Positions 1 through 64,000 of a stretch of 64,000 nucleotides of DNA are shown one piece after another. Made by a program: the position numbers and the translations under genes. The notes under the pieces were generated by a model. That model ran no database searches. It saw nothing but the letters and a program-made list of their open reading frames with translations, and had not been told where the DNA came from. The DNA lies in contig JBAZNA010000001.1 in assembly GCA_041649475.1 (NCBI GenBank), forward strand, positions 686,594 through 750,593. Reading direction: 5' to 3'. Position 1 is the first letter of the stretch. Each line of letters begins with the position of its first letter. This DNA is from Patescibacteria group bacterium (GTDB taxonomy: Bacteria > Patescibacteriota > Patescibacteriia > Magasanikbacterales > GWA2-37-8).

Positions 1-185
1 TTTGGAGTTATCATGTTCATTGTTCATAATGAACCGCAATGGATACCCGTCTTGGTGATAGAATATTGCTGGGCCCTGGACAACATGCGTCATAATCGGC
101 CGTAAACCCGACTTCAGATTTGACAGCCATATTTTATTTGGCTACCGTAACTGTATAGACAGTTAATTTTTTAATTTTAAATTAT

Positions 186-584
186 ATGGGAAATCGCATT
201 ATACATTTTGAAGTTCAGGCCGACGATATCGATAGGGCTAAAAATTTTTATGAAAAAACTTTTGGCTGGAAAATTGAAAAGATGATGGACGAAAAAGACG
301 GCGGCGAAATGAATTATTGGGGGCTCTCTACCGGGCCGGAAGGCACGCCGGGAATTAACGGCGGATTATACAAACGGTCAGATGGTGAAAATAAAATTTA
401 TACCTATGACTGCACCATCATGGTGGAAAACTTGGACAAAGCGATAGCAGACGTCAAAAATAACGGCGGAAAAATCACGCATGAAAAATCTGAAATTCCG
501 GAAGTGGGATGGTTCGCGCGCGGCATTGATACCGAAGGCAATACCTTTGGCTTAATGCAACCGACGGGATGGAAACCGAAATAA
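186..584 (+). CDS. Glyoxalase/bleomycin-resistance (VOC) family protein
   Basis: 132 aa with an N-terminal beta-alpha-beta-beta-beta module (HFEVQADDIDRAKNFYEKTFGW) typical of the VOC fold. An AT-rich promoter-like region lies upstream. Confidence 0.55.
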   Translation: MGNRIIHFEVQADDIDRAKNFYEKTFGWKIEKMMDEKDGGEMNYWGLSTGPEGTPGINGGLYKRSDGENKIYTYDCTIMVENLDKAIADVKNNGGKITHEKSEIPEVGWFARGIDTEGNTFGLMQPTGWKPK

Positions 585-1364
585 CAGCACGCAGACAAAA
601 ACCATAAGCATTATCAAAACGATTGCTCCGCCCGAAGATATATTGAGATAGAAGGAAGCAAGGATACCGAGGAGCACTGAACCGAGCGAAATTATTTCCG
701 CCCAGAATAAAGTTTTTCTAAAACTTTTTTTAAGCTGGAGGGCGGTGACAACCGGAATAACCAAGAGGGCCGAAATCAGCAAAATGCCGATAATGGGAAT
801 GGCCACCGCAATCACGGAAGCGGCCAGGATTATAAAGACAATATTTAAAAATCCGACCGGAATGCCGCTGGTTTTTGCTACTTCCTCGTCAAAAGAAATA
901 CTGATCAATTCCTTAAAAAAAGAAATCAAAATAACAAAGATAATGAAGCTTAAAATCAAGATAACGGAAATATCAAACGGCTTAACCGTAACAATACTGC
1001 CAAAAAGATAGCTGAACAAGTCCACGCTAAAACCGTGGGCCAAGCCGATTAACACAATCGCCAGCGCCAGACCGCCCGATAAAAATATAGACAGCGCGCT
1101 CTCACCATAAAGTTTTTTACTGACCCGCAGGCGTTCAATGACCACCGCCGATACGGTTGACACGCCCAGCATTGTCAGCAGTGGATTTATTTTTAACAAC
1201 AGCGCGATAGCTACTCCGGCCAAAGAAACATGCGAAAGCGTGTCGGCAATTAGAGAATACCGGCGCAAAACCAAAAATATCCCGATAAGCGGCGCGACCG
1301 CGCCGATGAGGAGCCCCGCTTCCAGTCCCCTGATAATAAAACCGTAATGAAATATATCCAGCAT
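552..1364 (-). CDS. znuB: Metal (Zn/Mn) ABC transporter permease, ABC-3 family (ZnuB-like)
   Basis: 270 aa polytopic membrane protein. Stop/start is adjacent to the upstream ATPase, and it sits in an operon with a TroA/ZnuA-like binding protein. Confidence 0.7.
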   Translation of the reverse strand: MLDIFHYGFIIRGLEAGLLIGAVAPLIGIFLVLRRYSLIADTLSHVSLAGVAIALLLKINPLLTMLGVSTVSAVVIERLRVSKKLYGESALSIFLSGGLALAIVLIGLAHGFSVDLFSYLFGSIVTVKPFDISVILILSFIIFVILISFFKELISISFDEEVAKTSGIPVGFLNIVFIILAASVIAVAIPIIGILLISALLVIPVVTALQLKKSFRKTLFWAEIISLGSVLLGILASFYLNISSGGAIVLIMLMVFVCVLLFRFPSRRLH

Positions 1365-1366
1365 AT

Positions 1367-2125
1367 TTAGTGATCGTGTAAAATCAGACGCACGTTTTCT
1401 CCGTATAATTTTTGCAGATAATCGCCTTTAATAAACTGCTTCGGTTCGCCGTGATAGATCAAAGATTGATTGACGCAAGCCAATTTAGTGGCTTCGTGAG
1501 TAACCACGTCTAAATCATGCGACACAAAAATCAGGGTTAACCCCAGCTGTTTGTTTAAATTTTTCAGTAACGCGTAAAATTCTTCCTGATTTTTTACATC
1601 AACGCCGACCGTGGGTTCGTCAAGAAATAATATCTCCGGCTCACCGGAGAGCGCCCGGGCGATAAAAACGCGCTGCTCTTGTCCGGCCGACAAATCACCG
1701 ATTAATCTGTCCTTATATTCCAGCATTTCCACCTGGCGCAAGGCCTTGGCAATAATGGCATCATCTTTTTTATCCAGTCCGCGCAAAAGGCCTTTTTTCC
1801 CGTATCTGCCCATGGCCGTGATTTCCCAAACCGTGGCCGGAAAAAGCGGATCAAAGTTTATGGCTTTTTGCGGCACATACCCCAGCTTGGACCAGTCCCT
1901 AAATTTATTTATAGGTTTGTCAAAAAGCTTAACCTCGCCGGCGCTGGGCTTTAAGAGCCCGAGCATCACTTTAAGCAGAGTGGTTTTACCGCTGCCGTTA
2001 GGGCCGATCATGCCCAGATAATCGCCATGGCAGATATTTAAAGTGATATTTTTTAACACCAAGGTCTGGCCATAGGAGAATGACACATTGTGCAATTCAA
2101 TTATATTTTTACAATTTACTGACAT
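1367..2125 (-). CDS. znuC: Metal ABC transporter ATP-binding protein (ZnuC-like)
   Basis: Walker A GPNGSGKTT, ABC signature LSAGQEQR, Walker B ILFLDEPT. It overlaps the upstream substrate-binding gene by a few nt, suggesting translational coupling. Confidence 0.8.
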   Translation of the reverse strand: MSVNCKNIIELHNVSFSYGQTLVLKNITLNICHGDYLGMIGPNGSGKTTLLKVMLGLLKPSAGEVKLFDKPINKFRDWSKLGYVPQKAINFDPLFPATVWEITAMGRYGKKGLLRGLDKKDDAIIAKALRQVEMLEYKDRLIGDLSAGQEQRVFIARALSGEPEILFLDEPTVGVDVKNQEEFYALLKNLNKQLGLTLIFVSHDLDVVTHEATKLACVNQSLIYHGEPKQFIKGDYLQKLYGENVRLILHDH

Positions 2126-2988
2126 TGCAAAGCAATTCTTAAATTATTTAAATTATCCGTCATCACCGTAAAATAATTTTTTCCTTGACTGATTTCCGCG
2201 TTGGTCAAACCCTCAAGCGGATTTAACACCAGCGTTTGCGCGCCGGTTTCGCGCGCGATCGTATCTGACAATTTCGGACTCGTCAAACTTTCAAAAAAAA
2301 TATATTTAATATTATTGGTCTTTACGAAATCGGCAACTTCGGTCAATTTTTGCGGCGACGGCTCTTCATCGGGTGAAATACCGGAAATGGCAACCTGGTT
2401 TAAGCCGTACTCCTTCGCCAAATAGCCAAAGGCCGCGTGCGCGGTGACAAAATCTTTTTTTTGGCAACTACTTAACCCAGTGCGGTACTCGGCATCAAGC
2501 GCATCCAATTTATTTTCTAAATTTTGCGCGTTGGTTTTGTAATAGTCCGCGTTTGTCGGGAAAGCGACAGTCAAACCGTTTAAGATAGCCGCAACTTCAT
2601 TTTTGGCCAATACCGGATCCAGCCACACATGCGGATCCCCTACGCCGTTATTTCCAGCCACAACCACGGTTGTCTGGGATCCCTTTAACGAAGCCGTCAT
2701 GCTATCACCCCAAGGTTCCAGTTTTCCGCCATTAATGATCAAAAGTTTACTGTCTTCTATTCTGGCTACATCTTGCGTGGTTGGTTCATAATCGTGCGGT
2801 TCGGCTCCGGCCGGAGTTATATTGTACACGCTCGCTTTGTCACCCGCAATCTGGGTGGTAAAAAAATACAAAGGATAAAAAGAAGTGACCACACCTGTTT
2901 CCGTGCTGTTTTTAACAGGATGAAATTTATAAAAATAAAAAACTAAGGCCCCAAAAACCGCTAAAATTATTAAGTACCGAAACTTCAT
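2116..2988 (-). CDS. znuA: Metal ABC transporter substrate-binding protein (TroA/ZnuA family)
   Basis: N-terminal signal/TM, a DPHVWLDP motif and overall ZnuA-like layout. First gene of the minus-strand znu operon. Confidence 0.7.
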   Translation of the reverse strand: MKFRYLIILAVFGALVFYFYKFHPVKNSTETGVVTSFYPLYFFTTQIAGDKASVYNITPAGAEPHDYEPTTQDVARIEDSKLLIINGGKLEPWGDSMTASLKGSQTTVVVAGNNGVGDPHVWLDPVLAKNEVAAILNGLTVAFPTNADYYKTNAQNLENKLDALDAEYRTGLSSCQKKDFVTAHAAFGYLAKEYGLNQVAISGISPDEEPSPQKLTEVADFVKTNNIKYIFFESLTSPKLSDTIARETGAQTLVLNPLEGLTNAEISQGKNYFTVMTDNLNNLRIALQCQ

Positions 2989-3081
2989 ATATAAATAGGA
3001 TACAGAAATTTTACTGCAGAGTCAAGCCAAATCCTCAAGCGGTCTGTTCAATCAGGCACTTTTTAGATATAATGAAAATAT

Positions 3082-4407
3082 ATGCTGTTAAAGTATAAAA
3101 CATATTTAGCCGCGGTGGTTTTAATTTCCGCTGTAATTTTAGTACCAATGGCGCGGGCCGATGAGATAACCGCCAAAACCCAGGAGCGGGATCAACTGCA
3201 GGCCCAGCTTGATCAAATTGAAGAGCAAATCGCGATTTATGAAAAAGAACTGGCCCAAACAACCACCCAAAAAAATACTCTGGCCAATAAAATAAAAAAA
3301 TTAAAATCACAGCAGGCCGCTTTAAAATTACAAATACAAGAAACCACGCTCAAACTGGCTGAACTGGAAAAAAACTTAACAATCACCAATCAGTCCATCA
3401 GCGCCAAGGCGGCCAAACTAGAATCCTTAAAAATTGAAATCGCCGGCCTTCTGCGCCAGTTGCATTCTGATAATCAAAACGTTTTGACCATGATTATGAC
3501 TGCCCGCAGTTTGGGAGACGCCTACGTGCAAGTTAAAAACTATTTTATGCTCACCCAGGCCTTGAGCCAACTTATGGGACAAACAAAAGACGTTAAGGCA
3601 CAACTGGAAACGCAACGCACCCAGTATGAAGAGCAGCAAACCGACAATGAAAAACTTCTGTCAATAAAATCAATTCAGCAAAATCAATTGGTCACAACCC
3701 TGCAGGAGCAAAATTCACTGTTGCAGGAAACCAAAGGACAGGAAAGTTCTTACCAGGCAATTTTAGCCGATCAAAAAAAACAGGCCGCGGCCATTCGCAA
3801 CCGCATTTACGAACTGTTCAGCATGACCACCCAGATAACCTTCGGCCAGGCGCTTGAGATTGCCAATTGGGCATCAGGACTGACCGGCGTACGTCCGGCG
3901 TTTTTACTCGCGATTTTAACCCAAGAATCAAACTTGGGCAAAAATGTCGGCACCTGCAACCGCCTGGGCGACCCGCCGGAAAAAAGCTGGAAAGTGGTAA
4001 TGAAACCGGAAAGGGATCAGGAACCGTTTAAAAAAATAACAACGGAACTGAATCTTGATATAGATTCCACGCCTGTTTCCTGCCCGATGCATGATGCTAA
4101 AGGCAACCAGGTCGGCTGGGGCGGCGGCATGGGGCCGGCGCAATTCATCCCCTCAACCTGGATGGGCTACAAAGATAAAGTTGCGGCCATGACCGGCAAA
4201 TCACCGGCCAACCCCTGGGATATCAGAGATGCTTTTATTGCCTCGGCCATCAAGCTAAAAGCCGCCGGGGCTGACTCAAAATCCGGAGAGTGGAAAGCGG
4301 CCATGATTTATTTTTCCGGCGGTACCAATTCCCGCTACAGTTTTTACGGCGATAATGTGGTTGCCACCGCCAATAAATACCAAAGCGACATAGACCAACT
4401 TCAATAA
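3082..4407 (+). CDS. Secreted coiled-coil protein with C-terminal lytic-transglycosylase-like (SLT) domain
   Basis: Signal/TM at the N-terminus, a ~250 aa heptad-rich Q/E/K/L region, then LAILTQESNLG...GPAQFIPSTW, which resembles the SLT catalytic E-S and GLMQ-like motifs. A TATAAT lies 11 nt upstream of the ATG. Confidence 0.45.
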   Translation: MLLKYKTYLAAVVLISAVILVPMARADEITAKTQERDQLQAQLDQIEEQIAIYEKELAQTTTQKNTLANKIKKLKSQQAALKLQIQETTLKLAELEKNLTITNQSISAKAAKLESLKIEIAGLLRQLHSDNQNVLTMIMTARSLGDAYVQVKNYFMLTQALSQLMGQTKDVKAQLETQRTQYEEQQTDNEKLLSIKSIQQNQLVTTLQEQNSLLQETKGQESSYQAILADQKKQAAAIRNRIYELFSMTTQITFGQALEIANWASGLTGVRPAFLLAILTQESNLGKNVGTCNRLGDPPEKSWKVVMKPERDQEPFKKITTELNLDIDSTPVSCPMHDAKGNQVGWGGGMGPAQFIPSTWMGYKDKVAAMTGKSPANPWDIRDAFIASAIKLKAAGADSKSGEWKAAMIYFSGGTNSRYSFYGDNVVATANKYQSDIDQLQ

Positions 4408-4408
4408 A

Positions 4409-4984
4409 ATGCCAGATCTACACTCGGATGAACAACTCGTAGCCGCTTTTTTGACCGGCGATGAAGCCGCTCTAAATATTTTAATACAAAGATATACCGC
4501 CCGGGTATATAATTTTGTGGCACAATATATCGGCCACGGGCAGGACGCCGAAGACACCACCCAGGAAACATTCATCAAGGTTTGGAAGGGCCTGCGCCGA
4601 TTTGATACGACAAAAAAATTCAAGCCCTGGCTGTTTCAAATTGCCAAAAATACAGCCATTGACTTTCTTCGCAAACGCAAGCTACCCATATTGACCACTG
4701 TTGTTGATGATGACGAAAACGCCATCAATCCGGTAGATGTGCTGTCGGATCAAACGCCCCTGCCGCTTGAACAGATGGCTGTAGTTGAACGCGCGGCCAT
4801 AATCCAAAAAGCCCTTAATTTACTGCCCAACATATATAGTACGGTGATAAATTTATATTACCTGGAAGAGCTGACGCTCGCGGAAATTGCGGAAGTTCTG
4901 TCAGAATCACTGGACACGATAAAAAGCCGCCACCGCCGCGCTCTCATCAAACTCCGAGAATTGATACCCAAGGGTGAACAATAA
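4409..4984 (+). CDS. RNA polymerase sigma factor, ECF (sigma-70 region 2/4) family
   Basis: 191 aa. Region 2 (YNFVAQYIGHGQDAEDTTQETFIKVWKG) and region 4 HTH (LTLAEIAEVLSESLDTIKSRHRRAL) are present. The start is 2 nt after the stop of the upstream gene. Confidence 0.8.
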   Translation: MPDLHSDEQLVAAFLTGDEAALNILIQRYTARVYNFVAQYIGHGQDAEDTTQETFIKVWKGLRRFDTTKKFKPWLFQIAKNTAIDFLRKRKLPILTTVVDDDENAINPVDVLSDQTPLPLEQMAVVERAAIIQKALNLLPNIYSTVINLYYLEELTLAEIAEVLSESLDTIKSRHRRALIKLRELIPKGEQ

Positions 4985-5022
4985 ATGCACCTAAAATTCA
5001 TTTATTTACGTATTATACGTGT

Positions 5023-5430
5023 ATGACAAACCCATTATTTGAACATATCCAGCTTGATTGCCCAAACGGCTTGGCTGAAAAGATTGTCCAAACAATTGAA
5101 CATAGAAAAATGGTCAACTACTACGCTAAAATTATCATTTTCGGCTTCTTTTCATTAGTGTCTGTTTTTGTGCTCGTAATTGCTTTAAGATCGGAAATTC
5201 CGTATATCATAAACTCCGAAGCCGGCAAACTTGTCTCTTTGCTGTTTTCCGACTCATCCATCATCTTAAAATACTGGCAGCAATACTTCCTGTCTCTCAT
5301 TCAATCCTTGCCGATTGTTTCAATAATTATTGTCGGCATCTCTTTGTGGCTGGTATGCATGTTTGTGTGGATGATGGCACGCGCTTCGCTTGTCCTGATA
5401 CATCATAATAAAATTAAAAATCACGCTTAA
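5023..5430 (+). CDS. Membrane protein, putative anti-sigma factor
   Basis: 135 aa with a short cytoplasmic N-terminus then TM helices, immediately downstream of the ECF sigma. The assignment is by position only. Confidence 0.3.
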   Translation: MTNPLFEHIQLDCPNGLAEKIVQTIEHRKMVNYYAKIIIFGFFSLVSVFVLVIALRSEIPYIINSEAGKLVSLLFSDSSIILKYWQQYFLSLIQSLPIVSIIIVGISLWLVCMFVWMMARASLVLIHHNKIKNHA

Positions 5431-5439
5431 ACAAAACAT

Positions 5440-5880
5440 ATGAAATCAAATCAAGGCATACAAATTATCAAAGGCATAGTGATCGGATTAGGAGCGCTGA
5501 TCATAGTGCTGGTCATTTTTTGGGCCGGTATAATGGTCGGCTCGCGCGAAGCCAGATTTAGTTATCAATGGGGTGCTAATTACCATCATTTATTCGGACC
5601 TCCGCCCGGACCGCTTCTGGGTGGGGGTGCAGATTTTATGAATCCGAACAGCGCCGCCGGCACTATTATAAAAGTCAGCACCAGCACGCTTTTAATTAAA
5701 GGCGATGATAATACTGAAAAAAGCGTGGTTATCTCCAACGGCACCCTGATACGAAGCTTACAAAATACATTAAGTCCTAGTGATCTTAAAGTTGACGACC
5801 AAGTTGTAATTTTAGGAGAACCGAGCAGTACCGGACAAATTGAAGCAAAATTTATTCGCGTCTTTCCGCAGTCATTATGA
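5440..5880 (+). CDS. Membrane-anchored small secreted protein (paralog of 9589..10029)
   Basis: 146 aa with an N-terminal TM, a Gly/Pro-rich linker and a C-terminal S/T-rich beta-like domain. The same architecture and conserved C-terminal motifs occur in ORF 9589..10029. Confidence 0.4.
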   Translation: MKSNQGIQIIKGIVIGLGALIIVLVIFWAGIMVGSREARFSYQWGANYHHLFGPPPGPLLGGGADFMNPNSAAGTIIKVSTSTLLIKGDDNTEKSVVISNGTLIRSLQNTLSPSDLKVDDQVVILGEPSSTGQIEAKFIRVFPQSL

Positions 5881-7622
5881 TCAAAAAATTTATAAAAAAA
5901 CATAAAATCTGGACCGGTATAATAATTATTGTAATAGCAGTAATCGCCTATTACGTATATAAATCATTTACCGGCGGTCAAACTACTACCCAATATATAG
6001 CAACCGCTGCCACGCAAGGCACCCTCATAACCTCGGTAAGCGGCAGCGGGCAGGTTTCGGCCTCAAACCAGGTTGATCTTTCCACCAAGGGTTCCGGCGC
6101 CGTGACCTCCATTAGCGTTAAAGAAGGCCAAACAGTTACGGCCGGCACGGTTTTACTGCGTATAGATGCCACTGATGCCACCAAAGCCGTACGTGACGCG
6201 CAAATCAATTTAGAAAGCGCCCAGCTGTCGCTTGCAAAAATGAAAGCAGCGACCGACCCGCTGGCTTTGTTACAAGCACAAAATTCCCTTTATCAATCTC
6301 AATCCTCCAAACAACAGGCCATAGATAATCTAAGCAAGGCCTATGATGACGGATTCAATTCGGTCTCAAATGCTTTTCTTGATTTACCTACAGTAATGAC
6401 CGGACTCACGAATGTGCTTTTAGGAAACGACAGTACTCTGGGCGGAGCCAACCAATGGAATATGGATTATTATGTAGACGCAGTGACAAATTATGAACCC
6501 CAAGTCAAACAATTCAGGGATGATGCTTACGCCAAATATTTAACCGCCAAACAAGCATACGATCAAAATTTTACGGATTATAAAGCCGCCGGCCGGTTTT
6601 CAAGCACCTCCACCATTGACGCCCTGATTTCAGAATCATACAACACTTCCAAATCCATTGCCGACGCCATAAAAAGCACTAACAATTTAATTCAATTTTA
6701 TGCAGATACAATGCGTGAACACAGTGCCACTCCCAAAGCGGCTGCGGACACGCAATTGACAAATCTGAATTCCTACACCACCAAAGTAAATTCTCATGTC
6801 AGCGATTTGCTTGGTGTTGAGCAAACAATCCAAAATAATGAAGAATCTATTATTAGTGCCAGCCAATCAATTGCCGAAAAAACACAATCGCTCGCCGATT
6901 TACAAGCAGGCACAGACCCGCTTGATCTTAAGGCACAGGAATTATCCGTCCAGCAAAGACAAAACTCTCTAAATGATGCCAGGCAACAATTGGCCGATTA
7001 TTCTATTAAAGCGCCCTTTACCGGAGTGGTTGCCAAAGTTTCCGTAAACGTTGGCGATTCAATTTCTGCGGGAACAGCCGCGATCACCTTGCTCACCTCG
7101 CAAAAAATCGCTGAAATTCCGCTAAACGAAGTGGACGTTTCCAAAGTGAAAGTCGGCCAGCAGGTCACGCTCACTTTTGATGCTCTGTCTGACTTAACCA
7201 TTGCCGGAACTGTCTTAAATATTGATACCATCGGCACTGTCTCCCAAGGTGTCGTCACCTATAATGTTAAACTAGGTTTTGATACTCAAGATTCAAGGGT
7301 TAAATCGGGTATGAGTGTAACGGCCAACATCATAACCGACTCCAAACAAAACGTAATTCTGGTTCCTAACGCGGCCGTAAAAACCAGCAATGGATCATCT
7401 TATGTCCAATTACTAATAAATGACGCGCCACAAACACAGACAGTTACAGTTGGACTATCCAATAACACCATGACAGAAATTGTCAGTGGTGTTAATGTGG
7501 GCGACCAGGTAATCACCCAAACAATCACTTCAAACAGTGCCACAAAAACTAATACTACCAAAAGCAGTAATAGCGGCGGATTGGGCATTCCCGGTATAGG
7601 CGGAGGTGGCTTCGGCCGCTAA
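5877..7622 (+). CDS. HlyD-family periplasmic adaptor (membrane fusion protein) of tripartite ABC exporter
   Basis: N-terminal TM, long coiled-coil hairpin region, barrel-sandwich motif YSIKAPFTGVVAKVSVNVGDSISAG, and a Gly-rich tail. It overlaps the previous gene by 4 nt. Confidence 0.7.
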   Translation: MIKKFIKKHKIWTGIIIIVIAVIAYYVYKSFTGGQTTTQYIATAATQGTLITSVSGSGQVSASNQVDLSTKGSGAVTSISVKEGQTVTAGTVLLRIDATDATKAVRDAQINLESAQLSLAKMKAATDPLALLQAQNSLYQSQSSKQQAIDNLSKAYDDGFNSVSNAFLDLPTVMTGLTNVLLGNDSTLGGANQWNMDYYVDAVTNYEPQVKQFRDDAYAKYLTAKQAYDQNFTDYKAAGRFSSTSTIDALISESYNTSKSIADAIKSTNNLIQFYADTMREHSATPKAAADTQLTNLNSYTTKVNSHVSDLLGVEQTIQNNEESIISASQSIAEKTQSLADLQAGTDPLDLKAQELSVQQRQNSLNDARQQLADYSIKAPFTGVVAKVSVNVGDSISAGTAAITLLTSQKIAEIPLNEVDVSKVKVGQQVTLTFDALSDLTIAGTVLNIDTIGTVSQGVVTYNVKLGFDTQDSRVKSGMSVTANIITDSKQNVILVPNAAVKTSNGSSYVQLLINDAPQTQTVTVGLSNNTMTEIVSGVNVGDQVITQTITSNSATKTNTTKSSNSGGLGIPGIGGGGFGR

Positions 7623-7631
7623 AAAAATCTT

Positions 7632-8342
7632 ATGATTGAATGCAAAGATATTGTTAAAATTTATAAAACCGGTGAAGAAGAAACAATTGTCCTTAAAAAT
7701 GTTTCCTTTAAAATAAAGGACGGCGAATTTGTGGCCATTATGGGACCATCCGGATCTGGAAAATCAACCCTGATGCATATTTTGGGCGCGCTTGACTCCC
7801 CTTCGAGCGGCACCTATTTGCTTGACGATCAAGATGTGTCACACTTAGCAGACGACGAACTGGCAGAAATCAGAAACAAAAAGATCGGCTTTGTCTTTCA
7901 GAGTTATAATCTTCTACCCCGAGCCACAGTTTTGCGCAACGTAACCATGTCTTTAATGTATGCCGGCGTACCGCGCGATCAGCGAGAAAAAAAAGCCAAA
8001 CACGCGCTCCTGGCAGCCGGACTGGCCGAAGACAGGTGGAATCATTTATCAAACCAGCTTTCCGGTGGACAGATGCAAAGAGTGGCCATTGCCCGGGCCT
8101 TAGTTAATAATCCGTCCATAATTTTGGCGGATGAACCAACCGGAAATTTGGATACAAAAACCGGAGACGTAGTAATGGCAACTTTTCAGGAATTAAACAA
8201 AAAACATGATTCCACCATCGTACTAATTACTCATGAACATGATGTGGCTTTGCATGCCAAACGCATTATTCATTTAAGAGACGGGGAAATTATCAAGGAT
8301 GAAATAATTGAGAAACCCCGCATAGCTCACGCGACAGTATGA
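7632..8342 (+). CDS. ABC transporter ATP-binding protein, MacB/LolD type
   Basis: Walker [10 protein letters not shown], signature [15 protein letters not shown], Walker [12 protein letters not shown]. Confidence 0.85.
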
Positions 8343-9562
8343 ATACTTCTGATTTACTTGAAGAAACATTTTTGGCGATTACGGCCAATAAAATTAGATC
8401 CGGATTGACTGTTCTTGGTATTGTCATCGGCATTAGCTCGGTTATTGCCATGATTTCCATTGGCCAAGGATCACAGGCCTCAATTGAATCCAGCATTCAA
8501 TCAATCGGGTCAAATTTAATTTTGGTTACGCCCGGATTTTCCAGAGGAGTCGGCACCACCGTACGCTCGGCCAGAGGGTCTGCCAGTACGCTCACACAGG
8601 CGGATGCCGATGCCATTGCCAACGAAATAACCACGGCTAAGGCGGTGGCGCCTGAGGTCTCAAGCCGCTATCAAATCACGGCCAAAGGAACAAACACCAA
8701 TACTTCGGTTGATGGGGTCACCTCTATTTATCCGCAAGTGCGCAATGTCCAGATTGACCTTGGCTCTTTTATTTCTGACCAAAACGTACAGAGTATGTCT
8801 AAGGTGGCGGTGTTAGGTCCAACCACCAGAGATGATTTGTTCGGTGAGGGAACTGACCCAACCGGCCAAACTATACGCATAAACAATTCCGAATACACTG
8901 TCATCGGCGTCACCAAATCAAAAGGCGGCTCCGGGTTTGGCAGCTCGGATGATATTATTTACATCCCGATCACCACGGCACAAAGGTACCTAAGCGGTGA
9001 CACCTCTGTCTCCACTATTAATGTTCAGGCCAACGATGAAAAATCAATGGCCGCCATACAACAACAAATTACTGATTTATTACTACAAAGACACAACATT
9101 ACTGATTCTTCGCTGGCCGATTTTCAGGTCATGAATCAGACAGATATCGCGGCAACCGCCTCCTCGGTCACCAATACCTTTACCACCTTGCTCGCGGCTA
9201 TTGCCGGTATCTCCCTGATTGTCGGTGGCATCGGCATTATGAATATGATGCTTACCACCGTCACTGAACGCACGCGAGAAATCGGACTGCGCAAAGCGAT
9301 TGGCGCCAAAAAAAATAATATCAGTTTGCAATTTTTAACCGAGTCGGTGATGCTTACTTTTTTTGGCGGGGTTGTGGGTGTATTCCTTGGCTGGATATTG
9401 GCAGTGATCATTTCCAAATTTGCCGGTATTGCCACCTCTATATCTTGGTACGCCGTGGCCCTGGCCTTTGGGGTTTCGGCTTTGATTGGCATTATATTCG
9501 GTTATTACCCGGCGCGCCGAGCCGCGGGGTTAAATCCAATTGAGGCCCTACGATACGAATAA
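8339..9562 (+). CDS. ABC transporter permease, MacB/FtsX family
   Basis: 407 aa with an N-terminal TM, a large periplasmic domain and a C-terminal FtsX-like 3-TM bundle (GGIGIMNMMLTTVTERTREIGLRKAIGA). 4-nt overlap with the ATPase. Confidence 0.8.
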   Translation: MNTSDLLEETFLAITANKIRSGLTVLGIVIGISSVIAMISIGQGSQASIESSIQSIGSNLILVTPGFSRGVGTTVRSARGSASTLTQADADAIANEITTAKAVAPEVSSRYQITAKGTNTNTSVDGVTSIYPQVRNVQIDLGSFISDQNVQSMSKVAVLGPTTRDDLFGEGTDPTGQTIRINNSEYTVIGVTKSKGGSGFGSSDDIIYIPITTAQRYLSGDTSVSTINVQANDEKSMAAIQQQITDLLLQRHNITDSSLADFQVMNQTDIAATASSVTNTFTTLLAAIAGISLIVGGIGIMNMMLTTVTERTREIGLRKAIGAKKNNISLQFLTESVMLTFFGGVVGVFLGWILAVIISKFAGIATSISWYAVALAFGVSALIGIIFGYYPARRAAGLNPIEALRYE

Positions 9563-9588
9563 ATCAAATTAATAATTAATACAAAAGT

Positions 9589-10029
9589 ATGAAAAAAACG
9601 TATTACATAATCATGGTAGTAATCATCATATTGGTCGGCGGCGGCGCGCTCTATGGCGGCTATACATATGGTACAAGCACAGCCAAAGCCGGTCCTCGCA
9701 ATCCAATGGCTGGAAATTTTGGCAACTTCGCCGGTGCCGCAGGGAGAAATGGCATCGGTGGCGCAGGCAGCGCCAATGTCAGTGCGGTGCGCGGAAGCAT
9801 TCTTTCCACCAATGCCGGCACGATCTCTTTACAGCTTGATAACAATGCCGGTTCCAAAATTATTCTCTATTCAACCTCAACGCCAATTACAAAAACAGCC
9901 GAAGGCACAACCAACGACTTAGTGTCCGGCCAAAATATAATGGTGAGAGGCACACAAAATTCCGACGGCAGCGTGACGGCCGAGTCAATTCAATTGGTCC
10001 CCGCTTCCAGCACTGTGCGCGGATTTTGA
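9589..10029 (+). CDS. Membrane-anchored Gly-rich small secreted protein (paralog of 5440..5880)
   Basis: 146 aa with an N-terminal TM and a Gly-rich region. The C-terminal region aligns by eye with ORF 5440..5880. Confidence 0.4.
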   Translation: MKKTYYIIMVVIIILVGGGALYGGYTYGTSTAKAGPRNPMAGNFGNFAGAAGRNGIGGAGSANVSAVRGSILSTNAGTISLQLDNNAGSKIILYSTSTPITKTAEGTTNDLVSGQNIMVRGTQNSDGSVTAESIQLVPASSTVRGF

Positions 10030-19022: not shown

Positions 19023-20186
19023 TTATTTACCGGCCAAAACCACACTTACATCCAGGGTCTGGCCATTCCTGTAGATCTGAAGCTCAATTGTATCTCCGAC
19101 ATTATGTTGATTAACAACATCTGAAAGCAAATAATTTTCATTTAATTGCTTTCCATCTGCTGTCAATATAATATCACCCGCTTTTATTCCTGCTTGAGCC
19201 GCCGGCGAACCCGGCGCGACTGCCGGCTGGTTCGCTCTATCCCCTTTGATAACCAGCATGCCGTAGCTGTATGGCAAATTCATATTGGTCTGCAGTTCAA
19301 TTGTCACCGGTTCGTATCTGACTCCAATAAACGGGATCTTAAAATCACTTAACTGACCGCCGGAAATCACCTGATCCAAATCGCGTTTCACTAAATTACC
19401 GGGTAAAGCGAATCCAATTCCCGGCGCATCAGCCGTAGCCACATTCATACCAATCACATTGCCGGCAATATCAAGCAACGGTCCGCCGGAATTGCCCGGA
19501 TTAATGGCCGCATCGGTTTGGATAACGCCGTGGAGATCTTCAGTTTGTAAAGGATTGTCACCTTGAGCCGTAACATTTCTCATCAATCCCGAAACCACGC
19601 CTTTACTGACCGAATTATTGAACTGCCCCAAAGCATAGCCGATGGAAATGGCGGTTTGTCCAACCTGAAGATTATCGGAATTGCCAAAGGTTAAAAACGG
19701 CAAACCGCTGATGTTGTCTATCTTCAAAATGGCAATGTCATTGCTGGGATCAGTCGCCACCACACGAGCTTTAACTTCCTGTCCGGCATGGGCGCTGTCA
19801 TTTAAAATCACCGTGTATACTGCGCCGATAGTATCCACAACGTGCTTATTGGTCACAATAAATCCGTCCGCCGAAACCAAAAATCCGCTGCCCGCGCCGA
19901 TTCTTTGCAGGGTCGTGCTGGCGCCAGCGCTCGTCTCTAGACACTGCGCCTGCAGTGATGCCGGAAAATCCAGACCGCACTGCTGAACACTGGAAACATT
20001 TTGCGAAGCCAGAATGCTAACCACTGCCGGGGCGTCTTGCTTGACGACATTTATGGTCTGCGATTCCTCTGTGTTCTGGGTTTGAAGATCCTGGGCCGTA
20101 GAGATATCATAAACCATCAGCGCCAGACCGGCTAAAAGAATAATTACTCCCGCTATTTTTACATTATTTTTTATATCATTTTTCAT
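19023..20186 (-). CDS. htrA: HtrA/DegP-family serine protease with C-terminal PDZ domain
   Basis: N-terminal TM; catalytic motifs TNKHVV, D-x, GNSGGPL; PDZ-like C-terminus. The recurrent ATAAGTATGA motif lies 35 nt upstream of the ATG. Confidence 0.85.
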   Translation of the reverse strand: MKNDIKNNVKIAGVIILLAGLALMVYDISTAQDLQTQNTEESQTINVVKQDAPAVVSILASQNVSSVQQCGLDFPASLQAQCLETSAGASTTLQRIGAGSGFLVSADGFIVTNKHVVDTIGAVYTVILNDSAHAGQEVKARVVATDPSNDIAILKIDNISGLPFLTFGNSDNLQVGQTAISIGYALGQFNNSVSKGVVSGLMRNVTAQGDNPLQTEDLHGVIQTDAAINPGNSGGPLLDIAGNVIGMNVATADAPGIGFALPGNLVKRDLDQVISGGQLSDFKIPFIGVRYEPVTIELQTNMNLPYSYGMLVIKGDRANQPAVAPGSPAAQAGIKAGDIILTADGKQLNENYLLSDVVNQHNVGDTIELQIYRNGQTLDVSVVLAGK

Positions 20187-20261
20187 ATTGGCTGTGTTAG
20201 TAGATGGTTACATAGTAAACTCATACTTATCTACTCTTATCTTTACAGTTAAAAAATAACC

Positions 20262-20296
20262 TGTCAATATTTGATACGTTTGACAGGGTTTTGGGG
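20262..20296 (-). terminator. Rho-independent terminator downstream of tRNA-Gln (stem ccctgtcaa/ttgacagg followed by a T-run on the minus strand)
   Basis: 8-9 bp inverted repeat followed by TTATTTTTTAA on the minus strand. Confidence 0.5.
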
Positions 20297-20297
20297 G

Positions 20298-20368
20298 TGC
20301 AGAATTGTTCCGAGGCCTGGATTCGAACCAGGATAAGGACCTTCAAAGGGTCCCGGCTTGCCGTTGGC
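20298..20368 (-). tRNA. tRNA-Gln (anticodon UUG), CCA not encoded
   Basis: Cloverleaf by eye: 7-bp acceptor TCCGAGG/CCTCGGA, T-arm CCTGG-TTCGAAT-CCAGG, anticodon stem GGACC/GGTCC with loop CUUUGAA. The 3' flank is ACAA, not CCA. Confidence 0.8.
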
Positions 20369-20402
20369 CGACCTCGGAATTTTTAATTTTATGAAGGAAG
20401 TT

Positions 20403-21317
20403 TTATACCTTCAACTGTTTGCGCATAGCCAAACCGCTGGAGACAACCGTTAAAACCAGGACAGCCAGGGTCTGAACGCCAAACAGCATAAGGATATTGG
20501 ATTTGAAGTAATTTGTCAAGAGAAAGCCATTTGGCATCACCTCGGCCAAATACGGATCAAGATATTTCAGTCCCAAAAACACCAAACCAATAGTAAGACC
20601 GACACTTAAAATAGTAAACAAAATCGACTCTATCAGATACGGCCCGCGAATAAACCAATTGCTGGCGCCAACCAATCGCTTGATGCTGATTTCAAACCTT
20701 TGGGTGTTAATGGCCACGCGGATCGTGTTGAAAATGATGAGAAATGAAATCAAAGCAAACATGGCCGTGAGCCCCAAGCCAACTTCTTCAATGCGGGTAA
20801 TAATACTTTGCAGTTTGCTGATTGCCTGTTCGTGTTTGTCAAAACTGGTTGACTCTATAATGTCTTTATATTCAGGCACGTTGAGCGCGCTGATTATTTT
20901 TGTATAATCTCCCGGATCTCTGGTTTTGATAATTAAAGTTGAGCCAAACGGATTGGTGCCAAGCTCGTTTAAAGCGTCCATGACCTCGGTCTGCGCCTGG
21001 TTTTGATCTTTAAAGGTCTGCAACACCTCATCGCTCGACTGAACATCCAAACCCACAACTTCCGGGAATTTTTTCACGTACGTTTGGATTTCGTTCACCT
21101 GCTGGTCTGTGGCTGTGGGCAAAAAATACACGCTCACGTCAATCTGCTGTTTGACCGCGCCAATCGCCTCTTTGGTAATCACATCAATGGACCATAAAGT
21201 ATTTATAGAGAGTAGCATTAGGGTCAGAATAAAAACAGTCATGAACGCCAAAGAAATATTGCGCCCCAAATCCTGAAGTGCGTATTTTATTAACCGAAAA
21301 AAAGAAACAAAAATCAT
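20403..21317 (-). CDS. ftsX: Cell division ABC transporter permease FtsX
   Basis: N-terminal FtsX signature (FRLIKYALQDLGRN...), a periplasmic domain and 4 TM; adjacent to ftsE. Confidence 0.8.
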   Translation of the reverse strand: MIFVSFFRLIKYALQDLGRNISLAFMTVFILTLMLLSINTLWSIDVITKEAIGAVKQQIDVSVYFLPTATDQQVNEIQTYVKKFPEVVGLDVQSSDEVLQTFKDQNQAQTEVMDALNELGTNPFGSTLIIKTRDPGDYTKIISALNVPEYKDIIESTSFDKHEQAISKLQSIITRIEEVGLGLTAMFALISFLIIFNTIRVAINTQRFEISIKRLVGASNWFIRGPYLIESILFTILSVGLTIGLVFLGLKYLDPYLAEVMPNGFLLTNYFKSNILMLFGVQTLAVLVLTVVSSGLAMRKQLKV

Positions 21318-21323
21318 AAAATT

Positions 21324-22004
21324 TTACAAACGATATTTTCCTGATTCTTCGTCATTGATAATTTCGCCGCCGTGCAAAGTGATCACGCGGCGTTTTAAAT
21401 GATTAACGATTTCACGGTTATGCGTGACCAAAATAATGGTGGTGCCGAATTCATTTATTTTTTTAAGTATTTCAACAATTTCGGCGGCGTTAATGGAATC
21501 CAAATTGCCAGTGGGCTCGTCGGCCACAATAATTTTCGGACGGTGCACCAACGAGCGCGCGATGGCTACCCGCTGCTGTTCTCCGCCCGAGAGCTGATTC
21601 GGATAGCTGTCCCCTTTCTCACTTAAACCGACGATATCCAAAACCTGCGGAATGGTTTGGTGGATGCGCTCATATTTTTCTCCGGCCACTTCCAGGGCAA
21701 AGGCCACATTTTCATAAACCGTTCTTTTGCGCAAAAGTTTGAAATCCTGAAAAACCACGCCGATTTGCCGGCGCAAATATGGGACGTTGTTTGAACTGAT
21801 ACTGGAAATGTCCCAGCCGCCGATTTCAATCTTACCGCGCGACGGCCTTTCTTCGGCAATTAATAGTTTCACCAGGGTGGTCTTGCCGGTGCCGCTCTGT
21901 CCGACAATAGACACAAAATCTCCGGCTTCAATGTGGAGATTTATATTGCGTAAAGCGGGCGTGCCGGTGGAATAAATTTTTGTTACTCCGCTGATTTTTA
22001 TCAT
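21324..22004 (-). CDS. ftsE: Cell division ATP-binding protein FtsE
   Basis: Walker [10 protein letters not shown], signature [15 protein letters not shown], Walker [12 protein letters not shown]; about 226 aa. Confidence 0.85.
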
Positions 22005-22034
22005 AGAGCTATTATAGCACAGAAAAAAGCATCG

Positions 22035-22733
22035 CTAAAGGCGACCAGTGGGGATAATTACTAATCTTTCCGCCGGCGGCAAGCCCGGAGTGACTGACTG
22101 CACCGGCTCAAAGCTGTAAGAAACTTTTTTATTAAAACGGTCAAGCTCTTTGGCGATAATATTTTTCAAATCCCCAAAATTTCTTTTGCCGCCTTTGCCG
22201 AAATCAACTTCACCTTCATAGATCGGATAAAAAACCGCCTTTCCACCCGATTTTAAATGCGCCATTGCTGATTTTAAAATCGCGCCGATTTTCTTATCCA
22301 GATTTTTTCCGTCCTCGGCGTCTAGCCACTCACCCGCCCCGCTTTGATTGGTGTTATAAAAACTATAGGGCGTGCTGAAATTTGAAAATATATAATCAAA
22401 TTTCTTTTTTAATTTTAAATTTTCAAATTCGGTCTCTCCTAATTTTTTATTGGCTCCCTGCGCAATGTCTTTCGGGTTGGAAAATTTTCCGGCATCAACG
22501 GAAACGACTTTACAATTTAACTTGAGGCCGCTTTCTTCAAGCTGTCTGATGCCGTCGCCAAAATAGGCAAAGGCGCCGGCGCCGACATCAAGCACGTCTT
22601 TGCCGACCAAATCATCCAAAGACAAACCCGCGTTATGCAAATAGGAGTCAAGCCCCTTTTTTCGGGCTTGGCGCAATTTGATCAAATTGGCGTCAATAAA
22701 ATCAGGCGGATAATATTCGCGCGCGAGAACCAT
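22035..22733 (-). CDS. Class I SAM-dependent methyltransferase-like protein
   Basis: Motif I VLDVGAGAFAYFGDG; remainder uncharacterised. Confidence 0.4.
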   Translation of the reverse strand: MVLAREYYPPDFIDANLIKLRQARKKGLDSYLHNAGLSLDDLVGKDVLDVGAGAFAYFGDGIRQLEESGLKLNCKVVSVDAGKFSNPKDIAQGANKKLGETEFENLKLKKKFDYIFSNFSTPYSFYNTNQSGAGEWLDAEDGKNLDKKIGAILKSAMAHLKSGGKAVFYPIYEGEVDFGKGGKRNFGDLKNIIAKELDRFNKKVSYSFEPVQSVTPGLPPAERLVIIPTGRL

Positions 22734-22745
22734 ATTTGTTCTAAC

Positions 22746-23042
22746 TTATTTTACGACCGGCCCTGAACTTGAACCCGATACCACCGGGCTCTTGGCGCTC
22801 TTGCTGAAGACAAAGATGTATAAAATTTCCAAGATGCCCAAGGTGTTGAAGATTAACAGAATTACAAACCAGGCCTTACTGCCTTTGCGAGCGGCAATCC
22901 ACAGCGCCCAGGCCTTCCAGATAAGAGACCAAACAACCAAGGCGATCATTACAAAAACAAAAATTCCGGCGTAGGCCGCGAACCACTGCGTGTCTCCGGA
23001 GGCGGCTGCCTGCGATTGTATCAGATAATTTGAGATAGGCAT
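22746..23042 (-). CDS. Small membrane protein (98 aa)
   Basis: Two or three predicted TM helices; no domain recognised. Confidence 0.3.
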   Translation of the reverse strand: MPISNYLIQSQAAASGDTQWFAAYAGIFVFVMIALVVWSLIWKAWALWIAARKGSKAWFVILLIFNTLGILEILYIFVFSKSAKSPVVSGSSSGPVVK

Positions 23043-23053
23043 AAAAATAATTA

Positions 23054-23428
23054 TTAAATAGTTTCATTTCCGGTTGGCGTTGCTGACGCTCCGCCTTTTT
23101 TAACCTGAAGTAGCGGCACAAAAATCACTATCGCGTAACCCAGCCACATTACCCAATTGGAAAATATTGCCGGATTAAACCGCATGGTCACGATAAGATC
23201 CAAAATTATTGAACAAACCGCCCAAGTAACACCATATCCCACAGCCATGCCCGAGGTCGTCGGTTTCACCTTGCCGGCCATGATATAGACGATAATACCG
23301 CCGATTATGGCGATTAGTATTTCCATCCATGTGCTGCCGTAGATGTTAAAGCCGATAAACACGGATACGATTACAAACATCAGTACCCAGATAAAAACCC
23401 CGTATCCAATTGCTTTTCCCCATTGCAT
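23054..23428 (-). CDS. Membrane protein (124 aa, 4 TM)
   Basis: Hydrophobic helices throughout. Confidence 0.35.
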   Translation of the reverse strand: MQWGKAIGYGVFIWVLMFVIVSVFIGFNIYGSTWMEILIAIIGGIIVYIMAGKVKPTTSGMAVGYGVTWAVCSIILDLIVTMRFNPAIFSNWVMWLGYAIVIFVPLLQVKKGGASATPTGNETI

Positions 23429-23482
23429 AAGTTCACCCCCTCTCCATTAATATGTCTATATTTTACCCTTATGGCAGGGTTT

Positions 23483-24352
23483 TTACAAGATCATGCTTTC
23501 TCTGTCGTTTTCAGCCGATTTCAGGATATAAACATCGCTTTTTCCGTAGGCATCCTCGCCCACAAACTCCGCCTCTTTGTCTATAATCGCCTGCAGGGGT
23601 TTGCAAGCCGGACAGCCGTCGTCGCCGTTCGGGCATTTAAACCGGTTCAGTTGTCTGGCCAGTTTCATCTGTTTGGCGATTTCCAAAATTTTGTTTTGCG
23701 CTTCGTTTAGGTCGGGCAGGGTTTTTTCGGTTAAATTATCGCTGGAAAATAAGTACCAATAACTGGCTTTGGTCACTTTTCGCTTCTGGCAATTGTGCAC
23801 GAGCAAATGGTAAATCGGCAGTTGTAAAGAGTCGGTCTCTTCCTCGTTGCGCCCGGTTTTAAAATCAATAATGTGAACGCTGTCGGTGTCGGGCAAATAT
23901 TCCAGCCAGTCAATTTTCCCGCACAAAATAATATTTTCTTCTTCAGAAAGCCAATACGACGGCAGATCCTGCTGGATTTTTACGGAAAGCGTGGCGAGCG
24001 GGCCCGGACTCCTCATCACCCGGCGAAGCATTTCCTCTCCGCGCTGTTTATAAACATATTCAACCTCGTCGCTTTGGAAGCCGCCTTTTTTGCCGCGAAT
24101 TTTTTCCCAAGCCGTGTCCAGCTTTTCTATTAGCGACTTTGCGAAGCGCTGTTCAGTCGGCAAAACCGATAATGATTCCAAAACCTCATGCACGGCCTGG
24201 CCCAGCGCCAGCGCCGGAGCCATTATTTTTATTTTATGTTTTGTCACCGGATCTTTATAAACATTTTTCAAATAATACGCTTTCGGACAGCGCAAAAAAT
24301 CACTGATTGAAGTGTGTGAAACCCAAACTGCGGTGTATCTGTCCGGAGGCAT
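23483..24352 (-). CDS. PD-(D/E)XK nuclease with Fe-S cluster cysteines (Cas4-like/RecB-family)
   Basis: N-terminal Cys (CPKAYY) plus C-terminal CPNGDDGCPAC cluster. Core motif GKIDWLE...HIIDFKTGR (D...D/E-x-K). No CRISPR array in the window. Confidence 0.55.
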   Translation of the reverse strand: MPPDRYTAVWVSHTSISDFLRCPKAYYLKNVYKDPVTKHKIKIMAPALALGQAVHEVLESLSVLPTEQRFAKSLIEKLDTAWEKIRGKKGGFQSDEVEYVYKQRGEEMLRRVMRSPGPLATLSVKIQQDLPSYWLSEEENIILCGKIDWLEYLPDTDSVHIIDFKTGRNEEETDSLQLPIYHLLVHNCQKRKVTKASYWYLFSSDNLTEKTLPDLNEAQNKILEIAKQMKLARQLNRFKCPNGDDGCPACKPLQAIIDKEAEFVGEDAYGKSDVYILKSAENDRESMIL

Positions 24353-24358
24353 AGTTAT

Positions 24359-24733
24359 TTACGCGTAGGCAGTGCCTGCGTCTTTAATACTTAATGATTC
24401 AAAATAATAAATAAACTTCAGATTGTCTACATTAACACCGTATTTTATCACCAAACTCTTTGGCTCGCCGTTGATTACGGGATTAGCGAACAAATGCTGC
24501 TCGCGCAAGTCCGCGTTTTCCGGCGCATTGTCAATAATCGCAAAATCAAACAACTCATCAACAATTACGCCGGTAAATATTTCCTCAATCTCTTCCACAG
24601 AATCGCTGGTATCAAAATCAAACGGCTGATTTTTTTTAGTAAAAAGTTCTTTGAGCCGAGATTGCAAACCGTCTTTAATAGTTTTTAAAGCGCTTTCTAT
24701 CGCCGCTTCATGCGCTTTTTCGTTTTCGGACAT
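24359..24733 (-). CDS. Hypothetical acidic protein (124 aa)
   Basis: ORF with 6-nt spacing to the nuclease gene; no domain recognised. Confidence 0.35.
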   Translation of the reverse strand: MSENEKAHEAAIESALKTIKDGLQSRLKELFTKKNQPFDFDTSDSVEEIEEIFTGVIVDELFDFAIIDNAPENADLREQHLFANPVINGEPKSLVIKYGVNVDNLKFIYYFESLSIKDAGTAYA

Positions 24734-24739
24734 ATATAT

Positions 24740-25201
24740 TTATTTCTTCATCATTAGTTCTCTGAGCAAATTCGCGTCTTCTTTGCCCAGATATAATAAC
24801 CCATCTGGGTGCAACTCATTTTTATCACCAACTTGAGATAGTGAAGCTGTCCAAATACTTATCCGTGCAAGTTTAAACAAACCCATCAAAGGGCCACTGA
24901 TAGTTTTTATATCTTGGATTTTATCAAATGCTATAGATTTAGATTTTTTTATAAACATGCCCCAATTTATAGTTAAACTTCCCTGATCAAGAAAGAAGGA
25001 AGTAAATTGGAAATCGATAAAAAATCTGATAAAAACAGGGGCCCCAATAATAACCAGTAGAACCACAAAAAATCCGACCCAATACTTCGAAGCAAATAAT
25101 AAGATTGGTACAGTTACTAAAAATAACAACAGAGCTATCTTGACCGCAGCGTACAAAAGCAAAGAGTTTGACATTTTATACGTTTTTTTAAAGTCGTACA
25201 T
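24740..25201 (-). CDS. Membrane protein with bacterial PH (bPH_2/YdbS-like) domain
   Basis: Two N-terminal TM helices then a PH-like region (FIKKSKSIAFDKIQDIKTISGPLMGLF). Confidence 0.45.
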   Translation of the reverse strand: MYDFKKTYKMSNSLLLYAAVKIALLLFLVTVPILLFASKYWVGFFVVLLVIIGAPVFIRFFIDFQFTSFFLDQGSLTINWGMFIKKSKSIAFDKIQDIKTISGPLMGLFKLARISIWTASLSQVGDKNELHPDGLLYLGKEDANLLRELMMKK

Positions 25202-25213
25202 AATATAAATTAG

Positions 25214-25660
25214 TTATCTAAATTTCTTTAATGCGTTTGGTAGGCCCCAAATAACCAAAGCAATGCCGCCGAAGACAACTGATAGCCCCGGGAAGATGCT
25301 AGAAGCGTAGAGTTTCCAGCCCTGCCATTCCATGGAGATCAGCCAATCGCCTTTGATGCCGGAATACACCAAACCGACGCCGGCATACAAAAAGCCTGCT
25401 GCCAGCAGGCAGAAAAGGACGATGACGATGAGTTTAAAAGTGTTGTCGGTGGATGATTGGGGGAGGGTGGGCATATAGGATGGGTTTAAAATTAAGGATA
25501 AAAATAAAATATACGGCAAGAATATCTTACCATAATACACTAATGTTGAGCAATAAAAAAATTTTGCTCGAGGTGGTGGAGTAAGTACGAACCTGTATTG
25601 ACCAAGGTAAATATTCAACTTTTTTTTAAACGCCGCAAATAGTTTTAGCGAGGTGGTCAA
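25214..25660 (-). CDS. Membrane protein (148 aa)
   Basis: Multiple TM helices; no domain recognised. Confidence 0.35.
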   Translation of the reverse strand: MTTSLKLFAAFKKKLNIYLGQYRFVLTPPPRAKFFYCSTLVYYGKIFLPYILFLSLILNPSYMPTLPQSSTDNTFKLIVIVLFCLLAAGFLYAGVGLVYSGIKGDWLISMEWQGWKLYASSIFPGLSVVFGGIALVIWGLPNALKKFR

Positions 25661-26144
25661 TTATCAATAACCAATTAAGTTTGATTAGTAACAATAAAAT
25701 TCCAAATAATATTATGAATCCTATTATAAAAAACCAATTAAATCTATAATTTTGCTTATTTTCTCGATCGTTTTTTTTCACCTGACTTTTATAAAAAATA
25801 AATAGTAACATCAAAAATAAGAGGTAACCGCCATACTTTTTTAAATTATTCATCTGCCCAAAGGCGCTTATAACAACATAGCCAATTAAGCTAAGCAAGA
25901 CAATTGTAAACGGTAACTTTTCCTCTAGTTTTTCGAAGATACCATTCCAGTAGCGTGTACCCCATGGATCGCCTGTCGGTCCGCCCATATCTGGTTTCCC
26001 CTCTGAAGATGTCCCTGCTTGTGCTAAAATACCACCGGAGCTTTCTTCTTGTGGAACTATACCCTTAAAACCACTTTCGCTAATATCAATGCCAGTACCA
26101 CGTTTTTCATCCTCATTGATTCTGTTTGCCGTTCCGTTATTCAT
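25626..26144 (-). CDS. Membrane protein with Gly/Ser-rich N-terminal region (172 aa)
   Basis: G/S/P-rich N-terminus followed by 3 TM. Overlaps ORF 26137..26859 by 8 nt. Confidence 0.35.
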   Translation of the reverse strand: MNNGTANRINEDEKRGTGIDISESGFKGIVPQEESSGGILAQAGTSSEGKPDMGGPTGDPWGTRYWNGIFEKLEEKLPFTIVLLSLIGYVVISAFGQMNNLKKYGGYLLFLMLLFIFYKSQVKKNDRENKQNYRFNWFFIIGFIILFGILLLLIKLNWLLIIDHLAKTICGV

Positions 26145-26859
26145 ATAAATACTTCAAAAAGCCACCATGTATGTGTTCGATCGAATCTATATTGTCTTTG
26201 CATAAGCTTTCCAAATCTTGTAAATTGGTGGTCAACTCTTTATTTTGAAAAAAATCTATTTCGCAGTACGTGCCGCATTCTTTTTTATACTTATCTGCAT
26301 ACACCTGTTTTTTACTAAAAAATCTATTTATCGCTTCTTCGGTTGTTACCGGTCCCATTAGTATATTAAATTTTCCACCATCATATTCGCAGTCGTTAAA
26401 AGAAAAACCGAAATCAATCAGTTTAGCACCTGTGTTTTTTTCGAATGATTCATAATTTTTAAACATTTTGTTTTTAAATGCCGTTTTTAGATTATCCAAG
26501 TTATCTGCGCTATTAAAATTCAATATTGAACTTTTTGTGCCGACACGAATTAAAGTATTGATCGGATATTTATCAAAGGTTTTTATAATTTTAAATAATT
26601 TTTCTGTTTTGTTTTTAAACTCGCCAAAGTCCAATGAGCCATCAATTTGTAAACCGAAATTTTCAATACTAAAAAAAATAAATTCAGTTAAATCTTCATT
26701 TGCGACGTCTATCCTAGCGTCCATTATTTTTATTTTAGTGAAATCCTTATTTTTAGCTATAATAGCATCTGTCAATTGCCCTTTTAAATCCAAGAAAGAG
26801 AACTTCCTAAATTTTAAACGAATCTCTAGGGTATGTTTAATTATTTTAGTATCTGCCAT
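26137..26859 (-). CDS. Hypothetical cytoplasmic protein (240 aa) adjacent to R-M system
   Basis: AT-rich, N/K/F-rich composition; no domain recognised. Contiguous with the R-M genes. Confidence 0.4.
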   Translation of the reverse strand: MADTKIIKHTLEIRLKFRKFSFLDLKGQLTDAIIAKNKDFTKIKIMDARIDVANEDLTEFIFFSIENFGLQIDGSLDFGEFKNKTEKLFKIIKTFDKYPINTLIRVGTKSSILNFNSADNLDNLKTAFKNKMFKNYESFEKNTGAKLIDFGFSFNDCEYDGGKFNILMGPVTTEEAINRFFSKKQVYADKYKKECGTYCEIDFFQNKELTTNLQDLESLCKDNIDSIEHIHGGFLKYLYE

Positions 26860-26884
26860 ATAAATTAGATTAACAAATTATTTA

Positions 26885-27691
26885 TCACAATATAATAGTT
26901 ACTTTTTCATAAAGTTTTGGTAAACAATTTTGTCTCATTCTAAATTTAGTACCATGATTGTGGCCACTTCTTGCATCAAAATCCACCAAAATGTCCCCGT
27001 CTTCCAACGCTTTTAAAAAGCCTTCAAAGCTGAATTTTTGCAACATCATCACTTTAGAATAGTGATAATATTCTTTTTTGCGTTCTATTTTAACATCCGC
27101 TTGTACATAAAAGCAGTTTAGTAATTTTGTTCCGGCTTTATGTTCAAGATCATCAAAACCCCAGTATGGTTGCGGATCTAATTCACCCAAACCAACACGC
27201 TTTTTAACTGATTGCAGCCATACCTTGTGTCTTGGGTCAACACTTTTTGCTTCAAAAGAAATCAATATCTTTTTTTCTCGTCGGTCAATGACTACCATAA
27301 AACCACGGTCGCTTCGTGATTTGCCATGAATAGTTTGTCTAAAACTCATTTCGTTTTTAGGATATAATTTGTCGGCCTCATCATGAGCCCAGCCGTATTT
27401 TGGTAATAATACCTGTGGCACAAAACGAACTGCGCGTGGTGATGGTTCAGTGTGAAAAAGCGTTGTAAGCGATGTTGAATTTAATCGCTGCGCTTTTAAT
27501 TCCCATTCGGCCGCATTCGGAATTGGTAAATTATTTTCTTTAATGCCTAGCAGGTCTTCTAGCGTATTACCAATTCCGCCATGGTTACCTTTGCGGGCAT
27601 TTGGTATCCAACCCATCCCAGCTATTCGTTTAAATTCCTCAATCAAAATTGGTTTAGTAAAAAGATTTAATGTTTGTTTTGCACGTGGCAT
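26885..27691 (-). CDS. Putative Type II restriction endonuclease (PD-(D/E)XK; MvaI/BcnI-like by context)
   Basis: 268 aa immediately downstream of an m4C/m6A beta-class MTase with a 2-nt gap. Candidate PD-(D/E)XK core VVIDRREKKILISFEAKS. The family assignment is inferred, not verified. Confidence 0.5.
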   Translation of the reverse strand: MPRAKQTLNLFTKPILIEEFKRIAGMGWIPNARKGNHGGIGNTLEDLLGIKENNLPIPNAAEWELKAQRLNSTSLTTLFHTEPSPRAVRFVPQVLLPKYGWAHDEADKLYPKNEMSFRQTIHGKSRSDRGFMVVIDRREKKILISFEAKSVDPRHKVWLQSVKKRVGLGELDPQPYWGFDDLEHKAGTKLLNCFYVQADVKIERKKEYYHYSKVMMLQKFSFEGFLKALEDGDILVDFDARSGHNHGTKFRMRQNCLPKLYEKVTIIL

Positions 27692-27693
27692 AT

Positions 27694-28467
27694 TTAGAAG
27701 TTTAATTTTATTTGGGATTTATGTTTTTTTATACGTTCTTTTGCCATAGCACAATATTGTGGTGATATATCAATTCCGATGTAATTTCTGTTAAAGTTTA
27801 TAGCGGATATTGCGGTTGTGCCCGAACCCATAAAAGGGTCCAAAATAACTTTTGCACTGGTAGATGTGACAATTCTGTCAATCAAATCAACTGGAAAAGC
27901 GGCGGGGTGTTCATTTTTCATCTCTTGGGTAAATTCCCATACATCGCCGTACCCATTCGCTTTGGGCACTAACTTAAATTTTGGTTTAGCAATTAAATAA
28001 ATCACTTCATATGTTGGCACAAAATAACCAGCATTAAAATTAAAACCACCTTTCCGTCTCCAAATGATTATTTGCCGAACTGGAAAACCGGAAATAATAT
28101 CTTGTCTGTCCTGTAATTTTCCGGCTTGTACTCGCCATTTGTGATTATAAAAAATTGCACCGTCTTCCGGGATGATCCTCATCATCTCATTTAGGCAATC
28201 TCGCTGCCACTTAACATAATCTTCATGTGGCATGCAATCATTGTGATGACTATATCCTTTTTGTAGGGCCGCATTTGCCCATTTGCCACCTCGCCCGTCT
28301 TTCATGCCATTACCAGTTGAATTTTTTAAATTATACGGGGGCGATGTTACAACTAAATCAACACTTCCGTCAGGAATTTGCTTTAGTATCTGAACAGTGT
28401 CGCCACAAATAATTTTATTAACAAAACTATCGAGTTGCTTCATAAACCCTATATTATAAACTAGCAA
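27694..28467 (-). CDS. DNA methyltransferase, beta-class (N4-cytosine or N6-adenine), SPPY type
   Basis: Motif IV TSPPY precedes the C-terminal motif I DPFMGSGTT. This is the permuted beta-class order typical of m4C MTases such as M.MvaI/M.BcnI. Confidence 0.8.
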   Translation of the reverse strand: MLVYNIGFMKQLDSFVNKIICGDTVQILKQIPDGSVDLVVTSPPYNLKNSTGNGMKDGRGGKWANAALQKGYSHHNDCMPHEDYVKWQRDCLNEMMRIIPEDGAIFYNHKWRVQAGKLQDRQDIISGFPVRQIIIWRRKGGFNFNAGYFVPTYEVIYLIAKPKFKLVPKANGYGDVWEFTQEMKNEHPAAFPVDLIDRIVTSTSAKVILDPFMGSGTTAISAINFNRNYIGIDISPQYCAMAKERIKKHKSQIKLNF

Positions 28468-28508
28468 GTATATTTTACCCTTTTTCTTTTGAGTTTACAA
28501 ACACAAAA

Positions 28509-28531
28509 CTCACCCCTTTGCAAGGGGTGAG
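28509..28531 (-). terminator. Rho-independent terminator of HNH gene (hairpin ctcaccccttTGCAaggggtgag)
   Basis: Perfect 10-bp stem with 4-nt loop, followed on the minus strand by TTTTGTGTTTG. Confidence 0.55.
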
Positions 28532-28555
28532 TAGTAATTTGAAAAAACGTTCCAT

Positions 28556-29035
28556 TTAGGCCAACCGGCCGTGTTTTTCTAAAAAATACACAGAACTGCC
28601 TTCTTTTTCATGACAGTATTTACAGAGCACCTCACCATTTTCCACATCCCACAACTCAAAACAATTTATAGCTTCAGGGACTGAAGTAATGCGATTACTT
28701 CTTACAATCTGACACAATGTTTTTTTGTGATGCACCTCAAGAGCATACTTGCACCCGCATCTCTGACATCTATAACCTGCTCTAAATAAAACTTGCACTC
28801 TCCATCTATAATATTCAAAAGATCTTTGCAGTTCGCTTCTAAATAACTTATACTGTCCAAAATCAAAACCGGTATAAGAAAAAATGTTATATACCTTACA
28901 ACTTGGGCTCTGCTTTTGGTCTTTGTGATCAGTACGAGAATGCTTGATTATTACATACAATAACCAACAAAGCATAGCCAGACCGATTAAATCACCGAGC
29001 GCGGATGTGTTCTCCATAGACCCGTACCCTGACAT
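28556..29035 (-). CDS. HNH endonuclease with N-terminal membrane anchor
   Basis: HNH-like Cys/His motif CQRCG...LEVHH...CKYCH; hydrophobic N-terminal segment. Confidence 0.6.
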   Translation of the reverse strand: MSGYGSMENTSALGDLIGLAMLCWLLYVIIKHSRTDHKDQKQSPSCKVYNIFSYTGFDFGQYKLFRSELQRSFEYYRWRVQVLFRAGYRCQRCGCKYALEVHHKKTLCQIVRSNRITSVPEAINCFELWDVENGEVLCKYCHEKEGSSVYFLEKHGRLA

Positions 29036-29070
29036 AAATCGGCCAAATTGTCAATGTTCAGTCACCTACC

Positions 29071-29658
29071 CTACCTCACCTCCACCCCAACCTCTTTCCC
29101 CTCCGAAATATAGCCCACCAATCGCGCCACCTCGTCTATTGATTTCTGATTGGCAGCAGTCATCTGTCCCGGAGCCGAAACTGCATCCGTCGCCTGTTTT
29201 ATCAGTTCATTCATGGCCTGATTGTAGCCGTTATCATTTTCAAAAATGCGTTTCAAAATCCCCTGGCTGTTTTGCAGAGTAATATCCCCCACCAACCGCG
29301 AATTAAAAATTTCCACGGAAGGAATGTAAACCGTGATTTTGTTTCCATTGATTTTTATATCTTCTTCCTTAAGCTTGGCCAGATCAACTCCGGTATTTAC
29401 TTCAACCACCCCATACGCGTTTATCACCTGCCCCCACAAAAGCCGTTGCCAAAAAGTGTCCTGCTGGGTGGAAATTTTTATGGACTCATTCAAAACATTT
29501 GTCTGCGTAACCAAAAATCCGCGGTCGCGCAGGGCGGTGAGGATTGACTGGCTTGAGACCTTTGTCTGGCCAACACTTCTTGTGGCCCACCAGCCGATAA
29601 ATAGGCCGGCTGCAAAAATTAAAAAGACGATAACGACAGCGTAAATGAATTTTTTCAT
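29071..29658 (-). CDS. Membrane-anchored DUF4230-like protein
   Basis: N-terminal TM plus a ~170 aa soluble domain. The resemblance to DUF4230 proteins is from memory only. Confidence 0.35.
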   Translation of the reverse strand: MKKFIYAVVIVFLIFAAGLFIGWWATRSVGQTKVSSQSILTALRDRGFLVTQTNVLNESIKISTQQDTFWQRLLWGQVINAYGVVEVNTGVDLAKLKEEDIKINGNKITVYIPSVEIFNSRLVGDITLQNSQGILKRIFENDNGYNQAMNELIKQATDAVSAPGQMTAANQKSIDEVARLVGYISEGKEVGVEVR

Positions 29659-29666
29659 AGCATGGT

Positions 29667-30131
29667 TTAGTTTAATCTCATTACACTATATGTCAAAAAA
29701 GTCGCAAACCCCACCCAGGCCAGATATGGCACCAAAAGCCAGGCCGCGAATTTGGAAATCGGCCAAATCATCACAATCAAAACCAACACGGAAATGCCCA
29801 ATAAACCGGCCTCCCAGACAGCCGGGCCAAGCAGATGCAGACCAAAGAACAACACGCTCCAGAACACGTTTAAAAGGGCATTAACGACGAGCGCCGCGCC
29901 GATACCTGTCTTTCTCCGCCCCCAGGCCTTACTCATGGCAATTAGGGCCGAAATGGCGGTCAGAATGAACAAAACCGTCCAAACCGCGCCAATAAAACCG
30001 CCGGATGGGGTAAATGTGGGCAAATTTATGGACCGATACCAGCCCATGTTGAAATACGTCACCAAACCGCCCGCTACCATCGTGGCAATCGTGGCCAGTG
30101 GAATGATTATGTAATTGGCTTTAAAACGCAT
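29667..30131 (-). CDS. tspO: TspO/MBR (tryptophan-rich sensory protein) family
   Basis: 154 aa, 5 TM. Conserved TspO motifs: WYRSINLPTFTPSGGFIGAVWTVLFIL, NALLNVFWSVLFFGLH, LVPYLAWVGFATFLTYSVMRLN. Confidence 0.8.
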   Translation of the reverse strand: MRFKANYIIIPLATIATMVAGGLVTYFNMGWYRSINLPTFTPSGGFIGAVWTVLFILTAISALIAMSKAWGRRKTGIGAALVVNALLNVFWSVLFFGLHLLGPAVWEAGLLGISVLVLIVMIWPISKFAAWLLVPYLAWVGFATFLTYSVMRLN

Positions 30132-30155
30132 AAAAAAATTAGAAAAAATATAAAC

Positions 30156-30617
30156 TTAATTTATATCTCCTCTGATATCAACCGAGTAAAAATATGCTTC
30201 AACCCCTTTTACCTCCGACTCCTTATTATTATTTTTAAACTGCTTAATAAAATCTTTAGTAGATTCTATCCCTTGTTTATCAATAAAGTACGTAACCTTG
30301 ATTGGCACCAGCATACTTGAAATCATGGTCTTTTCAGAAACCGTCACCCAAACCAAATTTTTATTATCCCTCAAATCTTCATCCAAAGGTATCTCCTGAT
30401 GATCGGCTAAATAGTCCTCGTGATCCTGATAAATAAACACGCTTTTGACTTTCTCCGAAACCTCCTCAATATTTTCAAAATTTTGCAGATCAGCCACGGG
30501 TTTGCCAAATCTTAAAGCTTCATGAATGGCCTGCGCGACCATCTCTTTTTCTAATTCAACCTGCGTGGTCTTGTCCTCCAGGTCTATTACCGGTATGCGG
30601 TTATCTAAATTTTCCAT
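30156..30617 (-). CDS. Hypothetical acidic protein (153 aa)
   Basis: ORF with no recognised domain. Confidence 0.35.
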   Translation of the reverse strand: MENLDNRIPVIDLEDKTTQVELEKEMVAQAIHEALRFGKPVADLQNFENIEEVSEKVKSVFIYQDHEDYLADHQEIPLDEDLRDNKNLVWVTVSEKTMISSMLVPIKVTYFIDKQGIESTKDFIKQFKNNNKESEVKGVEAYFYSVDIRGDIN

Positions 30618-30690
30618 AATCTTTTGACAGTTAAAATCTCTGCTCTAATTCTACCTTTTTTTGACTTTTTTGACAAGCCAACCCTCCTGC

Positions 30691-30719
30691 TTGACAAAAC
30701 CGAAAAATTATTTTAAAGT
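30691..30719 (+). promoter_or_regulatory. Sigma-70-like promoter TTGACA-17-TAAAGT upstream of the GC-rich cassette gene
   Basis: Canonical -35/-10 spacing. It is preceded by two further TTGAC half-sites and followed by RBS GAAGGAGAGG 3 nt before the ATG at 30743. Confidence 0.5.
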
Positions 30720-30742
30720 AATCAACCAACGAAGGAGAGGAC

Positions 30743-31051
30743 ATGACCAAAAACGGCACCGCAAACGGCGTGATCACGTTCGGCCAGTTGCAGGCGAAGT
30801 TCATGGAGGTCTTTCCGTCATACCTCAAGGGCCTGGAGGAATACCCCGCGGAGCTCCGCCATAGAATCGCCAAGCTCTGGCTGGACATAGAGGAGATGGC
30901 GTACGAGCGGCTGCGGCACTTTTCCGACGCCTTTCAGCTCCAGGACGTGGAGGTGCCGGTGGGCGTGACGGGTCGCTTCTGCGAGGAGATGGAACAGCTC
31001 CAGCAGGAGTTGAAGTCGGCTCACGACCGGCAGCACGGCGGGCACATCTAG
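30743..31051 (+). CDS. Hypothetical protein (102 aa) in GC-rich cassette
   Basis: GC-rich ORF with a consensus promoter and strong RBS, followed by a bidirectional terminator. No domain recognised. Confidence 0.5.
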   Translation: MTKNGTANGVITFGQLQAKFMEVFPSYLKGLEEYPAELRHRIAKLWLDIEEMAYERLRHFSDAFQLQDVEVPVGVTGRFCEEMEQLQQELKSAHDRQHGGHI

Positions 31052-31096
31052 CGCCGCTGCCCTACAGGTCAACAACGGTCATGTCCAGAATCAAAA

Positions 31097-31134
31097 AGCC
31101 GGTAGGCCTTCGCGCCACCGGCTCATTTTTTTTT
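31097..31134. terminator. Bidirectional rho-independent terminator (agccggt...accggct followed by T9)
   Basis: 7-bp GC-rich stem with a 13-nt loop. A-run upstream and T-run downstream. Confidence 0.6.
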
Positions 31135-31286
31135 AAAAATTATTTTTAGTCACCCTGCGGGAGGGAAAGACCGGCTCCTTTGGTAAAGACGGTCCGCCTG
31201 AGGCAGAAAAGGAGCGAGGTCTGTTCCACAAGGGCAAGATATATATACTGTATAAGTATGAGTTAAACCTGTCAAGAGGGCATTGA

Positions 31287-31358
31287 GCCGATGGTGGGGA
31301 TCAAACCCACGACCTATCGCTTACGAAGCGATTGCTCTATCAACTGAGCTACATCGGC
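31287..31358 (-). tRNA. tRNA-Thr (anticodon CGU), CCA not encoded
   Basis: Acceptor GCCGATG/CATCGGC, D-arm GCTC-AGTTGATA-GAGC, anticodon stem ATCGC/GCGAT with loop UUCGUAA, T-arm GTGGG-TTTGATC-CCCAC. Confidence 0.85.
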
Positions 31359-31366
31359 GCCTTTGT

Positions 31367-34000
31367 TTACCGGTTCGTCAATTTATTCATTTTTTCTTTG
31401 GCCTCATTTAACTTTTCCTTTTCTTTGGCTATAACTTCTTTTGGCGCGTTTTTTATAAAATCTTTATTCGCCAACTTATTTTCCAATCCGGAAATATATT
31501 TTTTCAAATCAGCCGTTTCTTTATTTATGCGCGCCGTTTCTTTTTCCACGTCAACCGCGCCGGATAAATCAATATACACCTCAATTCCGGATATGACAAA
31601 TCCGATGGCGTCTTTCGGCTTATTAAGTTTTTCTTTTATTTCCAAGTTTTCCAAACGGGCCAGATTTTTTATGACCTGCTCTTTTTCTTTTATAGTTTTA
31701 ACTTCGGTGCCGGCGCTGATATGCGCGGACAATTTTTTCCCCGGCTCAATTTTGTAATCCGCCCGCAGTGCCCTGATTCCGGTCACGATCGGCTGGATAA
31801 TCTTTTCAAATTTTATTACTTCTTTATCCGCCTTTGATTTAGTTTGTGCTATCGGCCACTTTTCCACCATCAGCAAATTATCCTGTCCGTAAACTTCTTT
31901 CCAAACCGTTTCCGTCACAAACGGCATATACGGATGCCAGAGTTTTAAGATTGTATTTAAAATATAATTTAAAACTTCTGATTTATTGCCTTCAATTTTG
32001 GCAATCTCCAAGTACCAATCAGCCAAGTCCCCCCAGGTGAAATCACGCAATCTCTCCCCTGCCAAAGAAAAATTAAAGTCCTCAATATTTTTGGTAGTTT
32101 CACCTACAATTAGATGTAATTTATTTAAAATCCATTTATCAGCCAGGGTTTTTGCGGTCGGCTCTTTTGCGTCGGCTTTTGGCGCCTCAATATTTAATAA
32201 AATAAATCTGGAAATATTCCAAAGTTTATTCGTAAAATTTCTAAAACCGGCAATTTTTTCTTCATATAGTTTTATATCGTTCCCCGGTGTGTTGCCAATA
32301 AGCAAAGACAGTCGGGTCGCGTCTGTGCCGTATTTGGCGATCATATCTAAAGGGTCAATCACATTACCCAATGATTTGCTCATCTTTCTCCCCTGCTCGT
32401 CGCGCACCAAACCGTGCAAATAGACCTTTTCAAACGGAACTTCGCCCAAAACATAGGTGGTCATCAAAATCATTCTCGCCACCCAGAAAAATAAAATATC
32501 ATAGCCGGTTTCCATCACTGAATTCGGATGATAATTTTTTAAGTCCTCGGTTTTTTCCGGCCAGCCCAGAGTGGAGAAAGTCCACAAACCCGAACTGAAC
32601 CAAGTGTCCAAGGTATCTTGATCCTGTTTCCAGCCCTCGCCTTTTGGCGCTTCCACGCCCACATAAACTTCTTCCGCCTTTGGCCCGGTCCGATACCAAA
32701 CCGGAATTCTGTGCCCATACCAAATCTGGCGGGAAATGCACCAGTCGCGCAAATTATCTATCCAGTGAAAGTATATTTTAACAAATCTGTCCGGAATGAT
32801 TTCAATCTTTTTGTCTTTCACCACTTTTTGCATCAGTTGTTTCAAACTCGCTTTCCGGCGCGCGATTTTTTTATTTACGTCAATAAACCATTGCTGTGAT
32901 GGGAGCGGCTCAATCGGCGTGCCGCAACGGTAACAAACCGACAAGTTATTTTGTGCATCTTCTTCTTTTTCCAAAATTCCGGCCGTGCGCGAATTTTCCA
33001 CCACTTTTTTTCGCGCCTCAACCACGCCTAAACCCGCGTACTGCGAACCGGCCTTGTCGGTGATTTTGCCGTCTTCATCAATAATTTTAATTATTTCCAA
33101 TTTATTTTTTATCGCCATGCCGTAGTCAACCAAACTGTGCGCCGGAGTCACACCCAATGCGCCCGTGCCGAAATCCATATCCACCTGCGCGTCGCCAATT
33201 ACTTTTATTTTCAAATCCGGCCCGCCGGCAAATTTTTTAATTTCAAAAACCTGGCCAATATATTTTTTATATCTCTTGTCTTTCGGATTGACAGCCACGG
33301 CCGTATCCCCTAATTTTGTCTCCGGCCGGGTGGTAGAAATCGCAAAAGGAAAATCTTTGCTGTATTTAAAGGTGTATAATTTCGCTTTCTGTTCTTTATA
33401 CTCCACCTCATCATCCGCCAAAGTGGTATGACAGCTCGGACACCAATTCACAATCCGGTAGCCGCGGTAAATCAAACCATCGTCATACATCATTTTAAAA
33501 ACCGTGCGCACGGCCAAGTTGCGCTTATCATCCAGTGTAAACGCCTCGCGGCTCCAATCCAAAGACGAGCCCATTTTTTTACACTGACTAACAATCGTGT
33601 CATGAGATTTTTGCGCAAATTTATTTACTTCATCCAAAAATTTTTCCCGGCCCAGTTCGGCCCGCGGATTTTTCATTCCCTGCCCGATGAGTAGTTTCTC
33701 AACTTTTGCCTGTGTAGCAATGGCCGCATGATCTGTACCCGGCACCCACAGGGTTTTGTCGCCTTTCATGCGGTGATAGCGCACCATCACATCTTCAATC
33801 GCGAGCATGGTCGCATGACCCAAATGCAAAGTTCCGGTGACGTTCGGCGGCGGTAAAACAATGGAAAACGGCTTCGCTTTTGGCCCGGCCACGCCTTTTT
33901 TGACGCAAACATCCGGATTAAAAAATCCGGACTGCTCCCATTTTTTATAAATCTCATCCTCGTAATTTTTTGGCTCGTAGGCCTTGGATAATTCGCGCAT
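31367..34000 (-). CDS. valS: Valine--tRNA ligase
   Basis: 877 aa with HIGH (PNVTGTLHLGH) and KMSKS (KMSKSLGN) motifs, a C-terminal coiled coil and an editing domain. Confidence 0.95.
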   Translation of the reverse strand: MRELSKAYEPKNYEDEIYKKWEQSGFFNPDVCVKKGVAGPKAKPFSIVLPPPNVTGTLHLGHATMLAIEDVMVRYHRMKGDKTLWVPGTDHAAIATQAKVEKLLIGQGMKNPRAELGREKFLDEVNKFAQKSHDTIVSQCKKMGSSLDWSREAFTLDDKRNLAVRTVFKMMYDDGLIYRGYRIVNWCPSCHTTLADDEVEYKEQKAKLYTFKYSKDFPFAISTTRPETKLGDTAVAVNPKDKRYKKYIGQVFEIKKFAGGPDLKIKVIGDAQVDMDFGTGALGVTPAHSLVDYGMAIKNKLEIIKIIDEDGKITDKAGSQYAGLGVVEARKKVVENSRTAGILEKEEDAQNNLSVCYRCGTPIEPLPSQQWFIDVNKKIARRKASLKQLMQKVVKDKKIEIIPDRFVKIYFHWIDNLRDWCISRQIWYGHRIPVWYRTGPKAEEVYVGVEAPKGEGWKQDQDTLDTWFSSGLWTFSTLGWPEKTEDLKNYHPNSVMETGYDILFFWVARMILMTTYVLGEVPFEKVYLHGLVRDEQGRKMSKSLGNVIDPLDMIAKYGTDATRLSLLIGNTPGNDIKLYEEKIAGFRNFTNKLWNISRFILLNIEAPKADAKEPTAKTLADKWILNKLHLIVGETTKNIEDFNFSLAGERLRDFTWGDLADWYLEIAKIEGNKSEVLNYILNTILKLWHPYMPFVTETVWKEVYGQDNLLMVEKWPIAQTKSKADKEVIKFEKIIQPIVTGIRALRADYKIEPGKKLSAHISAGTEVKTIKEKEQVIKNLARLENLEIKEKLNKPKDAIGFVISGIEVYIDLSGAVDVEKETARINKETADLKKYISGLENKLANKDFIKNAPKEVIAKEKEKLNEAKEKMNKLTNR

Positions 34001-34030
34001 AAAAACTATTTAAACCGGCGCTGGCGCGCC

Positions 34031-34104
34031 TGGAGCGGGATACGGGAATCGAACCCGCGTCTTAACCTTGGGAAGGTCACATACTACCATTGTAATAATC
34101 CCGC
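34031..34104 (-). tRNA. tRNA-Gly (anticodon CCC), CCA encoded
   Basis: Acceptor GCGGGAT/ATCCCGC, anticodon loop UUCCCAA, T-arm GCGGG-TTCGATT-CCCGT. 3' end TCCA. Confidence 0.8.
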
Positions 34105-34140
34105 TTTTCAAAGGGGTCGCCTTTAGGCGACCCCTGCGCT

Positions 34141-35190
34141 TTATTGTTGTGTACTGGTGCTTGGTAAAAACGGATTATGAACATTGATATACAGATGGTA
34201 ATCTGTCTGCTTGGAGATCCTATCTAAATATGTGCCCAAATCCAAATACGGAAACAGAATATGACTGGCGCGAATCTCGTCTTTTGTCACTGACTTGCCG
34301 GTAGTGGCGTCTTTGGCAGTGGTGGTGCGCTTGTCAACCAGCTTGATTATATGATATCCAAATTGTGTTTCAACCAAAACCGGATCAACCTCGCCTTTTT
34401 TCAAAGAGAAAGCGGCAGTTTCAAATTGCGGTACCATATCGCCTTTGCCAAACCAGCCCAAGTCCCCGCCCTGTTCGGCCGTGGCATCACTACCGTATTG
34501 TTTCGCCATGGTCGCGAAATCAGCGCCGTTTAAAATCTGACTCAAGACCTGCTGGGCTTGATTTCTGATATCGGTTTGCAAAGTCGGATCAGCGGCAATC
34601 GCGTCTGATAATTTATTCTGCAAAATAAACGGCTTCATTACTTTTTCCTGATACTGGGCCATTGTCCAACCGTATCTTTTCATCAATTGCGCGTTGGCAT
34701 CGGCTTCATCTTTGAATTGTTGCAACATCTGGGCTTTCAGATCACTGATGTCTTTGTCGGTCACTGAAAGGTTATAATTTTTAGCCGCTTTGTTTACCAA
34801 AATCATATTGGACAGGCGCAATAAAACCTGATCGGACATTTGTTCCGCGGTTAACTCGGCGCCCGGGCCGTTATTGGCCTTGTCATATTGTTGCATGACA
34901 TGGATGGCTTTCAAATCACTCAAGTAATCGGAATACAAAACTTTCTGGTCGCCGACTTTCAAAGCCGGCAAACGCAAAATGCTGGCAACGGTGGCGGTAA
35001 ACGGATCAGTGGCCACTTGAGCATATGCCCGGTAAGTGCCAAAAGCGATGGCGCCCAAAATCACCAAACCGACCAGCCCGATTAAACCGAATAAAAACAT
35101 TCTAAAATTTGACTTAGATTTTACTTCTCCTCCCTCTGTGTTTGTTGTTGTCTCCATAGATAAATTATTTATTATTATTTTAATGGACAA
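34141..35190 (-). CDS. Membrane-anchored PpiC/parvulin-type peptidyl-prolyl isomerase (PrsA/SurA-like)
   Basis: N-terminal TM, SurA-N-like helical region, and a parvulin domain (GGDLGWFGKGDMVPQFETAAFSLKKGE...GYHIIKL). Confidence 0.7.
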   Translation of the reverse strand: MSIKIIINNLSMETTTNTEGGEVKSKSNFRMFLFGLIGLVGLVILGAIAFGTYRAYAQVATDPFTATVASILRLPALKVGDQKVLYSDYLSDLKAIHVMQQYDKANNGPGAELTAEQMSDQVLLRLSNMILVNKAAKNYNLSVTDKDISDLKAQMLQQFKDEADANAQLMKRYGWTMAQYQEKVMKPFILQNKLSDAIAADPTLQTDIRNQAQQVLSQILNGADFATMAKQYGSDATAEQGGDLGWFGKGDMVPQFETAAFSLKKGEVDPVLVETQFGYHIIKLVDKRTTTAKDATTGKSVTKDEIRASHILFPYLDLGTYLDRISKQTDYHLYINVHNPFLPSTSTQQ

Positions 35191-35569
35191 AATAATTCCA
35201 CCATTTTATATAGTTTGGAACGTCACTTAAGCTTACCATATCCGCTTTTTGTTGTCTATTGTCACCGGCTCTGCCTTGGCTGGGAATAACCGCGACCTGC
35301 TCTCCGGGCTTGATCATATTCAGTTCACTGCGCGCCTTGGCCTCCACAAAATCGCTTGATTTAACGTATTTTAAGACCTCCAACAGCTGAATTTTTTTGG
35401 CTTCCAGATTGCCGGCGTCGGCCTGAAGCTGGGCAATTTCCTGACGGACCTGATAGTCCTGAAAATACGCCCGGGCGTAAGCAAAAATTACCATAATTGC
35501 CATTATGGCCGCTATCAGCAGAAATATCCGCGAACCAAAAAATTTTTTCCATCCGCTTTCGGAAACCAT
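35180..35569 (-). CDS. Septum formation initiator FtsB/DivIC-family protein
   Basis: 129 aa with an N-terminal TM, a coiled coil (QEIAQLQADAGNLEAKKIQLLE) and a conserved C-terminal VKPGE-like segment. Confidence 0.55.
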   Translation of the reverse strand: MVSESGWKKFFGSRIFLLIAAIMAIMVIFAYARAYFQDYQVRQEIAQLQADAGNLEAKKIQLLEVLKYVKSSDFVEAKARSELNMIKPGEQVAVIPSQGRAGDNRQQKADMVSLSDVPNYIKWWNYFVH

Positions 35570-35576
35570 ATTATAA

Positions 35577-36218
35577 TTATATCAAAGATCCGCCATCTTT
35601 TCCACCAACTTTTTCCAACTGAATTCTGGTCAATTCCAATACCGCCGCCAAATCTTCGGCTGATAAATTAGGAATTAATTTTATAAAATTTTCATAAACC
35701 GCCCTGGTGCTGGCCAGATGGCGATTTTGCCGGTATTTTTCATCCGCTTGGACGATTATATTATGAACTTTCTGCGGATCGCGCACGGCGCTCACATCCA
35801 AAACAAAATGCTCGCTGTTTGTCTGGATTATTATATTTCCATAACCGAACACATTGGCAAACACGCCTTTTTTCCTGATGGAAATATCTTTTATGTCCGT
35901 ATAACTGACCGAAGTGACCACTTCATCAAACAACGAAGATCTTTGCACGTCAACAATGCGTTCGCTGGTGATAATAAAAATATTGACGTGATTGTAAAAC
36001 CAGACGCGGAAGATTATAAACAACCCGGCTAACATACCAAGGGCAAAAATCACATCACCCCACCAACTGAAAGACAGCAGTTTAAACATGAAAAACGAAT
36101 CGGCAAATAAGATTGTCAGACCGACTGAATATTTCCAAAAATAAGTCAGGGCGTATCTTTCCACCACCGAGAGAATTTGCTCGTTTTCGCGAAGATGAAT
36201 TTTTTTTGCTATTGACAT
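35577..36218 (-). CDS. Membrane protein with bacterial PH (bPH_2) domain
   Basis: 2 TM then ITSERIVDVQRSSLFDEVVTSVSYTDIKDISIRKKGVF (YdbS/YdbT-like). Confidence 0.45.
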   Translation of the reverse strand: MSIAKKIHLRENEQILSVVERYALTYFWKYSVGLTILFADSFFMFKLLSFSWWGDVIFALGMLAGLFIIFRVWFYNHVNIFIITSERIVDVQRSSLFDEVVTSVSYTDIKDISIRKKGVFANVFGYGNIIIQTNSEHFVLDVSAVRDPQKVHNIIVQADEKYRQNRHLASTRAVYENFIKLIPNLSAEDLAAVLELTRIQLEKVGGKDGGSLI

Positions 36219-37495
36219 AAAATTTCTTTGGCGACTTGGCGGTCATCCCAGGGGATTTTTTTGCCATTGGCCACGACAATGCACGGTTCAGTGCCCTTGG
36301 CCGTGATGGCAATTATATCCCCGGCTTTGGCCATTGTTATGGCTTTCTCTATCGCCCGGCGCCGGTCAACTTCTATGAATAAATTTTCATTGTTTGTTTT
36401 ATTTGCATGCCGCGCGCCAACTGCCAGCATCTCGGCAATTTGATTTGGGTCTTCATCAAAACAATTTACGTCGGTAATAATTACCACATCACAAAGCCGG
36501 CCGGCAATCTCGCCCATTTTTTCACGCTTGCTTTTATCGCGGCCGCCACCGTCAGAACCGACCAAACCGATTAATTTGCCTGTCGGACCGAGCATTTTGC
36601 GCAAATTTGTAAATAATTCCGTTAAACTTAACGGCTCGTGCGCGTAATCAACAATCACCTTAAAATCCTGCCCCGGATTGACCACTTCCATCCGGCCTTC
36701 AATCAATTTAACATTTTTCAAGCCGCTATCGATTTTTTCTTCAGGAATATTTTGCGATTTGGCCACGGCAATGGCGGCCAGGGCATTATAGACATTAAAA
36801 TCCCCTAAAATATTTATATGATAATTATGATTATTTACTGAAAATTCTGATCCGGTTTCTGTGGAAGCCAAAATCTTACCGGTAATATTTTTTAAATTCG
36901 GTTTTGTGTTTTTTATTCCAAAGCCGAATTTTTCATCAGCCGAAAATTGTAAATAATAATCGCTGTGCTGGTCGTCAATATTTACCACAGCCACCTTTGG
37001 CACTTTTTTGTTATCAAAAACCTTTTTGGCCTGTTTCATCAGTTGCGCAAAAATAATGCCCTTGTCGCGTTTTAAATTTTCAAATCCGCCATGCGCCTCC
37101 ACGTGTTCCGGCGCCAAATTGGTAAACACCACCACGTCATAATTCAAACCGTAATGGCGATACTGCAAAATTCCCTGCGAAGATGTCTCCACCACCACAT
37201 ACCGGCACCCGGCTTGCACCATTTGTTTTAACATTTTTTGAATTTCCCCACGGCCGAGCATGGTCATTTTTTTATCATTGAGCCAGCGCTTTTCGCCAAT
37301 TTGAAATTCAACCGTGCTTAGCATCCCCACCTTTTGCCCGCCGGCTTCCAAAACCGAAGAAATCAATCTGCAGGTGGTTGATTTGCCTTTAGTGCCGGTG
37401 ACTCCGACCACGATTAATTTTCGGGAAGGCCGGCCATACCACCAATAGGCCAAGAGGGCCAGTTTAAAATGAAAAAGTTTTTTCAGTAATCCCAT
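36209..37495 (-). CDS. Mur ligase family protein (MurE-like, lacking long N-terminal domain)
   Basis: P-loop GVTGTKGKSTT, motif VVFTNLAPEHVEAHGGFENL, C-terminal Mur ligase domain. Confidence 0.6.
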   Translation of the reverse strand: MGLLKKLFHFKLALLAYWWYGRPSRKLIVVGVTGTKGKSTTCRLISSVLEAGGQKVGMLSTVEFQIGEKRWLNDKKMTMLGRGEIQKMLKQMVQAGCRYVVVETSSQGILQYRHYGLNYDVVVFTNLAPEHVEAHGGFENLKRDKGIIFAQLMKQAKKVFDNKKVPKVAVVNIDDQHSDYYLQFSADEKFGFGIKNTKPNLKNITGKILASTETGSEFSVNNHNYHINILGDFNVYNALAAIAVAKSQNIPEEKIDSGLKNVKLIEGRMEVVNPGQDFKVIVDYAHEPLSLTELFTNLRKMLGPTGKLIGLVGSDGGGRDKSKREKMGEIAGRLCDVVIITDVNCFDEDPNQIAEMLAVGARHANKTNNENLFIEVDRRRAIEKAITMAKAGDIIAITAKGTEPCIVVANGKKIPWDDRQVAKEILCQ

Positions 37496-37509
37496 ATTTT
37501 ATGGTCGCG

Positions 37510-38088
37510 CTATAACTTTTTTAAACTGACTTCATAAACAACCTGCTCCAGTTTATTTAACGCCTGCTTGGCCTGATCAAATTTTTGGCGGTTATAACCG
37601 GTCAAATCCATATCAACCAGCTCGCCGATAATTTCTTCAGCCACAGCATAACATTTTTTTACTTCATCAAATTTTCTGGCAGTGGCCGATTTGATGGCAT
37701 ACCGCAAAAGTTCGCCCGGCACATCGCATAAACCGCCGATAAAAGTGTCGCAATCAATTTCCAAATTTTTTATTTTCCCCAGGGTCTTGCCGGCCAAAAA
37801 TTGTTCAAACAGCGAGGCCTCGGTGTATTCTTCCAAAGCCGCGCGGTATGAACCCTCGTCAAAAAGATCTTCATCTTCTTTATATTTTTTATTTAACTCA
37901 AGCAAAATCTGACCGGCAGAAGCCAAGACCTCGGCTCCGTCTTTATCATCGCGCTGAAAGGCAAAAATCGCTTTTTTAGACAGGTGCTGGGCGTCTCCGG
38001 CGGCCTTAATAACCTCACGTCTTTTTTGCGCATAACTTAACAAATCCTGGCGTATCTCGTTTAGATATTTTTTATCCAACATACACAA
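37510..38088 (-). CDS. Hypothetical helical protein (192 aa)
   Basis: No confidently recognised domain; possibly translin/DUF47-like helical bundle. Confidence 0.3.
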   Translation of the reverse strand: MCMLDKKYLNEIRQDLLSYAQKRREVIKAAGDAQHLSKKAIFAFQRDDKDGAEVLASAGQILLELNKKYKEDEDLFDEGSYRAALEEYTEASLFEQFLAGKTLGKIKNLEIDCDTFIGGLCDVPGELLRYAIKSATARKFDEVKKCYAVAEEIIGELVDMDLTGYNRQKFDQAKQALNKLEQVVYEVSLKKL

Positions 38089-38168
38089 AAATTAAAGATT
38101 TCCCCAAGGGGGTCTTGATTTTTTTCTGAATTTAGTTTATCATTATTAAAGTTAAAAGTCCATAAATT

Positions 38169-38241
<73 letters not shown>

Positions 38242-38294
38242 CAAATTTAAAATCGCCGCGGAAGCGGTGGTTTTTTATTTTATCAATCTGGGTA

Positions 38295-38323
38295 TTGACC
38301 GCTTACTTACCTTATACTAAAAT
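38295..38323 (+). promoter_or_regulatory. Sigma-70-like promoter TTGACC-17-TAAAAT
   Basis: Near-consensus hexamers with 17-nt spacing, immediately upstream of a GC-rich non-coding stretch. Confidence 0.5.
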
Positions 38324-38325
38324 CA

Positions 38326-38600
38326 AATCAGACCGCGAAAGGGAACTGCAGGTGAAACAAACCAGCAACCTGTAGACCCGCACTTTCTCCCCAGAGAAAG
38401 GTTTAGCGGCCTCGTAGCGCAACACGGATGCGGCCTTGGGAACGACCGATAACGAGTTTAAACCTCGTCGGTCAGAAGAACGAGATCGTCCGCCGCAGCC
38501 CAAAAGAAGACGGATGAGCCAAGGAGGAGGAATGCGCCCAAGGCCCGAGCAACACAGCATGCAGGTGCTGGTAACTGCATGCTTCTTTTAATTCTTGTTT
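38326..38600 (+). ncRNA. Candidate ~270-nt GC-rich non-coding transcript (promoter-to-terminator unit), identity unknown
   Basis: Bounded by the promoter at 38295-38323 and the hairpin gcatgcag...ctgcatgc followed by a T-rich run at 38557-38600. No plus-strand ORF above ~26 aa. GC-rich and purine-rich. It does not match the tmRNA, RNase P or SRP features I can recall. Confidence 0.25.
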
Positions 38601-38672
38601 TTTTCCATCGCCTGTGTTACCTTGTCTGTAAGCTTGGTAATCAACTTGCCAAAAACGAAAGGGGGTATCAAA

Positions 38673-39248
38673 ATGCCACGTGCCATCATCAGTGTGTACG
38701 ACAAGACCCGGCTCCTGGCCTTCGTACAGGGTCTCACCAGTCTCAACTGGGAGATCATCTCCACCGGCGGCACCGCCAAGCATCTGCGGGAAGCGGGCTT
38801 CCCAATTCTGGATGTGTCGCAGGTCACCGGATTCCCGGAGTGCCTGGAGGGACGGCTCAAGACCCTGCACCCCAAGATCCTCGGCGGCATCCTGGCCAAG
38901 GGCACGCCGGAGCACAAGGCGACCCTCAAGAAGCTGGAAATCGAGATGGTGGACATGGTCGTGGTCAACCTCTACCCGTTTGAGGAGACCGTGGCCAAGC
39001 CGGACACGACCTGGGACCAGGCCATCGAGCAGATTGACATCGGCGGCCCCACCATGATCCGCGCCGCGGCCAAGAACCACAACCGCGTGACCGTGATCGT
39101 GGACCCGAACGACTACATGCTGGTGGTCAACGAGCTCGAGTTGCACGGCGAAGTCCGTCCTCATCTCCGCCAGTCCCTGGCGGCCAAGGTCTTCCGCAAG
39201 ACCGCGGAGTACGACAAGGCCATCGCGGACTACTTCAACAGGTCCTGA
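38673..39248 (+). CDS. PurH N-terminal domain only: IMP cyclohydrolase (MGS-like) domain protein, GC-rich, possibly a truncated purH
   Basis: MPRAIISVYDKTRLLAFVQGL...STGGTAKHLREAGFPILDVSQVTGFPECLEGRLKTLHPKILGGIL...VVVNLYPF matches the PurH IMPCH domain. It ends where the AICAR transformylase domain would begin. GC is far above the flanks. RBS AAAGGGGG upstream. Confidence 0.7.
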   Translation: MPRAIISVYDKTRLLAFVQGLTSLNWEIISTGGTAKHLREAGFPILDVSQVTGFPECLEGRLKTLHPKILGGILAKGTPEHKATLKKLEIEMVDMVVVNLYPFEETVAKPDTTWDQAIEQIDIGGPTMIRAAAKNHNRVTVIVDPNDYMLVVNELELHGEVRPHLRQSLAAKVFRKTAEYDKAIADYFNRS

Positions 39249-39349
39249 CAGACCCCAGCTGATCCGTTCTTTCCACTTGAGGAGACAACAGCGCAGCCGA
39301 TTCCCCATCGGCTCGCCTCAATCTAATGAAAATCAAGATTTGGTTTTTA

Positions 39350-40429
39350 TCAGATTGAGCTAGCCAATTCCTCTACAATCGCAATCACCCGCTCCGGCTT
39401 GGCTGGAGGTAAAACTTCGTGCAATTTATTTCCCAAAAATTTTGCCACTTCCGGATATTCAATCAAATCTTTGACAATATGCGCCAACTTTTGGCCGCCG
39501 TCTATTTTTTCATTAAGCACCACCACCGCTTTGTTTCTGGCCAGCATATTGGCATTTACTTCCTGATGATTATTTAAAATCGGCACCAATATAGATGTTT
39601 TTGCTAATGCTGCCAATTCGGTAATGGTAGAAAATCCGGCCCGGGCCACCACCACGCTCGCAATCGCGTAAGCATACTTCATTTCCTCGGTAAAAAATTC
39701 ATAAACATGATAATTGGAAAAAATCGTAGTGGCGTTCTGTTGCGGGGTGCTCTGCCTTTCTCTGCCCACCAGATGAATAACGTGCCAATCCCTAGGCAAA
39801 AGCGGCAAAGCATCCAAAACCATTTTATTGATGGTGTTTGAGCCCGTGCCTCCACCCAGAGCAAAAATCACCGGCGCCCCGGCCGGTATGCCAAACTTGG
39901 CCCTGGCCATCGTCAAATTTGATTCGGTTAAATTCCGCACCGGATTGCCCAGCCACTCTGTTTTCATGGCATCAAAATTGGCTAAATTATCTTTCAAGGC
40001 CACGGTAATTTTTGTGGCGGATTTGGCCATCATCTTATTGGCCAAACCGATCTCAAAATCCTGCTGGTGCACCCAGGTAGGAATGCCCAAAGCCGCGGCC
40101 GCGAAGTGCAAAGGCACGCTGACAAAGCCGCCGGCTGTAATAAGTAAAGCCGGTTTTTCCTGCCACAGCAAAATCAAGGACTCCAGAAATCCCCAAAATA
40201 CTTTAAAGACGTCAATAAAATTAAAGAAAGAAAAATAACGGCGCAATTTTCCGGAAGCAATCGGCAAAAAAGGGATACCGTATTTTTCCACCAGCTTTTG
40301 TTCAATGCCGCTTTTTGTGCCGACCCAGACAAACTCCGCACTCGGGTCATGTTTTTTATAAATTTCAAAAACCGCCAGTATCGGCACTACCGGTCCCAAA
40401 GTTCCACCACCGGAAAGGATTATTTTCAT
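39350..40429 (-). CDS. murG: UDP-N-acetylglucosamine--N-acetylmuramyl-(pentapeptide) pyrophosphoryl-undecaprenol GlcNAc transferase
   Basis: N-terminal G-loop MKIILSGGGTLGPVVP and the GT28 C-terminal domain; 359 aa. Confidence 0.85.
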   Translation of the reverse strand: MKIILSGGGTLGPVVPILAVFEIYKKHDPSAEFVWVGTKSGIEQKLVEKYGIPFLPIASGKLRRYFSFFNFIDVFKVFWGFLESLILLWQEKPALLITAGGFVSVPLHFAAAALGIPTWVHQQDFEIGLANKMMAKSATKITVALKDNLANFDAMKTEWLGNPVRNLTESNLTMARAKFGIPAGAPVIFALGGGTGSNTINKMVLDALPLLPRDWHVIHLVGRERQSTPQQNATTIFSNYHVYEFFTEEMKYAYAIASVVVARAGFSTITELAALAKTSILVPILNNHQEVNANMLARNKAVVVLNEKIDGGQKLAHIVKDLIEYPEVAKFLGNKLHEVLPPAKPERVIAIVEELASSI

Positions 40430-40449
40430 AATTGCCGCGGGCGCGCTTA

Positions 40450-41745
40450 TTAATAATCTCGCAATTTTCCGATTACAGTCAAATTATGTTCAATCTTTTC
40501 CAAGGCCTTGGCTTCAATTTGGCGGATGCGTTCGCGGGTAACGTCAAATTCCTTACCCACTTCTTCCAAGGTGTGGGTTACGCCGTCAGTCAGTCCAAAG
40601 CGCATTTCCAAAATTTTCTGCTCGCGCGGAGACAAATCTTTGATTGCGTCTTTGACATAATCGCGCAAAATCTGCAAACCGGCGGCGCGGTCAGGCGAAA
40701 TATTTTTTACATCCTCAACAAAGTCCTGCAAAGCGCTGTCGTCGTCTTCATCATCGCCAACCGACATCTCCAAAGACACGGTGTCTTGCGATATTTTTAT
40801 AATATGATTTATCTTGCTCACCTCTTCACCCATTTCCGCGGCCAATTCTTCCGGAGTCGGATCGCGGCCCAAATCCTGCAATAATCTTCTCTGCACCTGC
40901 TGGAATCGGTTGATGGTTTCAACCATATGCACCGGAATGCGGATGGTGCGGGATTGATCGGCGAGCGCGCGGGTGATGGCCTGCCTGATCCACCAAGTGG
41001 CGTAAGTGGAAAATTTATACCCCTTGCGGTGGTCAAATTTTTTCACGGCCCTAAACAAACCAATGTTTCCTTCCTGGATCAAATCAAGCAAAGACAACGA
41101 TTTGCCCACAAATTTTTTGGCAATGGAAACCACCAACCGCAAGTTGGCCTCAATAATTTTTCTCTCTGCCTCTTTGTCGCCGCGCTCTTTGCGTTTGGCC
41201 AGCGCCACTTCTTCGTCGCCTTTAAGCAATGGGATTTTTCCAATCTCGCGCAGATACATCTGGATGGAGTCGGATGAGATGGAACCGAGATCAAAGGGCA
41301 CGTCCATATCCGGCTGGGCTCCCTGAAACTGTTTTAAAGTCAACTTGCTTTCTTCTTTTTTGCCCAAAAATCCGCTGGTGCTTTCAACCACGGTCACGCC
41401 GTTTTTATCAAGCACTTCCAAAAATCCCTCGTATAAATCAAGATAGGCCTCGGGTCTGGGAAAGACGCTCTCCAGTTCAATTTGCGTGATAAATCCCCTG
41501 TTTCTGCCTTTGATAACTATGTCCCAGATTTTATTGGGCGTCGGTTCAAAAATTATTTCAGGTACGAATTCCGGTTTGCGGGGACGCAAAATTTTTCCTT
41601 TTTTACGGGGTTTTATTTTTTTATTTTTTTTGATGATTTTTTTAGCTTTTTTTAACTTCGGTTTGTTCTCCTTTTTATGCCTACGCGTATGGCTACCGCG
41701 CAGTTGCTTGGAAGAACGCTTAATTGTCCTTCTCTTGGAAGGCAT
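40450..41745 (-). CDS. rpoD: RNA polymerase primary sigma factor
   Basis: Regions 2-4 highly conserved ([40 protein letters not shown]); basic N-terminal region. Confidence 0.9.
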
Positions 41746-41770
41746 AATTGTAGCGTTATTGTAAAGTTAA

Positions 41771-43561
41771 TTATTGTAAGGTTAAAATTTCTTTTAAGAT
41801 TTCCGACATCTTTTTTTCATCTTTGGCTGTTTGAGCGATTTTTAAATGATCGTTTAATTCTTTTCTTCTTTTTTTAATCCATTCTGACTTTATTTTTTCA
41901 AGCAGATCATCAACTTCATGGGTTGAATCTTCTTTGGAAAATCCTTCAAAATCTTTATCGGCTTTTAATAACAAAATACTAACAAGGTCTCCACCCTCTT
42001 CTAAAATCTCCCTAATTTCTGTTTTGGTTACTATATTTGGATTATACGCCTCTTTTATTAATTCGTAAAGAGGCATATACGGGGTGCCTGTAAAAAATTC
42101 CGGTCTTAAATATGAATAATGGGAAATAATAAGTTTGGGAAATTTCATAAGCAGAGACCACAAACTCTCCAATCTTAATAAATAGCCCTGGTCCTGACCG
42201 TTAAAAATAGGCACGTTCTTGGGTTGATCTTCGCCTCCGGCTTGGCGCGACGGTTGCGGTTGTTTAGCGGACTTTTTTAATTCTTCCCTTAAAACATTGG
42301 CGTCTATATCTAATTTTTCAGACAGCTGACGAAGCCAGTGATCTCTTTCAGCGCCAAACTGCAAACGGGCAATCTCCGGCAGGAGGCCTTCAATTATTTT
42401 TTGTTTTTGTTTCGGACCGCTTTCCAACTTGGCTGAAAAAGCCGAATTAAAATACCATTCCATCACATCGGTCGCGCTCTCCACCGCTTTAAACCAAACC
42501 GCCGGATTTTTTTTCAAACATTCATCCGCGTCTTTGCCGGCGCCTTCCGGGATCTTTATAATCTTTATGTTCATCCCCTGCTCCAGGGCTATATCAATGC
42601 CGCGCTTGGCCGCGTTTTGCCCGGCCGCGTCCGCATCAAAAGCCATGGCGATATTATTGGAATATCTTTTCAGTAATTTTACCTGTTCAAAGGTGAGCGC
42701 GGTGCCCGAGGCGGCCACCACATTTTTCATGCCGGCCTGGTGGCAAGCCACCACATCCATCTGTCCTTCCACCAACACGGTTAGGTCTTTGGTTTTTATC
42801 TCCATTTTAGCTTTATTTAATCCATAAAGCAGGCGGGATTTATCAAACACCGGACTCTGGGGAGTGTTCACATATTTTCCGCCCGATTTTTCCGTTTCCA
42901 CCAAAACCCGGCCGGTGAAGCCGGCATTGTTGCCGTGCGCATCCCAAATCGGGAACATTATCCGCCCGCGAAAACGATCATAAAAACCCTTGCCCGCCTG
43001 AAAATTGGCACCGTCTTTTTTTATGGTCAGCCCGGAGGCAATCAAATCATCAATGGCAAAGCCCTTTTTTAATAAATACTGGGTGAGCAAATCCCACTGT
43101 TCCGGTATGAATCCGATTTGCCATTCTTCAATCGTTTCTTTTTTTAGCTGGCGCCTGTCCAGGTACTCGCGCGCGCTGTGCGCCGTCGGCATCTCCAGTA
43201 AAAAATGATGAAAAAAATACGCGGCCTTGGCATTTATCTCCAGCAACCGATTTTTCTGGCTTTTGTTTATTTCCGAAACATAGGTATCCATTTTTACTCC
43301 GGCGCGTTCGGCCAAAATTTTCAGGGCCTCGGGGAAATCTATACCTTCCATTTCCTGTAAAAATGTAAAAATATCTCCGCCCTTGCCGCAGCCAAAACAG
43401 TGCCAAATCTGCTTTTCCGGATGCACCATAAAAGACGGCGTTTTTTCATGATGAAACGGGCAGGGCGCCTTCCAGTTGGCGCCGGCTTTTTTCAGCTGAA
43501 GATATTCGCCTAAAATCTGCACAATATCAAGGCGGTCTTTTATGGCTTGGATGTCGGTCAT
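41771..43561 (-). CDS. dnaG: DNA primase
   Basis: Zinc ribbon CPFHHEKTPSF...CFGCG; TOPRIM domain (LVEGQMDVV, DADAAG). Confidence 0.9.
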   Translation of the reverse strand: MTDIQAIKDRLDIVQILGEYLQLKKAGANWKAPCPFHHEKTPSFMVHPEKQIWHCFGCGKGGDIFTFLQEMEGIDFPEALKILAERAGVKMDTYVSEINKSQKNRLLEINAKAAYFFHHFLLEMPTAHSAREYLDRRQLKKETIEEWQIGFIPEQWDLLTQYLLKKGFAIDDLIASGLTIKKDGANFQAGKGFYDRFRGRIMFPIWDAHGNNAGFTGRVLVETEKSGGKYVNTPQSPVFDKSRLLYGLNKAKMEIKTKDLTVLVEGQMDVVACHQAGMKNVVAASGTALTFEQVKLLKRYSNNIAMAFDADAAGQNAAKRGIDIALEQGMNIKIIKIPEGAGKDADECLKKNPAVWFKAVESATDVMEWYFNSAFSAKLESGPKQKQKIIEGLLPEIARLQFGAERDHWLRQLSEKLDIDANVLREELKKSAKQPQPSRQAGGEDQPKNVPIFNGQDQGYLLRLESLWSLLMKFPKLIISHYSYLRPEFFTGTPYMPLYELIKEAYNPNIVTKTEIREILEEGGDLVSILLLKADKDFEGFSKEDSTHEVDDLLEKIKSEWIKKRRKELNDHLKIAQTAKDEKKMSEILKEILTLQ

Positions 43562-43567
43562 ATATTT

Positions 43568-45748
43568 TTATTTGGAACTAGGGTGTACTATTCTATAATT
43601 TTCGTAGTCAATCTCACAATCAAGACAACGCAAAGAGAGCTTTTTACTCTCAATCAAATGTTTTAAAGGACTTAAGTCCATCCCTTCCGGAACTTTCCAC
43701 AAAATTAACCTGGTGGATTCAGCTTTAAGTTGTACACCACGAAACGATTCTAGGCTGGTTATGCCTTTAAAATTAATGGCTAAACGCTTGAGAGGTAAAT
43801 CTTTTACAATTTTGATAATATTGGTATTGGCAAAATCAAGGGATAATGACAATTCGCCTATATCCATTTTTTTAAGTGAGTCCAGGTTGCTTATTTCTTT
43901 GGCGAATATATTAAGTCTCTCTATTTTTTTACCAGCCAAAAAATCTAAATCCTCAAGTCGGTCATTTTCCAGCGTTATGCTTACATAGTGTAAATCATTT
44001 GGCGCTTCTTTTAACCGACTAAGATTCCTTATTTTGCCCCTTAGCGTTACATCCTGAAAATTTTTGATTCCTGTTCCTAAATCAGCTAAATCAAAGCTGG
44101 CGTTGCGATTATAAACATCCAATCTTTTCAAAGGTACATCTTTTAACGGTTGCAGATCTATTTTTGATGGCTGATTGTATCCAATTTTTTCAAGATCATC
44201 ATTCAATCGTTCTAAAACAATCAACAACTCCCGAATAATCTTTACACACTGCAGGTGATCATCTTCTTTTTCCCAAAAGTAAGTAAGTTCCATTGCTTGA
44301 TCCAATGCTGCTGCTTTCCTATAATTTTTTACTAAATTACTTTCCATCATGGAGGATAACAAATTACTTACAATTTTAATTTGTAATCCTTTATCTTTTA
44401 ACGACGCTCCCTCCGAATTAATTGCATCCCCCCAATTTTTATTTAAAACATTCCTAACTTCATTAAAGAGATCACTCCATTCTTTAAATTCTCTGGTCTT
44501 AAAATCAAATTCATAAATCCTAAATTCACCGGTTAATTTTGCGTCCAAAACATCCTCGGGACTTGGCTTATATACAGACCCCTCTTGCTTTTCTTTTCTC
44601 TCTTTGCTCTTATCCTTATTTAGTTCTTTCTGGTGCTTCTCCCAATCTTCGGCACTAATTACATGTACCTCAAGATCACGATCGGTTGGTAGTTCTTGTG
44701 GTTTTACATTCTCTTGTGCCCCCCCAAAAGTTGTCTTTACTGCAGTTATGTATGCAGGACTGGGCCGGTTTGAATAAACCTTAGTGGGCATCATTCCGGG
44801 TGGCAATAAATTAAAGATCGTATTTGTTTTAACTTGAATTTGGGGTTTGGATGGTTTGTTTTTCCTTTCTTTTGAAACAATCATTCTTCCTTCAACCTTA
44901 TCCCCCAAATAATTTTTTACAAACGCGTCAACGCCAACTACCACAGACCCATCCAAATCAGAATCTTTAATCTTTTTTGGTGTATCTTCCAAGCTATACC
45001 ACTGGCCGTCTATTTTTGCTAATAAAACAATGTGCAATTCATTAGTTTGCGGATCGCCTTTTAGAATTTGCATCTTAAATTCGGTACCGGGATAAACCCC
45101 CTGAACCAGTGATAGAGTATACTTTAATCTGGCCTCACAATTGCCACACCTATTATTATTTTTACAATTCTTCTTATTTAATAAATCGCTAAGAAAACTA
45201 GAGTCAGCTTTATAATCTCCCTTTTCTTGGAGAATGTCATGGATTACCCGTAATTTATGATCCGGAGATTTTGTTTTTGAATCCATTACTTTGTACTTTT
45301 CTCGAAGCTGTTTTATATAATTGCCGGCCGTCATGACTTCCTCTTTACCCAGACCACCTTTCGCATATTCCGCGTCCAAAAAAAATACGCCATAATCAAT
45401 CTTCTCTTTATCTTTATACTTTTCTTTTAAAGGTTCAACTAAACCAGCATCTGGAGCTCCTAATAAAACACCGGCATCCGGTAAAAAATTAACCCGTTTC
45501 ATCGTGCGCTTAACTACAGTATATTTATCAGCTAAAAAATCACCTATTTCCCCGCGTTTCGTATACCCAACAATTCCCCCATGAAGGAGGGTTGATAATC
45601 CAAGCGCCACAGTCAGGGCTTTTTGCCTTTTGAATTTTTCTGCCAATCTGGCCATCAATCCTTTTGTTGGCTTATCCGGTGATTCTATTTGCGGTTTCTT
45701 AGATCTGAATTCATTTTCAGGTGTAAATTGCGGAGTTTCCGGAGTCAT
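43568..45748 (-). CDS. Large membrane-anchored protein with transglutaminase-like cysteine-protease core and C-terminal leucine-rich repeats
   Basis: TM near the N-terminus. Putative Cys-His-Asp core (CGNCEARL ... HIVLLAKIDGQWYSLEDT, compare TGase H...G.W...DpT). The C-terminal ~200 aa has LxxLxLxxN-type repeats. Confidence 0.4.
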   Translation of the reverse strand: MTPETPQFTPENEFRSKKPQIESPDKPTKGLMARLAEKFKRQKALTVALGLSTLLHGGIVGYTKRGEIGDFLADKYTVVKRTMKRVNFLPDAGVLLGAPDAGLVEPLKEKYKDKEKIDYGVFFLDAEYAKGGLGKEEVMTAGNYIKQLREKYKVMDSKTKSPDHKLRVIHDILQEKGDYKADSSFLSDLLNKKNCKNNNRCGNCEARLKYTLSLVQGVYPGTEFKMQILKGDPQTNELHIVLLAKIDGQWYSLEDTPKKIKDSDLDGSVVVGVDAFVKNYLGDKVEGRMIVSKERKNKPSKPQIQVKTNTIFNLLPPGMMPTKVYSNRPSPAYITAVKTTFGGAQENVKPQELPTDRDLEVHVISAEDWEKHQKELNKDKSKERKEKQEGSVYKPSPEDVLDAKLTGEFRIYEFDFKTREFKEWSDLFNEVRNVLNKNWGDAINSEGASLKDKGLQIKIVSNLLSSMMESNLVKNYRKAAALDQAMELTYFWEKEDDHLQCVKIIRELLIVLERLNDDLEKIGYNQPSKIDLQPLKDVPLKRLDVYNRNASFDLADLGTGIKNFQDVTLRGKIRNLSRLKEAPNDLHYVSITLENDRLEDLDFLAGKKIERLNIFAKEISNLDSLKKMDIGELSLSLDFANTNIIKIVKDLPLKRLAINFKGITSLESFRGVQLKAESTRLILWKVPEGMDLSPLKHLIESKKLSLRCLDCEIDYENYRIVHPSSK

Positions 45749-45806
45749 AATTTTTAGTTAATATGACTTAAGAATAGCCCAAAAAAATTCTTTGCGCAAT
45801 AGCGGG

Positions 45807-47054
45807 CTATTCCCTCCGCAAGGCCTCAATTGGGTTTAATCCCGCCGCCTTTTTGGCCGGATAAACCCCAAAGAACAAACCGATCAGAGCGGAAAAACCA
45901 ACCGCCAAAAAAATAGAGAGAATAGAAATGGAAAAAGTCCACTGCAACCCGTAGGAAATTGCCAGAAAATATACTAAAAGAGAAATTAAAGCGCCCACGA
46001 CCACGCCCACTATTCCGCCGGCCGTGGTAATAATTACCGCTTCAATCAAAAATTGATTTAAAATATCTTTGCTTTTGGCGCCAATCGCTTTCATCAAACC
46101 AATTTCAAAAGTCCTTTCGGCCACGGTCACATACATAATATTGGTAATTCCCACCCCGCCAACCAAAAGCGAAATACAAACCAAGGCAATCAGCAAAAGC
46201 GTAATCGCGCCAAGCACCGTTTCAATCATATCTTTGGCCTGCGCCATTGTCTGTACAGCAAAATCATCCTTAGTCGGATCGGTGATATTATGATTTTCCC
46301 TGATCATCGCCGTTAAGTCCTCAACCGTCTGCTGTGATTTGTTAGTGTCTTTTATCTTGGCAATAATCTCCATGTAATAATCAATGCCTAAAATTCTTTT
46401 TTGCACGGTCTTGACCGGTATGTATATTAAGGTATCCAGATCAAGAAATGACATTGTGCCGCGTTTTCCGGCGATACCAACCACCTTAAACGGCTTTCCT
46501 CCAATATATACGGTTTCACCCACGGCATTATTATCTCCAAATAAATCATCCTTTAATGCCGACCCCAAAACAACCACCTGTGATAGCGAGTTATCTTCAT
46601 TTTGATCATAAAATCGACCTTCGGCAATTGGTAAGGTTTCCACTGCCGGCGCGTTATACCCTTCGCCAAATACCATGGCTTTCTTAATCTGTCCTTGATA
46701 GCTCACCAGCGCCTGCGCCGTTAAAAATCCGTAAGCATTTTCAATATTTGGATAATTTTCCACGGTTTTAAAATCTTTTTCTTTCAAAGTGGTAATGGTT
46801 ACGCCTTCGGCCATAGCGATGGCGCCTTGAGTACTTTTTGTGCTGGGCACCTGTACTTCAATAGAGATTGTATCGGCCCCAAACATATCCAACTGGCCCA
46901 CAACCAAAGAATTAAGTCCTGCTCCGGCTGAAGAAATCACAATCACGGCCGCAATACCAATGCTAATGCCGACAATAGTTAAAATAGAGCGCACTTTTTG
47001 TCGTTTTAAAGCCGTGATGGCCAACCGCAGATAAGTTTTAAAAATTCTACTCAT
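45807..47054 (-). CDS. ABC transporter permease, MacB/FtsX family (second permease)
   Basis: N-terminal TM, periplasmic domain, C-terminal FtsX 3-TM (GGVGITNIMYVTVAERTFEIGLMKAIGA). Confidence 0.75.
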   Translation of the reverse strand: MSRIFKTYLRLAITALKRQKVRSILTIVGISIGIAAVIVISSAGAGLNSLVVGQLDMFGADTISIEVQVPSTKSTQGAIAMAEGVTITTLKEKDFKTVENYPNIENAYGFLTAQALVSYQGQIKKAMVFGEGYNAPAVETLPIAEGRFYDQNEDNSLSQVVVLGSALKDDLFGDNNAVGETVYIGGKPFKVVGIAGKRGTMSFLDLDTLIYIPVKTVQKRILGIDYYMEIIAKIKDTNKSQQTVEDLTAMIRENHNITDPTKDDFAVQTMAQAKDMIETVLGAITLLLIALVCISLLVGGVGITNIMYVTVAERTFEIGLMKAIGAKSKDILNQFLIEAVIITTAGGIVGVVVGALISLLVYFLAISYGLQWTFSISILSIFLAVGFSALIGLFFGVYPAKKAAGLNPIEALRRE

Positions 47055-48285
47055 ATCGCAGTGCCTCTATCGGATTAAGCGCGCTGGCCCGGCGCGCCGG
47101 TATAATTCCAAAAATCAAGCCAATGCCGGCCGAAACTCCGCAAGCCAGAATAATTGATGAATAAGTAACCACCAAATCCCATTTGTAACCCATGCTTTGA
47201 GCCACTTTAGCAATGCCAAAAGAAACTAAAATGCCGAGTAAAATACCGATCACGCCGCCGATAAAAGTGACCATCATTGTTTCAACTAAAAACTGCAGAG
47301 ATATTTGCGAACTTCTGGCTCCCACCGCCTTGCGCAAACCGATCTCTCTGGTGCGCTCCTGCACCGCGGCCAGCATGATATTCATGATCCCCACTCCGCC
47401 GACTACCAGTGACAAGGCGGCGATAGCCGCTAAGAAAAATTTTAAAGCATTGGTTACTGTGTTTATGGCGTCCAGTCCTTGGGCGGAAGACCTGACCGTG
47501 AAATCATCGTTGGCCGGATTAGAAATATTATGCTCTACCCGCAAAGTGTCTTCAATAAACAAAACCGCGCCGTCAACATTGCTGGCGTCATCAACTTGAG
47601 CGCGCAGATAACTGATATAATTTATTCCCAATAATAACTTCTGCGCGGCGGTGATGGGCACAAAAATTTGATCATCCTGATCTTGAAAACCGCTGGTGCC
47701 GCGCGCCTTTAACACCCCGATAACCTGGAAGCTCACTCTTTTAATTTTAATTTGCTGGCCAATCGGATTCTCATCGCCGAATAAATTTTTGGCGGTCTGG
47801 CTGGCCAACACCGCAACTTTAGCCGTTGATCTTTCTTCTTCTTCAGAAAAAAAACGACCGCTCGCCACTTCCGCGGTTTCCACCTGCGGATAACTGGCCA
47901 TCACCCCCACAAAGGTAGTGTCGGTCTTATTGTCTTGCCAAGTTACGGTATCTGTTCCTTTAACGTATCCGGTGGCCGCCAAAATATGAGGATCGCCGCC
48001 GGCAACCAGCGCTTTTACATCTTCATATTTTAAAGTTGTAATCACAATCCCCATTACTGAAACCGGCGGGCCGTTGGCTTCGGCTTTGCCCGGCAAAACG
48101 CCGACTAAATTTGATCCCAAACTGCTCACCTGATTGACAATCAAACTCTGCGCGCCGGCGCCAACCGACATAATCACAATCACGGCCATGATGCCGATGA
48201 TAATGCCAAGCATCGTCAAAACAGAACGAACCTTGTTCGCGGCGATGATGTGCCATGAATTGTGAATGTTTTCGGAGAGTTTCAT
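47047..48285 (-). CDS. ABC transporter permease, MacB/FtsX family
   Basis: Same architecture (GGVGIMNIMLAAVQERTREIGLRKAVGA); 8-nt overlap with the downstream permease. Confidence 0.75.
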   Translation of the reverse strand: MKLSENIHNSWHIIAANKVRSVLTMLGIIIGIMAVIVIMSVGAGAQSLIVNQVSSLGSNLVGVLPGKAEANGPPVSVMGIVITTLKYEDVKALVAGGDPHILAATGYVKGTDTVTWQDNKTDTTFVGVMASYPQVETAEVASGRFFSEEEERSTAKVAVLASQTAKNLFGDENPIGQQIKIKRVSFQVIGVLKARGTSGFQDQDDQIFVPITAAQKLLLGINYISYLRAQVDDASNVDGAVLFIEDTLRVEHNISNPANDDFTVRSSAQGLDAINTVTNALKFFLAAIAALSLVVGGVGIMNIMLAAVQERTREIGLRKAVGARSSQISLQFLVETMMVTFIGGVIGILLGILVSFGIAKVAQSMGYKWDLVVTYSSIILACGVSAGIGLIFGIIPARRASALNPIEALRYE

Positions 48286-48296
48286 ATCTTTATTGG

Positions 48297-49031
48297 CTAC
48301 TTCCTCAACTCGTCAACTCCATCGGCGATGACTCTTTCTTTAACATGTTCATCCGCAATAATTGCCCCGTCTTTTATTCTTAAAATCCTCTTGGCGTGAT
48401 CGGCGGTATATTTTTCATGGGTGACCAAAATTATGGTATGCCCCTCGTCGTTTAATTTTTGCAAGATACGCATAACCTGCAAACCAGATTTTGAATCCAA
48501 ATTTCCGGTCGGTTCATCGGCAAAAATTATACTGGGGTTATTTATCAAGGCCCGCGCTATCGCCACCCTCTGTTTTTCTCCGCCCGAAAGCTGATCAGAA
48601 AAAAATCCAAGCCGGTGACTAAGACCCACTGCCTCCAAAGCTTCTTTGGCCTTTTTTTCCCGTTCGCCGGCAGGAACTTTTGAATATAACAGGGGCAACA
48701 TCACATTATCAAGCACAGAAGTTCTGGGTAGCAGATTAAATGCCTGAAAAACAAACCCGACTTCATTGCCGCGCATGTGGGCCAAGTCATCATCAGTCAT
48801 AGTACTGACGTCTTTTCCGTTAAAAAAATACTTTCCGGAAGTCAGGGTGTCTAAAAAACCCAAAATGTGCATCAAAGTGGATTTCCCTGAGCCGCTCGGA
48901 CCCATTATGGCTACAAACTCGCCTTTTTTGATTTCAAAATTCAGATCGCCCAAGACACTGGTAACCACCTCATCATTTTTGTATTCTTTACCCAGGTTGT
49001 TAATTTTTATCAGCGCCGCGACATCAGCCAT
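48297..49031 (-). CDS. ABC transporter ATP-binding protein, MacB type
   Basis: [35 protein letters not shown]. Confidence 0.85.
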   Translation of the reverse strand: MADVAALIKINNLGKEYKNDEVVTSVLGDLNFEIKKGEFVAIMGPSGSGKSTLMHILGFLDTLTSGKYFFNGKDVSTMTDDDLAHMRGNEVGFVFQAFNLLPRTSVLDNVMLPLLYSKVPAGEREKKAKEALEAVGLSHRLGFFSDQLSGGEKQRVAIARALINNPSIIFADEPTGNLDSKSGLQVMRILQKLNDEGHTIILVTHEKYTADHAKRILRIKDGAIIADEHVKERVIADGVDELRK

Positions 49032-49032
49032 A

Positions 49033-50772
49033 TTACTGTTTCACATTAAGAATAACCGTCTGACCTTCGGTTAAACCGCTCTTTATTTCCACAAAACCAT
49101 TATCCGCCTTTAAACCGATTTGCACCGGCGTCTCTTTTACCTGTCCTTTATCCAGCAACTTTACGGATTTCTCGCCGGTAACCGTATCAGTGTGCACGGC
49201 GCGCAGAGGGATATACAAAACACCGGTTCTGGAATCTGTGTTTATACTGACATTAGCCGTCATCCCCGGCCGGAATGTTTTGCCGTTGTCATCAAGTTTA
49301 ATTTTCACCCGGTAATAGACAACGTCCTGGATAACCGTTGAACCGGGTTCAATGCTTAAAATTACACCGGTAAATTTATTGTCATCGCCGTAAGCATCAA
49401 GAGTGATTTCGGCGCTGTCATTTAATTTTAATTTTGGTATGTCGGTTTCCGGAATATCAACACTGACTTCGTAGTGAGGCGAAAGCATTTCAACGACGGC
49501 ATCCGCGGATGTTACCAATTCGCCGATTTTATTATTTACTTTGGTGATAACGCCGTCTATGGGCGCGCGAATGATCGCTTTATTTCTGTTGGCCACGGCT
49601 TGAGACAGCGCCGCTCTGTAGGCAGCCACGTCAACCTCGCGCGGAGGATCTTTTTTGGTTTGTAAATTGGCAAGCGCCTGATCGTAGGCCGCCTGCTTCA
49701 TTTTGATATTATTGTCAGCGCTGGCTTGGGCGTTGCTGTAATCATTGTAAGCTTTATAATAAGCAATCTCATAAGTGCTGTAACTATTCTTGGCATCAGA
49801 AATGGATTGTATTTGAGTAATTACGGTGGAAAGCTGGGTGGTCGCAGCCGTGCGCGTGGTGCTTATGGTGGTTTTTTTAGTATCTAAAGCGGCCTGGGTT
49901 AAATTGCCGCCGGACATGGTCGCCATCAGCACATCGCTGACCGAACCCAAAAGCTGGTTTGTTTTTGACAAAGCATCTTCAATCAAATTTAAGGCATTGT
50001 CTATGTCTGAATGCTGGCTATTGGTATTAAGCGGAGAAGCCGCGCTTTTAGCCAAGGCGATGGCGGATTTGGCGATCAAATAATTAGTTTGCGCGGTAGA
50101 AAGTTTTCCCGGATCAGAAGCGGCTAAATTTGATTTAAAATCGGAATTGGCAAGAGTATTATCAACTCCCAAAATATTATCTGATTGCGTCAAAGCGTTA
50201 TCAAGCACGGATAATGAGGCCTGTGATACGGCTGCAGCGTCTTTATAAACATTAGTGACAATCTGGCTGCTTTCCCCGCCTTCAGCCAGTTTCAAATTAT
50301 TTTCGGCGGTTTGCACATCCGACTGCGCCGCATTTACGGAGTTTTGTCCGTCAATTTTGGCCTGCTCCAAAGACGCCTGGGCGCTATCGGCCGCGGCCTG
50401 ATAATAACTGATATCTTGAGTGGAAGCCCCGGCTAGTTTTTGATTAAGGTTCGCTGCGGCTTGAGCAACCGCCGCGTTTAAATCAGCCATGCCCAAGTTG
50501 GCGAGCACTGTTCCGGATGTCACCTTTTGGCCTTCCGTCACCATAATTTTTGCCACTGTGCCGGGAATTTCAAACCGCAAAGCCAGATCATTATTTGATT
50601 CAACGTTACCGGTGGCGTCAACGGTTTGTTTAATATCACCCTTTACAACGGCTACGGTGTCATATTGCGTCGGCTGGTGCGATTTTTGATATTGGCCATA
50701 CCAAATCAGAGCAATCACTATAATGATAGCCGGTATATAAAATTTTTTCTTTTTCAAAAATGAGAAGTTCAT
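49033..50772 (-). CDS. HlyD-family periplasmic adaptor with very long coiled-coil region
   Basis: N-terminal TM, about 350 aa A/Q/S-rich coiled coil, and a beta-barrel C-terminal domain. Paralogous in layout to ORF 5877..7622. Confidence 0.7.
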   Translation of the reverse strand: MNFSFLKKKKFYIPAIIIVIALIWYGQYQKSHQPTQYDTVAVVKGDIKQTVDATGNVESNNDLALRFEIPGTVAKIMVTEGQKVTSGTVLANLGMADLNAAVAQAAANLNQKLAGASTQDISYYQAAADSAQASLEQAKIDGQNSVNAAQSDVQTAENNLKLAEGGESSQIVTNVYKDAAAVSQASLSVLDNALTQSDNILGVDNTLANSDFKSNLAASDPGKLSTAQTNYLIAKSAIALAKSAASPLNTNSQHSDIDNALNLIEDALSKTNQLLGSVSDVLMATMSGGNLTQAALDTKKTTISTTRTAATTQLSTVITQIQSISDAKNSYSTYEIAYYKAYNDYSNAQASADNNIKMKQAAYDQALANLQTKKDPPREVDVAAYRAALSQAVANRNKAIIRAPIDGVITKVNNKIGELVTSADAVVEMLSPHYEVSVDIPETDIPKLKLNDSAEITLDAYGDDNKFTGVILSIEPGSTVIQDVVYYRVKIKLDDNGKTFRPGMTANVSINTDSRTGVLYIPLRAVHTDTVTGEKSVKLLDKGQVKETPVQIGLKADNGFVEIKSGLTEGQTVILNVKQ

Positions 50773-50777
50773 ACGGT

Positions 50778-50987
50778 TTATTTTAAATGTTTAGTGATTT
50801 GATTGATTATTTTGCGCATTTCCTTTTCCGGTATAAAAACTACCTTGCCAAAATGTTCCACCACTACAAACCGATCGCCTTCTTTCATTTTTAGTTTTTC
50901 TCTGGCTTCTTTTGGTATGACCACCTGACCCCTCGGACCGAGGTTGACGGTCCCGCAGATAGTCCCGAACGGATTGCTTGATTTCAT
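50778..50987 (-). CDS. AbrB/MazE/SpoVT-family DNA-binding protein (69 aa)
   Basis: Swapped-hairpin motif GQVVIPKEAREKLKMKEGDRFVV. First gene of the exporter operon. Confidence 0.65.
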   Translation of the reverse strand: MKSSNPFGTICGTVNLGPRGQVVIPKEAREKLKMKEGDRFVVVEHFGKVVFIPEKEMRKIINQITKHLK

Positions 50988-51009
50988 ATAAAAAACAACA
51001 TTTAAGATA

Positions 51010-51056
51010 AGTATGAATTATCTTACTAATCATACTACCTGTCAAGAGGGTTGTCA
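51010..51056 (-). promoter_or_regulatory. Promoter for AbrB-HlyD-MacB operon: TTGACA-18-ATAATT on minus strand, with CCCTCTTGACAGGT and TCATACTTAT motifs
   Basis: Minus-strand reading: cccTCTTGACAggtagtatgattagtaagATAATTcatacttat, followed 20 nt later by the ATG. A second TTGACA lies just upstream. Confidence 0.45.
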
Positions 51057-51062
51057 ATGGGC

Positions 51063-52562
51063 TTAGAGTTTTTCCCAATCCTGGGCCTGGGCCAGATATT
51101 TATCCTTTATTTCGGCAAAATATTTTTTGGCCGCTTTGTAATCATTGGGAAGCACGCCGTCTAAAATCGCTTCTTCAATCGCGGTTTTAATCTTGCCGAC
51201 CGTGGGCCCGGGTTTTAGTCCGGATAATTTCATAATTTCATCGCCTCTAAGCGGTGACTGGAAGGCGCGTAATTTGTCTTTTTCAATGACCTCGGCAATT
51301 CTTTTTTCCAAACGGTCGTAATTGTGCAGGCGTTTTTCCTTTTTGAGCGGATTGCCGGTGGTAATATCACTGCGGCCTAAGATCAATAAATCATCAAGTT
51401 CGTCGCCCAAGCTGACAATCAGCCGGCGCACCGCGCTGTCGGTTATCCCCTCGTCCATCAAACTGATCGGCTGTTGATGCCATCTGATCAGTTTGGCCAG
51501 ATAATCCGTATCGTTTTTGGAAAAACGCAAACGCTGGCCGATTTTATAGACCAATTTTTTGCCGACATGCTCGTGCTGATAAAAAGTCCAGCCGATTTTG
51601 GCAACAAATTCTTTGGTTTGCGGCTTGCCGATGTCATGCAAAAGCCCGGCCAATCTTAACATTGTTTTATCGGATCTTTCGGCGATATTATCAACCACCT
51701 TAAAGGTGTGCACCAAATTATTTTTATGCTGGTGGCCAAAAATTTCTTCCACTCCATCTAATTTTACAACTTCCGGCAAAACAAAATCCAATAAATGCGT
51801 TTGAAACATCATACTTAAGCCGATTGAAGGCAAGGGACAAGCGAGCAGTTTAAACAATTCTTCGGCAATCCGCTCGGCCGAAATTATTTTTAATCTTTCC
51901 TTATTTTCATATATTGACTTGAGGGTCTTGGGATCAATCGCGAATTGCAATTGGCTGGCAAACCGCACCGCGCGCATCATCCGCAAAGGATCATCGCTGA
52001 AGGTTTTATCCGGCGAGAGCGGCGTGCGCAAAATTTTGTTTTTTATATCATTTTGCCCGTCAAACAGATCAATGATTTCTTTTTTTACGACGGTCAGGGT
52101 CGGCGGTTTCGCGCCCGCAAATACAGAAACCGGCACGGCCATGGCATTAACCGTAAAATCGCGCCTGGACAAATCATCCGCCAAGGTGGCTGTCTCAACT
52201 TTCGGCTTTCTGGATTTGGCATCATATTTTTCGCTTCTGGCTCCGGCAAATTCCAAAACTATTTGTTCTTCGCCTTCGCCGATGACATACCTGGCCGTAT
52301 CAAAATCCGGAAATTCAACCAAACTCCCCGCTTCCTTCATGGCTTTGTCAAAGTCCTTGGCAAAAGCCAAACCGCTCCCTGCCACCACAAAGTCAATATC
52401 CTTTTTTTCATTTTTGCCCAGCAAGAAATCACGCACAAATCCGCCCACAATATATATCGGGGTTTTATTCTTTTTGGAGACAGTGTTGATTTTTTTTAAT
52501 ATCGCCGAAATTGACATAGCCCGTTTAAATCTTTTTATCGCGCCCCATTCTGTTTTTGGCAA
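51063..52562 (-). CDS. cca: CCA-adding tRNA nucleotidyltransferase with HD domain (probable start at 52517)
   Basis: PolyA-polymerase head (IYIVGGFVRDFLLG...DIDFVV) and HD motif LLHDIGKP. The ORF-track start overlaps pilT by 38 nt; an internal Met (M16) avoids the overlap. Confidence 0.8.
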   Translation of the reverse strand: MPKTEWGAIKRFKRAMSISAILKKINTVSKKNKTPIYIVGGFVRDFLLGKNEKKDIDFVVAGSGLAFAKDFDKAMKEAGSLVEFPDFDTARYVIGEGEEQIVLEFAGARSEKYDAKSRKPKVETATLADDLSRRDFTVNAMAVPVSVFAGAKPPTLTVVKKEIIDLFDGQNDIKNKILRTPLSPDKTFSDDPLRMMRAVRFASQLQFAIDPKTLKSIYENKERLKIISAERIAEELFKLLACPLPSIGLSMMFQTHLLDFVLPEVVKLDGVEEIFGHQHKNNLVHTFKVVDNIAERSDKTMLRLAGLLHDIGKPQTKEFVAKIGWTFYQHEHVGKKLVYKIGQRLRFSKNDTDYLAKLIRWHQQPISLMDEGITDSAVRRLIVSLGDELDDLLILGRSDITTGNPLKKEKRLHNYDRLEKRIAEVIEKDKLRAFQSPLRGDEIMKLSGLKPGPTVGKIKTAIEEAILDGVLPNDYKAAKKYFAEIKDKYLAQAQDWEKL

Positions 52563-53559
52563 CCTCTTCCGTCACCCAGCCCTCTTTGAGCAAATCTTTA
52601 ATTGAGTTTTCCATTGTGACCATGCCTTCCTTGGCTCCGGTCTGAATGGCTGATTTTATCTGATTGATTTCATTGCCGCGGATCAAATTGGCTATGGCCG
52701 GATTATTTATCAAGATTTCTCTGGCCGGCACTCTGCCCCCGTCTTTTGACGGCAAAAGCTGTTGGGCGACCACGGCGCGCAACACCGAAGATAATTGGAT
52801 CAAAACTTGTTTTTGTTTTGAGCCCTCAAAAACATCAACAATACGTTCAACCGCTTCGGCCGCGCTCGGGGTGTGCAGGGTGGAAAAAACCAAATGACCG
52901 GTTTCGGCGGCAGTGAGCACGGTGGCAATGGTTTCCGGATCGCGCATTTCACCGACATATATCACATTCGGATCCTGGCGCAAAACATATTTTAAGGCAT
53001 TGGCAAATGAATCCGTGTCTGTGCCCACATTTCTTTGCTCAATCAAACTTTTTTTATCTTTAAAAAGAAACTCAATCGGGTCTTCCACGGTGATGATATG
53101 CGCCCGGCGGGTTTTGTTTATCTCCTCAATCATGGAGGCAATGGTGGTTGATTTTCCGCAGCCGGTCGGACCGGTAACCAGAATCAAACCATCCAAATAT
53201 TTTGGCATTTCCGCCAAAACCGGTTCAAAGCGCAAGTCCTTGGGGCTAGGAATGTCTGATGGAATCACCCTGGCAGACAAACCGATATTGTCCACCTGTT
53301 GATGCAAATTAACGCGGAAACGGACTTTATCTACTTCATAGCTGAAATCCAGCTCTTTGGTCTTCTCATACTTGTCCTGTTGTTCTTTGCTTAAAATATC
53401 TTTTATAGCCGTCAGCAAATCCTTGTTATTTAACTGCTTGTCATCTATTTCTTTTAACTCACCCTCTATTCTGATCATTGGCAACTCACCGCCGATTAAA
53501 TGCAAATCAGAAGCGTCTTTTTTGATCGCTTCTTTGAAATAACTCTGTAAATTTAGCAT
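52525..53559 (-). CDS. pilT: Type IV pilus retraction ATPase PilT
   Basis: 344 aa with Walker A GPTGCGKSTT, Asp box and His box in the typical PilT arrangement. Confidence 0.85.
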   Translation of the reverse strand: MLNLQSYFKEAIKKDASDLHLIGGELPMIRIEGELKEIDDKQLNNKDLLTAIKDILSKEQQDKYEKTKELDFSYEVDKVRFRVNLHQQVDNIGLSARVIPSDIPSPKDLRFEPVLAEMPKYLDGLILVTGPTGCGKSTTIASMIEEINKTRRAHIITVEDPIEFLFKDKKSLIEQRNVGTDTDSFANALKYVLRQDPNVIYVGEMRDPETIATVLTAAETGHLVFSTLHTPSAAEAVERIVDVFEGSKQKQVLIQLSSVLRAVVAQQLLPSKDGGRVPAREILINNPAIANLIRGNEINQIKSAIQTGAKEGMVTMENSIKDLLKEGWVTEEVAKNRMGRDKKI

Positions 53560-53673
53560 ATATTTACTAAAATTTGATTAAAAACTTGTCTAAATATTAT
53601 ATACCTAAAAAAAGCGAAAAGCAACCGCCTTTGCTTGAAAAAATAAGCAGGATGATATATAATCGTTTCATTA

Positions 53674-53746
53674 GCGGGCTGTAGCGAAGTTGGTATCGCG
53701 CATCGTTCGGGACGATGAGGCCGCGGGTTCAAGTCCCGCCAGCCCG
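53674..53746 (+). tRNA. tRNA-Pro (anticodon CGG), CCA not encoded
   Basis: Acceptor CGGGCTG/CAGCCCG, D-arm GCGA-AGTTGGTA-TCGC, anticodon stem CATCG/CGATG with loop UUCGGGA, T-arm GCGGG-TTCAAGT-CCCGC. Confidence 0.85.
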
Positions 53747-53765
53747 ACGGGAAGGAGGCAAAGCA

Positions 53766-54029
53766 ATGCGTATTCCTTGTCCACGACCGCCCAGGTCGAT
53801 TCAAGATGAGGTTAAGGTTCATGAAGCAATCAGGGACGCCAAGGCCAATTCCAGGCTGATCTTCGTCGTTGAAGTCAATCCGAAAACGCACGAAGTGTCG
53901 GCTAACGCGTACTGGCCGGCTGCCCTGCCCGGATGGGAAAAGGAATATTCCCTTCTCGGGGAGCTCAAGAAGATGGCCGTTTCGGTCTGGCGCAAGGTCA
54001 GCAGGAAGCAAAACAATGCGCAAGCATAG
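53766..54029 (+). CDS. Hypothetical protein (87 aa) in GC-rich cassette
   Basis: Strong RBS GGAAGGAGG 8 nt upstream of the ATG, directly abutting the tRNA-Pro 3' end. GC-rich; no domain recognised. Confidence 0.4.
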   Translation: MRIPCPRPPRSIQDEVKVHEAIRDAKANSRLIFVVEVNPKTHEVSANAYWPAALPGWEKEYSLLGELKKMAVSVWRKVSRKQNNAQA

Positions 54030-54116
54030 CGGAGGGGTGTTCGCGAACTCACCAAAAAAGTTCGCTTTTTTGTTTAAAAAATGAGCAGTTTATAGAGATG
54101 CTCCGCTCTTTTCTGG

Positions 54117-54716
54117 TTACTTCTTCGTGGGCTTCTGGCCCACACGCATGTCCTTCACATCCGCCTCCACTCCGACCTCCAGGGTATTCGGCTTGACCGA
54201 GAAGATCTCCTCCTGTTTGATCTTCACCCCAGGCACAGTGACGGCGACAGCCGGTTCTTCCAGCATCGCCTCCTTGTTTGGGTCTTCAACGATTCTGACA
54301 AAGCGCTTGAGGCCCATCTTCTTGAGCGCCTTGATCACCGCCTTCTTGTCGCGCAGGTGCACCGAAGGCGGATTGAGACGCCATCCGAAACTGCCGGTTG
54401 GCACCTGGATGGTCTTGGTCTTGCCGCCCTCGGTCAGCGTCTCGCGGTTCGCGTCGGCGAAGATGAAGAGACCCCGTACCAGGCCGGCAATGGTCCGGTT
54501 GTGAGACGAGGCGAAGGCCATCGCCTTCTTCTGCAAGACCGCTACCCCGTCATTTAAGACATTCTCGATCGAGTTGATCTCCCTCTGCTCCGCGGCGATG
54601 CGAGTCAGTATGTTAGCCGCCTCAACCAGGTTTTCCGGAATATATACTTCATAGTCCGGCTTAGCAGGCATCTTCACCTGATGAGGTGCTTTATCCACGA
54701 TCTTTTTCTTGGCCAT
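54117..54716 (-). CDS. gam: Phage Mu Gam-like host-nuclease inhibitor / DNA-end binding protein
   Basis: ETLTEGGKTKTIQVPTGSFGWRLNPPSVHLRDKKAVIKALKKMGLKRFVRIVEDPNKEAMLEEP aligns closely, by memory, with Mu Gam (DELTNGGKVKTANLVTGDVSWRVRPPSVSIRG...LGLQRFIRTKQEINKEAILLEP). GC-rich; RBS GGAGGG. Confidence 0.7.
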   Translation of the reverse strand: MAKKKIVDKAPHQVKMPAKPDYEVYIPENLVEAANILTRIAAEQREINSIENVLNDGVAVLQKKAMAFASSHNRTIAGLVRGLFIFADANRETLTEGGKTKTIQVPTGSFGWRLNPPSVHLRDKKAVIKALKKMGLKRFVRIVEDPNKEAMLEEPAVAVTVPGVKIKQEEIFSVKPNTLEVGVEADVKDMRVGQKPTKK

Positions 54717-54828
54717 GATTGCCCTCCATGGGCATAATCTAGCTTATCCGCGAAATTTTAGCAAGCTGCCGACCAACAAACAAAAAAGCCCTTATGGGGC
54801 CATTTTATTTTAAAAATCAGACCAATAT

Positions 54829-55257
54829 CTAAGTTAAACCGAGAGCAGGTTTAACTTGTTTCATATCTTCCTCTAAAACTTCAACTCTGCCTTCAATAAT
54901 TCGCATATCGTGCGTAGCAATAGTGAGCTCCTGGTCTTTCTTTTCAGTTATTTGAACTAATTTATCAAGAGTAATTGAAATTTTGTTCAAATCTGTTTTC
55001 GTCGCCATATCAGCCTCAATCCGATCCAAACGCTCATCGTGTTCTAAAAATTTTATTGCTAAAAAATCAAATCTTTTATCAACCTGGTCAAATCTTTTAT
55101 CAACCTGGTCAAATCTTTTATCGTGAGCTTCTAGTTTTTTATCAATTTGGTCAAACCTTTTGTCAATTTGGTCAAACTTCTTATCGTGGGCACTGAATTT
55201 TTGTGTGATGTTTTCCATAGTTTTTATATTATACTGTGATAATAAAATTGGTGTCAA
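54829..55257 (-). CDS. Coiled-coil protein with tandem heptad DKRFDQ(I/V) repeats
   Basis: Six consecutive 7-aa repeats DKRFDQI/DKKLEAH/DKRFDQV..., encoded by 21-bp DNA tandem repeats. Confidence 0.5.
   Translation of the reverse strand: MTPILLSQYNIKTMENITQKFSAHDKKFDQIDKRFDQIDKKLEAHDKRFDQVDKRFDQVDKRFDFLAIKFLEHDERLDRIEADMATKTDLNKISITLDKLVQITEKKDQELTIATHDMRIIEGRVEVLEEDMKQVKPALGLT
55066..55192. repeat. 21-bp tandem repeats (about 6 copies, atcaacctggtcaaatctttt consensus)
   Basis: Directly visible: tcaacctggtcaaatcttttatcaacctggtcaaatctttta ... tcaatttggtcaaacctttt ... Confidence 0.7.
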
Positions 55258-55260
55258 TGC

Positions 55261-57000
55261 TCACTGATAACTCCTCAAAAACTCCACACTCATTTTTTGT
55301 TCTTTTAAAGCCAGGCCGATTGAACTCTCAATTCTGATAATATATTTTTCCAAGGGCTCCAAATTTTCTAAAATATCCAAACTTAGCAAAGCAGTACGGG
55401 ATTTGTTTGTGTAGGACAAAGCCAACTCCCCGGCTCGCGGCAAGGTTTTAAACCAAAAAGTTTTTTCCAATTCGGGCATATCTTTTTCCAAATCAATCTC
55501 GCCCCGCGCCAAACCAAAATCCTCTAAAAGCATAGCCACCACCGTGCTGATGTGACCCCTCTCCAAGTCCTCTTTCCAATCATGCAAGTCGTCGTTCATC
55601 TGCATGGGGATTAAATAATTTTTAAAATAAGAAATTAAATTTCTTGTTTCAGCCGAGTCCAACGGATAACCAAGCAAATACATTATCACCACACAGCCCA
55701 AAATGTGAGCCGAAGGCGGTTCGTATTTACAGGTGTAGTCGCCGAAATCCGACATAGCCGCCGGCAAAAATACTTTCGCGCCCTCGCGCTTCAAACGGCA
55801 ATGCCTAGTTTCCCAAGTGTTAGCGCCGTCAAGTTTGTCCATCAGCTCTCGGAAAAATTTTGTCATGCCCGATTCGGGCGGAAGGATGCCATTAAACAAA
55901 TAGGTAAACTCACGCGCATATAAATTCGCGGCCGGCAAAATTTCCGGCATAGCTTCTTCGTCTTCATCCCAAAAATTATCGTAAATGATAAAAGCGGTCC
56001 AAAAAAATGTGTTGGCGAGACCTAAAACCGCGATCAAGCCATCTGAAAAAATCTGGCCTTTCTCTCCCAATGCCTGCCGGAAATAATACGGCATCAATGA
56101 CATTTGTTTGTCATAATTACCAGCAACTGTCCTCTGGATTTCCCGCAAAGCGATTGTTTTCAAATCCGAGTTCAAAAATGAAAAGCGCTCTTCAGCTGTG
56201 TTAATAATTTTAACCAGCATTTTTTGCTCCTCAATTTCAGCATTTTTTAAATCCGAATCCGCATTAAGGACTGTATTTTTTATTTTACTAAGCGCCTCCA
56301 CACAAAACGCCGAAGCCAAAGCCGGACCGGGCGGCGCGGTTTCCAAAAATTTTATTTCTTCCGCAAGTTGACTCAAAGGACAACCCAAATTTATGGCTGC
56401 TATAACCGCCAAAGCCGTATTGCACAAATCATTTTTTAAAAAACTTTTATTTTCCAAAATATATGCCAACAACTTTTGCCGACTGTCGCCTTTATAAAAT
56501 TTGGAAATAAAATAAATAACAAAATACGGAGACGAATAAAGCGAAGATTTAAAATTGCCGGTCGCAATCGCCACTTCAATTAAATTATTTAAAGACGCCA
56601 ACTCCACACCCTGTAGAGATAAAAAATAGGCAATGTTCACATTTACACCCAAATCAATATTATTTTGCACACCGCTTTCCGGCACAAAAGTGTAATACGG
56701 CCCGCCTTCTTCGGATTCCAAAGAAGTAAGATGTTTTAAAATTTTGGCCAGAGCCGCACCGTCTATCAATTCCGGATCATATTCCGTTAAAGCCGACAAA
56801 ACACAAAAATTTATGCCGGCAATATTTCCAAACAGCCAATTTTCATCTTTCCGCATTAACAAATTCTTGACTGCCCTATATCTGATCATACTGGCGTCTT
56901 CATCATCAATTTTATTCAAACAAAAAATAATTAACGCCAAATTCAAAAAATTATCGCCCGTTGGCTGAAATTTTTTGAGTACACCAAAATGTTTATACAT
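55261..57000 (-). CDS. Hypothetical 579-aa protein with Asp-rich motifs (possible terpene-synthase-like alpha-helical fold)
   Basis: Mostly helical. Motifs KIDDEDA, IIYDNFWDEDEE and NDDLHDWKEDLE resemble DxDD / DDxxD / NSE-DTE metal-binding motifs. The assignment is weak. Confidence 0.35.
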   Translation of the reverse strand: MYKHFGVLKKFQPTGDNFLNLALIIFCLNKIDDEDASMIRYRAVKNLLMRKDENWLFGNIAGINFCVLSALTEYDPELIDGAALAKILKHLTSLESEEGGPYYTFVPESGVQNNIDLGVNVNIAYFLSLQGVELASLNNLIEVAIATGNFKSSLYSSPYFVIYFISKFYKGDSRQKLLAYILENKSFLKNDLCNTALAVIAAINLGCPLSQLAEEIKFLETAPPGPALASAFCVEALSKIKNTVLNADSDLKNAEIEEQKMLVKIINTAEERFSFLNSDLKTIALREIQRTVAGNYDKQMSLMPYYFRQALGEKGQIFSDGLIAVLGLANTFFWTAFIIYDNFWDEDEEAMPEILPAANLYAREFTYLFNGILPPESGMTKFFRELMDKLDGANTWETRHCRLKREGAKVFLPAAMSDFGDYTCKYEPPSAHILGCVVIMYLLGYPLDSAETRNLISYFKNYLIPMQMNDDLHDWKEDLERGHISTVVAMLLEDFGLARGEIDLEKDMPELEKTFWFKTLPRAGELALSYTNKSRTALLSLDILENLEPLEKYIIRIESSIGLALKEQKMSVEFLRSYQ

Positions 57001-57018
57001 ATTCCCTCCTTTTGTTTA

Positions 57019-58434
57019 TTACCCTCCCTTTTGAGTAAATTTAATTATAAATGTTGTATGCCACCGGCCGCTTCCAATATTACTTTCTACATTAATTGTG
57101 CCACCCAAATCTTCTTCCACCATTCTTTTTGTTAGGGATAATCCGATACCGGTGCCGATACTGGGATCTTTAGTGGTAAAAAATGGTTCAAAAATTTTAT
57201 TTAATAATTCCTGTGGGATTCCACAACCCCAATCCTCCACCGCCAAGGTTACCATTCCGGACTCAATTAACAAAGAAACATGGACCTTTGGTACAAAAAT
57301 ATTATCCGAGCCAATGTTTGTATAAGCATCAACGGCGTTTGCAATCAAATTAGTAACTATCTGATTAAATTTTACCGCGCTGCCAAATGTTTGTATCTCC
57401 GCCGGGGCTGTAAATTCAATGCCCACATTAAGTTTTCTACCTCGATAAGACAAAATTTGAATCACCTGCTTTATTTCTTCATTTAAAGAAAAAAGCATAT
57501 CACTACCCTGACCGCTTATCTGCCGGCGTATCGCCTCAATAAAATTTTTCATGCGGCCATTGGCTGATATTGCCCGTTCTAAATAGGATTTGGTCTGATC
57601 TAATTCTCTCAACTTATTATTTTGGGCCATTTCCATATTTAAAGAAACCGCCGCCAATAAATTAGTAAGATCATGGAATAGACCGGAAGACAAACGCCCA
57701 AATTCCGCAAATCTATAAAGTTGCCCCACCTTTTCCATTTGTGTTCTTTTGAGTTCTCGCGTACGCTCTTCAACCTTAACTTCAAGAGAGTCCCGTTCAT
57801 ATTTAAGTTCCGCTTCTGAAGATTTTGCCCGTTTAAGCGCTTTATAAATCTCCCGATTGGAAAGCCAAGATACTGTAGCGATAATTGTAAAAATCACCAA
57901 AACCATTATGGTGTCGGAAAAATTCCACCTTTGCTCTCGCCAATATTGATTGGCTGAAAAAATATTGACTCTTTGCAAATAATCAATAGCCAACATCGTT
58001 ATACCGATAATGGCCGTGGTTAAAAAGGCAAAACGAGTACTGATAAGAATACCGGATATTACTATCACCAGCACATTAATTAGAAGACCGGCGTTTACGT
58101 CCACACCGTGCTTATACTCCAAATAACTGGCCAATAAGAAAAAAGTAACCAAAAAAAGATAAGCAGAAATTTTGGGAAACCCCTTGCGGGAAAGAAAAAA
58201 GAGCAGACAGAAAAAAGCTAAAATCCCAATAACGACAAATAGAGACAAGGCATTGTTGGTGTATAATTCCGGATCAGCAAAAAATAAACCAAATATATTT
58301 ATTACAGACGCAATGGAAACTAAAACAATCGCCGCAAATAAAAGGATATTAAGAATAAACTCTTTACGCGCCTGATCTTCATTTTTAGATTTCGGTGCTA
58401 CAACCTCACGGATAATACCGCTTAAATTTCTCAT
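57019..58434 (-). CDS. Sensor histidine kinase (multi-TM sensor + HisKA + HATPase_c)
   Basis: 6-7 TM N-terminal region, H-box FHDLTNLL, and G-boxes GCGIPQE...GTGIGLS. Confidence 0.8.
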   Translation of the reverse strand: MRNLSGIIREVVAPKSKNEDQARKEFILNILLFAAIVLVSIASVINIFGLFFADPELYTNNALSLFVVIGILAFFCLLFFLSRKGFPKISAYLFLVTFFLLASYLEYKHGVDVNAGLLINVLVIVISGILISTRFAFLTTAIIGITMLAIDYLQRVNIFSANQYWREQRWNFSDTIMVLVIFTIIATVSWLSNREIYKALKRAKSSEAELKYERDSLEVKVEERTRELKRTQMEKVGQLYRFAEFGRLSSGLFHDLTNLLAAVSLNMEMAQNNKLRELDQTKSYLERAISANGRMKNFIEAIRRQISGQGSDMLFSLNEEIKQVIQILSYRGRKLNVGIEFTAPAEIQTFGSAVKFNQIVTNLIANAVDAYTNIGSDNIFVPKVHVSLLIESGMVTLAVEDWGCGIPQELLNKIFEPFFTTKDPSIGTGIGLSLTKRMVEEDLGGTINVESNIGSGRWHTTFIIKFTQKGG

Positions 58435-58703
58435 ATGTTTATCTTCTTAATTCTTAAACTAAACATTCCTCTCTCCGTAATGCAAGATAAGGAATGGAAA
58501 ATTGGAATGTTTAGCCCTCTCTCATTTTAAACTGGCCCCCACGGAGAGCCGATCTCCGCGGCCACCACAATCAATCCGGAAAGAACAGACAGAACTCTGG
58601 CTTCTTTATTTGTCAAAATTTCTTTGATAACTTTATTCATATATTTATTTTAAGATTTCTTATTTGTCGGTCCTCCGACCTTTACAAAAAGACCCTCCTT
58701 ACT

Positions 58704-59369
58704 CTATTCAATTTTATAACCGCGGCCGGGTATGGTTTGAATAAATTCGCGAATGCCTCGGTGTTTTATTTTTTTACGCAAATTAAGAATATGTGATTCA
58801 ATCGTATTGGAAAAAGGATCAGCGTCCATATCCCAGACATGTTCAAGAATCATACCTCTGGAGACCACAACACCTTTGTTCTTCATTAAATATTCCAAAA
58901 GCATAAACTCCTTACGGGTAAGATATACTTCCTTTTTTCCAACTAACACTTTACTAGCGGCAAAATCCAGAGTCAAATCGCGAATTCTGACTATTTGATC
59001 TTCAATCACTTTGGGCCGACGAAGTAACGCTTTAATTCTGGCTAATAGCTCTTTGAAAGAAAATGGTTTGGTCAGATAATCATCAGCTCCCAAATTTAAA
59101 AGTTCAACTTTCTTGTTCGTTTCACTAACTACCGAGAGCATAATAATGGGTACCTGTTTTTTGGCTATCCTGATATGTTTACAAACTTCCGCGCCACTGC
59201 GTTTTGGCAGCATGTTATCCAAAATTATCAAATCATAATCGTTTGTACAACCAAGCATCATGCCTTTCTGTCCATCTGCGGCAACATCAACCGCGAAACA
59301 CTCCGATTCCAGCGAATCCTTTAAAGAGTCGGCCAAATCTTTTTCATCTTCAATGATAAGAATTTTCAT
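58704..59369 (-). CDS. OmpR/PhoB-family response regulator
   Basis: Receiver domain (MKILIIEDEKDLADSL...DLIILDNMLP) plus a winged-helix C-terminus. Confidence 0.85.
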   Translation of the reverse strand: MKILIIEDEKDLADSLKDSLESECFAVDVAADGQKGMMLGCTNDYDLIILDNMLPKRSGAEVCKHIRIAKKQVPIIMLSVVSETNKKVELLNLGADDYLTKPFSFKELLARIKALLRRPKVIEDQIVRIRDLTLDFAASKVLVGKKEVYLTRKEFMLLEYLMKNKGVVVSRGMILEHVWDMDADPFSNTIESHILNLRKKIKHRGIREFIQTIPGRGYKIE

Positions 59370-59472
59370 ATGTATGTATAATTTTAATAACTGGTCCTAT
59401 TATAATTCAACCTACCTTATCAAAAGATAAAGAAAAGATAAAATCCTGATAAAATCCAAAATTTAAGAAGAT

Positions 59473-60663
59473 TTACACGGTTTTCACCGCTTTTTCCAAC
59501 CTCCTCCGGAACCTATTTTCGTTTATTTTGTCCGCAAAAATCACAGTGAGGCCGGCCACAATACTTTCGGTTGAACCGATGACAGCCAGAATCCAGCCAT
59601 TGTGCATCAAACCCAGCAAGGATCCGATCATACCCATAATCGGGGCCATTGCCACGCCGATCAAGAGCCCCAGCCGGGCCGGGTTGGTAAAATCTTGGAT
59701 AAGCGCCATTTTGGTAATGTCCCAATTTTTGGCCATGACAACTTTTTGATTGTGGATTAATTTTTTTAAATTTTTTCTATACATGAAAATTGACTGAATG
59801 GCTGTGGTCAAGGACAACGCCACGGCAGACAAACCAAACACCACCCCGCCCCACACTACATGGCCGCTGACAATCAATTCTTCCACAGAAAACGCACCAT
59901 AAGCGGCCAAAACAAACACCGGAACCAAAATCCAAGACCGCTTGGCCAACTGTATCCATTTAAAACCCGAACCGCGCAAAGCCGTGAGTTCCGCGGCCTC
60001 GCCCAATAAATCATCGGCTGAAGCGGCAAACAGCTTGCCAATCCCCTTCACCCACAGTTCTAAAACATGCGCGATTGGACCGATAATTAATAATATTTTT
60101 ATAATTTCTTGAGCAACCCGGGTTCTTTCTCTGGCATTATCGGCGATAACTCTAAACACGCTGTAATCCACTGCCAGCGGATAAATCAATTCCGAAAGTT
60201 CGGACATCAGTTGTTGTTCGGTTGCCGAGATGCCGATATTTTCTTCGTCAATTAAAACCAAGCGCTTAAAACGCAAACGGTCTTTTAAAATTGTTTCCAC
60301 GGCCTTGTCCAAATCCTCGTTGTGCTTGTTGGCTTCGGCTTGATCTTCAGCCGTGATTATCGGTTGATGTTTATCTTTTAAAAGTTTCGGCAGCCAGGTG
60401 ACAATATAGTTGCCTTGGCTGTGAACACTGATGGTGTGGATCGCTTTTAAAATATTTTCCGGCGTGCGCAGAACCGTTCGCACCCCGATGGCTTTGCCTT
60501 GAGATAAAATCGCCCTTATCTTTTCTTTATACTCCGGATATTTTGAAAAAATATATTGAATCTCAATCGGCAGTTGTTTTACAAAATCACACTCTTCGGG
60601 TAGGGATATAACATCCATTTTATATGTACCAATGGGCGAAAACTGGTGTTTTGTTTTGGACAT
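59473..60663 (-). CDS. Hypothetical membrane protein (396 aa)
   Basis: Soluble N-terminal about 190 aa then 5-6 TM; no domain recognised. Confidence 0.4.
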   Translation of the reverse strand: MSKTKHQFSPIGTYKMDVISLPEECDFVKQLPIEIQYIFSKYPEYKEKIRAILSQGKAIGVRTVLRTPENILKAIHTISVHSQGNYIVTWLPKLLKDKHQPIITAEDQAEANKHNEDLDKAVETILKDRLRFKRLVLIDEENIGISATEQQLMSELSELIYPLAVDYSVFRVIADNARERTRVAQEIIKILLIIGPIAHVLELWVKGIGKLFAASADDLLGEAAELTALRGSGFKWIQLAKRSWILVPVFVLAAYGAFSVEELIVSGHVVWGGVVFGLSAVALSLTTAIQSIFMYRKNLKKLIHNQKVVMAKNWDITKMALIQDFTNPARLGLLIGVAMAPIMGMIGSLLGLMHNGWILAVIGSTESIVAGLTVIFADKINENRFRRRLEKAVKTV

Positions 60664-60760
60664 AAATTATTAATTCTGTTTATCAGAGATTGATGAAACG
60701 TTTTTCGCCAAGCTATCGCTAGTGCTCAAAACATTTCATCAATCTCTTCTAAAACAAACC

Positions 60761-61843
60761 TTAAATATGCAATAACGTATTATCCCCCAAAATCATCTTA
60801 TGAAGACCCCCTGCTCTATCTATAATTGTTACTCCTGAACCGAAGATACTATTATCTATTTTTACCGGGGAATCAATAGTGCATCTGTTTAGTAAAATAG
60901 AATTTCCGATTTCAACTTTTTTTATAATACTGCCGGCGCCAATGGTGGTGTTCGGATTTATAATACAATCTTCAAGCGTGCAATTCTCACCGATGATGGC
61001 CGGCCCGATAATTTTAACATTTTTATTTGCGGTTGTCCCCACGCCGATTCGCACCTTGCCGGTGATACTGGCGCCGCTTTCAACCGTGCCTTCTATTTTA
61101 AACATTTCCGTTGGCGTTTCATCCAGAAGTAATTTATTGGCCACAATCAAATCATCCGGCTTGCCGGTGTCTTTCCACCAGCCGGTGATTTCTTTGTGCC
61201 CCACTTTATAATCATTTTTTAACAAATATGAATGGATATCGGAAATTTCATATTCACCGCGCGGACTTTTCTGAATATGATCATAGGCCTTAAAAAATAA
61301 TTTCGGCCCGTAGAGATAAATTCCGGTAACCGCGAAACTATTAGCCGGATTTTGCGGTTTTTCTATCACGTCAACCAATTTGCCGCTCCCATCAAAAACC
61401 GGCACCCCAAACCTTTCTGGATCCGGCACCTTTGACAAGGCCAGCATGCTGTCGTGATTATTTGTGGCGAATTCCTCAATAAAATCTTTCAAACTGCCTA
61501 AAATAATATTATCGGAAAGATAAAACATAAACGGATCGTCGCCGATAAACTTTTCCGCCTGTTTCACCACGTTGGCTATGCCCTGCGGCCCGCCCTCTTG
61601 TTCAAAAAATTTAATCTTTATCCCCCAATGACCGCCGTCGCCAATCGCTTTGGCCAAATCAGTATCGCCCGGGTTGGTGTTGATAAAAATCTCTTCAATG
61701 CCGGCCTCAACCACTTTTTCTATGGCATGAAAAATCATCGGCTTGTTGGCCAAGGGAATCAGGTGTTTATTTATGGTGGAGGTTACCGGTCGCAGTCGCG
61801 TGGCTCGTCCCCCGCCGGTTAAAATTGCTTTTTTGATTTTCAT
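60761..61843 (-). CDS. Sugar-1-phosphate nucleotidyltransferase with C-terminal left-handed beta-helix (RmlA/GlmU-like)
   Basis: N-terminal LTGGGRATRLRPVTSTINKHLIPL NTP-transferase motif; C-terminal hexapeptide repeats. Confidence 0.75.
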   Translation of the reverse strand: MKIKKAILTGGGRATRLRPVTSTINKHLIPLANKPMIFHAIEKVVEAGIEEIFINTNPGDTDLAKAIGDGGHWGIKIKFFEQEGGPQGIANVVKQAEKFIGDDPFMFYLSDNIILGSLKDFIEEFATNNHDSMLALSKVPDPERFGVPVFDGSGKLVDVIEKPQNPANSFAVTGIYLYGPKLFFKAYDHIQKSPRGEYEISDIHSYLLKNDYKVGHKEITGWWKDTGKPDDLIVANKLLLDETPTEMFKIEGTVESGASITGKVRIGVGTTANKNVKIIGPAIIGENCTLEDCIINPNTTIGAGSIIKKVEIGNSILLNRCTIDSPVKIDNSIFGSGVTIIDRAGGLHKMILGDNTLLHI

Positions 61844-61863
61844 ACAATAAATAACGCCTTAGC

Positions 61864-62964
61864 TTACCAGAAAATTATAATTTTGACAAGGGCAAAGTAG
61901 GCGGTCATCAGCGGGTTGGCAATATATTTCAAGAGTGGACTATCAATGCTCTTTTCCTCAAAAATCACCTTGCTCACCGCGCTTTTAAGCAATACCTTAT
62001 CTGATACCATGCGAATACCCTGGATATAGTTTCTTTTTAACAGCCAAATTTTCCAATTGTGCGGCTGGAGCCAGTATTTATACACTTCCAGCCGGGTTTT
62101 AAACCAACCGTTCATTATTGAGAAAAATATCAAACCAAGCTCCATTATCAAAGCCATCGGCAAAAGTAGTATCAGAGTCGGCCATTTAAAATACATCAGC
62201 ATCAGCGCGTAGCGATTTCGTTCCATATAATAAAACTTGTCCTTACTGCGGCTGAACTGATATTTGTGATAAAAAACCGCGTCGGAAACCATAACTGTTT
62301 TGTAGCCAACGGCCTTCATGCGCAATGAGTATTCAAGGTCTTCGTGATAGAGAAAAAATTCTGATGTCCACGGACCGTATTTTTTCAGTAGCGGCATTCT
62401 CATCAAAAGCGACGCTCCGCTGGCATAGCCGACTTTGGTAATCGGTCCTAACTTCAAATCGGATTTCTTTTTTCTAAAATTCGCGCAGTAGCCAAATCCC
62501 AAATAATGAAAAGCATTGCCGGCACTATTTATCAGCTCCGTTTCCGGATAAAGCATTATTAAAGATTGAGTCGCGCCGATTTCTTGGTCTGTTTCCATGG
62601 CCTCAACCAATTTTTCCAAACAATCCGCGGCCATAAAGCCGTCATTGTTGTGAAAATACACATAATCAAAATTGTTATCCATGGCCCAGCGTATGCCAAC
62701 GTTATTGCCGCCAGCAAAACCCAAATTTTCTTTTTGCGGCAGAAGTGTGACATGGGGTATGGAGGTTCCGGATAATGGCAAAACCTTTTCCTGAATAACC
62801 CTTAGCGATGACCCCTGCTCCGGATGCGGATTGTCAACAATAATAAATTCAACCTTGTCTTTCGGATAAGTCATTTTCTGTAAAGATGAAATCACATCAT
62901 CTAAATATCTCTCACTGTCAAAAGAAAGATAAATTATTGCGACTTTTGGAAAATTTTCCACCAT
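61864..62964 (-). CDS. Glycosyltransferase family 2 with C-terminal TM segment
   Basis: VAIIYLSFDSERYL...IIVDN, DxD region, C-terminal hydrophobic helices. Confidence 0.65.
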   Translation of the reverse strand: MVENFPKVAIIYLSFDSERYLDDVISSLQKMTYPKDKVEFIIVDNPHPEQGSSLRVIQEKVLPLSGTSIPHVTLLPQKENLGFAGGNNVGIRWAMDNNFDYVYFHNNDGFMAADCLEKLVEAMETDQEIGATQSLIMLYPETELINSAGNAFHYLGFGYCANFRKKKSDLKLGPITKVGYASGASLLMRMPLLKKYGPWTSEFFLYHEDLEYSLRMKAVGYKTVMVSDAVFYHKYQFSRSKDKFYYMERNRYALMLMYFKWPTLILLLPMALIMELGLIFFSIMNGWFKTRLEVYKYWLQPHNWKIWLLKRNYIQGIRMVSDKVLLKSAVSKVIFEEKSIDSPLLKYIANPLMTAYFALVKIIIFW

Positions 62965-62967
62965 AAA

Positions 62968-63807
62968 TTAAACGCTAAAATATTTATGACTGCCCCGCCA
63001 CTTCCACATATATTTCAGCCAGCTGACCGCATGCGTTCTGGCTAATTTATTTTTGAAAAATCCGTTTATCAAACCGGGCACCTTTGCCGACTCTCTGGCA
63101 TGGGCATGCAGGATAATTATATCGTGAATATAATAAACAGGCCAACCCATTTCCCACATTGTCCGGCACCAATCGCAATCTTCCATATACATAAAATACC
63201 GGCCGTCAAACCAGCCAACCTGGTCAACAACATCTTTTCTAACCAACATGGCCGAACCCTGCACCCAATCAACCGGCCGGGTTTCATTATGATCAAAGTC
63301 CTTCATCAACAACCTGTCGGCATATTTTTTTATCCATTTATATTTTCTGTCCCAATCAATATGTTTAAGTGGTTTTATCATTATGGCCGGCAAATCAAAG
63401 CGATAGCAGGAAAATTGTAATGTCCAATCCGGATTAAGCAGTTTTGGCCCGATACAGCCGATTTTGGGATGTTCATCCATAAATTTAATCATGCGCTCAA
63501 TTGTTTTTGTGCTTTCCGGCACCCTGGCATCCGGATTTAAAACAAAATAATATCTGGCCGGGACTTCGGCAAATGCTTTGGTATTACCCCTGCCGAATCC
63601 GACATTGCCGCCGCAATCAAGATATTTAACTTGCGGAAATTTTTCCGCCAGAGCTTCTTTGAGGCCGTCTTTATTTTCCGAATTATCGGCAACGGTTATT
63701 TGAATGTCAAAAGCAGTGCCGCTTATATCCTTAAAAATTGTATCTAAAGCGGTTAGAACATCATCTTTGGACAAGTAATTGAGCAGAACTAAATGTAAAT
63801 CCTTCAT
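62968..63807 (-). CDS. Glycosyltransferase family 2 (rhamnosyl/GalNAc-transferase-like)
   Basis: ITVADNSENKDG ... GGNVGFGRGNT motif typical of GT2. Confidence 0.65.
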   Translation of the reverse strand: MKDLHLVLLNYLSKDDVLTALDTIFKDISGTAFDIQITVADNSENKDGLKEALAEKFPQVKYLDCGGNVGFGRGNTKAFAEVPARYYFVLNPDARVPESTKTIERMIKFMDEHPKIGCIGPKLLNPDWTLQFSCYRFDLPAIMIKPLKHIDWDRKYKWIKKYADRLLMKDFDHNETRPVDWVQGSAMLVRKDVVDQVGWFDGRYFMYMEDCDWCRTMWEMGWPVYYIHDIIILHAHARESAKVPGLINGFFKNKLARTHAVSWLKYMWKWRGSHKYFSV

Positions 63808-64000
63808 ACCTTTCTATTTTTTCTAATCCAGGCGCGCTTTCTGGCCAACTCATGCCTATCGCGCCATATTTGACCAAGCCCGGACAAAACCTTGCGGTCA
63901 TATATTAAAAACCAGACAAACTTCTTGAATTCATACCATAAAATGGCCAAAAAATCAAGAGTATGGTTCTGCTTGGAGATACTTTTATACAAGGTCATTA

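Follow-up and report, generated by a model that had tools for sequence, protein, structure and literature searches.

A two-gene cassette recurring in restriction–modification operons as a candidate defense module in a low-GC variable slot of a Patescibacteria contig

Two adjacent genes of a Patescibacteria contig, g6 and g5, encode a soluble protein and a membrane protein that recur together within restriction–modification (R–M) operons of several kinds. Sequence comparison identifies them as a conserved two-gene cassette, and the pair is a candidate for a new restriction-linked defense module. They lie in the window, the whole 64,000-nucleotide stretch of DNA analyzed here, among nine minus-strand open reading frames (g1–g9), all present at the coordinates given in the initial annotation (Table 1). 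The recurrence of the pair in several kinds of R–M operon is a more specific ground for suspecting a defense role than its position in an island.

Table 1. Features of the variable slot and its borders in the window
Feature	Position	Strand	Evidence or remark
g1 PD-(D/E)XK / 4-Cys Cas4-like nuclease	23483–24352	-	PDDEXK_1 E 3e-22; left edge of variable slot
g2 acidic 124-aa orphan	24359–24733	-	pI 4.4; no family
g3 bPH membrane protein	24740–25201	-	bPH_2 E 1.9e-8
g4 3-TM orphan membrane protein	25214–25660	-	TTG start uncertain
g5 172-aa membrane protein	25626–26144	-	cassette partner of g6
g6 240-aa soluble protein	26137–26859	-	no family; 8-nt overlap with g5
g7 putative MvaI/BcnI-family Type II restriction endonuclease	26885–27691	-	PF15515 (MvaI_BcnI) E 2.4e-68
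g8 putative beta-class SPPY DNA methyltransferase	27694–28467	-	PF01555 (N6_N4_Mtase) E 2.6e-40
Terminator-like hairpin and promoter-like site	28472–28532	-	divides g9 from the g8-to-g2 string
g9 HNH nuclease, one N-terminal TM helix	28556–29035	-	HNH Pfam E 1.3e-5
tRNA-Thr(cgt)	31285–31358	-	right anchor of variable slot

A g5 homologue lies directly downstream of the g6 homologue in all 15 distinct loci, with the two genes usually overlapping by 4–26 nt (65 nt in L092, a long ORF call) or separated by a gap of a few nucleotides. Downstream of three distant g6 relatives, at 20–26% identity, there is likewise a small protein that has a disordered N terminus and TM helices. The pair touches an R–M system in nine of the ten loci with a visible upstream gene, most pair contexts being short metagenomic contigs. 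Six loci (L007, L091, L092, L096, L097, and L111) share the order Mod–g6–g5–Res, and in two of them the successive gene junctions measure -4, -4, and +1 nt. Elsewhere, in L100, 0.9 kb separate the pair from an unrelated downstream Type III system whose Mod and Res are ~27–30% identical to the others, and in L093 the pair comes 0.4 kb behind a gamma-class methyltransferase of Type II. In the window, it follows the MvaI-like endonuclease g7 by 25 nt, adjoining the R–M genes without being internal to them. The partners represent at least four independent kinds of R–M system, and the same six R–M queries gave no match across 1.26 Mb of Patescibacteria loci taken as controls.

Within the Type III clade, identities reach 55–74% for Mod and 62–78% for Res, versus 36–52% for the g6 homologues and 33–56% for the g5 homologues. 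Because Mod and Res are better conserved than the pair inserted between them, the four-gene order is taken to be old and the insert to evolve faster. These six loci all fall in a single Type III clade and therefore amount to one old association, not six. The pair is also found without an R–M neighbor, in a recombinase/SNase island whose full context is available (L002) and in three loci of distant relatives (L099, L101, and L112).

The g6 gene has the lowest GC content in the window (0.29), and its product matches no family in Pfam, NCBIfam, PADLOC, or PHROG. The PADLOC check suggested in the initial annotation for the uncharacterized genes returned no match for g6 or g5; PADLOC v2 is silent for 44 family members as well, and neither protein carries a known defense domain. 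A word search recovers 8 g6 homologues and a profile search 280 cluster representatives. Plasmid and viral collections yielded no g6 relative, so the mobility of the cassette is judged from its context only. The one family matched by more than one member is TIGR04255, hit by 9 of 95 distant g6 relatives (best E 4e-8). The protein itself has no match to this model at E≤1, nor does its close clade, and g6 appears to be tied to TIGR04255 remotely, at the superfamily level only. TIGR04255 is described in NCBIfam as "sporadically distributed" and of unknown function; its length and sporadic distribution resemble those of g6, and a link to such a family has no explanatory value as yet. The AlphaFold2 model of g6 (pLDDT 76.5, pTM 0.76) gives Foldseek TM-scores of at most 0.37 against the PDB and 0.49 against BFVD, and the fold offers no functional lead. 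The g5 protein has an N-terminal tail of ~65 aa that is variable and low in complexity, together with an amphipathic stretch that is conserved and two to three TM helices; it carries the conserved motif LPFT...IGYVVIxAFGxM...YxxFL...YK; its sole match, to DUF4181, is below threshold.

The likeliest reading, though a tentative one, is that g6–g5 is an R–M-coupled second-line defense module, in which the defense function and the sensor and effector roles are ones that we infer. The cassette would move between R–M operons. The g6 protein would serve in the cytoplasm as a sensor or adaptor that reads out the condition of the R–M enzyme or of incoming DNA, and g5, as an effector or anchor in the membrane, would halt the infected cell once restriction has been bypassed. 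A more specific form of this reading is possible but doubtful: the module would be an undescribed one wired to R–M, with a TIGR04255-superfamily protein monitoring the enzyme or its substrate and triggering a membrane-protein arrest when restriction is blocked, in effect an "RM guardian" that acts at the membrane and serves Type III and Type II systems.

The loci without an R–M neighbor, and the fact that the R–M types beside the pair are unrelated, would suit an autonomous two-protein defense that shares operons with R–M. In such a Kiwa-like arrangement, g5 would sense phage-induced envelope changes and g6 would act on incoming nucleic acid. TgvAB (PMC11411939) and Kiwa (PMC11785009) are precedents, and two DNA-binding proteins, TBP and RepD, are among the top Foldseek hits of g6, weak as these are. 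However, g6 is near-neutral (pI 6.4) with a mixture of acidic and basic conserved positions (E12, R14, D24, R105, D149, and D202) and no basic DNA-binding face. Nor do g5, g6, or the 44 family members match KwaA or KwaB in PADLOC or Pfam, and they have no other PADLOC match. Translational coupling to mod and res across a long divergence suggests more than co-location, and autonomy of this kind seems somewhat unlikely.

The overlap of a soluble upstream gene with a small downstream membrane-protein gene is seen in many toxin–antitoxin (TA) pairs. The sporadic distribution of the cassette, its fast evolution, and its presence in recombinase-bearing islands would also be expected of a selfish addiction pair (toxin g5 in the membrane, neutralizer g6) or of other nonimmune cargo hitchhiking in mobile R–M operons. 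Both proteins nevertheless exceed the typical size of TA partners, the mod–res position is stable down to 55% Mod identity, and plasmid and viral contigs give no matches; cargo of this sort is an unlikely identity for the pair. A nonimmune accessory role in R–M is also conceivable, given that the pair is placed precisely between mod and res and is translationally coupled, that g5 has a long cytoplasmic tail, and that g6 is soluble. Examples would be a membrane tether placing Mod and Res at the site of DNA entry or a device delaying or titrating Res expression in a new host. Such a role is quite improbable for a pair that accompanies mechanistically different types (monomeric Type II, Type II gamma methyltransferase, and Type III) and that also occurs without any R–M system.

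The R–M pair beside the cassette in the window was correctly recognized in the initial annotation, and the domain matches assign g8/g7 to the Type II systems of the MvaI/BcnI family, with putative enzyme activity. The match of g7 to PF15515 is full length (231 bits, cut-off 25), and g7 also matches the PADLOC REase_II model (2e-83), R.MvaI (PDB 2oa9; E 7e-21), and R.BcnI (2e-6). The methyltransferase directly upstream, g8, scores 139 bits against PF01555 and 2e-118 against PADLOC MTase_II PDLC03305, a fused MTase–REase model that matches g7 too. Its SPPY motif near the N terminus and DPFMGSGTT near the C terminus follow the beta-class order, its likelier start is the ATG at 28443, and it is a predicted N4-cytosine methyltransferase. 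The two genes would be transcribed from their own promoter, with g7 acting as a monomeric MvaI/BcnI-family endonuclease paired with g8. Compared with the solved enzymes g7 is only distant kin: it retains E-x-K, and its first catalytic Asp is replaced by Asn (P-N...E-x-K versus P-D...E-x-K in MvaI), as in all seven aligned members of its clade. Because the clade lacks the canonical first Asp, activity of the R–M enzyme is assumed only.

R.MvaI cuts CC^WGG and R.BcnI cuts CC^SGG, each alongside an N4-cytosine methyltransferase. The CCWGG/CCSGG specificity anticipated initially gains no support in the window, where neither site is avoided (observed/expected 0.89 for CCWGG and 0.99 for CCSGG), and weak support from the contigs carrying the closest g8/g7 relatives, some of which show mild CCWGG depletion at most. 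The methyltransferase–endonuclease order is kept in L102, L107, L108, and L109, and the g8–g7 homologues of L102–L109 lack g6–g5, which indicates that the pair is no fixed part of the MvaI-like system.

The cassette and the R–M pair lie in a patch (24353–29035) whose extra AT-richness is borne out by a GC content of 0.359 versus 0.437 for the rest of the window. It is the lowest-GC 4.7-kb stretch of the 64 kb, ~3 standard deviations under the mean (the runner-up is at 0.378). Third-position GC within the patch is a mosaic, at 0.28–0.36 in g5–g9, 0.34 in g3, 0.42 in g2, and a backbone-like 0.50 in g4 (compare 0.55 in g1 and 0.54 in g10). The variable slot between tRNA-Thr and g1 (24353–31284) spans 6.9 kb in the window, versus only 0.5–1.5 kb from g1 to a tRNA-Gly/tRNA-Thr pair in three relatives (L010, L019, and L025). 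The initial annotation had allowed that the unknown genes might be housekeeping genes present in all relatives; they are not conserved genes of that kind, and g2–g10 are absent within 10 kb of g1 in 80 relatives. The region is compositionally foreign and differs between relatives at its slot; deviant composition together with absence from the syntenic site marks it as a genomic island. ORF and family searches find no recombinase or integrase among its ORFs, no convincing flanking repeat was found around it, and a search of the window found no CRISPR-like or other tandem array nearby. The best explanation for the region as a whole, given with some reserve, is DNA acquired by horizontal transfer that occupies a variable slot and holds four separate things. 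Apart from g6–g5, the island has ordinary content, with a Type II R–M pair, an HNH gene, and orphans.

At the left edge, g1 combines a PD-(D/E)XK core with a four-cysteine cluster (RCP...KCPx4CPxC, read in the sequence) conserved in L010, L019, and L025. A search of GTDB species genomes gives 465 relatives, of which the best 80 share 60–71% identity with it. Cas4 models score it under their cut-offs (TIGR00372, 35.8 versus 65 bits; PF01930, 17.2 versus 22.7 bits). No cas genes lie beside it and, as first noted, no CRISPR array; its neighbors in relatives are FtsEX and tRNAs. Counted at first as an island member, g1 is instead a core Patescibacteria gene, conserved at this level in at least 80 species, with backbone GC. 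With this core distribution and backbone GC, it is not part of a defense island.

The remaining genes are g2–g4 and g9. The g2 protein has no family in four libraries (Pfam, PADLOC, NCBIfam, and PHROG), no relatives in viral contigs or in the 112 fetched loci, and a weak single-sequence AlphaFold2 model (pLDDT 62). The g3 protein has a YdbS-like topology, in which two hydrophobic helices at the N terminus accompany a bPH domain, and its sole match among 5.8e9 proteins is itself. The same four libraries hold no family for g4, which has no viral relative. By these searches, g2–g4 appear to be lineage-specific orphans without sign of belonging to the g6–g5 cassette. The proposal that the five uncharacterized genes form one module does not hold: only g6 and g5 are co-conserved elsewhere, and g2–g4 never accompany them. 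The tight packing from g8 to g1 (gaps of 2–25 nt or overlaps) is compatible with a single transcript, as one defense or abortive-infection module of g2–g6 with the Cas4-like nuclease included would have it. Contradicted by the comparative data, this is nonetheless highly improbable, since g2–g4 lie beside g6–g5 in 0 of 14 other loci, the codon GC of g4 is that of the backbone, and g1 also occurs in relatives that have none of these genes.

The terminator reported before the HNH gene is present, with an 11-bp stem at 28532–28508 and a promoter-like site at 28500–28472 between g9 and g8. The g9 protein matches a PHROG HNH family (1e-8), and its TM helix covers residues 12–30. Absent beside g7/g8 homologues, g9 has no link to the R–M pair elsewhere, and it forms a transcription unit of its own, encoding a membrane-anchored HNH nuclease.

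New immune mechanisms have already been traced to accessory genes embedded in R–M operons, as with PrrC and TgvAB, and a limited literature search found no guardian embedded in Type III systems. The Mod–g6–g5–Res operon is compact, conserved, and directly clonable for testing, and work on g6–g5 would give the TIGR04255 superfamily its first functional handle. Its source lineages are Patescibacteria at least in part, which are ultra-small and have few other defenses, and to our knowledge phage defense in these source lineages is almost unstudied.

Three known systems offer comparisons for g6–g5. Kiwa is a membrane-plus-soluble defense pair of the membrane protein KwaA and the DUF4868 protein KwaB (PMC11785009). 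It shares with g6–g5 the two-gene makeup of a small multi-TM protein and a soluble partner, whereas in g6–g5 the order is reversed, with the soluble gene first, and the 240-aa g6 lacks DUF4868. TgvAB consists of two genes embedded in the Type I R–M cluster of Vibrio cholerae VPI-2 and is a GmrSD-family Type IV nuclease (PMC11411939). Like g6–g5, it is a two-gene unit that interrupts an R–M operon and is also present outside such operons, but g6 and g5 have no nuclease or GmrSD similarity. PrrC, termed an "RM guardian", lies inside the Type Ic EcoprrI locus (PMC12707154). This Type I example consists of one protein, an ABC-ATPase/anticodon-nuclease, whereas g6–g5 is a soluble and membrane pair in Type III or Type II loci, and neither protein has a Pfam, NCBIfam, or PADLOC match to PrrC-type domains. 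The likeness is one of position: an accessory gene between the modification and restriction genes and co-inherited with them, as in the six Mod–g6–g5–Res loci.

The AT-rich island is real and mostly ordinary. All nine minus-strand ORFs listed in the initial annotation are found in the window (g1–g9; see the table), and the compositional patch is confirmed: GC content over 24353–29035 is 0.359 vs 0.437 elsewhere in the window, and this is the lowest-GC 4.7-kb stretch within the 64 kb. The island is a mosaic in GC3, with values of 0.28–0.36 for g5–g9, 0.34 for g3, 0.42 for g2, and 0.50 for g4, which resembles the backbone. From g8 to g1 the genes overlap or lie 2–25 nt apart. The separation of g9 from g8 by a terminator also holds, with a strong terminator-like hairpin (28532–28508) and a promoter-like site (28500–28472), and no CRISPR-like array is present in the window. 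The proposal of a five-gene module flanked by a Cas4 gene gives way to four items: a core nuclease (g1), three orphan genes (g2–g4), a two-gene R-M-linked cassette (g6–g5), and a Type II R-M pair (g8/g7) with a separate, independent HNH gene (g9). The orphan genes are found with g6–g5 in no other locus.

Genes of the island and the adjoining core nuclease, with best matches
Gene	Coordinates	Strand	Assignment
g1	23483-24352	-	PDDEXK_1, E 3e-22
g2	24359-24733	-	acidic, pI 4.4
g3	24740-25201	-	bPH_2, E 2e-8
g4	25214-25660	-	membrane protein
g5	25626-26144	-	membrane protein
g6	26137-26859	-	no family (Pfam, NCBIfam, PADLOC, PHROGs)
g7	26885-27691	-	MvaI_BcnI, E 2e-68; R.MvaI 2oa9, E 7e-21
g8	27694-28467	-	N6_N4_Mtase, E 3e-40; SPPY present
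g9	28556-29035	-	one TM helix + HNH

Conservation of the block was checked in relatives, and g2–g10 are absent within 10 kb of g1 in every case (0/80 loci). Local synteny is retained in three relatives (L010, L019, and L025), where a homologue of the gene at 34141–35157 is followed by tRNA-Gly(ccc), tRNA-Thr(cgt), zero or one variable gene, and g1, except that in L010 tRNA-Thr(cgt) is on the opposite side of g1. The variable gene changes from one relative to the next, being an MFS transporter gene or else an acidic or MazG-like ORF, and beyond g1 a short variable stretch leads to FtsE–FtsX. In the window, ValRS is found between tRNA-Gly and tRNA-Thr, and 6.9 kb more (24353–31284) extends from tRNA-Thr to g1; g2–g9 are therefore located in a variable slot adjoining tRNA genes. 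The island borders show no integrase and no convincing flanking direct repeat as marks of an element.

The whole slot region in the window spans 24353–34104, with 6.9 kb of lineage-specific DNA. A 102-aa ORF (30743–31051, plus strand), flanked by an acidic 153-aa gene and tRNA-Thr, has a GC content of 0.61 vs 0.43 for the genome; the surrounding 630-nt gap gave no match in Rfam, and its predicted folding is somewhat better than that of shuffled sequences (z −3.1). In relatives, FtsX is followed directly by homologues of 15084–15761 and 13753–15087, and the window has 4.6 kb of extra genes there. Compositional patchiness of the genome looks to reach well past the island, with more GC-rich patches (0.55–0.59) and ORFs of odd composition at 38472–39308, 53715–54716, and 10770–11138, and additional low-GC stretches at 43.6–45.7 kb and 54.8–59.4 kb. 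A 21-nt (7-aa) tandem repeat of ~5.7 copies (55067–55202), within a 129-aa ORF of low GC (54829–55218; 0.34), encodes an HDKRFDQ(I/V)D-type coiled segment.

The nuclease g1 is a core-genome member with backbone GC. It has at least 465 confirmed matches in GTDB species genomes, the best 80 of which have 60–71% identity and are labeled mostly as Magasanikbacteria or other Patescibacteria; this degree of identity in at least 80 species makes g1 unusually well kept across Patescibacteria classes. Its sequence combines PD-(D/E)XK motifs with a one-plus-three arrangement of Cys residues as in Cas4/AddB-type nucleases. Its Cas4 score is under the cut-offs, and no cas genes are located nearby. The gene looks like a little-studied core DNA-repair or processing nuclease of Patescibacteria. 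Stronger conservation of g1 than of FtsE, considered at first, is not seen in the closest relatives (67–71% for g1 vs 73–81% for FtsE), and paralogous ABC ATPases may be behind the lower FtsE values of distant loci.

The R-M pair is well supported. One fused MTase–REase PADLOC model matches both g8 (2e-118) and g7 (1e-82), and the gene order is repeated in four viral-collection contigs (L102, L107, L108, and L109) at 65–79% identity for g8 and 56–65% for g7. The motif IV sequence SPPY is the signature of N4-cytosine methyltransferases, and its presence in g8 fits MvaI/BcnI-type systems. While MvaI and BcnI use a catalytic (P/G)-D...E-x-K, the g7 clade has P-N...E-x-K, with Asn replacing the first catalytic Asp throughout (g7, L102–L109; IPNAAEWELK vs APDFHDIEIK). 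Judged from these alignments, the substitution is a clade-wide trait and not a private mutation, and the clade would consist either of enzymes with a variant active site or of inactive endonucleases kept beside methyltransferases. The sole blastn match of the island in a phage collection is within g8, where ~476 nt (27820–28295) have 70.5% DNA identity to a "DNA modification methylase" of MetMV (Methanosarcina virus).

The window shows no avoidance of CCWGG or CCSGG, the words expected as targets of an MvaI/BcnI-like pair (observed/expected, O/E, 0.89 and 0.99), and their depletion is mild at most on contigs with the closest g8/g7 relatives. Avoidance of other words in the window is extreme: AGNCT has 7 sites (25393, 27019, 38739, 43752, 43914, 53853, 55012; the first two inside the island) vs ~121 expected (O/E 0.06), CTCAG/CTGAG has 8 vs 54 expected (0.15), and TCGA has an O/E of 0.24. 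Word avoidance is specific to this genome, with most relatives at 0.8–1.1 and L054 (0.13) and L050 (0.24) as exceptions. As a target for g7/g8, AGNCT was rejected, showing no depletion (O/E 0.7–1.3) on eight contigs with g7 homologues at 56–65% identity. The sole [DNS]PP[YFW] methyltransferase ORF within the window is g8, and other R-M systems elsewhere in the genome are probably responsible for the avoidance.

The orphan genes g2–g4 have no relatives in viral scans or in 112 fetched loci, and g3 has none in a global protein search either. The AF2 model of g2 is weak (pLDDT 62).

The cassette genes are g6 (soluble, 240 aa) and g5 (membrane, 172 aa). A word-seeded search of 5.8e9 proteins returned eight relatives of g6, and a profile search found a family of 280 cluster representatives among 1.84e9. 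Within the close clade (33–94% identity), the next gene after the g6 homologue is a g5 homologue in 15 of 15 distinct loci, and the two genes usually overlap. The g5 homologues are 143–175 aa long and share the motif LPFT...IGYVVIxAFGxM...YxxFL...YK after a variable N-terminal tail.

The pair is found in different R-M settings. In six loci (L007, L091, L092, L096, L097, and L111) it lies between the modification (Mod) and restriction (Res) genes of a Type III system, with Mod matching PADLOC MTase_III (E 1e-114) and Res having ResIII and endonuclease domains. The Mod–g6–g5–Res junctions are −4/−4/+1 nt in two of the six, and L096 has one extra small ORF ahead of Res. In L100 the pair precedes an unrelated Type III mod-res by 0.9 kb, in L093 it follows a Type II gamma-class methyltransferase by 0.4 kb, and in the window it is 25 nt downstream of the MvaI-like endonuclease. 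The sole full context without an R-M gene is L002, an island with serine recombinase, SNase, and HTH genes; in L006 and L110 the contig is cut just upstream of the g6 homologue. Within the Type III clade, Mod (55–74% identity) and Res (62–78%) are better conserved than the g6 (36–52%) and g5 (33–56%) homologues; the arrangement of the four genes is therefore an old one, with a faster-evolving insert. Homologues of g8–g7 in other loci have no g6–g5 pair beside them. The pair is a separate cassette that docks in R-M operons of different kinds. In 1.26 Mb of control loci the R-M queries had no match; these loci are core-gene neighborhoods, so the contrast with the g6–g5 loci is overstated. Plasmids gave no tblastn match to g6 or P0100, and pattern scans for g2, g3, g4, and the g6 family had no match in viral contigs.

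Two g6–g5 contexts also have an SNase-domain gene adjoining a ~310-aa protein (L097 2134–3681 and L002 7243–9185), which in L097 has a weak SIR2 match (PADLOC E 2e-7). These genes may form a further defense pair within those islands.

The AF2 model of g6, built on a nine-sequence alignment, has a pLDDT of 76.5 and a pTM of 0.76, with a predicted element order of beta-alpha-beta4-alpha, then beta-alpha-alpha-beta2-alpha-beta-alpha. This order suggests two beta-alpha-beta units and hence a TBP-like internal duplication, which was rejected with an hhalign probability of 0.2% between the N- and C-terminal halves and low Foldseek TM-scores. Foldseek matches in the PDB are weak (AdoMetDC, RepD, TBP, and arginine kinase; TM ≤0.37), those in BFVD reach TM ≤0.49, and no sequence relatives of g6 were found in the PDB. 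Across 44–95 members, E12, R14, D24, G27, G69, R105, G107, D149, G169, and D202 are near-invariant, a mixed acidic and basic set that would suit a ligand, metal, or catalytic site over a DNA-binding face. None of the PADLOC models gives a consistent match across the family. TIGR04255 (NCBIfam) is matched by 9 of 95 distant members (best E 4e-8); g6 itself and ten long family members give no match, so membership of g6 was rejected and the link is a remote one, through distant relatives only. The partner g5 has a low-complexity tail of ~65 aa and 2–3 TM helices, and by the positive-inside rule a K/R-rich loop separating the last two helices would place the tail in the cytoplasm.

The g6–g5 cassette is an undescribed pair, recurrently R-M-embedded, for which a limited literature search found no description; the same search found no specific literature on mod/res-embedded genes or TIGR04255. 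What is observed for g6–g5 is genomic linkage alone, and the best reading of that linkage is an R-M-coupled accessory defense pair, in which g6 would be a sensor or adaptor and the membrane protein g5 the executing part. A TA-like addiction pair and a non-immune R-M accessory are rival readings of the same linkage. In another rival, g6–g5 would be an autonomous embedded defense system, possibly working like Kiwa (PMC11785009); TgvAB, an autonomous system embedded in a Type I locus, provides a precedent (PMC11411939). The cassette merits experimental study. For the R-M-coupled reading, a parallel is prrC, located within EcoprrI and acting as an "RM guardian" triggered upon inhibition of the restriction enzyme (PMC12707154). 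Its position in EcoprrI is mirrored by the placement of g6–g5 between mod and res. However, PrrC executes via an anticodon nuclease, while in the g6–g5 pair a membrane protein would take its place.

Follow-up and report, generated by a model that had tools for sequence, protein, structure and literature searches.

RexA/RexB of phage lambda is an abortive-infection pair in which a sensor activates a membrane effector. Two adjacent genes in the stretch of DNA analyzed here (the window, 64,000 nucleotides from a Patescibacteria group bacterium), which we call X and Y, are alike in layout: in both pairs, a cytosolic gene of ~240-280 aa is followed by a multi-TM gene of ~145-170 aa, and the two are co-transcribed. 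X-Y has no sequence or fold similarity to RexA/RexB, and the PADLOC, PHROG, and Pfam models gave no match. The 50 Foldseek PDB matches listed included no RexA chain that we noticed. Y also differs from RexB: it has ~3 TM helices, preceded by a long disordered N-tail, and X-Y is chromosomal or embedded in restriction-modification (R-M) loci of uncultured bacteria, whereas RexA/RexB is prophage-borne. A second comparison is with R-M-linked guardian genes, of which PrrC and PARIS are documented (PMC12707154). PrrC is an anticodon nuclease whose gene lies within EcoprrI, a Type Ic R-M locus (PMC12707154). Like PrrC, X-Y is an accessory inside an R-M operon and co-oriented with it, and the proposed role that the two share is that of a back-up when restriction is defeated. 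However, PrrC is a single ABC-ATPase/nuclease protein of Type I loci, while X-Y is a pair of proteins directed at the membrane, and it occurs for the most part in Type III loci, with further cases in Type II and other loci. Neither ABC-ATPase nor anticodon-nuclease domains were found in X or Y.

In the window, the genes form a low-GC operon on the minus strand from ~28500 to 25512, ordered methyltransferase, MvaI/BcnI endonuclease, X, and Y (M-R-X-Y), of which X-Y is the 3′ half. The N4/N6 DNA methyltransferase (27694-28467, minus strand) was recognized by Pfam N6_N4_Mtase (2.6e-40, 139 bits) and PADLOC MTase_II (2.1e-118), and the restriction endonuclease (26885-27691, minus strand) by Pfam MvaI_BcnI (2.4e-68, 231 bits) and PADLOC REase_II (2.3e-83). 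An endonuclease domain with an adjacent DNA methyltransferase identifies this as a Type II R-M system of the MvaI/BcnI family. X (gene 1; 26137-26859, minus strand) encodes a cytosolic protein of 240 aa, and Y (gene 2; 25626-26144, minus strand) encodes a protein of 172 aa and overlaps the end of X by 8 nt. The X and Y genes are translationally coupled. Just upstream of the methyltransferase start lies the proposed start of M-R-X-Y, a sigma-70-like promoter match (TTGTAA-17-TAAAAT, 28472-28500, minus strand), which is a consensus match of a kind whose regional count is not above the shuffled expectation. The proposed operon end is a terminator-like hairpin with a 10-pair stem and a T-rich tail (25512-25534, minus strand), again a consensus match. 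Together with the low GC of X, these promoter-like and terminator-like sites bracket M-R-X-Y. The preliminary description of this DNA, which treated X, Y, and the three genes after them as one block, had called that block AT-rich; this was seen over X, where GC is 0.25-0.31 compared with ~0.43 for the window. At the far edge of the low-GC island is an HNH endonuclease gene, itself low in GC and with an N-terminal TM helix (28556-29035, minus strand), which is separated from the methyltransferase gene by an 11-pair terminator-like hairpin (28532-28508). Repeats flanking the island were searched for and none were convincing.

X belongs to an unnamed family of ~280 clusters at 50% identity (E ≤ 1e-3), which consists of metagenome sequences only and has a length of 230-250 aa. 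The family is new to the Pfam, PADLOC, and PHROG models, all of which gave no match to X, and no characterized defense protein was homologous to it. The AF2 model of X, a confident one (pLDDT 95, pTM 0.91), is a pseudo-duplicated alpha+beta sheet. Conservation across 144 sequences is 92% or more for the polar residues E12, R14, D24, R105, D149, and D202, and the near-invariant polar residues sit on beta-strands of this model. Among solved structures there is no close one: the best Foldseek matches in the PDB were AdoMetDC, RepD, TBP, and McsB, all with a TM score of 0.38 or less and all topological look-alikes, and PDB sequence-profile searches gave nothing meaningful. Because Foldseek returned only such look-alikes, a sensing role for X is a guess, and it is equally possible that an enzyme is marked by the near-invariant E/R/D set. 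The sole library family that matched X relatives recurrently, and then weakly, was TIGR04255 (4 of 61 and 9 of 82 members, best E = 4e-8). The window X and 130 of 143 relatives had no TIGR04255 match at E ≤ 1, and the window X fails the NCBIfam cut-off of 30 bits. TIGR04255 is like X in its length (~250 aa), and the N-terminal E-x-R-(F/Y)-K-P strand motif is alike in distant members. At the level of sequence, the tie appears to be at most a distant superfamily link. To our knowledge, TIGR04255, labeled "sporadically distributed," is a family without a known function, and a literature search on it found nothing relevant. SocA_Panacea was rejected as an assignment for X since it matched 2 of 61 members at E = 0.055, a chance level in the Pfam scan. 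The N-terminal extensions of three family members (P0018, P0078, and P0145), considered as possible fusions, look like ORF-calling artifacts. Sequenced phages and plasmids yielded no X member in a viral-contig scan and a tblastn search with two X members.

We infer, with somewhat less than even confidence, that X-Y is an anti-phage accessory of the sensor and membrane-effector type that follows the logic of RexA/RexB and is co-transcribed with R-M genes. The charged patch on the beta-sheet of X (E12, R14, R105, D149, and D202) would bind or process a nucleic-acid or nucleotide cue, and this cue would arise when foreign DNA escapes restriction. X would then release or activate Y, which would oligomerize in the membrane and collapse its integrity or potential, and the infection would be aborted. 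Co-transcription with R-M genes would make X-Y a second line of defense, following the same genomic logic as PrrC in EcoprrI. A defense island with a sensor/pore arrangement had been suggested earlier for the whole block; the idea fits X and Y only, and it is not supported for the block. Homologs that were ubiquitous in non-defense contexts would have spoken against it, and this is not the case for X-Y.

The two genes are paired in every one of the 18 distinct loci whose sequence continues past X: the next gene, directly adjoining and in the same orientation, encodes a small membrane protein. The ORFs in the Y position are 115-202 aa long, lie -41 to +27 nt from X, and each contain at least one hydrophobic helix by Kyte-Doolittle analysis; in the closer loci, the partner proteins are homologous to one another. 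By hydropathy, Y has a variable polar N-terminal tail of ~70 aa, followed by a conserved TM1 (PFT..LLS.IGYvvIsaFGqM), TM2, and TM3, and its G88 and Y89 are invariant. The tail is disordered and cytosolic. DUF4181 was discarded as an identity for Y, as it matched 1 of 12 members below the cut-off and is a chance match. Two loci, L006 and L012, match the window over 26866-25671 only, which is X-Y alone. The settings of X-Y other than R-M loci are mobile elements or defense-like, and in them X-Y was found near a serine recombinase and an SNase (L002), on an integrase-like element (L008), with Replic_Relax (L025), with a phage integrase (L030), and with an HTH gene and a reverse transcriptase (L027).

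Such a distribution could also be produced by an addiction cassette of the toxin-antitoxin style, in which Y is a membrane toxin, X is its upstream, coupled neutralizer, and the pair stabilizes the elements that carry it and does not sense phage. The overlap of the genes (8 nt in the window and the range of spacings given above elsewhere), their carriage on integrase, recombinase, or plasmid-like elements, and their movement as a discrete two-gene unit would all be expected from this explanation. We nevertheless consider it unlikely, since X is large, at 230-250 aa, and carries enzyme-like invariant polar residues in place of a DNA-binding antitoxin fold. No toxin or antitoxin family was matched either, as the matches from Pfam scans, run on 61 members of X and 12 of Y, were all singletons at chance level, and the position between mod and res in one operon, described below, is unusual for such pairs. 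Toxin-antitoxin and abortive-infection roles of X-Y are not mutually exclusive.

The surroundings of X-Y in other genomes are overwhelmingly R-M genes or mobile elements, and our preferred reading as a co-transcribed anti-phage accessory draws on the linkage to R-M genes. Of the 18 loci with visible upstream context, 13 (a raw count) have a gene for a DNA methyltransferase, R-M, or Vsr immediately before X. Eight of these 13 come from a single Type III lineage and are hence not independent. In total, the R-M-linked loci span ~6 unrelated R-M types. The complete Type III order of mod, X, Y, and res was found in seven loci (L007, L010, L011, L015, L016, L020, and L026), and in most of them the junctions are gaps of 0-5 nt or overlaps. 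The exceptions are the distance from X-Y to res in L011 (~130 nt) and L016 (22 nt) and the presence of two small ORFs between them in L020. Two further loci, L013 and L018, have mod and then X, where the contig ends. Outside the Type III loci, X-Y stands behind an Eco57I-type methyltransferase (L017), a Vsr gene (L019), and a methyltransferase-Mrr fusion (L028). A literature search on genes between mod and res found nothing relevant. In one paper on Type III systems, an additional ATPase is placed 5′ of mod, an arrangement unlike that of X-Y (PMC8259958). No R-M gene was found nearby in the remaining five of the 18 loci, so X-Y is not strictly dependent on R-M.

Another possible explanation is that X-Y is cargo without a defense function, serving envelope stress, transport, or signaling, and came to stand beside R-M genes since both occupy variable, horizontally transferred regions. 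Two loci without defense genes fit this explanation: in L032, X-Y lies beside PspC/LiaF-like and ATP-grasp genes, and in L006, it adjoins a P-type ATPase. Shared residence in such regions seems an improbable account, however, of an association that recurs with unrelated R-M types, or of gaps of 0-5 nt inside most of the Type III operons that were kept while Res fell to 62% identity.

The reverse possibility is that X-Y is an integral accessory of the R-M system and not an independent effector, acting as a membrane tether where foreign DNA enters or setting the timing of restriction during establishment. X-Y is always downstream of and co-oriented with the methyltransferase, and transcription of the Type III res must pass through X-Y, which is in keeping with such an accessory. 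Against this, X-Y occurs with ~6 mechanistically unrelated R-M types and also without R-M. A close structural partnership is also hard to square with the much faster divergence of X and Y than of Res: in one Type III lineage, identity is 27-52% for X and 22-56% for Y, compared with 62-80% for Res. Taken together, these observations leave an integral accessory quite improbable.

The preferred reading, that of an anti-phage accessory, can be extended into a bolder and more doubtful proposal. X-Y may be an anti-phage system not described before, and R-M operons of five or more unrelated classes may each have taken it up, in the Type III case between mod and res. X would be the first member of the TIGR04255-like superfamily to be characterized and a new kind of enzyme or sensor, built on a pseudo-duplicated beta-sheet and carrying an E/R/R/D/D site. 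It would detect a nucleic-acid or nucleotide signal that restriction has failed and would then trigger a small membrane protein that forms pores. We know of few defense systems that have been characterized in Patescibacteria and other uncultured lineages. If X-Y is a defense module, a new family joins the small set that is wired into R-M operons (PrrC and PARIS-like guardians), and Type III R-M gains its first known embedded partner. The orphan TIGR04255-like superfamily would then have a function assigned to it, and a layer of defense would be indicated in Patescibacteria and other uncultured lineages.

The rest of the block was compared with close relatives. Five co-directional minus-strand ORFs are present at 24359-26859, from 26137-26859 through 24359-24733, as the preliminary description had reported. 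The tight packing it described was verified for the 8-nt overlap between genes 1 and 2 and for the gaps of 12 and 6 nt further on, but a reported overlap of ~35 nt is an ORF-calling artifact. It resulted from calling gene 3 as a protein of 148 aa (25214-25660) by extension to the first TTG. Homology to a relative strain begins ~12-35 nt upstream of the ATG at 25474; therefore, gene 3 encodes 86 aa (25214-25474, minus strand). This protein has two hydrophobic helices, predicting two TM segments, and is 86% identical in amino acids to its counterpart in L021 over exactly 86 aa, with nucleotide homology over 25486-25214. The corrected start leaves a 151-nt spacer between gene 2 and gene 3. The terminator-like hairpin 3′ of Y lies within this spacer, and homology to the relative starts just downstream of it (25534-25512). 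Between 17.6 and 63.8 kb, the minus strand carries nearly all of the window genes, which are spaced at -11 to +60 nt. Since tight co-directional spacing is normal across the window, packing alone is not the mark of an operon, and tight gene packing in streamlined genomes should not be taken as evidence for one.

Gene 4 (24740-25201, minus strand) encodes a bPH_2 (YdbS-like) membrane protein of 153 aa (Pfam bPH_2, 1.9e-8), which passes the gathering score of 22 bits for PF03703 at 34.9 bits. As described before, the bPH fold is the only Pfam domain above its cut-off among the five proteins. Like YdbS/YdbT-type bPH_2 proteins, it begins with hydrophobic helices and continues with a bacterial PH domain; unlike them, it is a lone strain-specific insertion, and a search of 5.8 billion proteins for close homologs returned only itself. 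L021 and L022 have no such gene between the 86-aa gene and the acidic gene, and it is a clean, strain-specific single-gene insertion of ~455 nt. Gene 5 (24359-24733, minus strand) encodes an acidic orphan of 124 aa with a pI of 4.4, represented by two sequences among the 5.8 billion proteins, itself and one relative at 84% identity. It is syntenic with the neighboring nuclease in the relative and is a lineage-restricted orphan that travels with this nuclease. The nuclease is a PD-(D/E)XK enzyme (23483-24352, minus strand; PDDEXK_1, 3.3e-22, 80 bits) with 86.5% amino acid identity in the relative. A Cas4 identity was rejected (TIGR00372, 35.8 bits against a cut-off of 65 bits), and Tandem Repeats Finder detected no CRISPR-like array in the whole 64-kb window. 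Since it passed PDDEXK_1 and missed the Cas4 cut-off, the nuclease is regarded as generic RecB/Cas4-like.

In a relative at ~85% nucleotide identity, the genes for the 86-aa protein, the acidic protein, and the nuclease are all present; the bPH gene is absent, as are, at this position, the R-M genes and X-Y, and the upstream genes are different. The 86-aa protein, the acidic protein, and the nuclease are lineage-conserved neighbors outside the X-Y module and its island. The block does have a nuclease on one side and an R-M system on the other, as first described, but with the nuclease being a lineage-conserved neighbor, the flanking by nucleases is a coincidence as far as the Cas4-like side is concerned. 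That all five genes (X, Y, small TM, bPH, and acidic) form one novel defense operon, as their common direction, close spacing, and the membrane nature of gene 3 and the bPH protein might suggest, is scarcely credible given the gene content of this relative, the lack of homologs of genes 3-5 in all 20 other X-Y loci examined, the spacer and hairpin between Y and gene 3, and the tight packing that is the norm in this genome. The genes are not co-inherited as the unit they had been taken for, and conservation as a pair is confined to genes 1 and 2; the block of five is a mosaic whose functional core is the discrete mobile cassette X-Y. Genes 3-5 are unrelated neighbors in a spot with a high turnover of small genes.

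The near-relative comparison splits the block into four independent pieces. Further along the window, the high-GC stretch at 30.7-31.05 kb was considered as a non-coding RNA; it had no Rfam match and is a plus-strand ORF of 102 aa with a strong SD and a terminator.

Hidden in the five-gene block of the preliminary description is a two-gene family, consisting of X (26137-26859, minus strand), which encodes a 240-aa cytosolic protein, and Y (25626-26144, minus strand), which encodes its 172-aa membrane partner. The family matched nothing in the domain or defence libraries or in the literature searched. A word-indexed search found eight X homologues, and a full profile search found 280 clusters at 50% identity (E<=1e-3), 124 of them at E<=1e-10, with lengths nearly all of 230-250 aa. 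The family comes entirely from uncultured organisms, and the 10 clusters checked were metagenome-only and mostly singletons. We compared 21 distinct X loci, the window included, 18 of which have sequence downstream of X. In all 18, the next gene starts -41 to +27 nt from the X stop, and its product, 115-202 aa long, has one or more hydrophobic helices. In closer loci, clear homology links these partners to Y, and they share its layout: a polar N-terminal tail that varies, then an amphipathic segment, a conserved TM1, and TM2 and TM3 after it. The Y TM1 motif is PFT..LLS.IGYvvIsaFGqM, in which G88 and Y89 are invariant. Two loci with a 75% identical X (L006 and L012) match the window only across 26866-25671, which is X-Y alone, and therefore the pair moves as a discrete cassette. 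The comparison shows X-Y to be mobile and translationally coupled, pairing a cytosolic protein with a small membrane one. Carriers L008, L009 and L010 are labeled 'Gammaproteobacteria' or 'Nevskiaceae', and the window, from a MAG with a 963-kb contig, and L011 are Patescibacteria; the family may span phyla, or the MAG labels may be unreliable.

The loci also show that X-Y evolves fast and recurrently shares an operon with genes for DNA methyltransferases and restriction enzymes. A methyltransferase, restriction-modification (R-M) or Vsr-type gene lies directly upstream of X in 13 of the 18 loci with visible upstream context, 8 of these 13 being one Type III lineage and hence not independent. 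About six unrelated R-M types are found upstream of X-Y. Insertion between the Type III methyltransferase (mod) and restriction (res) genes is a striking genomic signature of the pair. Seven complete loci (L007, L010, L011, L015, L016, L020 and L026) place X-Y after the Mod methyltransferase and before the Res helicase-nuclease, as identified by Pfam (N6_N4_Mtase, ResIII, RE_endonuc) and tblastn, and at L013 and L018 mod is followed by X, after which the contig ends. Most junctions in the complete loci are 0-5 nt gaps or overlaps; wider ones, from Y to res, measure ~130 nt in L011 and 22 nt in L016. In L020, two small ORFs (3895-4589), one of 76 aa and one of 117 aa bearing a TM helix, separate Y from res, so the mod-res interval of this lineage seems to accept additional cargo. 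Since its Mod and Res are only ~25-30% identical to those of the other Type III loci, L011 is a separate lineage. At L017 an Eco57I-type methyltransferase precedes X-Y, at L019 a Vsr gene, and at L028 an MTase-Mrr fusion with DUF3800; in the window a Type II pair of MTase and REase does so. Within one Type III lineage (L007, L010, L015, L016, L020 and L026), identities are 27-52% for X and 22-56% for Y, versus 62-80% for the first 423 residues of Res; this faster divergence suggests that the embedded pair may be under diversifying or relaxed selection. The L011 cassette (4336-12703) has a 351-aa RhuM-like ORF (by eye) and a MarR-like regulator upstream and a 198-aa GIY-YIG/T5orf172-like protein (by eye) downstream, and its surroundings look like a dense defence-island neighborhood.

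Tentatively, we favor X-Y as a sensor and membrane-effector module. By analogy with the lambda abortive-infection pair RexA/RexB, X would be the sensor and Y the membrane effector, and the pair would provide a second line of defence alongside R-M. This second-line role is likened to that of PrrC, an anticodon nuclease that is an R-M-embedded guardian (PMC12707154). The module uses new proteins, though it fits an already known kind. That the coupled, mobile pair is instead a TA-like addiction cassette seems unlikely to us. Most of the other loci resemble mobile elements or defence regions, with a serine recombinase, SNase and HTH (L002), integrase-like, excisionase-like and Rep-like ORFs recognized by eye from sequence motifs (L008), Replic_Relax (L025), a phage integrase (L030), or a nuclease-like ORF, HTH and reverse transcriptase (L027) beside X-Y; obvious defence genes were not found around X-Y at L032. 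Non-defence accessory cargo has the same low probability as addiction. An integral R-M accessory is less probable again. At L027, the HTH gene overlaps a 353-aa RVT_1 reverse transcriptase (3754-5077; retron- or Abi-like) 1.1 kb downstream of the distant X-Y pair, and the 430-aa ORF upstream of X resembles a PD-(D/E)XK/DUF2779-type nuclease (by eye).

For the putative sensor, no Pfam, PADLOC or PHROG family was found across 61 X members, nor any Pfam match in 10 further distant ones. TIGR04255, an NCBIfam family of unknown function, weakly matched 4/61 and 9/82 X relatives (best 4e-8) and did not match X of the window; the searched literature does not mention it. Structure prediction and Foldseek, which had been proposed at the outset, gave a confident AF2 model (61 sequences; pLDDT 95, pTM 0.91), whose topology was the same in a 9-sequence model, and only topological look-alikes in the PDB (TM <=0.38: AdoMetDC, RepD, McsB/arginine kinase and TBP). 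Matches in BFVD were viral proteins without names (TM <=0.56). The first half of X has the order of a TBP-type repeat (strand-helix-4 strands-helix), and the second half repeats this more loosely and ends in a long helix. Polar residues conserved across an alignment of 144 sequences are E12 (99%), R14 (92%), D24 (95%), R105 (99%), D149 (98%) and D202 (99%), and the conserved glycines are G27, G69, G107 and G169. On strand 1 (L11-E12-I13-R14-L15-K16), E12, R14 and K16 face away from the hydrophobic residues, as do R105 and K109 on strand 1'. From this alternation we infer a putative charged patch on the open face of the sheet in the model, which might suit a phosphate-bearing ligand or nucleic acid. 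Y matched no family; DUF4181 was rejected, being below cut-off and matched by only 1 of 12 members.

The other three genes of the block are gene 3, first called as a 148-aa ORF counted from TTG (25214-25660), the bPH protein gene (24740-25201, 153 aa) and the gene for an acidic protein (24359-24733, 124 aa, pI 4.4), all on the minus strand. As first described, all five same-strand ORFs are real, and bPH is the sole recognized domain (Pfam bPH_2, 34.9 bits); the five proteins matched no NCBIfam, PADLOC or PHROGs family. The flanks were also described correctly as a nuclease (23483-24352) on one side and R-M genes on the other, an MvaI/BcnI endonuclease (26885-27691) and then an N4/N6 methyltransferase (27694-28467). 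The tight co-directional packing is real but not distinctive, because from 17.6 to 63.8 kb almost all genes share the minus strand and are spaced by -11 to +60 nt. GC content is 0.25-0.31 across X and 0.36-0.40 in the R-M genes, with a window mean of ~0.43. A promoter-like site (28500-28472) and a terminator-like hairpin (25534-25512), consensus matches only, bracket the MTase, REase, X and Y. Another consensus match, a strong, GC-rich, 11-pair terminator-like hairpin (28532-28508, minus strand), follows the HNH endonuclease gene (28556-29035, minus strand) and sets it apart from these four. The HNH protein, encoded on the margin of the low-GC island and adjoining the R-M operon, carries a hydrophobic helix at its N terminus, an unusual feature in this class of protein.

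Among 5.8 billion sequences, the acidic protein matched only its own entry and one relative (84% identity), whose contigs (L021-L024) share ~85% nucleotide identity with the window. The relative's gene order is an 86-aa TM protein, the acidic protein, 72 aa, a Cys-rich 155 aa and the PD-(D/E)XK nuclease. From this order and identity, gene 3 is 86 aa long (25214-25474); clear homology begins at most ~35 nt upstream of its ATG at 25474 (BLAST alignment from 25486). The reported ~35-nt overlap with Y is thus an artefact, and a 151-nt spacer containing the 25534-25512 hairpin separates Y from the 86-aa gene. The bPH gene, for whose protein a close homologue was searched for and not found, sits between the 86-aa gene and the acidic gene as a clean ~455-nt indel and is absent from the relative. 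Upstream of the 86-aa gene the relative has neither R-M nor X-Y; in L022, genes of 54 aa and 210 aa, different from those of the window, take their position. The block is thus a mosaic: the five-gene unit first described does not hold, and a single operon of all five is highly improbable. The flanking PD-(D/E)XK nuclease shares 86.5% identity with its counterpart in the relative and is thus a resident gene, not island cargo; it had been called Cas4-like, but it scored 35.8 bits against a Cas4 cut-off of 65, and the window has no CRISPR array. Small genes turn over between these near relatives across 23483-25486.

Two further small genes were seen in the window. An acidic 153-aa ORF (30156-30617, minus strand) of low GC (0.31-0.38), with no PHROG family, has tRNA-Thr on one side and a TspO-like membrane protein (by eye) on the other. 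On the plus strand, a solitary ORF of 102 aa (30743-31051) has a strong Shine-Dalgarno (AAGGAGAGGAC-ATG) and is followed by a terminator with a hairpin and T-run (~31090-31135, plus strand). An ncRNA reading of this region was rejected, given the ORF and the lack of an Rfam match. At ~57% GC against 43% for the genome, it looks like a foreign small gene.

Follow-up and report, generated by a model that had tools for sequence, protein, structure and literature searches.

Between the gene for a 153-aa protein and the tRNA-Thr(CGU) gene of a Patescibacteria metagenome-assembled genome lies a stretch of 60% G+C. It was found within a window of 64,000 nucleotides (by the window we mean this whole 64-kb stretch of analysed DNA) whose overall G+C content is 43%, and the G+C fraction of 300-nt segments across it rises to 0.62, where the mean for the window is 0.43 +/- 0.06, as the first-pass annotation had implied when it described a GC-rich cassette adjoining tRNA-Thr. 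Judged by their sequence, two genes that both look real are transcribed convergently here: on the plus strand an open reading frame (ORF) for a 102-aa orphan protein and on the minus strand a putative small non-coding RNA, with an intrinsic terminator that can be read from either side between them (Table 1). The scanned neighbours are valS on one side and the genes for the 153-aa protein, TspO, a DUF4230 protein and an HNH protein on the other, and the nearest named relatives of the valyl-tRNA synthetase (ValRS) belong to Candidatus Magasanikbacteria.

Table 1. Features of the locus, in positions of the 64-kb window; RNA elements are written 5' to 3' on the minus strand.
Feature	Position	Strand	Remarks
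153-aa protein gene, no known family	30617->30156	minus	upstream of ORF, divergent
Divergent promoter of 153-aa gene, TTGTCA-17-TAGAAT	30648..30676	minus	10/12 consensus positions
ORF promoter, sigma-70-type, TTGACA-17-TAAAGT	-35 30691-30696; -10 30714-30719	plus	10/12 consensus positions
Shine-Dalgarno GAAGGAGAGG	30731-30740	plus	2 nt ahead of ATG at 30743
Orphan protein gene, 102 aa	30743..31051	plus	coding periodicity; kept in three lineages
Two-way intrinsic terminator (ORF mRNA and small RNA)	31093..31134	both	A5, GC-rich hairpin, T9
Terminator A-run	31093-97		
Terminator stem, GCCGG..CCGGC	31098-31122		
Terminator T-run	31126-34		
Putative small RNA body, about 92 nt, rod of four stacked helices	31149..31240	minus	fold and conservation
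Rod closing helix, AUAUCUUGC/GCAGGGUG			
Rod second helix, GGAA-AGACC/GGUCU-UUCC			
Rod third helix, GCUCCUUU/AAAGGAGC			
Rod apex, 6-bp hairpin UCUGCC-UCA-GGCGGA	31193-31207	minus	
11-nt 3' bulge, CCGUCUUUACC	31182-31192	minus	single-stranded in all three independent folds
Most conserved RNA element (apical hairpin and bulge)	31182..31207	minus	
Small RNA promoter, TTGACA-17-TACAGT	31247..31275 (-35 31275-31270; -10 31252-31247)	minus	10/12 consensus positions
tRNA-Thr(CGU)	31285..31358	minus	directly upstream of small RNA promoter; ARAGORN and Rfam
valS	34000->31367	minus	tRNA-Thr sits 8 nt downstream of valS

The G+C content at codon positions 1, 2 and 3 of the ORF is.65,.32 and.87, a strong periodicity that is expected of coding sequence only and argues that the ORF codes for protein. 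Across three lineages GC3 remains at.87,.87 and.84 and GC2 at.32-.34, in surrounding DNA of 32-46% G+C, and the neighbouring genes have a GC3 of.42-.61 compared with.87 for the ORF. A CAI-like index calculated from the long ORFs of the window gives the ORF.565 against.696 +/-.052 for 69 window ORFs, 2.5 sd under the mean and among the four lowest values together with other GC-rich islands, so both its composition and its codon usage are foreign to the host genome. Folding of the ORF region was no better than that of shuffled sequences (z -0.7 in the window and -1.3 for its homologue in contig L009), and the GC-richness is thus not due to a hidden structured RNA, a candidate explanation that was rejected on these values and on the strong GC periodicity.

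The product is identical to the NCBI hypothetical protein WC526_03620. It is acidic (pI 5.5; 5.5-5.8 across homologues) and hydrophilic (GRAVY -0.5 to -0.64), its homologues are 92-102 aa long and no hydrophobic helix is predicted. An AlphaFold2 model with the order beta-alpha-alpha-beta-alpha (pLDDT 78) had no match at E < 0.3 in PDB and BFVD, and no family was matched among the Pfam-A, NCBIfam, PHROGs and PADLOC profiles; a protein-pattern scan of viral contigs likewise gave no match. A word-indexed search of 5.8 billion proteins combined with an exhaustive HMMER search of 1.84 billion representatives returned only two homologues, one 77% identical (P0002) and one 30% identical over the full length (P0004, E 6e-7). 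Three further candidates were rejected: a 1529-aa TIR-repeat protein (P0003), whose HMMER E value of 1e-12 was summed over 8 repeats and whose hhalign probability of 4% marks it as coiled-coil-like noise, and two proteins from the exhaustive HMMER search that proved to be repeat noise (P0005 and P0006). The first-pass annotation had called the protein one of unknown function and had named a mundane family with native-like codon usage as one outcome that would overturn its reading; the profile, homology and structure searches place the protein outside known families, and neither a family nor native-like codons (.565 versus.696) were found.

The relatives discussed below are the contigs that encode these two homologues, L009 having been reached solely via the 30%-identical P0004. 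Gene order in L001 and L002 is that of the window, namely TspO, a variable gene, the ORF, the terminator, the RNA, tRNA-Thr and valS, and the identical junctions in the independent assemblies L001, L002 and L003 argue against an assembly artefact. The dN/dS ratio between the window and L001 is 0.73, with an in-frame 12-nt indel between them, and comparison with L009 gives a pN of.45 and a pS of.48. On these sequences the ORF family appears to be tiny and lineage-restricted, with amino acids that would evolve almost neutrally and yet codons that stay very GC-rich.

The expression unit proposed in the first-pass annotation for the 102-aa protein, a TTGACA-17-TAAAGT promoter followed by GAAGGAGAGG and an ATG, is present in full. 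Its description as almost synthetic-looking does not stand, because the window has 11 perfect TTGACA-N16-18-TANNNT promoters where 1.8 would be expected, which makes 'textbook' promoters a property of this genome and no sign of artificiality. The -35 box of the ORF promoter is invariant in the relatives and the -10 box reads TAATAT or TATGAT, while the ribosome-binding site (RBS) is unchanged in L001 and L002 and reads AAAGGAGAAG in L009. Both hexamers of the divergent promoter are kept in L001 and L009, and the genes beneath it are unrelated, coding in the window for the 153-aa protein and in L001 for one with an NYN domain. Two conserved blocks upstream of the ORF, TTTTTTGACAAGC and AATTCTAC, were considered as an operator and rejected, since the divergent promoter accounts for them.

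On the minus strand, the first-pass annotation had delimited a GC-rich unit of about 110 nt with no ORF, pointing back toward the terminator from a -35-like element within the 14-mer CCCTCTTGACAGGT. The 14-mer does hold a minus-strand -35 box, that of the small RNA promoter in Table 1, and both boxes are conserved in the relatives, where the promoter reads TTGACA-17-TATAGT (L001) and TTGACA-17-TAAAGT (L009). From the -10 box, transcription probably starts at about 31240-31242 and the 3' end would fall at ~31093-31095, giving a predicted transcript of ~148 nt in total; the unit is GC-rich and has no conserved ORF, as had been proposed, and its extent is revised to a body of about 92 nt, or ~148 nt with the terminator. 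The 14-mer occurs at 31267-31280 and at 51037-51050, both on the minus strand, so that the reported repeat exists with its second copy one base away from where it had been placed. The expected number of copies is 0.14, and a count of two was attained in 1 of 100 shuffles. The second copy forms the -35 box of the promoter of an AbrB-family gene (TTGACA-17-GATAAT), and since the bases around TTGACA are not conserved in the relatives the identity of the 14-mers is probably incidental.

Independent folding of the RNAs from the three lineages gave the same four-helix rod, followed by an A/U-rich spacer that is not conserved and then by the terminator hairpin. Folding z-scores on the minus strand were -4.0, -3.5 and -3.9 in the three lineages, compared with -1.2 and -2.4 on the plus strand. 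Several G.U pairs in the rod would be A.C mismatches if read on the other strand, and in helix 3 the second pair changes from C-G to U-A in L009 (in a register set manually) while one A-U pair becomes G.U in L001; these G.U pairs, like the C-G to U-A double change, are consistent with the minus strand alone. About 8 columns of L009 are placed wrongly by both MAFFT and the covariance model, which is why RNAalifold finds zero compensatory pairs on the MAFFT alignment; the manual register gives one. With three sequences from two deep lineages, the support from covariation is thin. The apical hairpin and the bulge are the most conserved element, and the block CUGCCUC(A/U)GGCGGACCGUCU is common to all three lineages, its sole variable base being the middle of the loop. 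Single-nucleotide indels between the relatives rule out a conserved minus-strand peptide. With a promoter, a terminator, no conserved ORF and a conserved sequence and fold, the minus-strand unit has the sequence attributes of a free-standing small RNA (sRNA) gene, and the putative small minus-strand transcript suggested in the first-pass annotation is supported by its conserved promoter, 87-95% sequence identity and strand-specific fold in three lineages.

Comparison with L001 shows 86/91 identical positions in the RNA body, 74/74 in the tRNA and 258/297 in the ORF, with promoters at 75-82%. On L009, an unrelated contig, a convergent copy of the RNA (538-636, minus) likewise comes after the ORF homologue; it is 81/93 (87%) identical to the RNA of the window and adopts the same fold, although P0004 had come from a protein search alone and the RNA was then found right behind its gene. 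At the nucleotide level the RNA is more conserved than the ORF, both in L001 (95% versus 87%) and in L009 (87% versus 60%). In L009, 1.4 kb with three other genes is inserted between the RNA and tRNA-Thr, and the pairing of RNA and ORF is kept in 3/3 lineages while flanking genes change on both sides. The RNA, its promoter and the ORF are all retained in these three lineages, which answers the question of conservation left by the first-pass annotation. Plain synteny among related genomes could be an alternative explanation for the co-occurrence of RNA and ORF.

The bidirectional terminator between the two genes had been recognized correctly, and its minus-strand reading folds into a strong hairpin followed by U5; a simple terminator scanner missed it because the stem is long and imperfect. 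It is 39/39 identical in L001 and is replaced by two separate terminators in L009. Since no terminator intervenes between tRNA-Thr and the small RNA, transcripts reading through from valS-tRNA-Thr would be expected to stop at the shared terminator as well. The ORF and small RNA transcripts are complementary over the ~40-nt terminator in the window and in L001, and the antisense character ascribed to the small transcript thus holds over that overlap and nowhere else, with L009 having none of it. The separate terminators of L009 show that the 3' overlap is not a conserved feature, and on these sequences the ~40-nt overlap is probably not the mechanism by which the locus works. Full-length duplexfold of the small RNA with the ORF mRNA was uninformative, and in a windowed duplex search the energies fell among those of shuffled controls and no site was shared between the lineages; direct regulation of the ORF mRNA by the small RNA is not supported.

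These observations bear on a type I-like toxin-antitoxin or addiction/defence pair, in which the RNA would neutralise the mRNA of a harmful protein via complementary 3' ends, a reading that we consider possible but unlikely. Type I toxin-antitoxin pairs with complementary 3' ends include bsrG/SR4 and txpA/RatA of Bacillus subtilis, and the present locus resembles these in its facing protein and RNA genes, both driven by strong promoters of their own, and also, for the window and L001, in a shared terminator that gives ~40 nt of perfect 3' complementarity. The two genes occur together in 3/3 lineages, in a variable accessory neighbourhood that includes an HNH endonuclease and, in L001, an NYN nuclease, and the protein evolves fast (dN/dS 0.73; pN.45 versus pS.48 to L009), as is typical of conflict genes. 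However, type I toxins of the 3'-overlapping kind are short (under about 60 aa) hydrophobic membrane peptides, whereas the protein here is a soluble, hydrophilic and acidic one of 92-102 aa; the separate terminators of L009 make an RNA overlap non-obligatory, a conserved RNA-mRNA pairing site was not found, PADLOC was unmatched, and there is no sequence or profile similarity to bsrG/SR4 or txpA/RatA.

The position of the terminator behind a structured domain also raises the question of a riboswitch-like cis sensor whose terminator gates antisense read-through into the convergent ORF, and riboswitch-controlled antisense RNAs have been described in Clostridium and Listeria. The succession of structured domain, A/U spacer and terminator, with nothing downstream but the ORF antisense in the window and L009, is compatible with such a sensor, and the conserved unpaired 11-nt bulge could make a pocket or a pseudoknot. 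We nevertheless regard it as quite improbable: there is no conserved alternative antiterminator pairing (the GAGCCGGU repeat, which the RNA body has in common with a terminator arm in the window and L001, is missing from L009), the spacer lacks conservation, the RNA folds as a plain rod with no multi-stem junction, L009 would need read-through of two serial terminators, and the Rfam riboswitches were unmatched.

Searches for known RNA families were made against Rfam 15 (4227 families), which includes motifs from earlier large comparative screens. At gathering thresholds only tRNAs pass in the window and the small RNA is unmatched, and at E <= 10 on 30950-31300 (351 nt) nothing over the body of the small RNA scores higher than 14 bits, compared with a gathering threshold of 39.9; the L001 and L009 copies were likewise unmatched, so the Rfam scan and folding suggested in the first-pass annotation yielded no family and a stable fold. 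ARAGORN found no tmRNA in the window. Exact-pattern scans with the invariant RNA core returned chance matches only, both from 185,579 GTDB species-representative genomes and from the JGI metagenomes and IMG/VR viral contigs (chance matches being judged by eye and with covariance model R1). Model R1 found no second copy of the RNA in the window, and none at valS in five relatives or among the chance pattern matches. Relatives with 70-79% identical ValRS have the order valS-tyrS-argS with no tRNA-Thr or small RNA there, and further ValRS-anchored contigs stop at or just past valS. When the whole cassette was compared with the phage and plasmid collections by blastn, no match came up, and a scan of the window for sequences complementary to the 11-nt bulge produced no convincing target. 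The absence of homologues in the exact-core scans, with R1 and with blastn indicates that the RNA family is rare and narrow, which argues against a housekeeping role.

A very divergent housekeeping RNA, mainly the 4.5S/signal recognition particle (SRP) RNA, was nonetheless considered. The 4.5S/SRP RNA (RF00169) is rod-shaped, about 100 nt long and transcribed from a promoter of its own to an intrinsic terminator, and the rod shape, size, strong promoter and place beside a tRNA gene of the small RNA are reminiscent of it. In SRP RNA a GNAR tetraloop and the flanking symmetric and asymmetric internal loops of domain IV bind Ffh. The apex here instead combines a 6-bp helix, a 3-nt loop and an 11-nt 3' bulge, without the GNAR tetraloop and the domain IV internal loops (by comparison with the E. 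coli 4.5S sequence); SRP, 6S, RNase P, tmRNA and the other Rfam families were unmatched even at E <= 10, with no cmscan score for RF00169. The distribution is also very narrow, the exact core being absent from the species-representative genomes and JGI metagenomes scanned and the RNA missing at valS in relatives with 70-79% ValRS identity, and we hold this identification to be very improbable indeed.

Other known systems come closer in some respects than in others. Trans-acting sRNAs of the RsaE/RoxS type in Gram-positive bacteria carry C/U-rich anti-Shine-Dalgarno segments, and the small RNA resembles them in its autonomous promoter and intrinsic terminator and in conserved pyrimidine-rich stretches (GCUCCUUUUCU and UCUUUCCCUC) that could pair with a GGAG-type RBS; here, however, the C/U-rich stretches are mostly paired within the rod, and there is no homology. 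GC-enriched intergenic regions in genomes of lower G+C content are a recognized signature of structured RNAs, on which the GC-IGR approach of Brewer et al. (2021; PMC8632094) relies. Like the candidates from that approach, the small RNA occupies a GC-rich non-coding stretch of a lower-GC genome and has a stable, conserved fold. It would, however, be a free-standing gene with a promoter and a terminator and not a 5' leader, and Rfam 15 is unmatched.

GC-rich cassettes beside tRNA genes recur in this lineage. In the same 64-kb window, a tRNA-Lys gene is accompanied by a GC-rich non-coding stretch of ~260 nt bounded by a promoter and a terminator, as well as by a GC3-rich gene for the IMP-cyclohydrolase part of PurH only; a tRNA-Pro gene is accompanied by a gene similar to phage Mu Gam and by a short ORF that is likewise GC-rich; and in L009 a second GC-rich cassette lies directly at tRNA-Thr.

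Such settings invite the view that the cassette is decaying foreign DNA, from a phage or an integrative element, at the 3' flank of tRNA-Thr, with the RNA and the ORF as leftover cargo that plays no role. The non-native codon usage is in keeping with a foreign origin, as are the other GC-rich islands that adjoin tRNA genes, one of them with its Mu Gam-like gene, and the further GC-rich cassette that L009 holds between the module and tRNA-Thr. Against it, the scanned neighbours include no integrase, neither border has a direct repeat of the tRNA 3' end (local alignment was no better than with shuffles), and the phage, plasmid and viral collections were unmatched. The persistence of a GC3 of.84-.87, an open ORF and an RNA that is still 87% identical, while the protein has reached 30% identity, moreover points to continued selection and not to decay, and a roleless remnant appears unlikely to us.

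We favour a package of a trans-acting sRNA, with its invariant hairpin and bulge as contact surface, and a small protein that serves the same process, and put the probability of this reading at roughly 0.55. The 102-aa acidic, helical protein would be expressed on the plus strand from a strong sigma-70-type promoter with a Shine-Dalgarno sequence, and a stable non-coding RNA would be made on the minus strand from a second strong promoter located a few bases beyond tRNA-Thr. The transcript would consist of the ~92-nt rod, the A/U-rich spacer and then the shared hairpin terminator read in reverse. The hairpin with its 11-nt bulge CCGUCUUUACC is the proposed recognition site for a protein or a complementary RNA partner. 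The acidic pI of 5.5-5.8 of the small protein argues against direct RNA binding. The two may act in one process, as is suggested by their staying together while the flanks change, and the small RNA may in this way be tied functionally to the orphan protein.

A more speculative extension, which we consider unlikely though conceivable, is that the RNA and the GC-rich protein form a new two-component module specific to the Magasanikbacteria-like branch, either an addiction/defence pair or a dedicated ribonucleoprotein, with selection for GC-rich codons. Such codons may tie translation to rare C34 tRNAs, for example the adjacent tRNA-Thr(CGU), or may alternatively shield the mRNA from A/U-directed nucleases.

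What appears to be new at this locus is a small RNA family outside Rfam together with a compositionally odd orphan protein gene, both as judged from the genomes compared here. To our knowledge, almost nothing is known about the regulatory RNAs of the Candidate Phyla Radiation, whose organisms are uncultured and whose genomes are annotated for proteins only. The locus offers a clean candidate for a structured RNA outside the known families, one that is strongly promoted, bounded by a terminator and conserved. It also presents an evolutionary puzzle, in which the amino acids seem to drift almost freely while the reading frame, the length and a GC3 of.84-.87 persist down to 30% identity. If the RNA and the protein are functionally linked, they would constitute a new RNA-protein module; otherwise the RNA would remain a new sRNA family in its own right.

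The 3' flank of tRNA-Thr in L009, a contig of a distant relative, is directly occupied by a GC-rich cassette that differs from the one carrying the 102-aa ORF; it encodes a 94-aa ORF (GC3.79) and has the signals TTGACA-17-TATGAT, the RBS GAGGAGAGGAGG and a two-way terminator. The presence of a different GC-rich cassette at this very position suggests that such cassettes have a hotspot in the tRNA-Thr 3' flank. On the far side of the cassette with the 102-aa ORF, a conserved divergent promoter drives unrelated genes in close relatives, one for a 153-aa protein in the window versus one for an NYN protein in L001 (a close relative's contig with the same cassette order), and comparison of these two proteins revealed no similarity. 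The gene lying between TspO and this cassette seems to occupy an exchangeable slot, and the nearby HNH-endonuclease gene adds to the accessory, variable nature of the 28.5-31.3 kb stretch. The valS neighbourhood (window 31367-34104) was compared with three contigs of relatives chosen by ValRS similarity (L021, L023 and L025), in which ValRS is 73-79% identical and tyrS and argS come after valS; in the window, tRNA-Gly lies upstream of valS and tRNA-Thr downstream of it. These different flanks indicate that the valS neighbourhood has been rearranged in the window's lineage.

Features of the cassette neighbourhood, of other GC-rich loci and of the relatives' contigs
Feature	Location	Strand	Remarks
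133-aa ORF	window 10770-11171	-	GC3.68
HNH-endonuclease-domain protein, 159 aa	window 28556-29035	-	three genes from cassette
Unknown 153-aa protein gene	window 30156-30617	-	driven by conserved divergent promoter
Promoter-like site and GC-rich non-coding stretch	window 38286-38592	+	between tRNA-Lys (38169-38242) and purH-like gene
purH-like gene	window 38673-39248	+	GC-rich, frame GC3.85
AbrB/MazE-like gene, 69 aa	window 50778-50987	-	downstream of overlapping TTGACA boxes
Two overlapping TTGACA boxes (TTGACAACCCTCTTGACAGG)	window 51029-51057	-	upstream of AbrB/MazE-like gene
Small GC-rich ORF	window 53767-54029	+	RBS GGAAGGAGG; adjoins tRNA-Pro(CGG) 53675-53748
Phage Mu Gam-like gene, GC-rich	window 54117-54716	-	Pfam PF07352, E 9e-33
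NYN (PIN-like nuclease) domain protein gene	L001 736-1239	-	driven by conserved divergent promoter
GC-rich cassette, unlike that of the 102-aa ORF	L009 1615-2035		directly at tRNA-Thr 3' flank

Beside tRNA-Lys, a promoter-like TTGACC-17-TACTAA precedes ~260 nt of GC-rich non-coding DNA that ends in a hairpin and U-run. This stretch has a folding z of -2.6 and found no match in Rfam, even at E <= 5; it may be either a further structured RNA of unknown kind or the leader of the purH-like gene downstream. The latter shares the foreign codon usage of the 102-aa ORF, and its product is limited to the N-terminal MGS/IMP-cyclohydrolase portion of PurH, with 191 aa aligning to positions 2-188 of the 511-position model TIGR00355. 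The tRNA-Pro locus is the third GC-rich island adjoining a tRNA gene in the window; its small ORF starts 19 nt past the end of tRNA-Pro(CGG) and is convergent with the Mu Gam-like gene. No ORF in the window has a lower codon-adaptation index than the 133-aa ORF (.51), which had no match in Pfam or NCBIfam.

The second copy of the TTGACA-containing 14-mer reported by the first-pass annotation falls within the overlapping TTGACA boxes. Perfect TTGACA-N16-18-TANNNT sites are six-fold enriched across the whole window (11 versus 1.8 expected), and strong promoters of the sigma-70 consensus type are the rule in this genome.

Follow-up and report, generated by a model that had tools for sequence, protein, structure and literature searches.

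A lone purJ gene behind an orphan structured RNA in the tRNA-Lys/murG spacer of a Magasanikbacteria-type genome

To our knowledge, CPR/Patescibacteria lack the ability to synthesise purines and depend on other cells, which makes the source and control of their nucleotide supply a matter of interest. In the window analysed here, a stretch of 64,000 nucleotides from a Magasanikbacteria-type (CPR) genome, a gene for an IMP cyclohydrolase was found behind a structured non-coding region. A lone, apparently active enzyme of this kind may point to the salvage of a late purine intermediate. The locus raises the question whether the RNA governs the gene. If it gates purJ, it would be among the very few regulatory RNAs proposed for the uncultured CPR radiation; should it be inert, the locus would amount to a small horizontal insertion of the ordinary kind. 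We tentatively favour a terminator-containing leader of purJ, with RNA and gene in one transcription unit, at a probability of roughly 0.35.

The insert and its gene

The cassette is a lineage-specific insert of ~1 kb and occupies the tRNA-Lys/murG spacer, which varies among relatives (Table 1). The first-pass annotation had described a near-consensus promoter just past the tRNA-Lys terminator, a GC-rich non-coding stretch of about 270 nt, a strong hairpin with a T-rich run at its end and then the gene. Sequence reading and folding against shuffles gave the same parts in the same order, with 261 nt for the non-coding stretch. The promoter boxes TTGACC (38295-38300) and TAAAAT (38318-38323) are separated by 17 nt and lie in AT-rich, host-like sequence ~15 nt 3' of the tRNA-Lys terminator. 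Several relatives carry a promoter at equal offset past the tRNA terminator. The predicted transcription start near 38330 coincides exactly with the onset of the GC-rich stretch (55.6% GC vs 43.1% for the window).

Table 1 Features of the tRNA-Lys/murG region, in positions of the window
Feature	Position	Strand	Basis and remarks
tRNA-Lys(UUU)	38169-38242	+	ARAGORN; Rfam tRNA 65.7 bits; left anchor of variable spacer
Intrinsic terminator of tRNA-Lys	38249-38280	+	Terminator scan; 11-bp stem and T-run
Sigma-70-type promoter TTGACC-17-TAAAAT	38295-38323	+	10/12 consensus positions
Orphan structured non-coding RNA or leader	38330-38590	+	261 nt, 55.6% GC
5' three-way-junction domain (predicted)	38330-38412	+	MFE -28.9 kcal/mol, z = -3.81
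Central domain (predicted), 114 nt	38432-38545	+	MFE and centroid structures, z = -2.1; closed by 9-bp helix GGCCUUGGG/CCCAAGGCC
Shine-Dalgarno (SD) AAGGAGG	38521-38527	+	Sequence reading; 4 nt before uORF ATG
Putative uORF, 19 codons (MRPRPEQHSMQVLVTACFF)	38532-38591	+	ATG 38532, TAA 38589-91 in U-run
Terminator hairpin, 9-bp stem, 10-nt loop	38556-38583	+	-14 kcal/mol, z = -2.65; U-run to ~38603
AT-rich spacer	38592-38672	+	Contains purJ ribosome-binding site GGGGG (38661-65)
purJ/PurH2, predicted stand-alone IMP cyclohydrolase	38673-39248	+	191 aa, GC 62%, GC3 0.89
GC-rich 3' tail of insert	39249-39316	+	Small hairpin GCCGAU-UCCCC-AUCGGC (39296-39312)
AT-rich 20-nt inverted repeat	39317-39359	.	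Repeat search; bidirectional terminator common to convergent murG
murG	39350-40429	-	Pfam match; convergent to purJ

At the tRNA-Lys/murG site of 73 Magasanikbacteria relatives the cassette is absent. These loci hold other contents, for example a MiaB-like gene, small ORFs or tRNA-like elements, and their spacers range from 29 nt to 4.5 kb. The closest relatives of the genome, with 85-89% identity in translin, were found in Logan assemblies only, and one contig ends inside tRNA-Lys. No repeat of the cassette was detected elsewhere in the window.

Such a variable spacer could indicate that an integrase-mediated element once inserted at the tRNA-Lys 3' end and left the cassette behind. The elements found at this site in relatives terminate with 14-20 nt that repeat the tRNA-Lys 3' end exactly, and two other GC3-rich islets of the window also lie directly 3' of a tRNA. 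However, within 3 kb of the cassette no such copy was found (best local alignment 19, shuffle mean 17.9), significant flanking repeats were not detected and the ORFs of 38245-39350 include no integrase gene. The location directly 3' of a tRNA, the variable spacer and the atypical composition are shared with tRNA-adjacent genomic islets, from which the cassette differs by its length of only ~1 kb and the lack of integrase and att repeat. An integrase-mediated origin is regarded as quite unlikely.

The gene was previously annotated as an isolated IMP-cyclohydrolase domain of PurH. The domain identity was confirmed by Pfam (MGS, E 4.6e-23), whereas the idea of a truncated PurH fragment was not. 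Only positions 1-58 of AICARFT_IMPCHas are matched in addition. The product corresponds to phrog_30501 over its full length (E 5e-55), its alignment with human ATIC (1p4r_A) extends over ATIC residues 7-195, and many homologues of 190-200 aa were found. A truncated bifunctional purH was rejected: past the stop codon (39246-48) the similarity to full-length PurH is not convincing and fades, and the tblastn extension is weak alignment drift. No AICARFT-like sequence was detected in the 64-kb window by tblastn.

The alignment to 1p4r_A keeps GRlKTLHP, NLYPF, IDIGGP and RAAAKN. Equivalents of K66, Y104, D125 and K137, which we take to be the IMPCH catalytic residues of human ATIC, are present in PurJ. 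The position of ATIC S12 is occupied by Y, likewise in P0005. With Pfam, PDB and PHROG in agreement and the catalytic residues in place, PurJ appears to be competent. The MGS-like fold with the start of AICARFT_IMPCHas, the length of ~190-200 aa, the catalytic Lys/Tyr/Asp/Lys and the full-length phrog_30501 match are shared with PurJ/PurH2. Judged from its sequence, the gene is a stand-alone IMP cyclohydrolase, a gene type already described; such an enzyme converts FAICAR to IMP and thereby completes purine synthesis. The gene type was reported as purJ, with purV or purP as the FAICAR-making partner (PMC6486802), and as PurH2 (PMC6797443); a 'PurH2' is also described for cyanophages P-SSM2/P-SSM7.

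Searches with the PurJ protein gave nothing in the viral scan and only ordinary purH with at most 58% identity in the metagenome scan. P0002 was discarded as a close relative, since its high score is due to an assembly duplication.

An orphan structured RNA

The earlier statement that the non-coding stretch holds no ORF above about 26 aa was inexact. On the plus strand a 29-aa ATG ORF (38428-38517) and a 51-aa TTG ORF (38436-38591) were found, and on the minus strand an ORF of 82 aa. The lack of a plus-strand coding signal held. The three codon positions have GC fractions of 0.59/0.57/0.51 on the plus strand and 0.52/0.54/0.55 in the minus-strand ORF, compared with 0.60/0.38/0.89 in purJ, and no codon periodicity was detected for the ORFs of either strand. 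A protein-coding remnant was rejected, because the six frames are stop-ridden or of low complexity and codon periodicity is absent.

The whole region folds more stably than its shuffles (z = -2.3 to -2.9). For the 5' 83 nt, none of 150 shuffles reached the same stability. The predicted helices of this domain are P1 (38333-36/38406-09), the P2 hairpin with a 14-nt loop and the P3 hairpin CUUUCUC/GAGAAAG. The central domain encloses a further hairpin (38444-38473).

It is known that a ZTP riboswitch can precede purH, and the first-pass annotation, which did not recognise the pfl consensus here, had raised this as a hypothesis only. Control of purJ by a ZTP (pfl) or other known purine-related riboswitch or by a T-box would fit the location. 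As with the ZTP riboswitch (pfl, RF01750), a putative leader with an intrinsic terminator precedes a gene of late purine synthesis. Furthermore, the terminator loop GGUGCUGGUAAC faintly resembles the T-box core, and AAAGGGAA (38338-45) is complementary to the tRNA-Lys anticodon arm. However, short complementarities of this kind are at chance level, with 13 such pairs in 1.5 kb. Rfam 15 was searched with cmscan (4227 families, permissive filters, E ≤ 10) on 38320-38680 (361 nt) and 37900-39600 (1.7 kb), and neither span gave a relevant match, be it to pfl, to purine or PRPP riboswitches, to T-box or to any other family. The only match in 38320-38680 was antisense, to a mammalian lncRNA model (13.7 bits, E 6.5). 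At E ≤ 10 this rules out ZTP and other riboswitches, T-box, 6S, SRP, RNase P, tmRNA and ribozymes, and the ZTP idea is refuted as far as sequence and structure models go. The whole window gave only tRNAs at the gathering threshold. The pfl model, which comprises a conserved P1/P2 pseudoknot domain and the CCGCCUGGGC 3' sub-domain, was not matched at E ≤ 10. In contrast to the ZTP aptamer, the RNA is ~3 times longer, with a predicted three-way junction and the 114-nt closed domain. The free-living purJ loci likewise have no ZTP element. Altogether, a known riboswitch or T-box is extremely improbable.

No homologue of the RNA was found in 1.4 Mb of related loci nor in metagenome, viral, phage and plasmid searches. 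With nhmmer against 164 loci (1.3 Mb) only the query was recovered. A covariance model built from the one sequence was run on 0.88 Mb and gave the query and one antisense match in L013 (20.9 bits), which was judged spurious as it lies inside a 308-aa ORF and contains many non-canonical pairs. An exact 22-mer of the RNA is absent from the metagenome contigs; 17-mer matches in viral contigs were chance matches within coding regions. The DNA of the cassette gave no match to phage, plasmid or viral sequences. A similar leader was found neither upstream of the closest CPR purJ genes (L001-L003, L176-L178) nor upstream of free-living purJ (L078-L084).

The RNA is an orphan and belongs to no known RNA family. 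Lack of conservation in any related sequence, which the first-pass annotation had named as refuting its proposal, was observed in every collection searched. A functional RNA family becomes less credible by this result, which still allows a lineage-specific element. As no homologue of the leader was found in these collections, there is neither covariation nor evidence of selection.

Possible control of purJ by read-through

The terminator hairpin consists of the arms AGCAUGCAG and CUGCAUGCU with the loop between them and is followed by UCUUUUAAUUCUUGUUUUUUU; as in intrinsic terminators, a GC-rich hairpin stands directly before a U-run. It escaped the terminator scan solely because loops of 3-8 nt only were allowed. 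The putative uORF spans the entire hairpin and is placed so that a ribosome could affect the terminator. AAGGAGG-N3-9-ATG occurs in 0.28% of 5000 dinucleotide shuffles, and GGAGG..ATG followed by at least 15 codons in 1.2%. The 3' strand of the helix closing the central domain (38432-40/38537-45) covers uORF codons 2-5.

No usable promoter of purJ itself was found in 38592-38672, where the sole match, TTGCCA-17-CAAAAT, has its -10 box overlapping the ATG. Thus, purJ would be expressed only by read-through of the terminator. Other CPR purJ genes, in contrast, have a conserved promoter CTTGATATTTT...TAAATT directly upstream.

We infer co-transcription, conditional read-through and any role of the uORF from the following arrangement. 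Transcription would start at the host-type promoter near 38330, and the first 260 nt would form a structured leader that closes in the intrinsic terminator. The gene, ~80-85 nt past the terminator, would be reached upon read-through. The most likely switch would be translation of the SD-led 19-codon uORF: a ribosome on the uORF would cover the hairpin and block termination, and the helix 38432-40/38537-45 would mask the first uORF codons and favour termination. The order and spacing of the parts are consistent with a leader, as are the folding of the non-periodic region (z -2.3 to -3.8), the rarity of the SD and uORF in shuffles, the exact span of the uORF over the hairpin and the apparently functional purJ.

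A candidate antiterminator is also present. UGCUGGU (38566-72) in the terminator loop and ACCAGCA (38361-67) in the P2 loop are complementary, and the best partner of the terminator 5' arm is the P2 loop with its 3' strand (38360-38378, -21.4 kcal/mol). This pairing is not significant, however, as 8.6% of shuffled upstream sequences equal it.

The E. coli pyrBI leader is a ribosome-mediated attenuator with a leader ORF extending through the terminator. The cassette resembles it in the promoter, the putative SD-led leader ORF, the terminator inside this ORF and the downstream gene of nucleotide metabolism. In contrast to pyrBI, the leader ORF follows ~200 nt of structured RNA, neither pause sites nor regulatory codons could be assigned and host genes are mostly without SD. 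Since the host seems to use SD sites little, the uORF may be translated inefficiently, which speaks against the leader. The missing homologues and the lack of such a leader at any other purJ, CPR-like or free-living, also count against it.

Alternatively, the 260-nt RNA might be an independent sRNA gene, downstream of which purJ landed, the gene being expressed by incidental read-through only. The unit is complete from promoter to terminator, and in a genome of 43% GC a structured RNA commonly has a GC content of this order (55%). An analogous case exists in the window, where tRNA-Thr is followed by a promoter, a 95-nt structured RNA (z = -3.84) and a terminator. This second candidate RNA is not a leader, and its conservation in one relative is 95% at an overall identity of 83-85%. 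At the same place after tRNA-Lys, relatives have another structured RNA, in which 18 pairs covary. In addition, the 85-nt AT-rich spacer (fold z = +0.34) parts the RNA from purJ, and in other CPR purJ loci the ORF alone is GC-rich; hence, RNA and gene may differ in origin, which also speaks against the leader. On the other hand, neither the 73 relatives at this locus nor the 1.4 Mb of loci yielded the RNA, no other promoter is available to purJ, and the strong SD with uORF inside is a signal typical of foreign-type, not of host genes. An independent sRNA is somewhat unlikely in our view.

Composition and the CPR purJ clade

The foreign-looking composition of the gene, noted at first reading, was substantiated: GC3 of purJ is 0.89 vs 0.28-0.62 for host genes. 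SD sites are missing in 23/30 host genes checked, while purJ and the other GC3-rich genes carry one. Three further GC3-rich, SD-bearing genes were found in the window, two of them directly 3' of tRNA-Thr and tRNA-Pro. As SD sites mark foreign-type genes in the window, the SD-bearing leader would be tied to purJ rather than to the host.

The same observations allow the view that the 260 nt are inert, that is, non-coding DNA such as a former intergenic region, co-transferred with purJ from a GC-rich, SD-using donor and placed behind a host promoter by chance. None of the searches gave a homologue of the sequence, its GC content is elevated as in the neighbouring purJ, with the rise starting exactly at the predicted transcription start, and its overall fold z is only about -2.3. 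Against this stand the z of -3.8 for the 5' domain and the exact register of terminator and SD-led uORF. Moreover, since the other CPR purJ loci are GC-rich in the ORF alone, co-transfer of 340 nt upstream would be exceptional. Inert DNA is considered unlikely.

All purJ genes of CPR-like contigs form one clade, which is restricted to such contigs. Free-living purJ genes are found in pur operons by purM, purD and purE, at genome GC. In contrast, purJ is located here alone between tRNA-Lys and murG, belongs to the CPR-only clade, is GC-rich compared with its flanks and bears an SD. The genes of this clade have a GC3 of 0.66-0.93 and an SD site in low-GC genomes whose genes lack SD, and their GC content is 15-27 points above the flanks. 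Wherever purJ recurs in CPR-like contigs, its coding and translation signals differ from those of the host genome. The anomaly holds in a syntenic purJ pair that has long diverged. Its persistence in GC3 and SD offers a test case for ideas on sequence evolution, from amelioration and biased gene conversion to SD-independent translation.

A more far-reaching proposal joins two linked readings: the 260-nt RNA would found a new class of cis-acting sensors, coupled to a metabolite or to translation, and would control purine salvage (FAICAR/IMP supply) in an ultra-small symbiont, and CPR would have long kept purJ in a 'foreign dialect' with GC3 up to 0.93 and canonical SD, features that the other genes of these genomes lack. 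That both apply is improbable. The 'foreign dialect', if true, would mean either that selection acts specifically on this gene, through its codons, mRNA or mode of initiation, or that purJ is repeatedly replaced from a hidden gene pool of high GC.

The high GC3 has a further effect on the minus strand. An antisense ORF of 278 aa (38472-39308) lies over purJ and is an expected by-product of the GC3 of 0.89.

Identity of purJ and layout of its locus

The layout proposed in the first-pass annotation for the unit behind tRNA-Lys was borne out part by part. A promoter (TTGACC-17-TAAAAT, matching at 10/12 positions) is followed by a GC-rich stretch of 261 nt (55.6% GC) beginning at the predicted transcription start, by a terminator hairpin (AGCAUGCAG-N10-CUGCAUGCU) with U-run and, after an AT-rich spacer of 81 nt with a GGGGG ribosome-binding site, by an ORF of 191 aa. 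Codon periodicity was absent from both strands of the GC-rich stretch, in agreement with its reading as non-coding; the accompanying statement that no ORF exceeds 26 aa was slightly off, as the plus strand holds ORFs of 29 aa and 51 aa.

The ORF showed a Pfam MGS match, and AICARFT_IMPCHas was matched at positions 1-58 only. Residues 7-195 of human ATIC align with the product along its full length, and the motifs holding K66, Y104, D125 and K137, which we take to be catalytic-site residues, are intact. Stand-alone IMP cyclohydrolase genes have been named purJ (PMC6486802) or PurH2 (PMC6797443). They occur in cyanophages too, and thousands of homologues were found, many of 190-202 aa. Because of these described genes and homologues, the gene is a further member of an already known family and not the truncated purH that had been supposed. 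PurH similarity past the stop codon, sought by tblastn extension, was unconvincing, and no sequence resembling the AICAR transformylase half of PurH was found within the 64-kb window.

Judged by the relatives of the neighbouring translin-family gene (73 loci, almost entirely Magasanikbacteria and other Patescibacteria MAGs), the genome is of the Magasanikbacteria type; at 43.1% GC in the window it is a low-GC genome. Many relatives keep translin, tRNA-Lys, spacer and murG in this order, with a tRNA-Lys-to-murG distance of 29 nt to 4.5 kb and differing contents. In several of the relatives, too, a promoter follows the tRNA terminator at this offset. Thus, the promoter of the cassette is probably host sequence, and the GC-rich DNA probably starts right at its transcription start. 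Neither an att-like repeat of the tRNA-Lys 3' end nor an integrase accompanies the cassette. For the nearest relatives of the genome (translin 85-89% identical) there are no sequences but short Logan contigs, of which the one examined ends inside tRNA-Lys.

Features of the window and of comparison loci (L numbers)
Feature	Location	Strand	Remark
GC3 outlier gene	10770-11171	-	GC3 0.69
ORFan	30743-31051	+	GC3 0.87, adjoins tRNA-Thr
Candidate sRNA	31140-31262	-	directly 3' of tRNA-Thr
tRNA-Thr	31285-31358	-	
Mur ligase gene	36209-37495	-	
translin-family gene	37510-38088	-	
tRNA-Lys(UUU)	38169-38242	+	own terminator
GC-rich RNA	38330-38590		
Antisense ORF	38472-39308	-	278 aa
uORF	38532-38591		19 codons
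Terminator hairpin	38556-38583		
murG	39350-40429	-	right neighbour of cassette
Small ORF	53766-54029	+	SD-led, directly after tRNA-Pro
Mu Gam-like gene	54117-54716	-	GC3 0.76, adjoins tRNA-Pro
CPR-like purJ genes	window 38673-39248; L001 6001-6633; L002 2160-2744; L003 415-993; L176 866-1504; L177 5001-5576		
purJ upstream regions	L001 5890-6000; L003 300-414; L176 760-865		
rplT-purJ interval	L001 5590-5690; L176 ~640-740		hairpin with T-run
tRNA-Lys-adjacent elements	L004, L007, L011, L028, L045, L046 (5221-5429), L049, L054, L055, L057, L058 (5611-5806)	- of each locus	

Composition and translation signals of purJ in Patescibacteria

The GC3 of purJ is 0.89, compared with 0.28-0.62 in the host genes of the window, so that the earlier suggestion of foreign composition holds for this gene. 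Four other ORFs look foreign like purJ, namely the ORFan, the small ORF, the Mu Gam-like gene and the GC3 outlier gene; all but the small ORF are outliers in GC3. The first three, which adjoin tRNA-Thr or tRNA-Pro, have Shine-Dalgarno (SD) sites. The ORFan has a single homologue (77% identity), which occupies the corresponding site of a relative and is likewise GC3-rich (0.86). The long antisense ORF, covering the whole of purJ and 200 nt of the putative leader, was rejected as a gene; with a GC1 of 0.77, which reflects the high GC3 of purJ, it is the expected by-product of a GC3-rich gene.

Of 30 genes checked in the window, a large majority of them belonging to the host, 23 had no SD site. 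Host genes essentially lack SD sequences, those for ribosomal proteins, IF3, SmpB, RpoD, ValRS and MurG included, and on the other CPR-like contigs (L001, L002, L176, L177) the SD run was 0 in nearly all genes. The organism probably starts translation without SD pairing.

The three best database matches of the window purJ are 60-65% identical to it and further members of the CPR set 56-59%; among one another the CPR proteins share 52-65%. All of these lie in low-GC contigs resembling CPR genomes. The CPR purJ ORFs have 57-66% GC (GC3 0.66-0.93) between flanks of 34-47%, i.e. 13-27 points above them, with the step at the ORF ends, and all purJ genes of CPR-like contigs are SD-led. An NJ tree of 88 sequences, built without support values, groups them as one clade. 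In free-living genomes, purJ genes lie within pur operons and equal their own genome in GC. At conserved residues, pairs of CPR purJ genes share the same codon modestly more often than expected (e.g. 0.73 observed versus 0.57 expected).

L001 and L176 have the common order rpmI, rplT, purJ, tRNA-Asp, with identities of 67% for L20, 75% for L35 and 65% for purJ (GC3 0.91 and 0.83, respectively). On both contigs the purJ SD measures 4-9 nt, whereas the ribosomal-protein, IF3 and SmpB genes have none. Since these loci are syntenic although L20 is only 67% identical, the anomaly is either old or constantly renewed. A straightforward recent acquisition from a GC-rich donor fails to explain this pattern; CPR purJ either is kept GC-rich and SD-led or is repeatedly replaced from an unsampled pool. 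This clade-wide anomaly is a more unusual finding than the putative leader described below.

The GC-rich RNA and its relation to purJ

The predicted fold of the RNA has three parts, a 5' three-way junction of 83 nt (z = -3.81, 0/150 shuffles equally stable), a second domain with a closing helix of 9 bp, and the terminator hairpin; the whole region gave z = -2.3 to -2.9. Within the second domain lies AAGGAGG, and 4 nt downstream an ATG opens the uORF, which crosses the terminator hairpin from end to end and has its stop codon in the U-run. Among dinucleotide shuffles, 0.28% contained AAGGAGG-N3-9-ATG. Codons 2-5 of the uORF lie within the 3' strand of the 9-bp helix. Translation of the uORF from the SD site would physically block hairpin formation, and the helix would oppose initiation. 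The P2-loop 7-mer ACCAGCA is complementary to UGCUGGU of the terminator loop, and the P2 segment containing it is the best upstream partner of the terminator 5' arm (-21.4 kcal/mol). As 8.6% of shuffles reach the same energy, an antiterminator formed by P2 is a possible candidate, not a demonstrated one.

The layout resembles that of riboswitch and attenuator leaders. It is closest to attenuators of the pyrBI type, in which a leader ORF extends through the terminator. No usable purJ promoter was found in the spacer. Tentatively, with a probability of roughly 0.35, we regard the RNA as a terminator-containing leader in a single transcription unit with purJ. An independent sRNA is a plausible and only slightly less probable reading, supported by a second promoter-sRNA-terminator unit after tRNA-Thr (z = -3.84, 95% conserved in L179/L180) and by structured tRNA-like elements that follow tRNA-Lys in relatives. 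As a signal of the foreign type, the uORF with its SD site inclines us towards a link with purJ. Inert DNA co-transferred with purJ, a further plausible reading, is less likely than either.

A ZTP/pfl riboswitch, as had been hypothesized, was not detected, and no other Rfam family matched at E<=10 with permissive filters. Homologues were absent upstream of the closest purJ genes, from the syntenic site in 73 relatives, from 164 loci (1.3 Mb) searched by nhmmer, and from phage and plasmid records. An exact 22-mer of the RNA was absent from metagenome contigs, and viral contigs contained no homologue, their 17-mer matches being chance. A search of 0.88 Mb with a covariance model for the 5' domain gave one match, judged spurious. 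With no relative in any collection searched, the RNA is an orphan that, by these comparisons, belongs to no described family. The chief weakness of a functional role is this single sequence, hence without covariation, and for the same reason it is not to be called a new RNA class.

Other structured elements near purJ and tRNA genes

L001, L003 and L176 have in common an AT-rich purJ promoter (CTTGATATTTT...TAAATT) and, in the 5' UTR just ahead of a GGAG ribosome-binding site, a small hairpin CCGG-caaag-CCGG; the window purJ has neither. The rplT-purJ interval of two distant Patescibacteria (L001, L176) contains a conserved hairpin (GGGCUCCGAAAGUGUUUGGUGUAUUGCGGAAUCGCCCCCUCCUUCGAUUCCG...CCGGGGCC), which may be the rplT terminator or an attenuator RNA.

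The candidate sRNA after tRNA-Thr consists of a promoter (TTGACA-17-TACAGT), about 95 nt of GC-rich hairpin RNA (0/200 shuffles as stable) and a bidirectional terminator common to the convergent ORFan. It was absent from all loci besides L179/L180, where the surrounding DNA is only 83-85% identical.

In about ten Magasanikbacteria relatives a GC-rich element of 150-200 nt follows tRNA-Lys and its terminator. Neither Rfam, even at E<=5, nor ARAGORN recognized these elements. Most end in a 14-20-nt copy of the 3' end of their own genome's tRNA-Lys (exact where checked), followed by a second terminator. Copies of type A also occur elsewhere in the same loci, some in stretches with other tRNA genes (L040, L052, L060). 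In type B the ends pair as a 7-bp acceptor-like stem beside a T-stem-like helix, which gives a tRNA-like minihelix enclosing an approximately 110-nt domain. For five sequences, RNAalifold predicted 55 pairs, of which 18 show compensatory changes.

Follow-up and report, generated by a model that had tools for sequence, protein, structure and literature searches.

A solitary Gam-family gene, putatively domesticated or retained, in a GC-rich islet behind a tRNA-Pro gene of a Patescibacteria genome

The stretch of DNA analysed here (the window, 64 kb in length), part of a metagenome-assembled genome of the Patescibacteria, carries, behind a gene for tRNA-Pro, a short GC-rich islet with two convergent genes. 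The first, gam, encodes a protein of the Gam family, that of the Mu host-nuclease inhibitor and of Ku-like DNA-end-binding proteins, and the second, orf87, a small protein of 87 residues. The stop codons of the two genes are separated by an 87-nt gap, in which a terminator-like hairpin can be found for each strand; the stem of the hairpin that follows orf87 also forms on the minus strand, over 8 bp. The features of the locus are collected in Table 1.

Table 1. Genes and signals at the tRNA-Pro locus (positions are those of the window).
Feature	Position	Strand	Basis and remarks
Promoter-like site TTGAAA-17-TATAAT	53635..53663	+	Consensus scan, 11/12 matches; 11 nt 5' of tRNA-Pro
tRNA-Pro(CGG)	53675-53748	+	ARAGORN; Rfam RF00005 gives 53675-53747, 68.9 bits; CCA not encoded; left border of the islet
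GC-rich islet, ~1.04 kb, two convergent genes	53749..54786	.	GC step; tRNA 3' end on the left, host-gene terminator on the right
Shine-Dalgarno of orf87, GGAAGGAGG	53750..53758	+	Direct sequence reading; 7 nt 5' of the ATG
orf87, 87 aa, NCBI locus tag WC526_03735	ATG 53766, stop 54029	+	ORF list
Terminator-like hairpin GCGAAC...GTTCGC and T-run after orf87	54041..54069	+	Sequence and fold; weak, z=-0.3
Terminator-like hairpin and AUUUUUU directly past the gam stop	54076..54114	-	Fold of 54040-54120 (-): -19.8 kcal/mol, z=-2.4
gam, 199 aa, Gam family	54117..54716	-	ORF list; PF07352
Shine-Dalgarno of gam, GGAGGG	54722..54727	-	Direct sequence reading; 5 nt 5' of the ATG
Weak promoter-like site of gam, TTGCTA-17-TAGATT	54736..54764	-	Inferred; reading by eye, 8/12 positions, under the scan threshold
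Terminator of the upstream host coiled-coil gene, GGCCCCATAAGGGCT then T-run	54787..54801	-	Terminator scan; fold z=-3.2

An initial annotation had described the minus-strand protein as Gam-like, and the searches with family profiles and Gam sequences agree with it. The Pfam profile PF07352 aligns with the gam product from its position 3 to its last, 149 (E=9.4e-33; 113.7 bits, the cut-off being 28.3), and PHROG 491, 'Mu Gam-like end protection', is matched with E=8.9e-38. In BLASTP the protein is 38% identical to Mu gp10 (Gam) over 160 aa (E=2e-35), tblastn to the phages Mu, D108 and SfMu gives E about 5e-26, and the sequence of PDB 2p2u, a putative Gam of Desulfovibrio vulgaris, is matched with E=8e-9. 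The NCBI record of the 199-aa protein (100% identity) is likewise annotated 'host-nuclease inhibitor Gam family protein'. Judged from these matches, the gam product is a bona fide, intact member of the family.

The alignment with Mu Gam spans Mu residues 15-174, that is, essentially the whole protein, and the two agree in size class and, as far as prediction goes, in architecture: the AlphaFold model of the gam product (pLDDT 88.7, built on 26 homologues) consists of a long N-terminal helix of 60 residues followed by a beta-rich core. The window protein differs in having about 24 extra residues at the N-terminus and a short basic C-terminal tail, in lying outside any phage or Mu-like early region in the 64-kb window, and in belonging to a separate clade, as described below. 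Likeness to the Desulfovibrio protein is lower, with about 20% identity in structural alignment, and a Foldseek search of the PDB with the model returned no significant match and did not recover 2p2u, which to our knowledge is the only solved Gam structure.

The islet stands out by its base composition. Its GC content is 54.5% against 43.1% in the window, and the flanks have 31-38%. At third codon positions gam reaches 0.76 (z=4.0) and orf87 0.64 (z=2.3), each compared with 62 window genes, which makes them the second and fourth highest among 65 window genes. Both genes are thus GC-rich relative to the host, as had been noted before, and the composition of the islet is foreign to it. The window contains another GC-rich gene that sits behind a tRNA, in that case tRNA-Lys; Rfam searches on the islet and on the leader of the tRNA-Lys islet matched only the tRNA. 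On the right the islet is bordered by the terminator of the host coiled-coil gene, which insulates gam from host transcription. For its own expression gam would rely on its ribosome-binding site, the weak promoter-like site and the terminator-like hairpin behind it.

For orf87, the near-perfect ribosome-binding site reported at first is there, 7 nt ahead of the start codon. The same report spoke of an ORF 'fused' to tRNA-Pro; the close abutment stands, with the ATG 18-19 nt past the end of the tRNA, but there is no translational fusion, and in a sister lineage a HAD gene intervenes between the two. Since a spacer of 18 nt leaves no room for a promoter, orf87 is probably co-transcribed with tRNA-Pro, for which, together with orf87, the site upstream of the tRNA gene is the only plausible promoter. 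The orf87 message would then be made together with the tRNA and be freed by tRNA 3' processing.

A tRNA gene is a classical site of integration. We compared every window ORF of 120 aa or longer, 65 in total, with Pfam, and no integrase, transposase, recombinase, capsid, portal or terminase gene was among them, in line with the earlier remark that no integrase, capsid or other phage gene lies nearby. The genes around the islet are cellular ones (PilT, CCA-adding enzyme, ABC transporters, a two-component system, glycosyltransferases, DnaG, RpoD, ValRS, MurG and others). An att-like direct repeat of the tRNA-Pro 3' end, which had been proposed as a check, did not turn up: the 3' 22-mer, allowing up to 3 mismatches, is found across the window only in the tRNA itself, and local alignment of the 3' half of the tRNA with the islet and its right flank gave within 1.5 kb a best score of 14, below the mean of 16.6 obtained with random window pieces. 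The search for att repeats in the contigs of the sister lineage gave nothing above chance. In a repeat search of 53500-55400 the pairs around the islet did not exceed chance level; the only genuine repeat family was a 21-nt tandem repeat within the neighbouring coiled-coil gene, and no pseudogene debris was found by the islet.

These results bear on the reading of the islet as an inert leftover, the final remains of a prophage or integrative element formerly inserted at tRNA-Pro, with no role in the cell and in the course of being lost. Its abutment on a tRNA gene, its foreign composition and a GC content that has not ameliorated all fit such an origin, as does the general attribution of bacterial Gam orthologues to prophage insertions (PMC1378119); the lack of an integrase, of att repeats and of pseudogene debris speaks against it. 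Compared with known tRNA-associated genomic islets, the locus shares the abutment on the tRNA 3' end, the foreign composition and a variable gene content in the tRNA-adjacent slot, and differs in the absence of an integrase and of flanking direct repeats and in its size of only ~1 kb.

The same locus can be followed in a sister lineage, which is present in the Logan assemblies of at least 7 sequencing runs (SRR25490519-551). There the order of genes is PilT, tRNA-Pro, a HAD-type hydrolase, an 86-aa ORF, Gam, a coiled-coil protein and a homologue of a 579-aa protein, so that, on the point of synteny in related genomes, both islet genes are present at the same place and between the same neighbours. 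On the host side the DNA of the two lineages is 91% identical as far as the final base of the tRNA, 53748, where homology ends exactly; it restarts where the small ORF has its ribosome-binding site (80-85% identity; the Shine-Dalgarno at the equivalent position of the sister reads AAGGAGGAAATGCCATG) and runs through a common right border. The extra 840 nt of the sister are the HAD-IIB hydrolase gene between the tRNA and the small ORF, with a host-like GC content of 37.7%, while its two islet genes have 57% GC. At the junctions around the HAD gene, window and sister have only GAC in common. Direct abutment on tRNA-Pro is lineage-specific, not conserved.

The sister assemblies also settle whether the islet might be a chimera, a GC-rich fragment of another organism misjoined into the bin. 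The sharp GC step at both borders could be read that way, but independent assemblies read across each border into the same neighbours, at 80-91% nucleotide identity, and the islet genes have diverged at synonymous sites to a degree that matches pilT on their flank. The suspicion of an assembly artefact, raised at first as a possible refutation, is thus effectively refuted by the recurrence of the same junctions in assemblies from at least 7 runs.

Divergence between window and sister gives dS values of 0.53 for pilT, 0.42 for orf87 and 0.51 for gam. As the islet genes resemble their flanking gene in this respect, the pair of gam and orf87 was already present in the common ancestor and was inherited vertically. 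The dN/dS ratios are 0.03 for pilT, 0.14-0.15 for orf87 and 0.30 for gam, showing that both islet genes are constrained, which argues against a decaying remnant; gam and orf87 are kept under purifying selection. The GC content of the islet is still far from that of the host despite a dS of ~0.5, which speaks for a rather recent arrival and makes a transient passenger possible. Returning to the inert leftover, the presence of both genes intact in two lineages dS ~0.5 apart, with dN/dS of 0.15 and 0.30, weighs against it, as does the persistence of related Gams, intact and alone, in nine other contexts (see below), and we give this reading a minor chance of being right.

The comparison with the sister also bears on the nature of orf87. 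Of its differences from the sister gene, 21/32 fall at third codon positions, and its dN/dS of about 0.15 in the plus frame contrasts with 2.6 in the open antisense frame, identifying the plus frame as the coding one. orf87 is a genuine coding gene. In the NCBI record, a contig of 963,177 bp, the identical protein (100%) is entered as 'hypothetical protein WC526_03735'. Its sole credible homologue is the protein of the sister lineage (P0007, 88% identity). A word-indexed search returned only orf87 itself and the sister protein, and an exhaustive phmmer search of 1.84 billion representative proteins only the sister protein and P0008. The latter was rejected as a homologue: it is an 820-aa Big_13 Ig-repeat protein with 23% identity, whose score was summed over 8 near-identical repeats, and we regard it as a repeat-inflated chance match. 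Matches to orf87 were absent from Pfam, PHROGs, PADLOC, NCBIfam, PDB sequences, a phage collection, IMG/VR and JGI metagenome contigs. The product is basic (pI 9.8), and a fold of alpha-beta-beta-alpha type is predicted with low confidence. Structure prediction of the 87-aa protein, suggested at the outset, did yield an AF2 model, but its pLDDT of 52.6 (it was built on two sequences) is too poor for a fold search.

Could the two genes form a module? orf87 might act on Gam as a regulator, loader or antagonist, for example, or the two genes together might be an anti-restriction or anti-defence cassette of a mobile element. The genes are adjacent, alike in being GC-rich and co-conserved in both lineages, orf87 is constrained, and a type II restriction-modification system is encoded elsewhere in the window. 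Set against this, orf87 was not found beside any other Gam of the clade that we examined; the short ORFs that accompany other solitary Gams (L022-24, L027 and L029), considered as possible counterparts, are unrelated and mostly hydrophobic or membrane proteins. A single homologue in 1.8 billion representative proteins, the one in the sister, and the convergent arrangement of the genes, which form no operon, do not favour a module either. PADLOC gave no match to the gam product or to orf87 at E<=0.1, and thus no link to known defence systems, and Mu Gam is not known to bind other proteins (PMC3809393). On balance we consider a two-protein module unlikely. The most likely guess for orf87 is a small nucleic-acid-binding partner, or a passenger that would have arrived together with gam.

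In order to place the window gene we collected related Gams. A search with the single protein found no close relatives in GTDB species genomes or in IMG/VR, and an alignment-based search of GTDB found only one genome (L013); a profile search revealed many Gams at 38-51% identity to the gam product, with Salmonella examples among its weaker matches. We inspected the genomic context of 12 Gams. Ten of them, including those of the window and the sister, stand alone among housekeeping genes, and the other two (L026 and L028) lie inside Mu-like prophages together with MuA/MuB, GemA, Mor and terminase genes. The eight remaining solitary contexts are varied. In L013 the gene has tRNA-Met on one side and NlpC/P60 genes on the other, with PheST in the vicinity; in L016-18 the order is DnaK/DnaJ, tRNA-Lys, Gam and PyrF; and in L019-21 it is SmpB, tmRNA, a methyltransferase, Gam and IF3/L20. 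tRNA-Ala precedes and MscS follows Gam in L022-24, and tRNA-Cys/Leu and MscS are found in the corresponding places in L111. The others are GreA, Gam and PolX with genes in between (L025), DnaX/DsbB and Gam (L027), and Gam followed at some distance by L9 and CTP synthase (L029). A stand-alone Gam, which had been called unusual, is therefore indeed what the window contains, but it is no one-off, as nine further related Gam contexts are solitary too.

We placed the Gams in a simple neighbour-joining tree, for which the sequences had been collected by means of a profile of the clade. The solitary Gams fall into one clade of ~42 proteins there, which leaves out the two prophage Gams as well as that of Mu (bootstrap 98/100). 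The clade was defined by nine context-checked Gams present in the tree, and the tenth, P0014, also falls inside. The 24 best viral Gams of IMG/VR, at most 44% identical, were placed as well, and 0/24 fell inside the clade. Context is known for 10 of the ~42 members, most of which are on short contigs, and only two are named Patescibacteria by their source.

A second regularity concerns the neighbourhood of tRNA genes. In 6 of the 8 contexts that could be assessed a tRNA or tmRNA gene lies at most 1.2 kb from Gam, and in 4 it is within about 400 nt. Such proximity is unlikely by chance, with a probability of ~1e-3 at about one tRNA per 10 kb, a rough post-hoc estimate. The slot between tRNA and Gam holds a variable gene in two cases, the HAD gene that separates the sister from the window and a 545-aa gene that separates L022 from L023. 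In the literature open to searching we found no paper linking Gam with Patescibacteria, and none describing lone tRNA-adjacent Gams under selection.

The Gam orthologues described in the chromosomes of H. influenzae, N. meningitidis, E. coli O157 and Salmonella are prophage-derived (PMC1378119). With these the window gene shares a chromosomal location and a phage-derived origin. They belong, however, to recognisable Mu-like prophages, as do the Gams of L026 and L028, whereas the window gene has no phage genes around it and is shared by different lineages as one unit.

End binding and RecBCD blocking by Mu Gam have been established experimentally (PMC3809393; PMC1378119). By homology with Mu Gam, the window protein would form a Ku-like homodimer on the ends of double-stranded DNA, and once bound it would block end-dependent exonucleases of the RecBCD/AddAB type. 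Against such a role in a host cell stands work in E. coli, where constitutive Mu Gam phenocopies loss of recB, lowers viability and cripples RecBCD-dependent repair (PMC3809393); a host-encoded Gam therefore needs either regulation or a host that is independent of RecBCD/AddAB.

Kinship with Ku raises the thought that Gam might recruit a ligase and reseal breaks, as bacterial Ku does, and so act as a minimal end-joining factor. Gam is a Ku orthologue (PMC1378119, PMC3809393), and like the Ku of the bacterial Ku/LigD pair, a member of the same superfamily of ring-like binders of double-stranded DNA ends (PMC1378119), it is here a chromosomal host gene; it is solitary and under selection in reduced genomes, and one related locus (L025) has a PolX-type polymerase 6 kb away. 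The window protein is nevertheless not matched by the Ku family model PF02735, the Pfam scan of the 65 ORFs revealed no LigD or ATP-dependent ligase partner in the window, and Mu Gam reportedly performs no repair reactions (PMC3809393). No result obtained here supports an end-joining function, which we regard as very unlikely.

The reading that we prefer is that of a foreign islet with a retained Gam. A GC-rich segment of ~1 kb with two convergent genes would have landed downstream of tRNA-Pro in an ancestor and then been inherited vertically under purifying selection, the other phage genes having been lost or never having been present. In the window lineage Gam would probably serve the cell, by protecting DNA ends at breaks or by protecting linear DNA. 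A role for the cell is favoured because gam stands alone, is constrained and falls in a non-viral clade. The biochemical activity of Gam itself is more likely than this cell-serving role; dimeric end binding, protection from nucleases and benefit to the host are all inferred. Our verdict on the window gene is accordingly worded as a domesticated or retained Gam of putative function.

A broader version of this reading, which we put forward tentatively and regard as less likely than not, would be that Patescibacteria, and perhaps other ultra-small bacteria, have domesticated phage Gam into a host-encoded, minimal Ku-like end-binding protein. Lone genes that recur just downstream of tRNA or tmRNA genes could ride on tRNA transcription, and in the lineage of the window Gam may have arrived with a new, basic partner of 87 aa.

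What was already known should be told apart from what is added here. The Gam of the window is an ordinary, annotated member of a well-known family, in a context that is unusual but not unique. Beyond this goes the evidence that selection maintains this Gam and its relatives as isolated genes of the chromosome in very small genomes, in many cases behind a tRNA gene. Gam is usually seen as a phage weapon against host nucleases, and in the laboratory it serves as a tool, as a reporter of double-strand breaks and as an additive to base editors. A lone Gam under selection in genomes of ~1 Mb with pared-down repair would suggest service to the cell, which might lie in shielding ends at breaks, in tolerating restriction damage or in handling linear DNA. 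The solitary Gams would also supply compact natural variants of the protein. Finally, the recurrence of single foreign genes right behind tRNAs gives a hint of the way in which streamlined genomes take up new genes and get them expressed.

The position just 3′ of tRNA genes looks like a recurrent point of insertion or deletion. Two other contigs with solitary Gams related to that of the window, L022 (8113-10534) and L023 (9755-10534), encode an identical Gam protein (P0028), but only one of the two has a 545-aa gene inserted in the space that separates tRNA-Ala from gam. Because this parallels what sets the window apart from its sister lineage, a relative from independent Logan assemblies in which a HAD hydrolase gene separates tRNA-Pro from the small ORF, we read the slot right behind the tRNA in this way. 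On a third contig, L013 (9881-11736; genome 56% GC), a Gam of 49% identity begins 47 nt past a tRNA-Met gene, followed by genes for NlpC/P60 and C39-like peptidases and then tRNA-Asp, so that the three protein genes form a small block flanked by two tRNA genes. The tRNA-Pro gene of the window does not encode CCA; it ends in ...CCCGA, followed by CGG (53745-53751), and the gene for the CCA-adding enzyme is found 1.1 kb upstream.

A second GC-rich islet, with a single gene, lies immediately 3′ of tRNA-Lys(UUU) (38243-39300), and it shows the same pattern as the Gam islet, a foreign gene behind a tRNA. Its product is a stand-alone PurH N-terminal protein (MGS / IMP cyclohydrolase-like), and the gene, with 62% GC and a GC3 of 0.89 (z=5.7), is the most deviant of the window genes. 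Upstream of it there is a 430-nt GC-rich leader, which matched no Rfam family.

Features of the window (window positions)
Feature	Position	Strand	Remarks
PD-(D/E)XK nuclease gene	23483-24352	-	stand-alone; PF12705
Type II restriction-modification pair	26885-28467	-	MvaI/BcnI-family endonuclease and N4/N6 DNA methylase
Translin-family protein gene	37510-38088	-	PF01997, E=2e-17
tRNA-Lys(UUU)	38169-38242
PurH N-terminal-like gene	38673-39248	+	191 aa
CCA-adding enzyme gene	51063-52562	opposite to tRNA-Pro
Coiled-coil protein gene	54829-55257	-	adjoins gam; host-like GC
Five tandem repeats	55046-55192		in coiled-coil gene; 21 nt each (7 aa, DKRFDQV-like)
579-aa protein gene	55261-57000	-

The coiled-coil gene next to gam is fast-evolving and variable in length, since its homologue in the sister lineage has only 91 aa and is 67% identical. 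The 579-aa protein found no match in Pfam or NCBIfam and no credible one in PADLOC; it is kept in the sister lineage with 86% identity (312 aligned residues) and a dN/dS of 0.09. It is an uncharacterised host protein under constraint.

Away from the Gam islet, the window encodes two nucleic-acid-handling proteins, the PD-(D/E)XK nuclease and a member of the Translin family, which is uncommon in bacteria. The type II restriction-modification pair is located in an AT-rich stretch (31-37% GC), likely a further acquired segment besides the GC-rich islets, and is a source of double-strand ends in the host cell.
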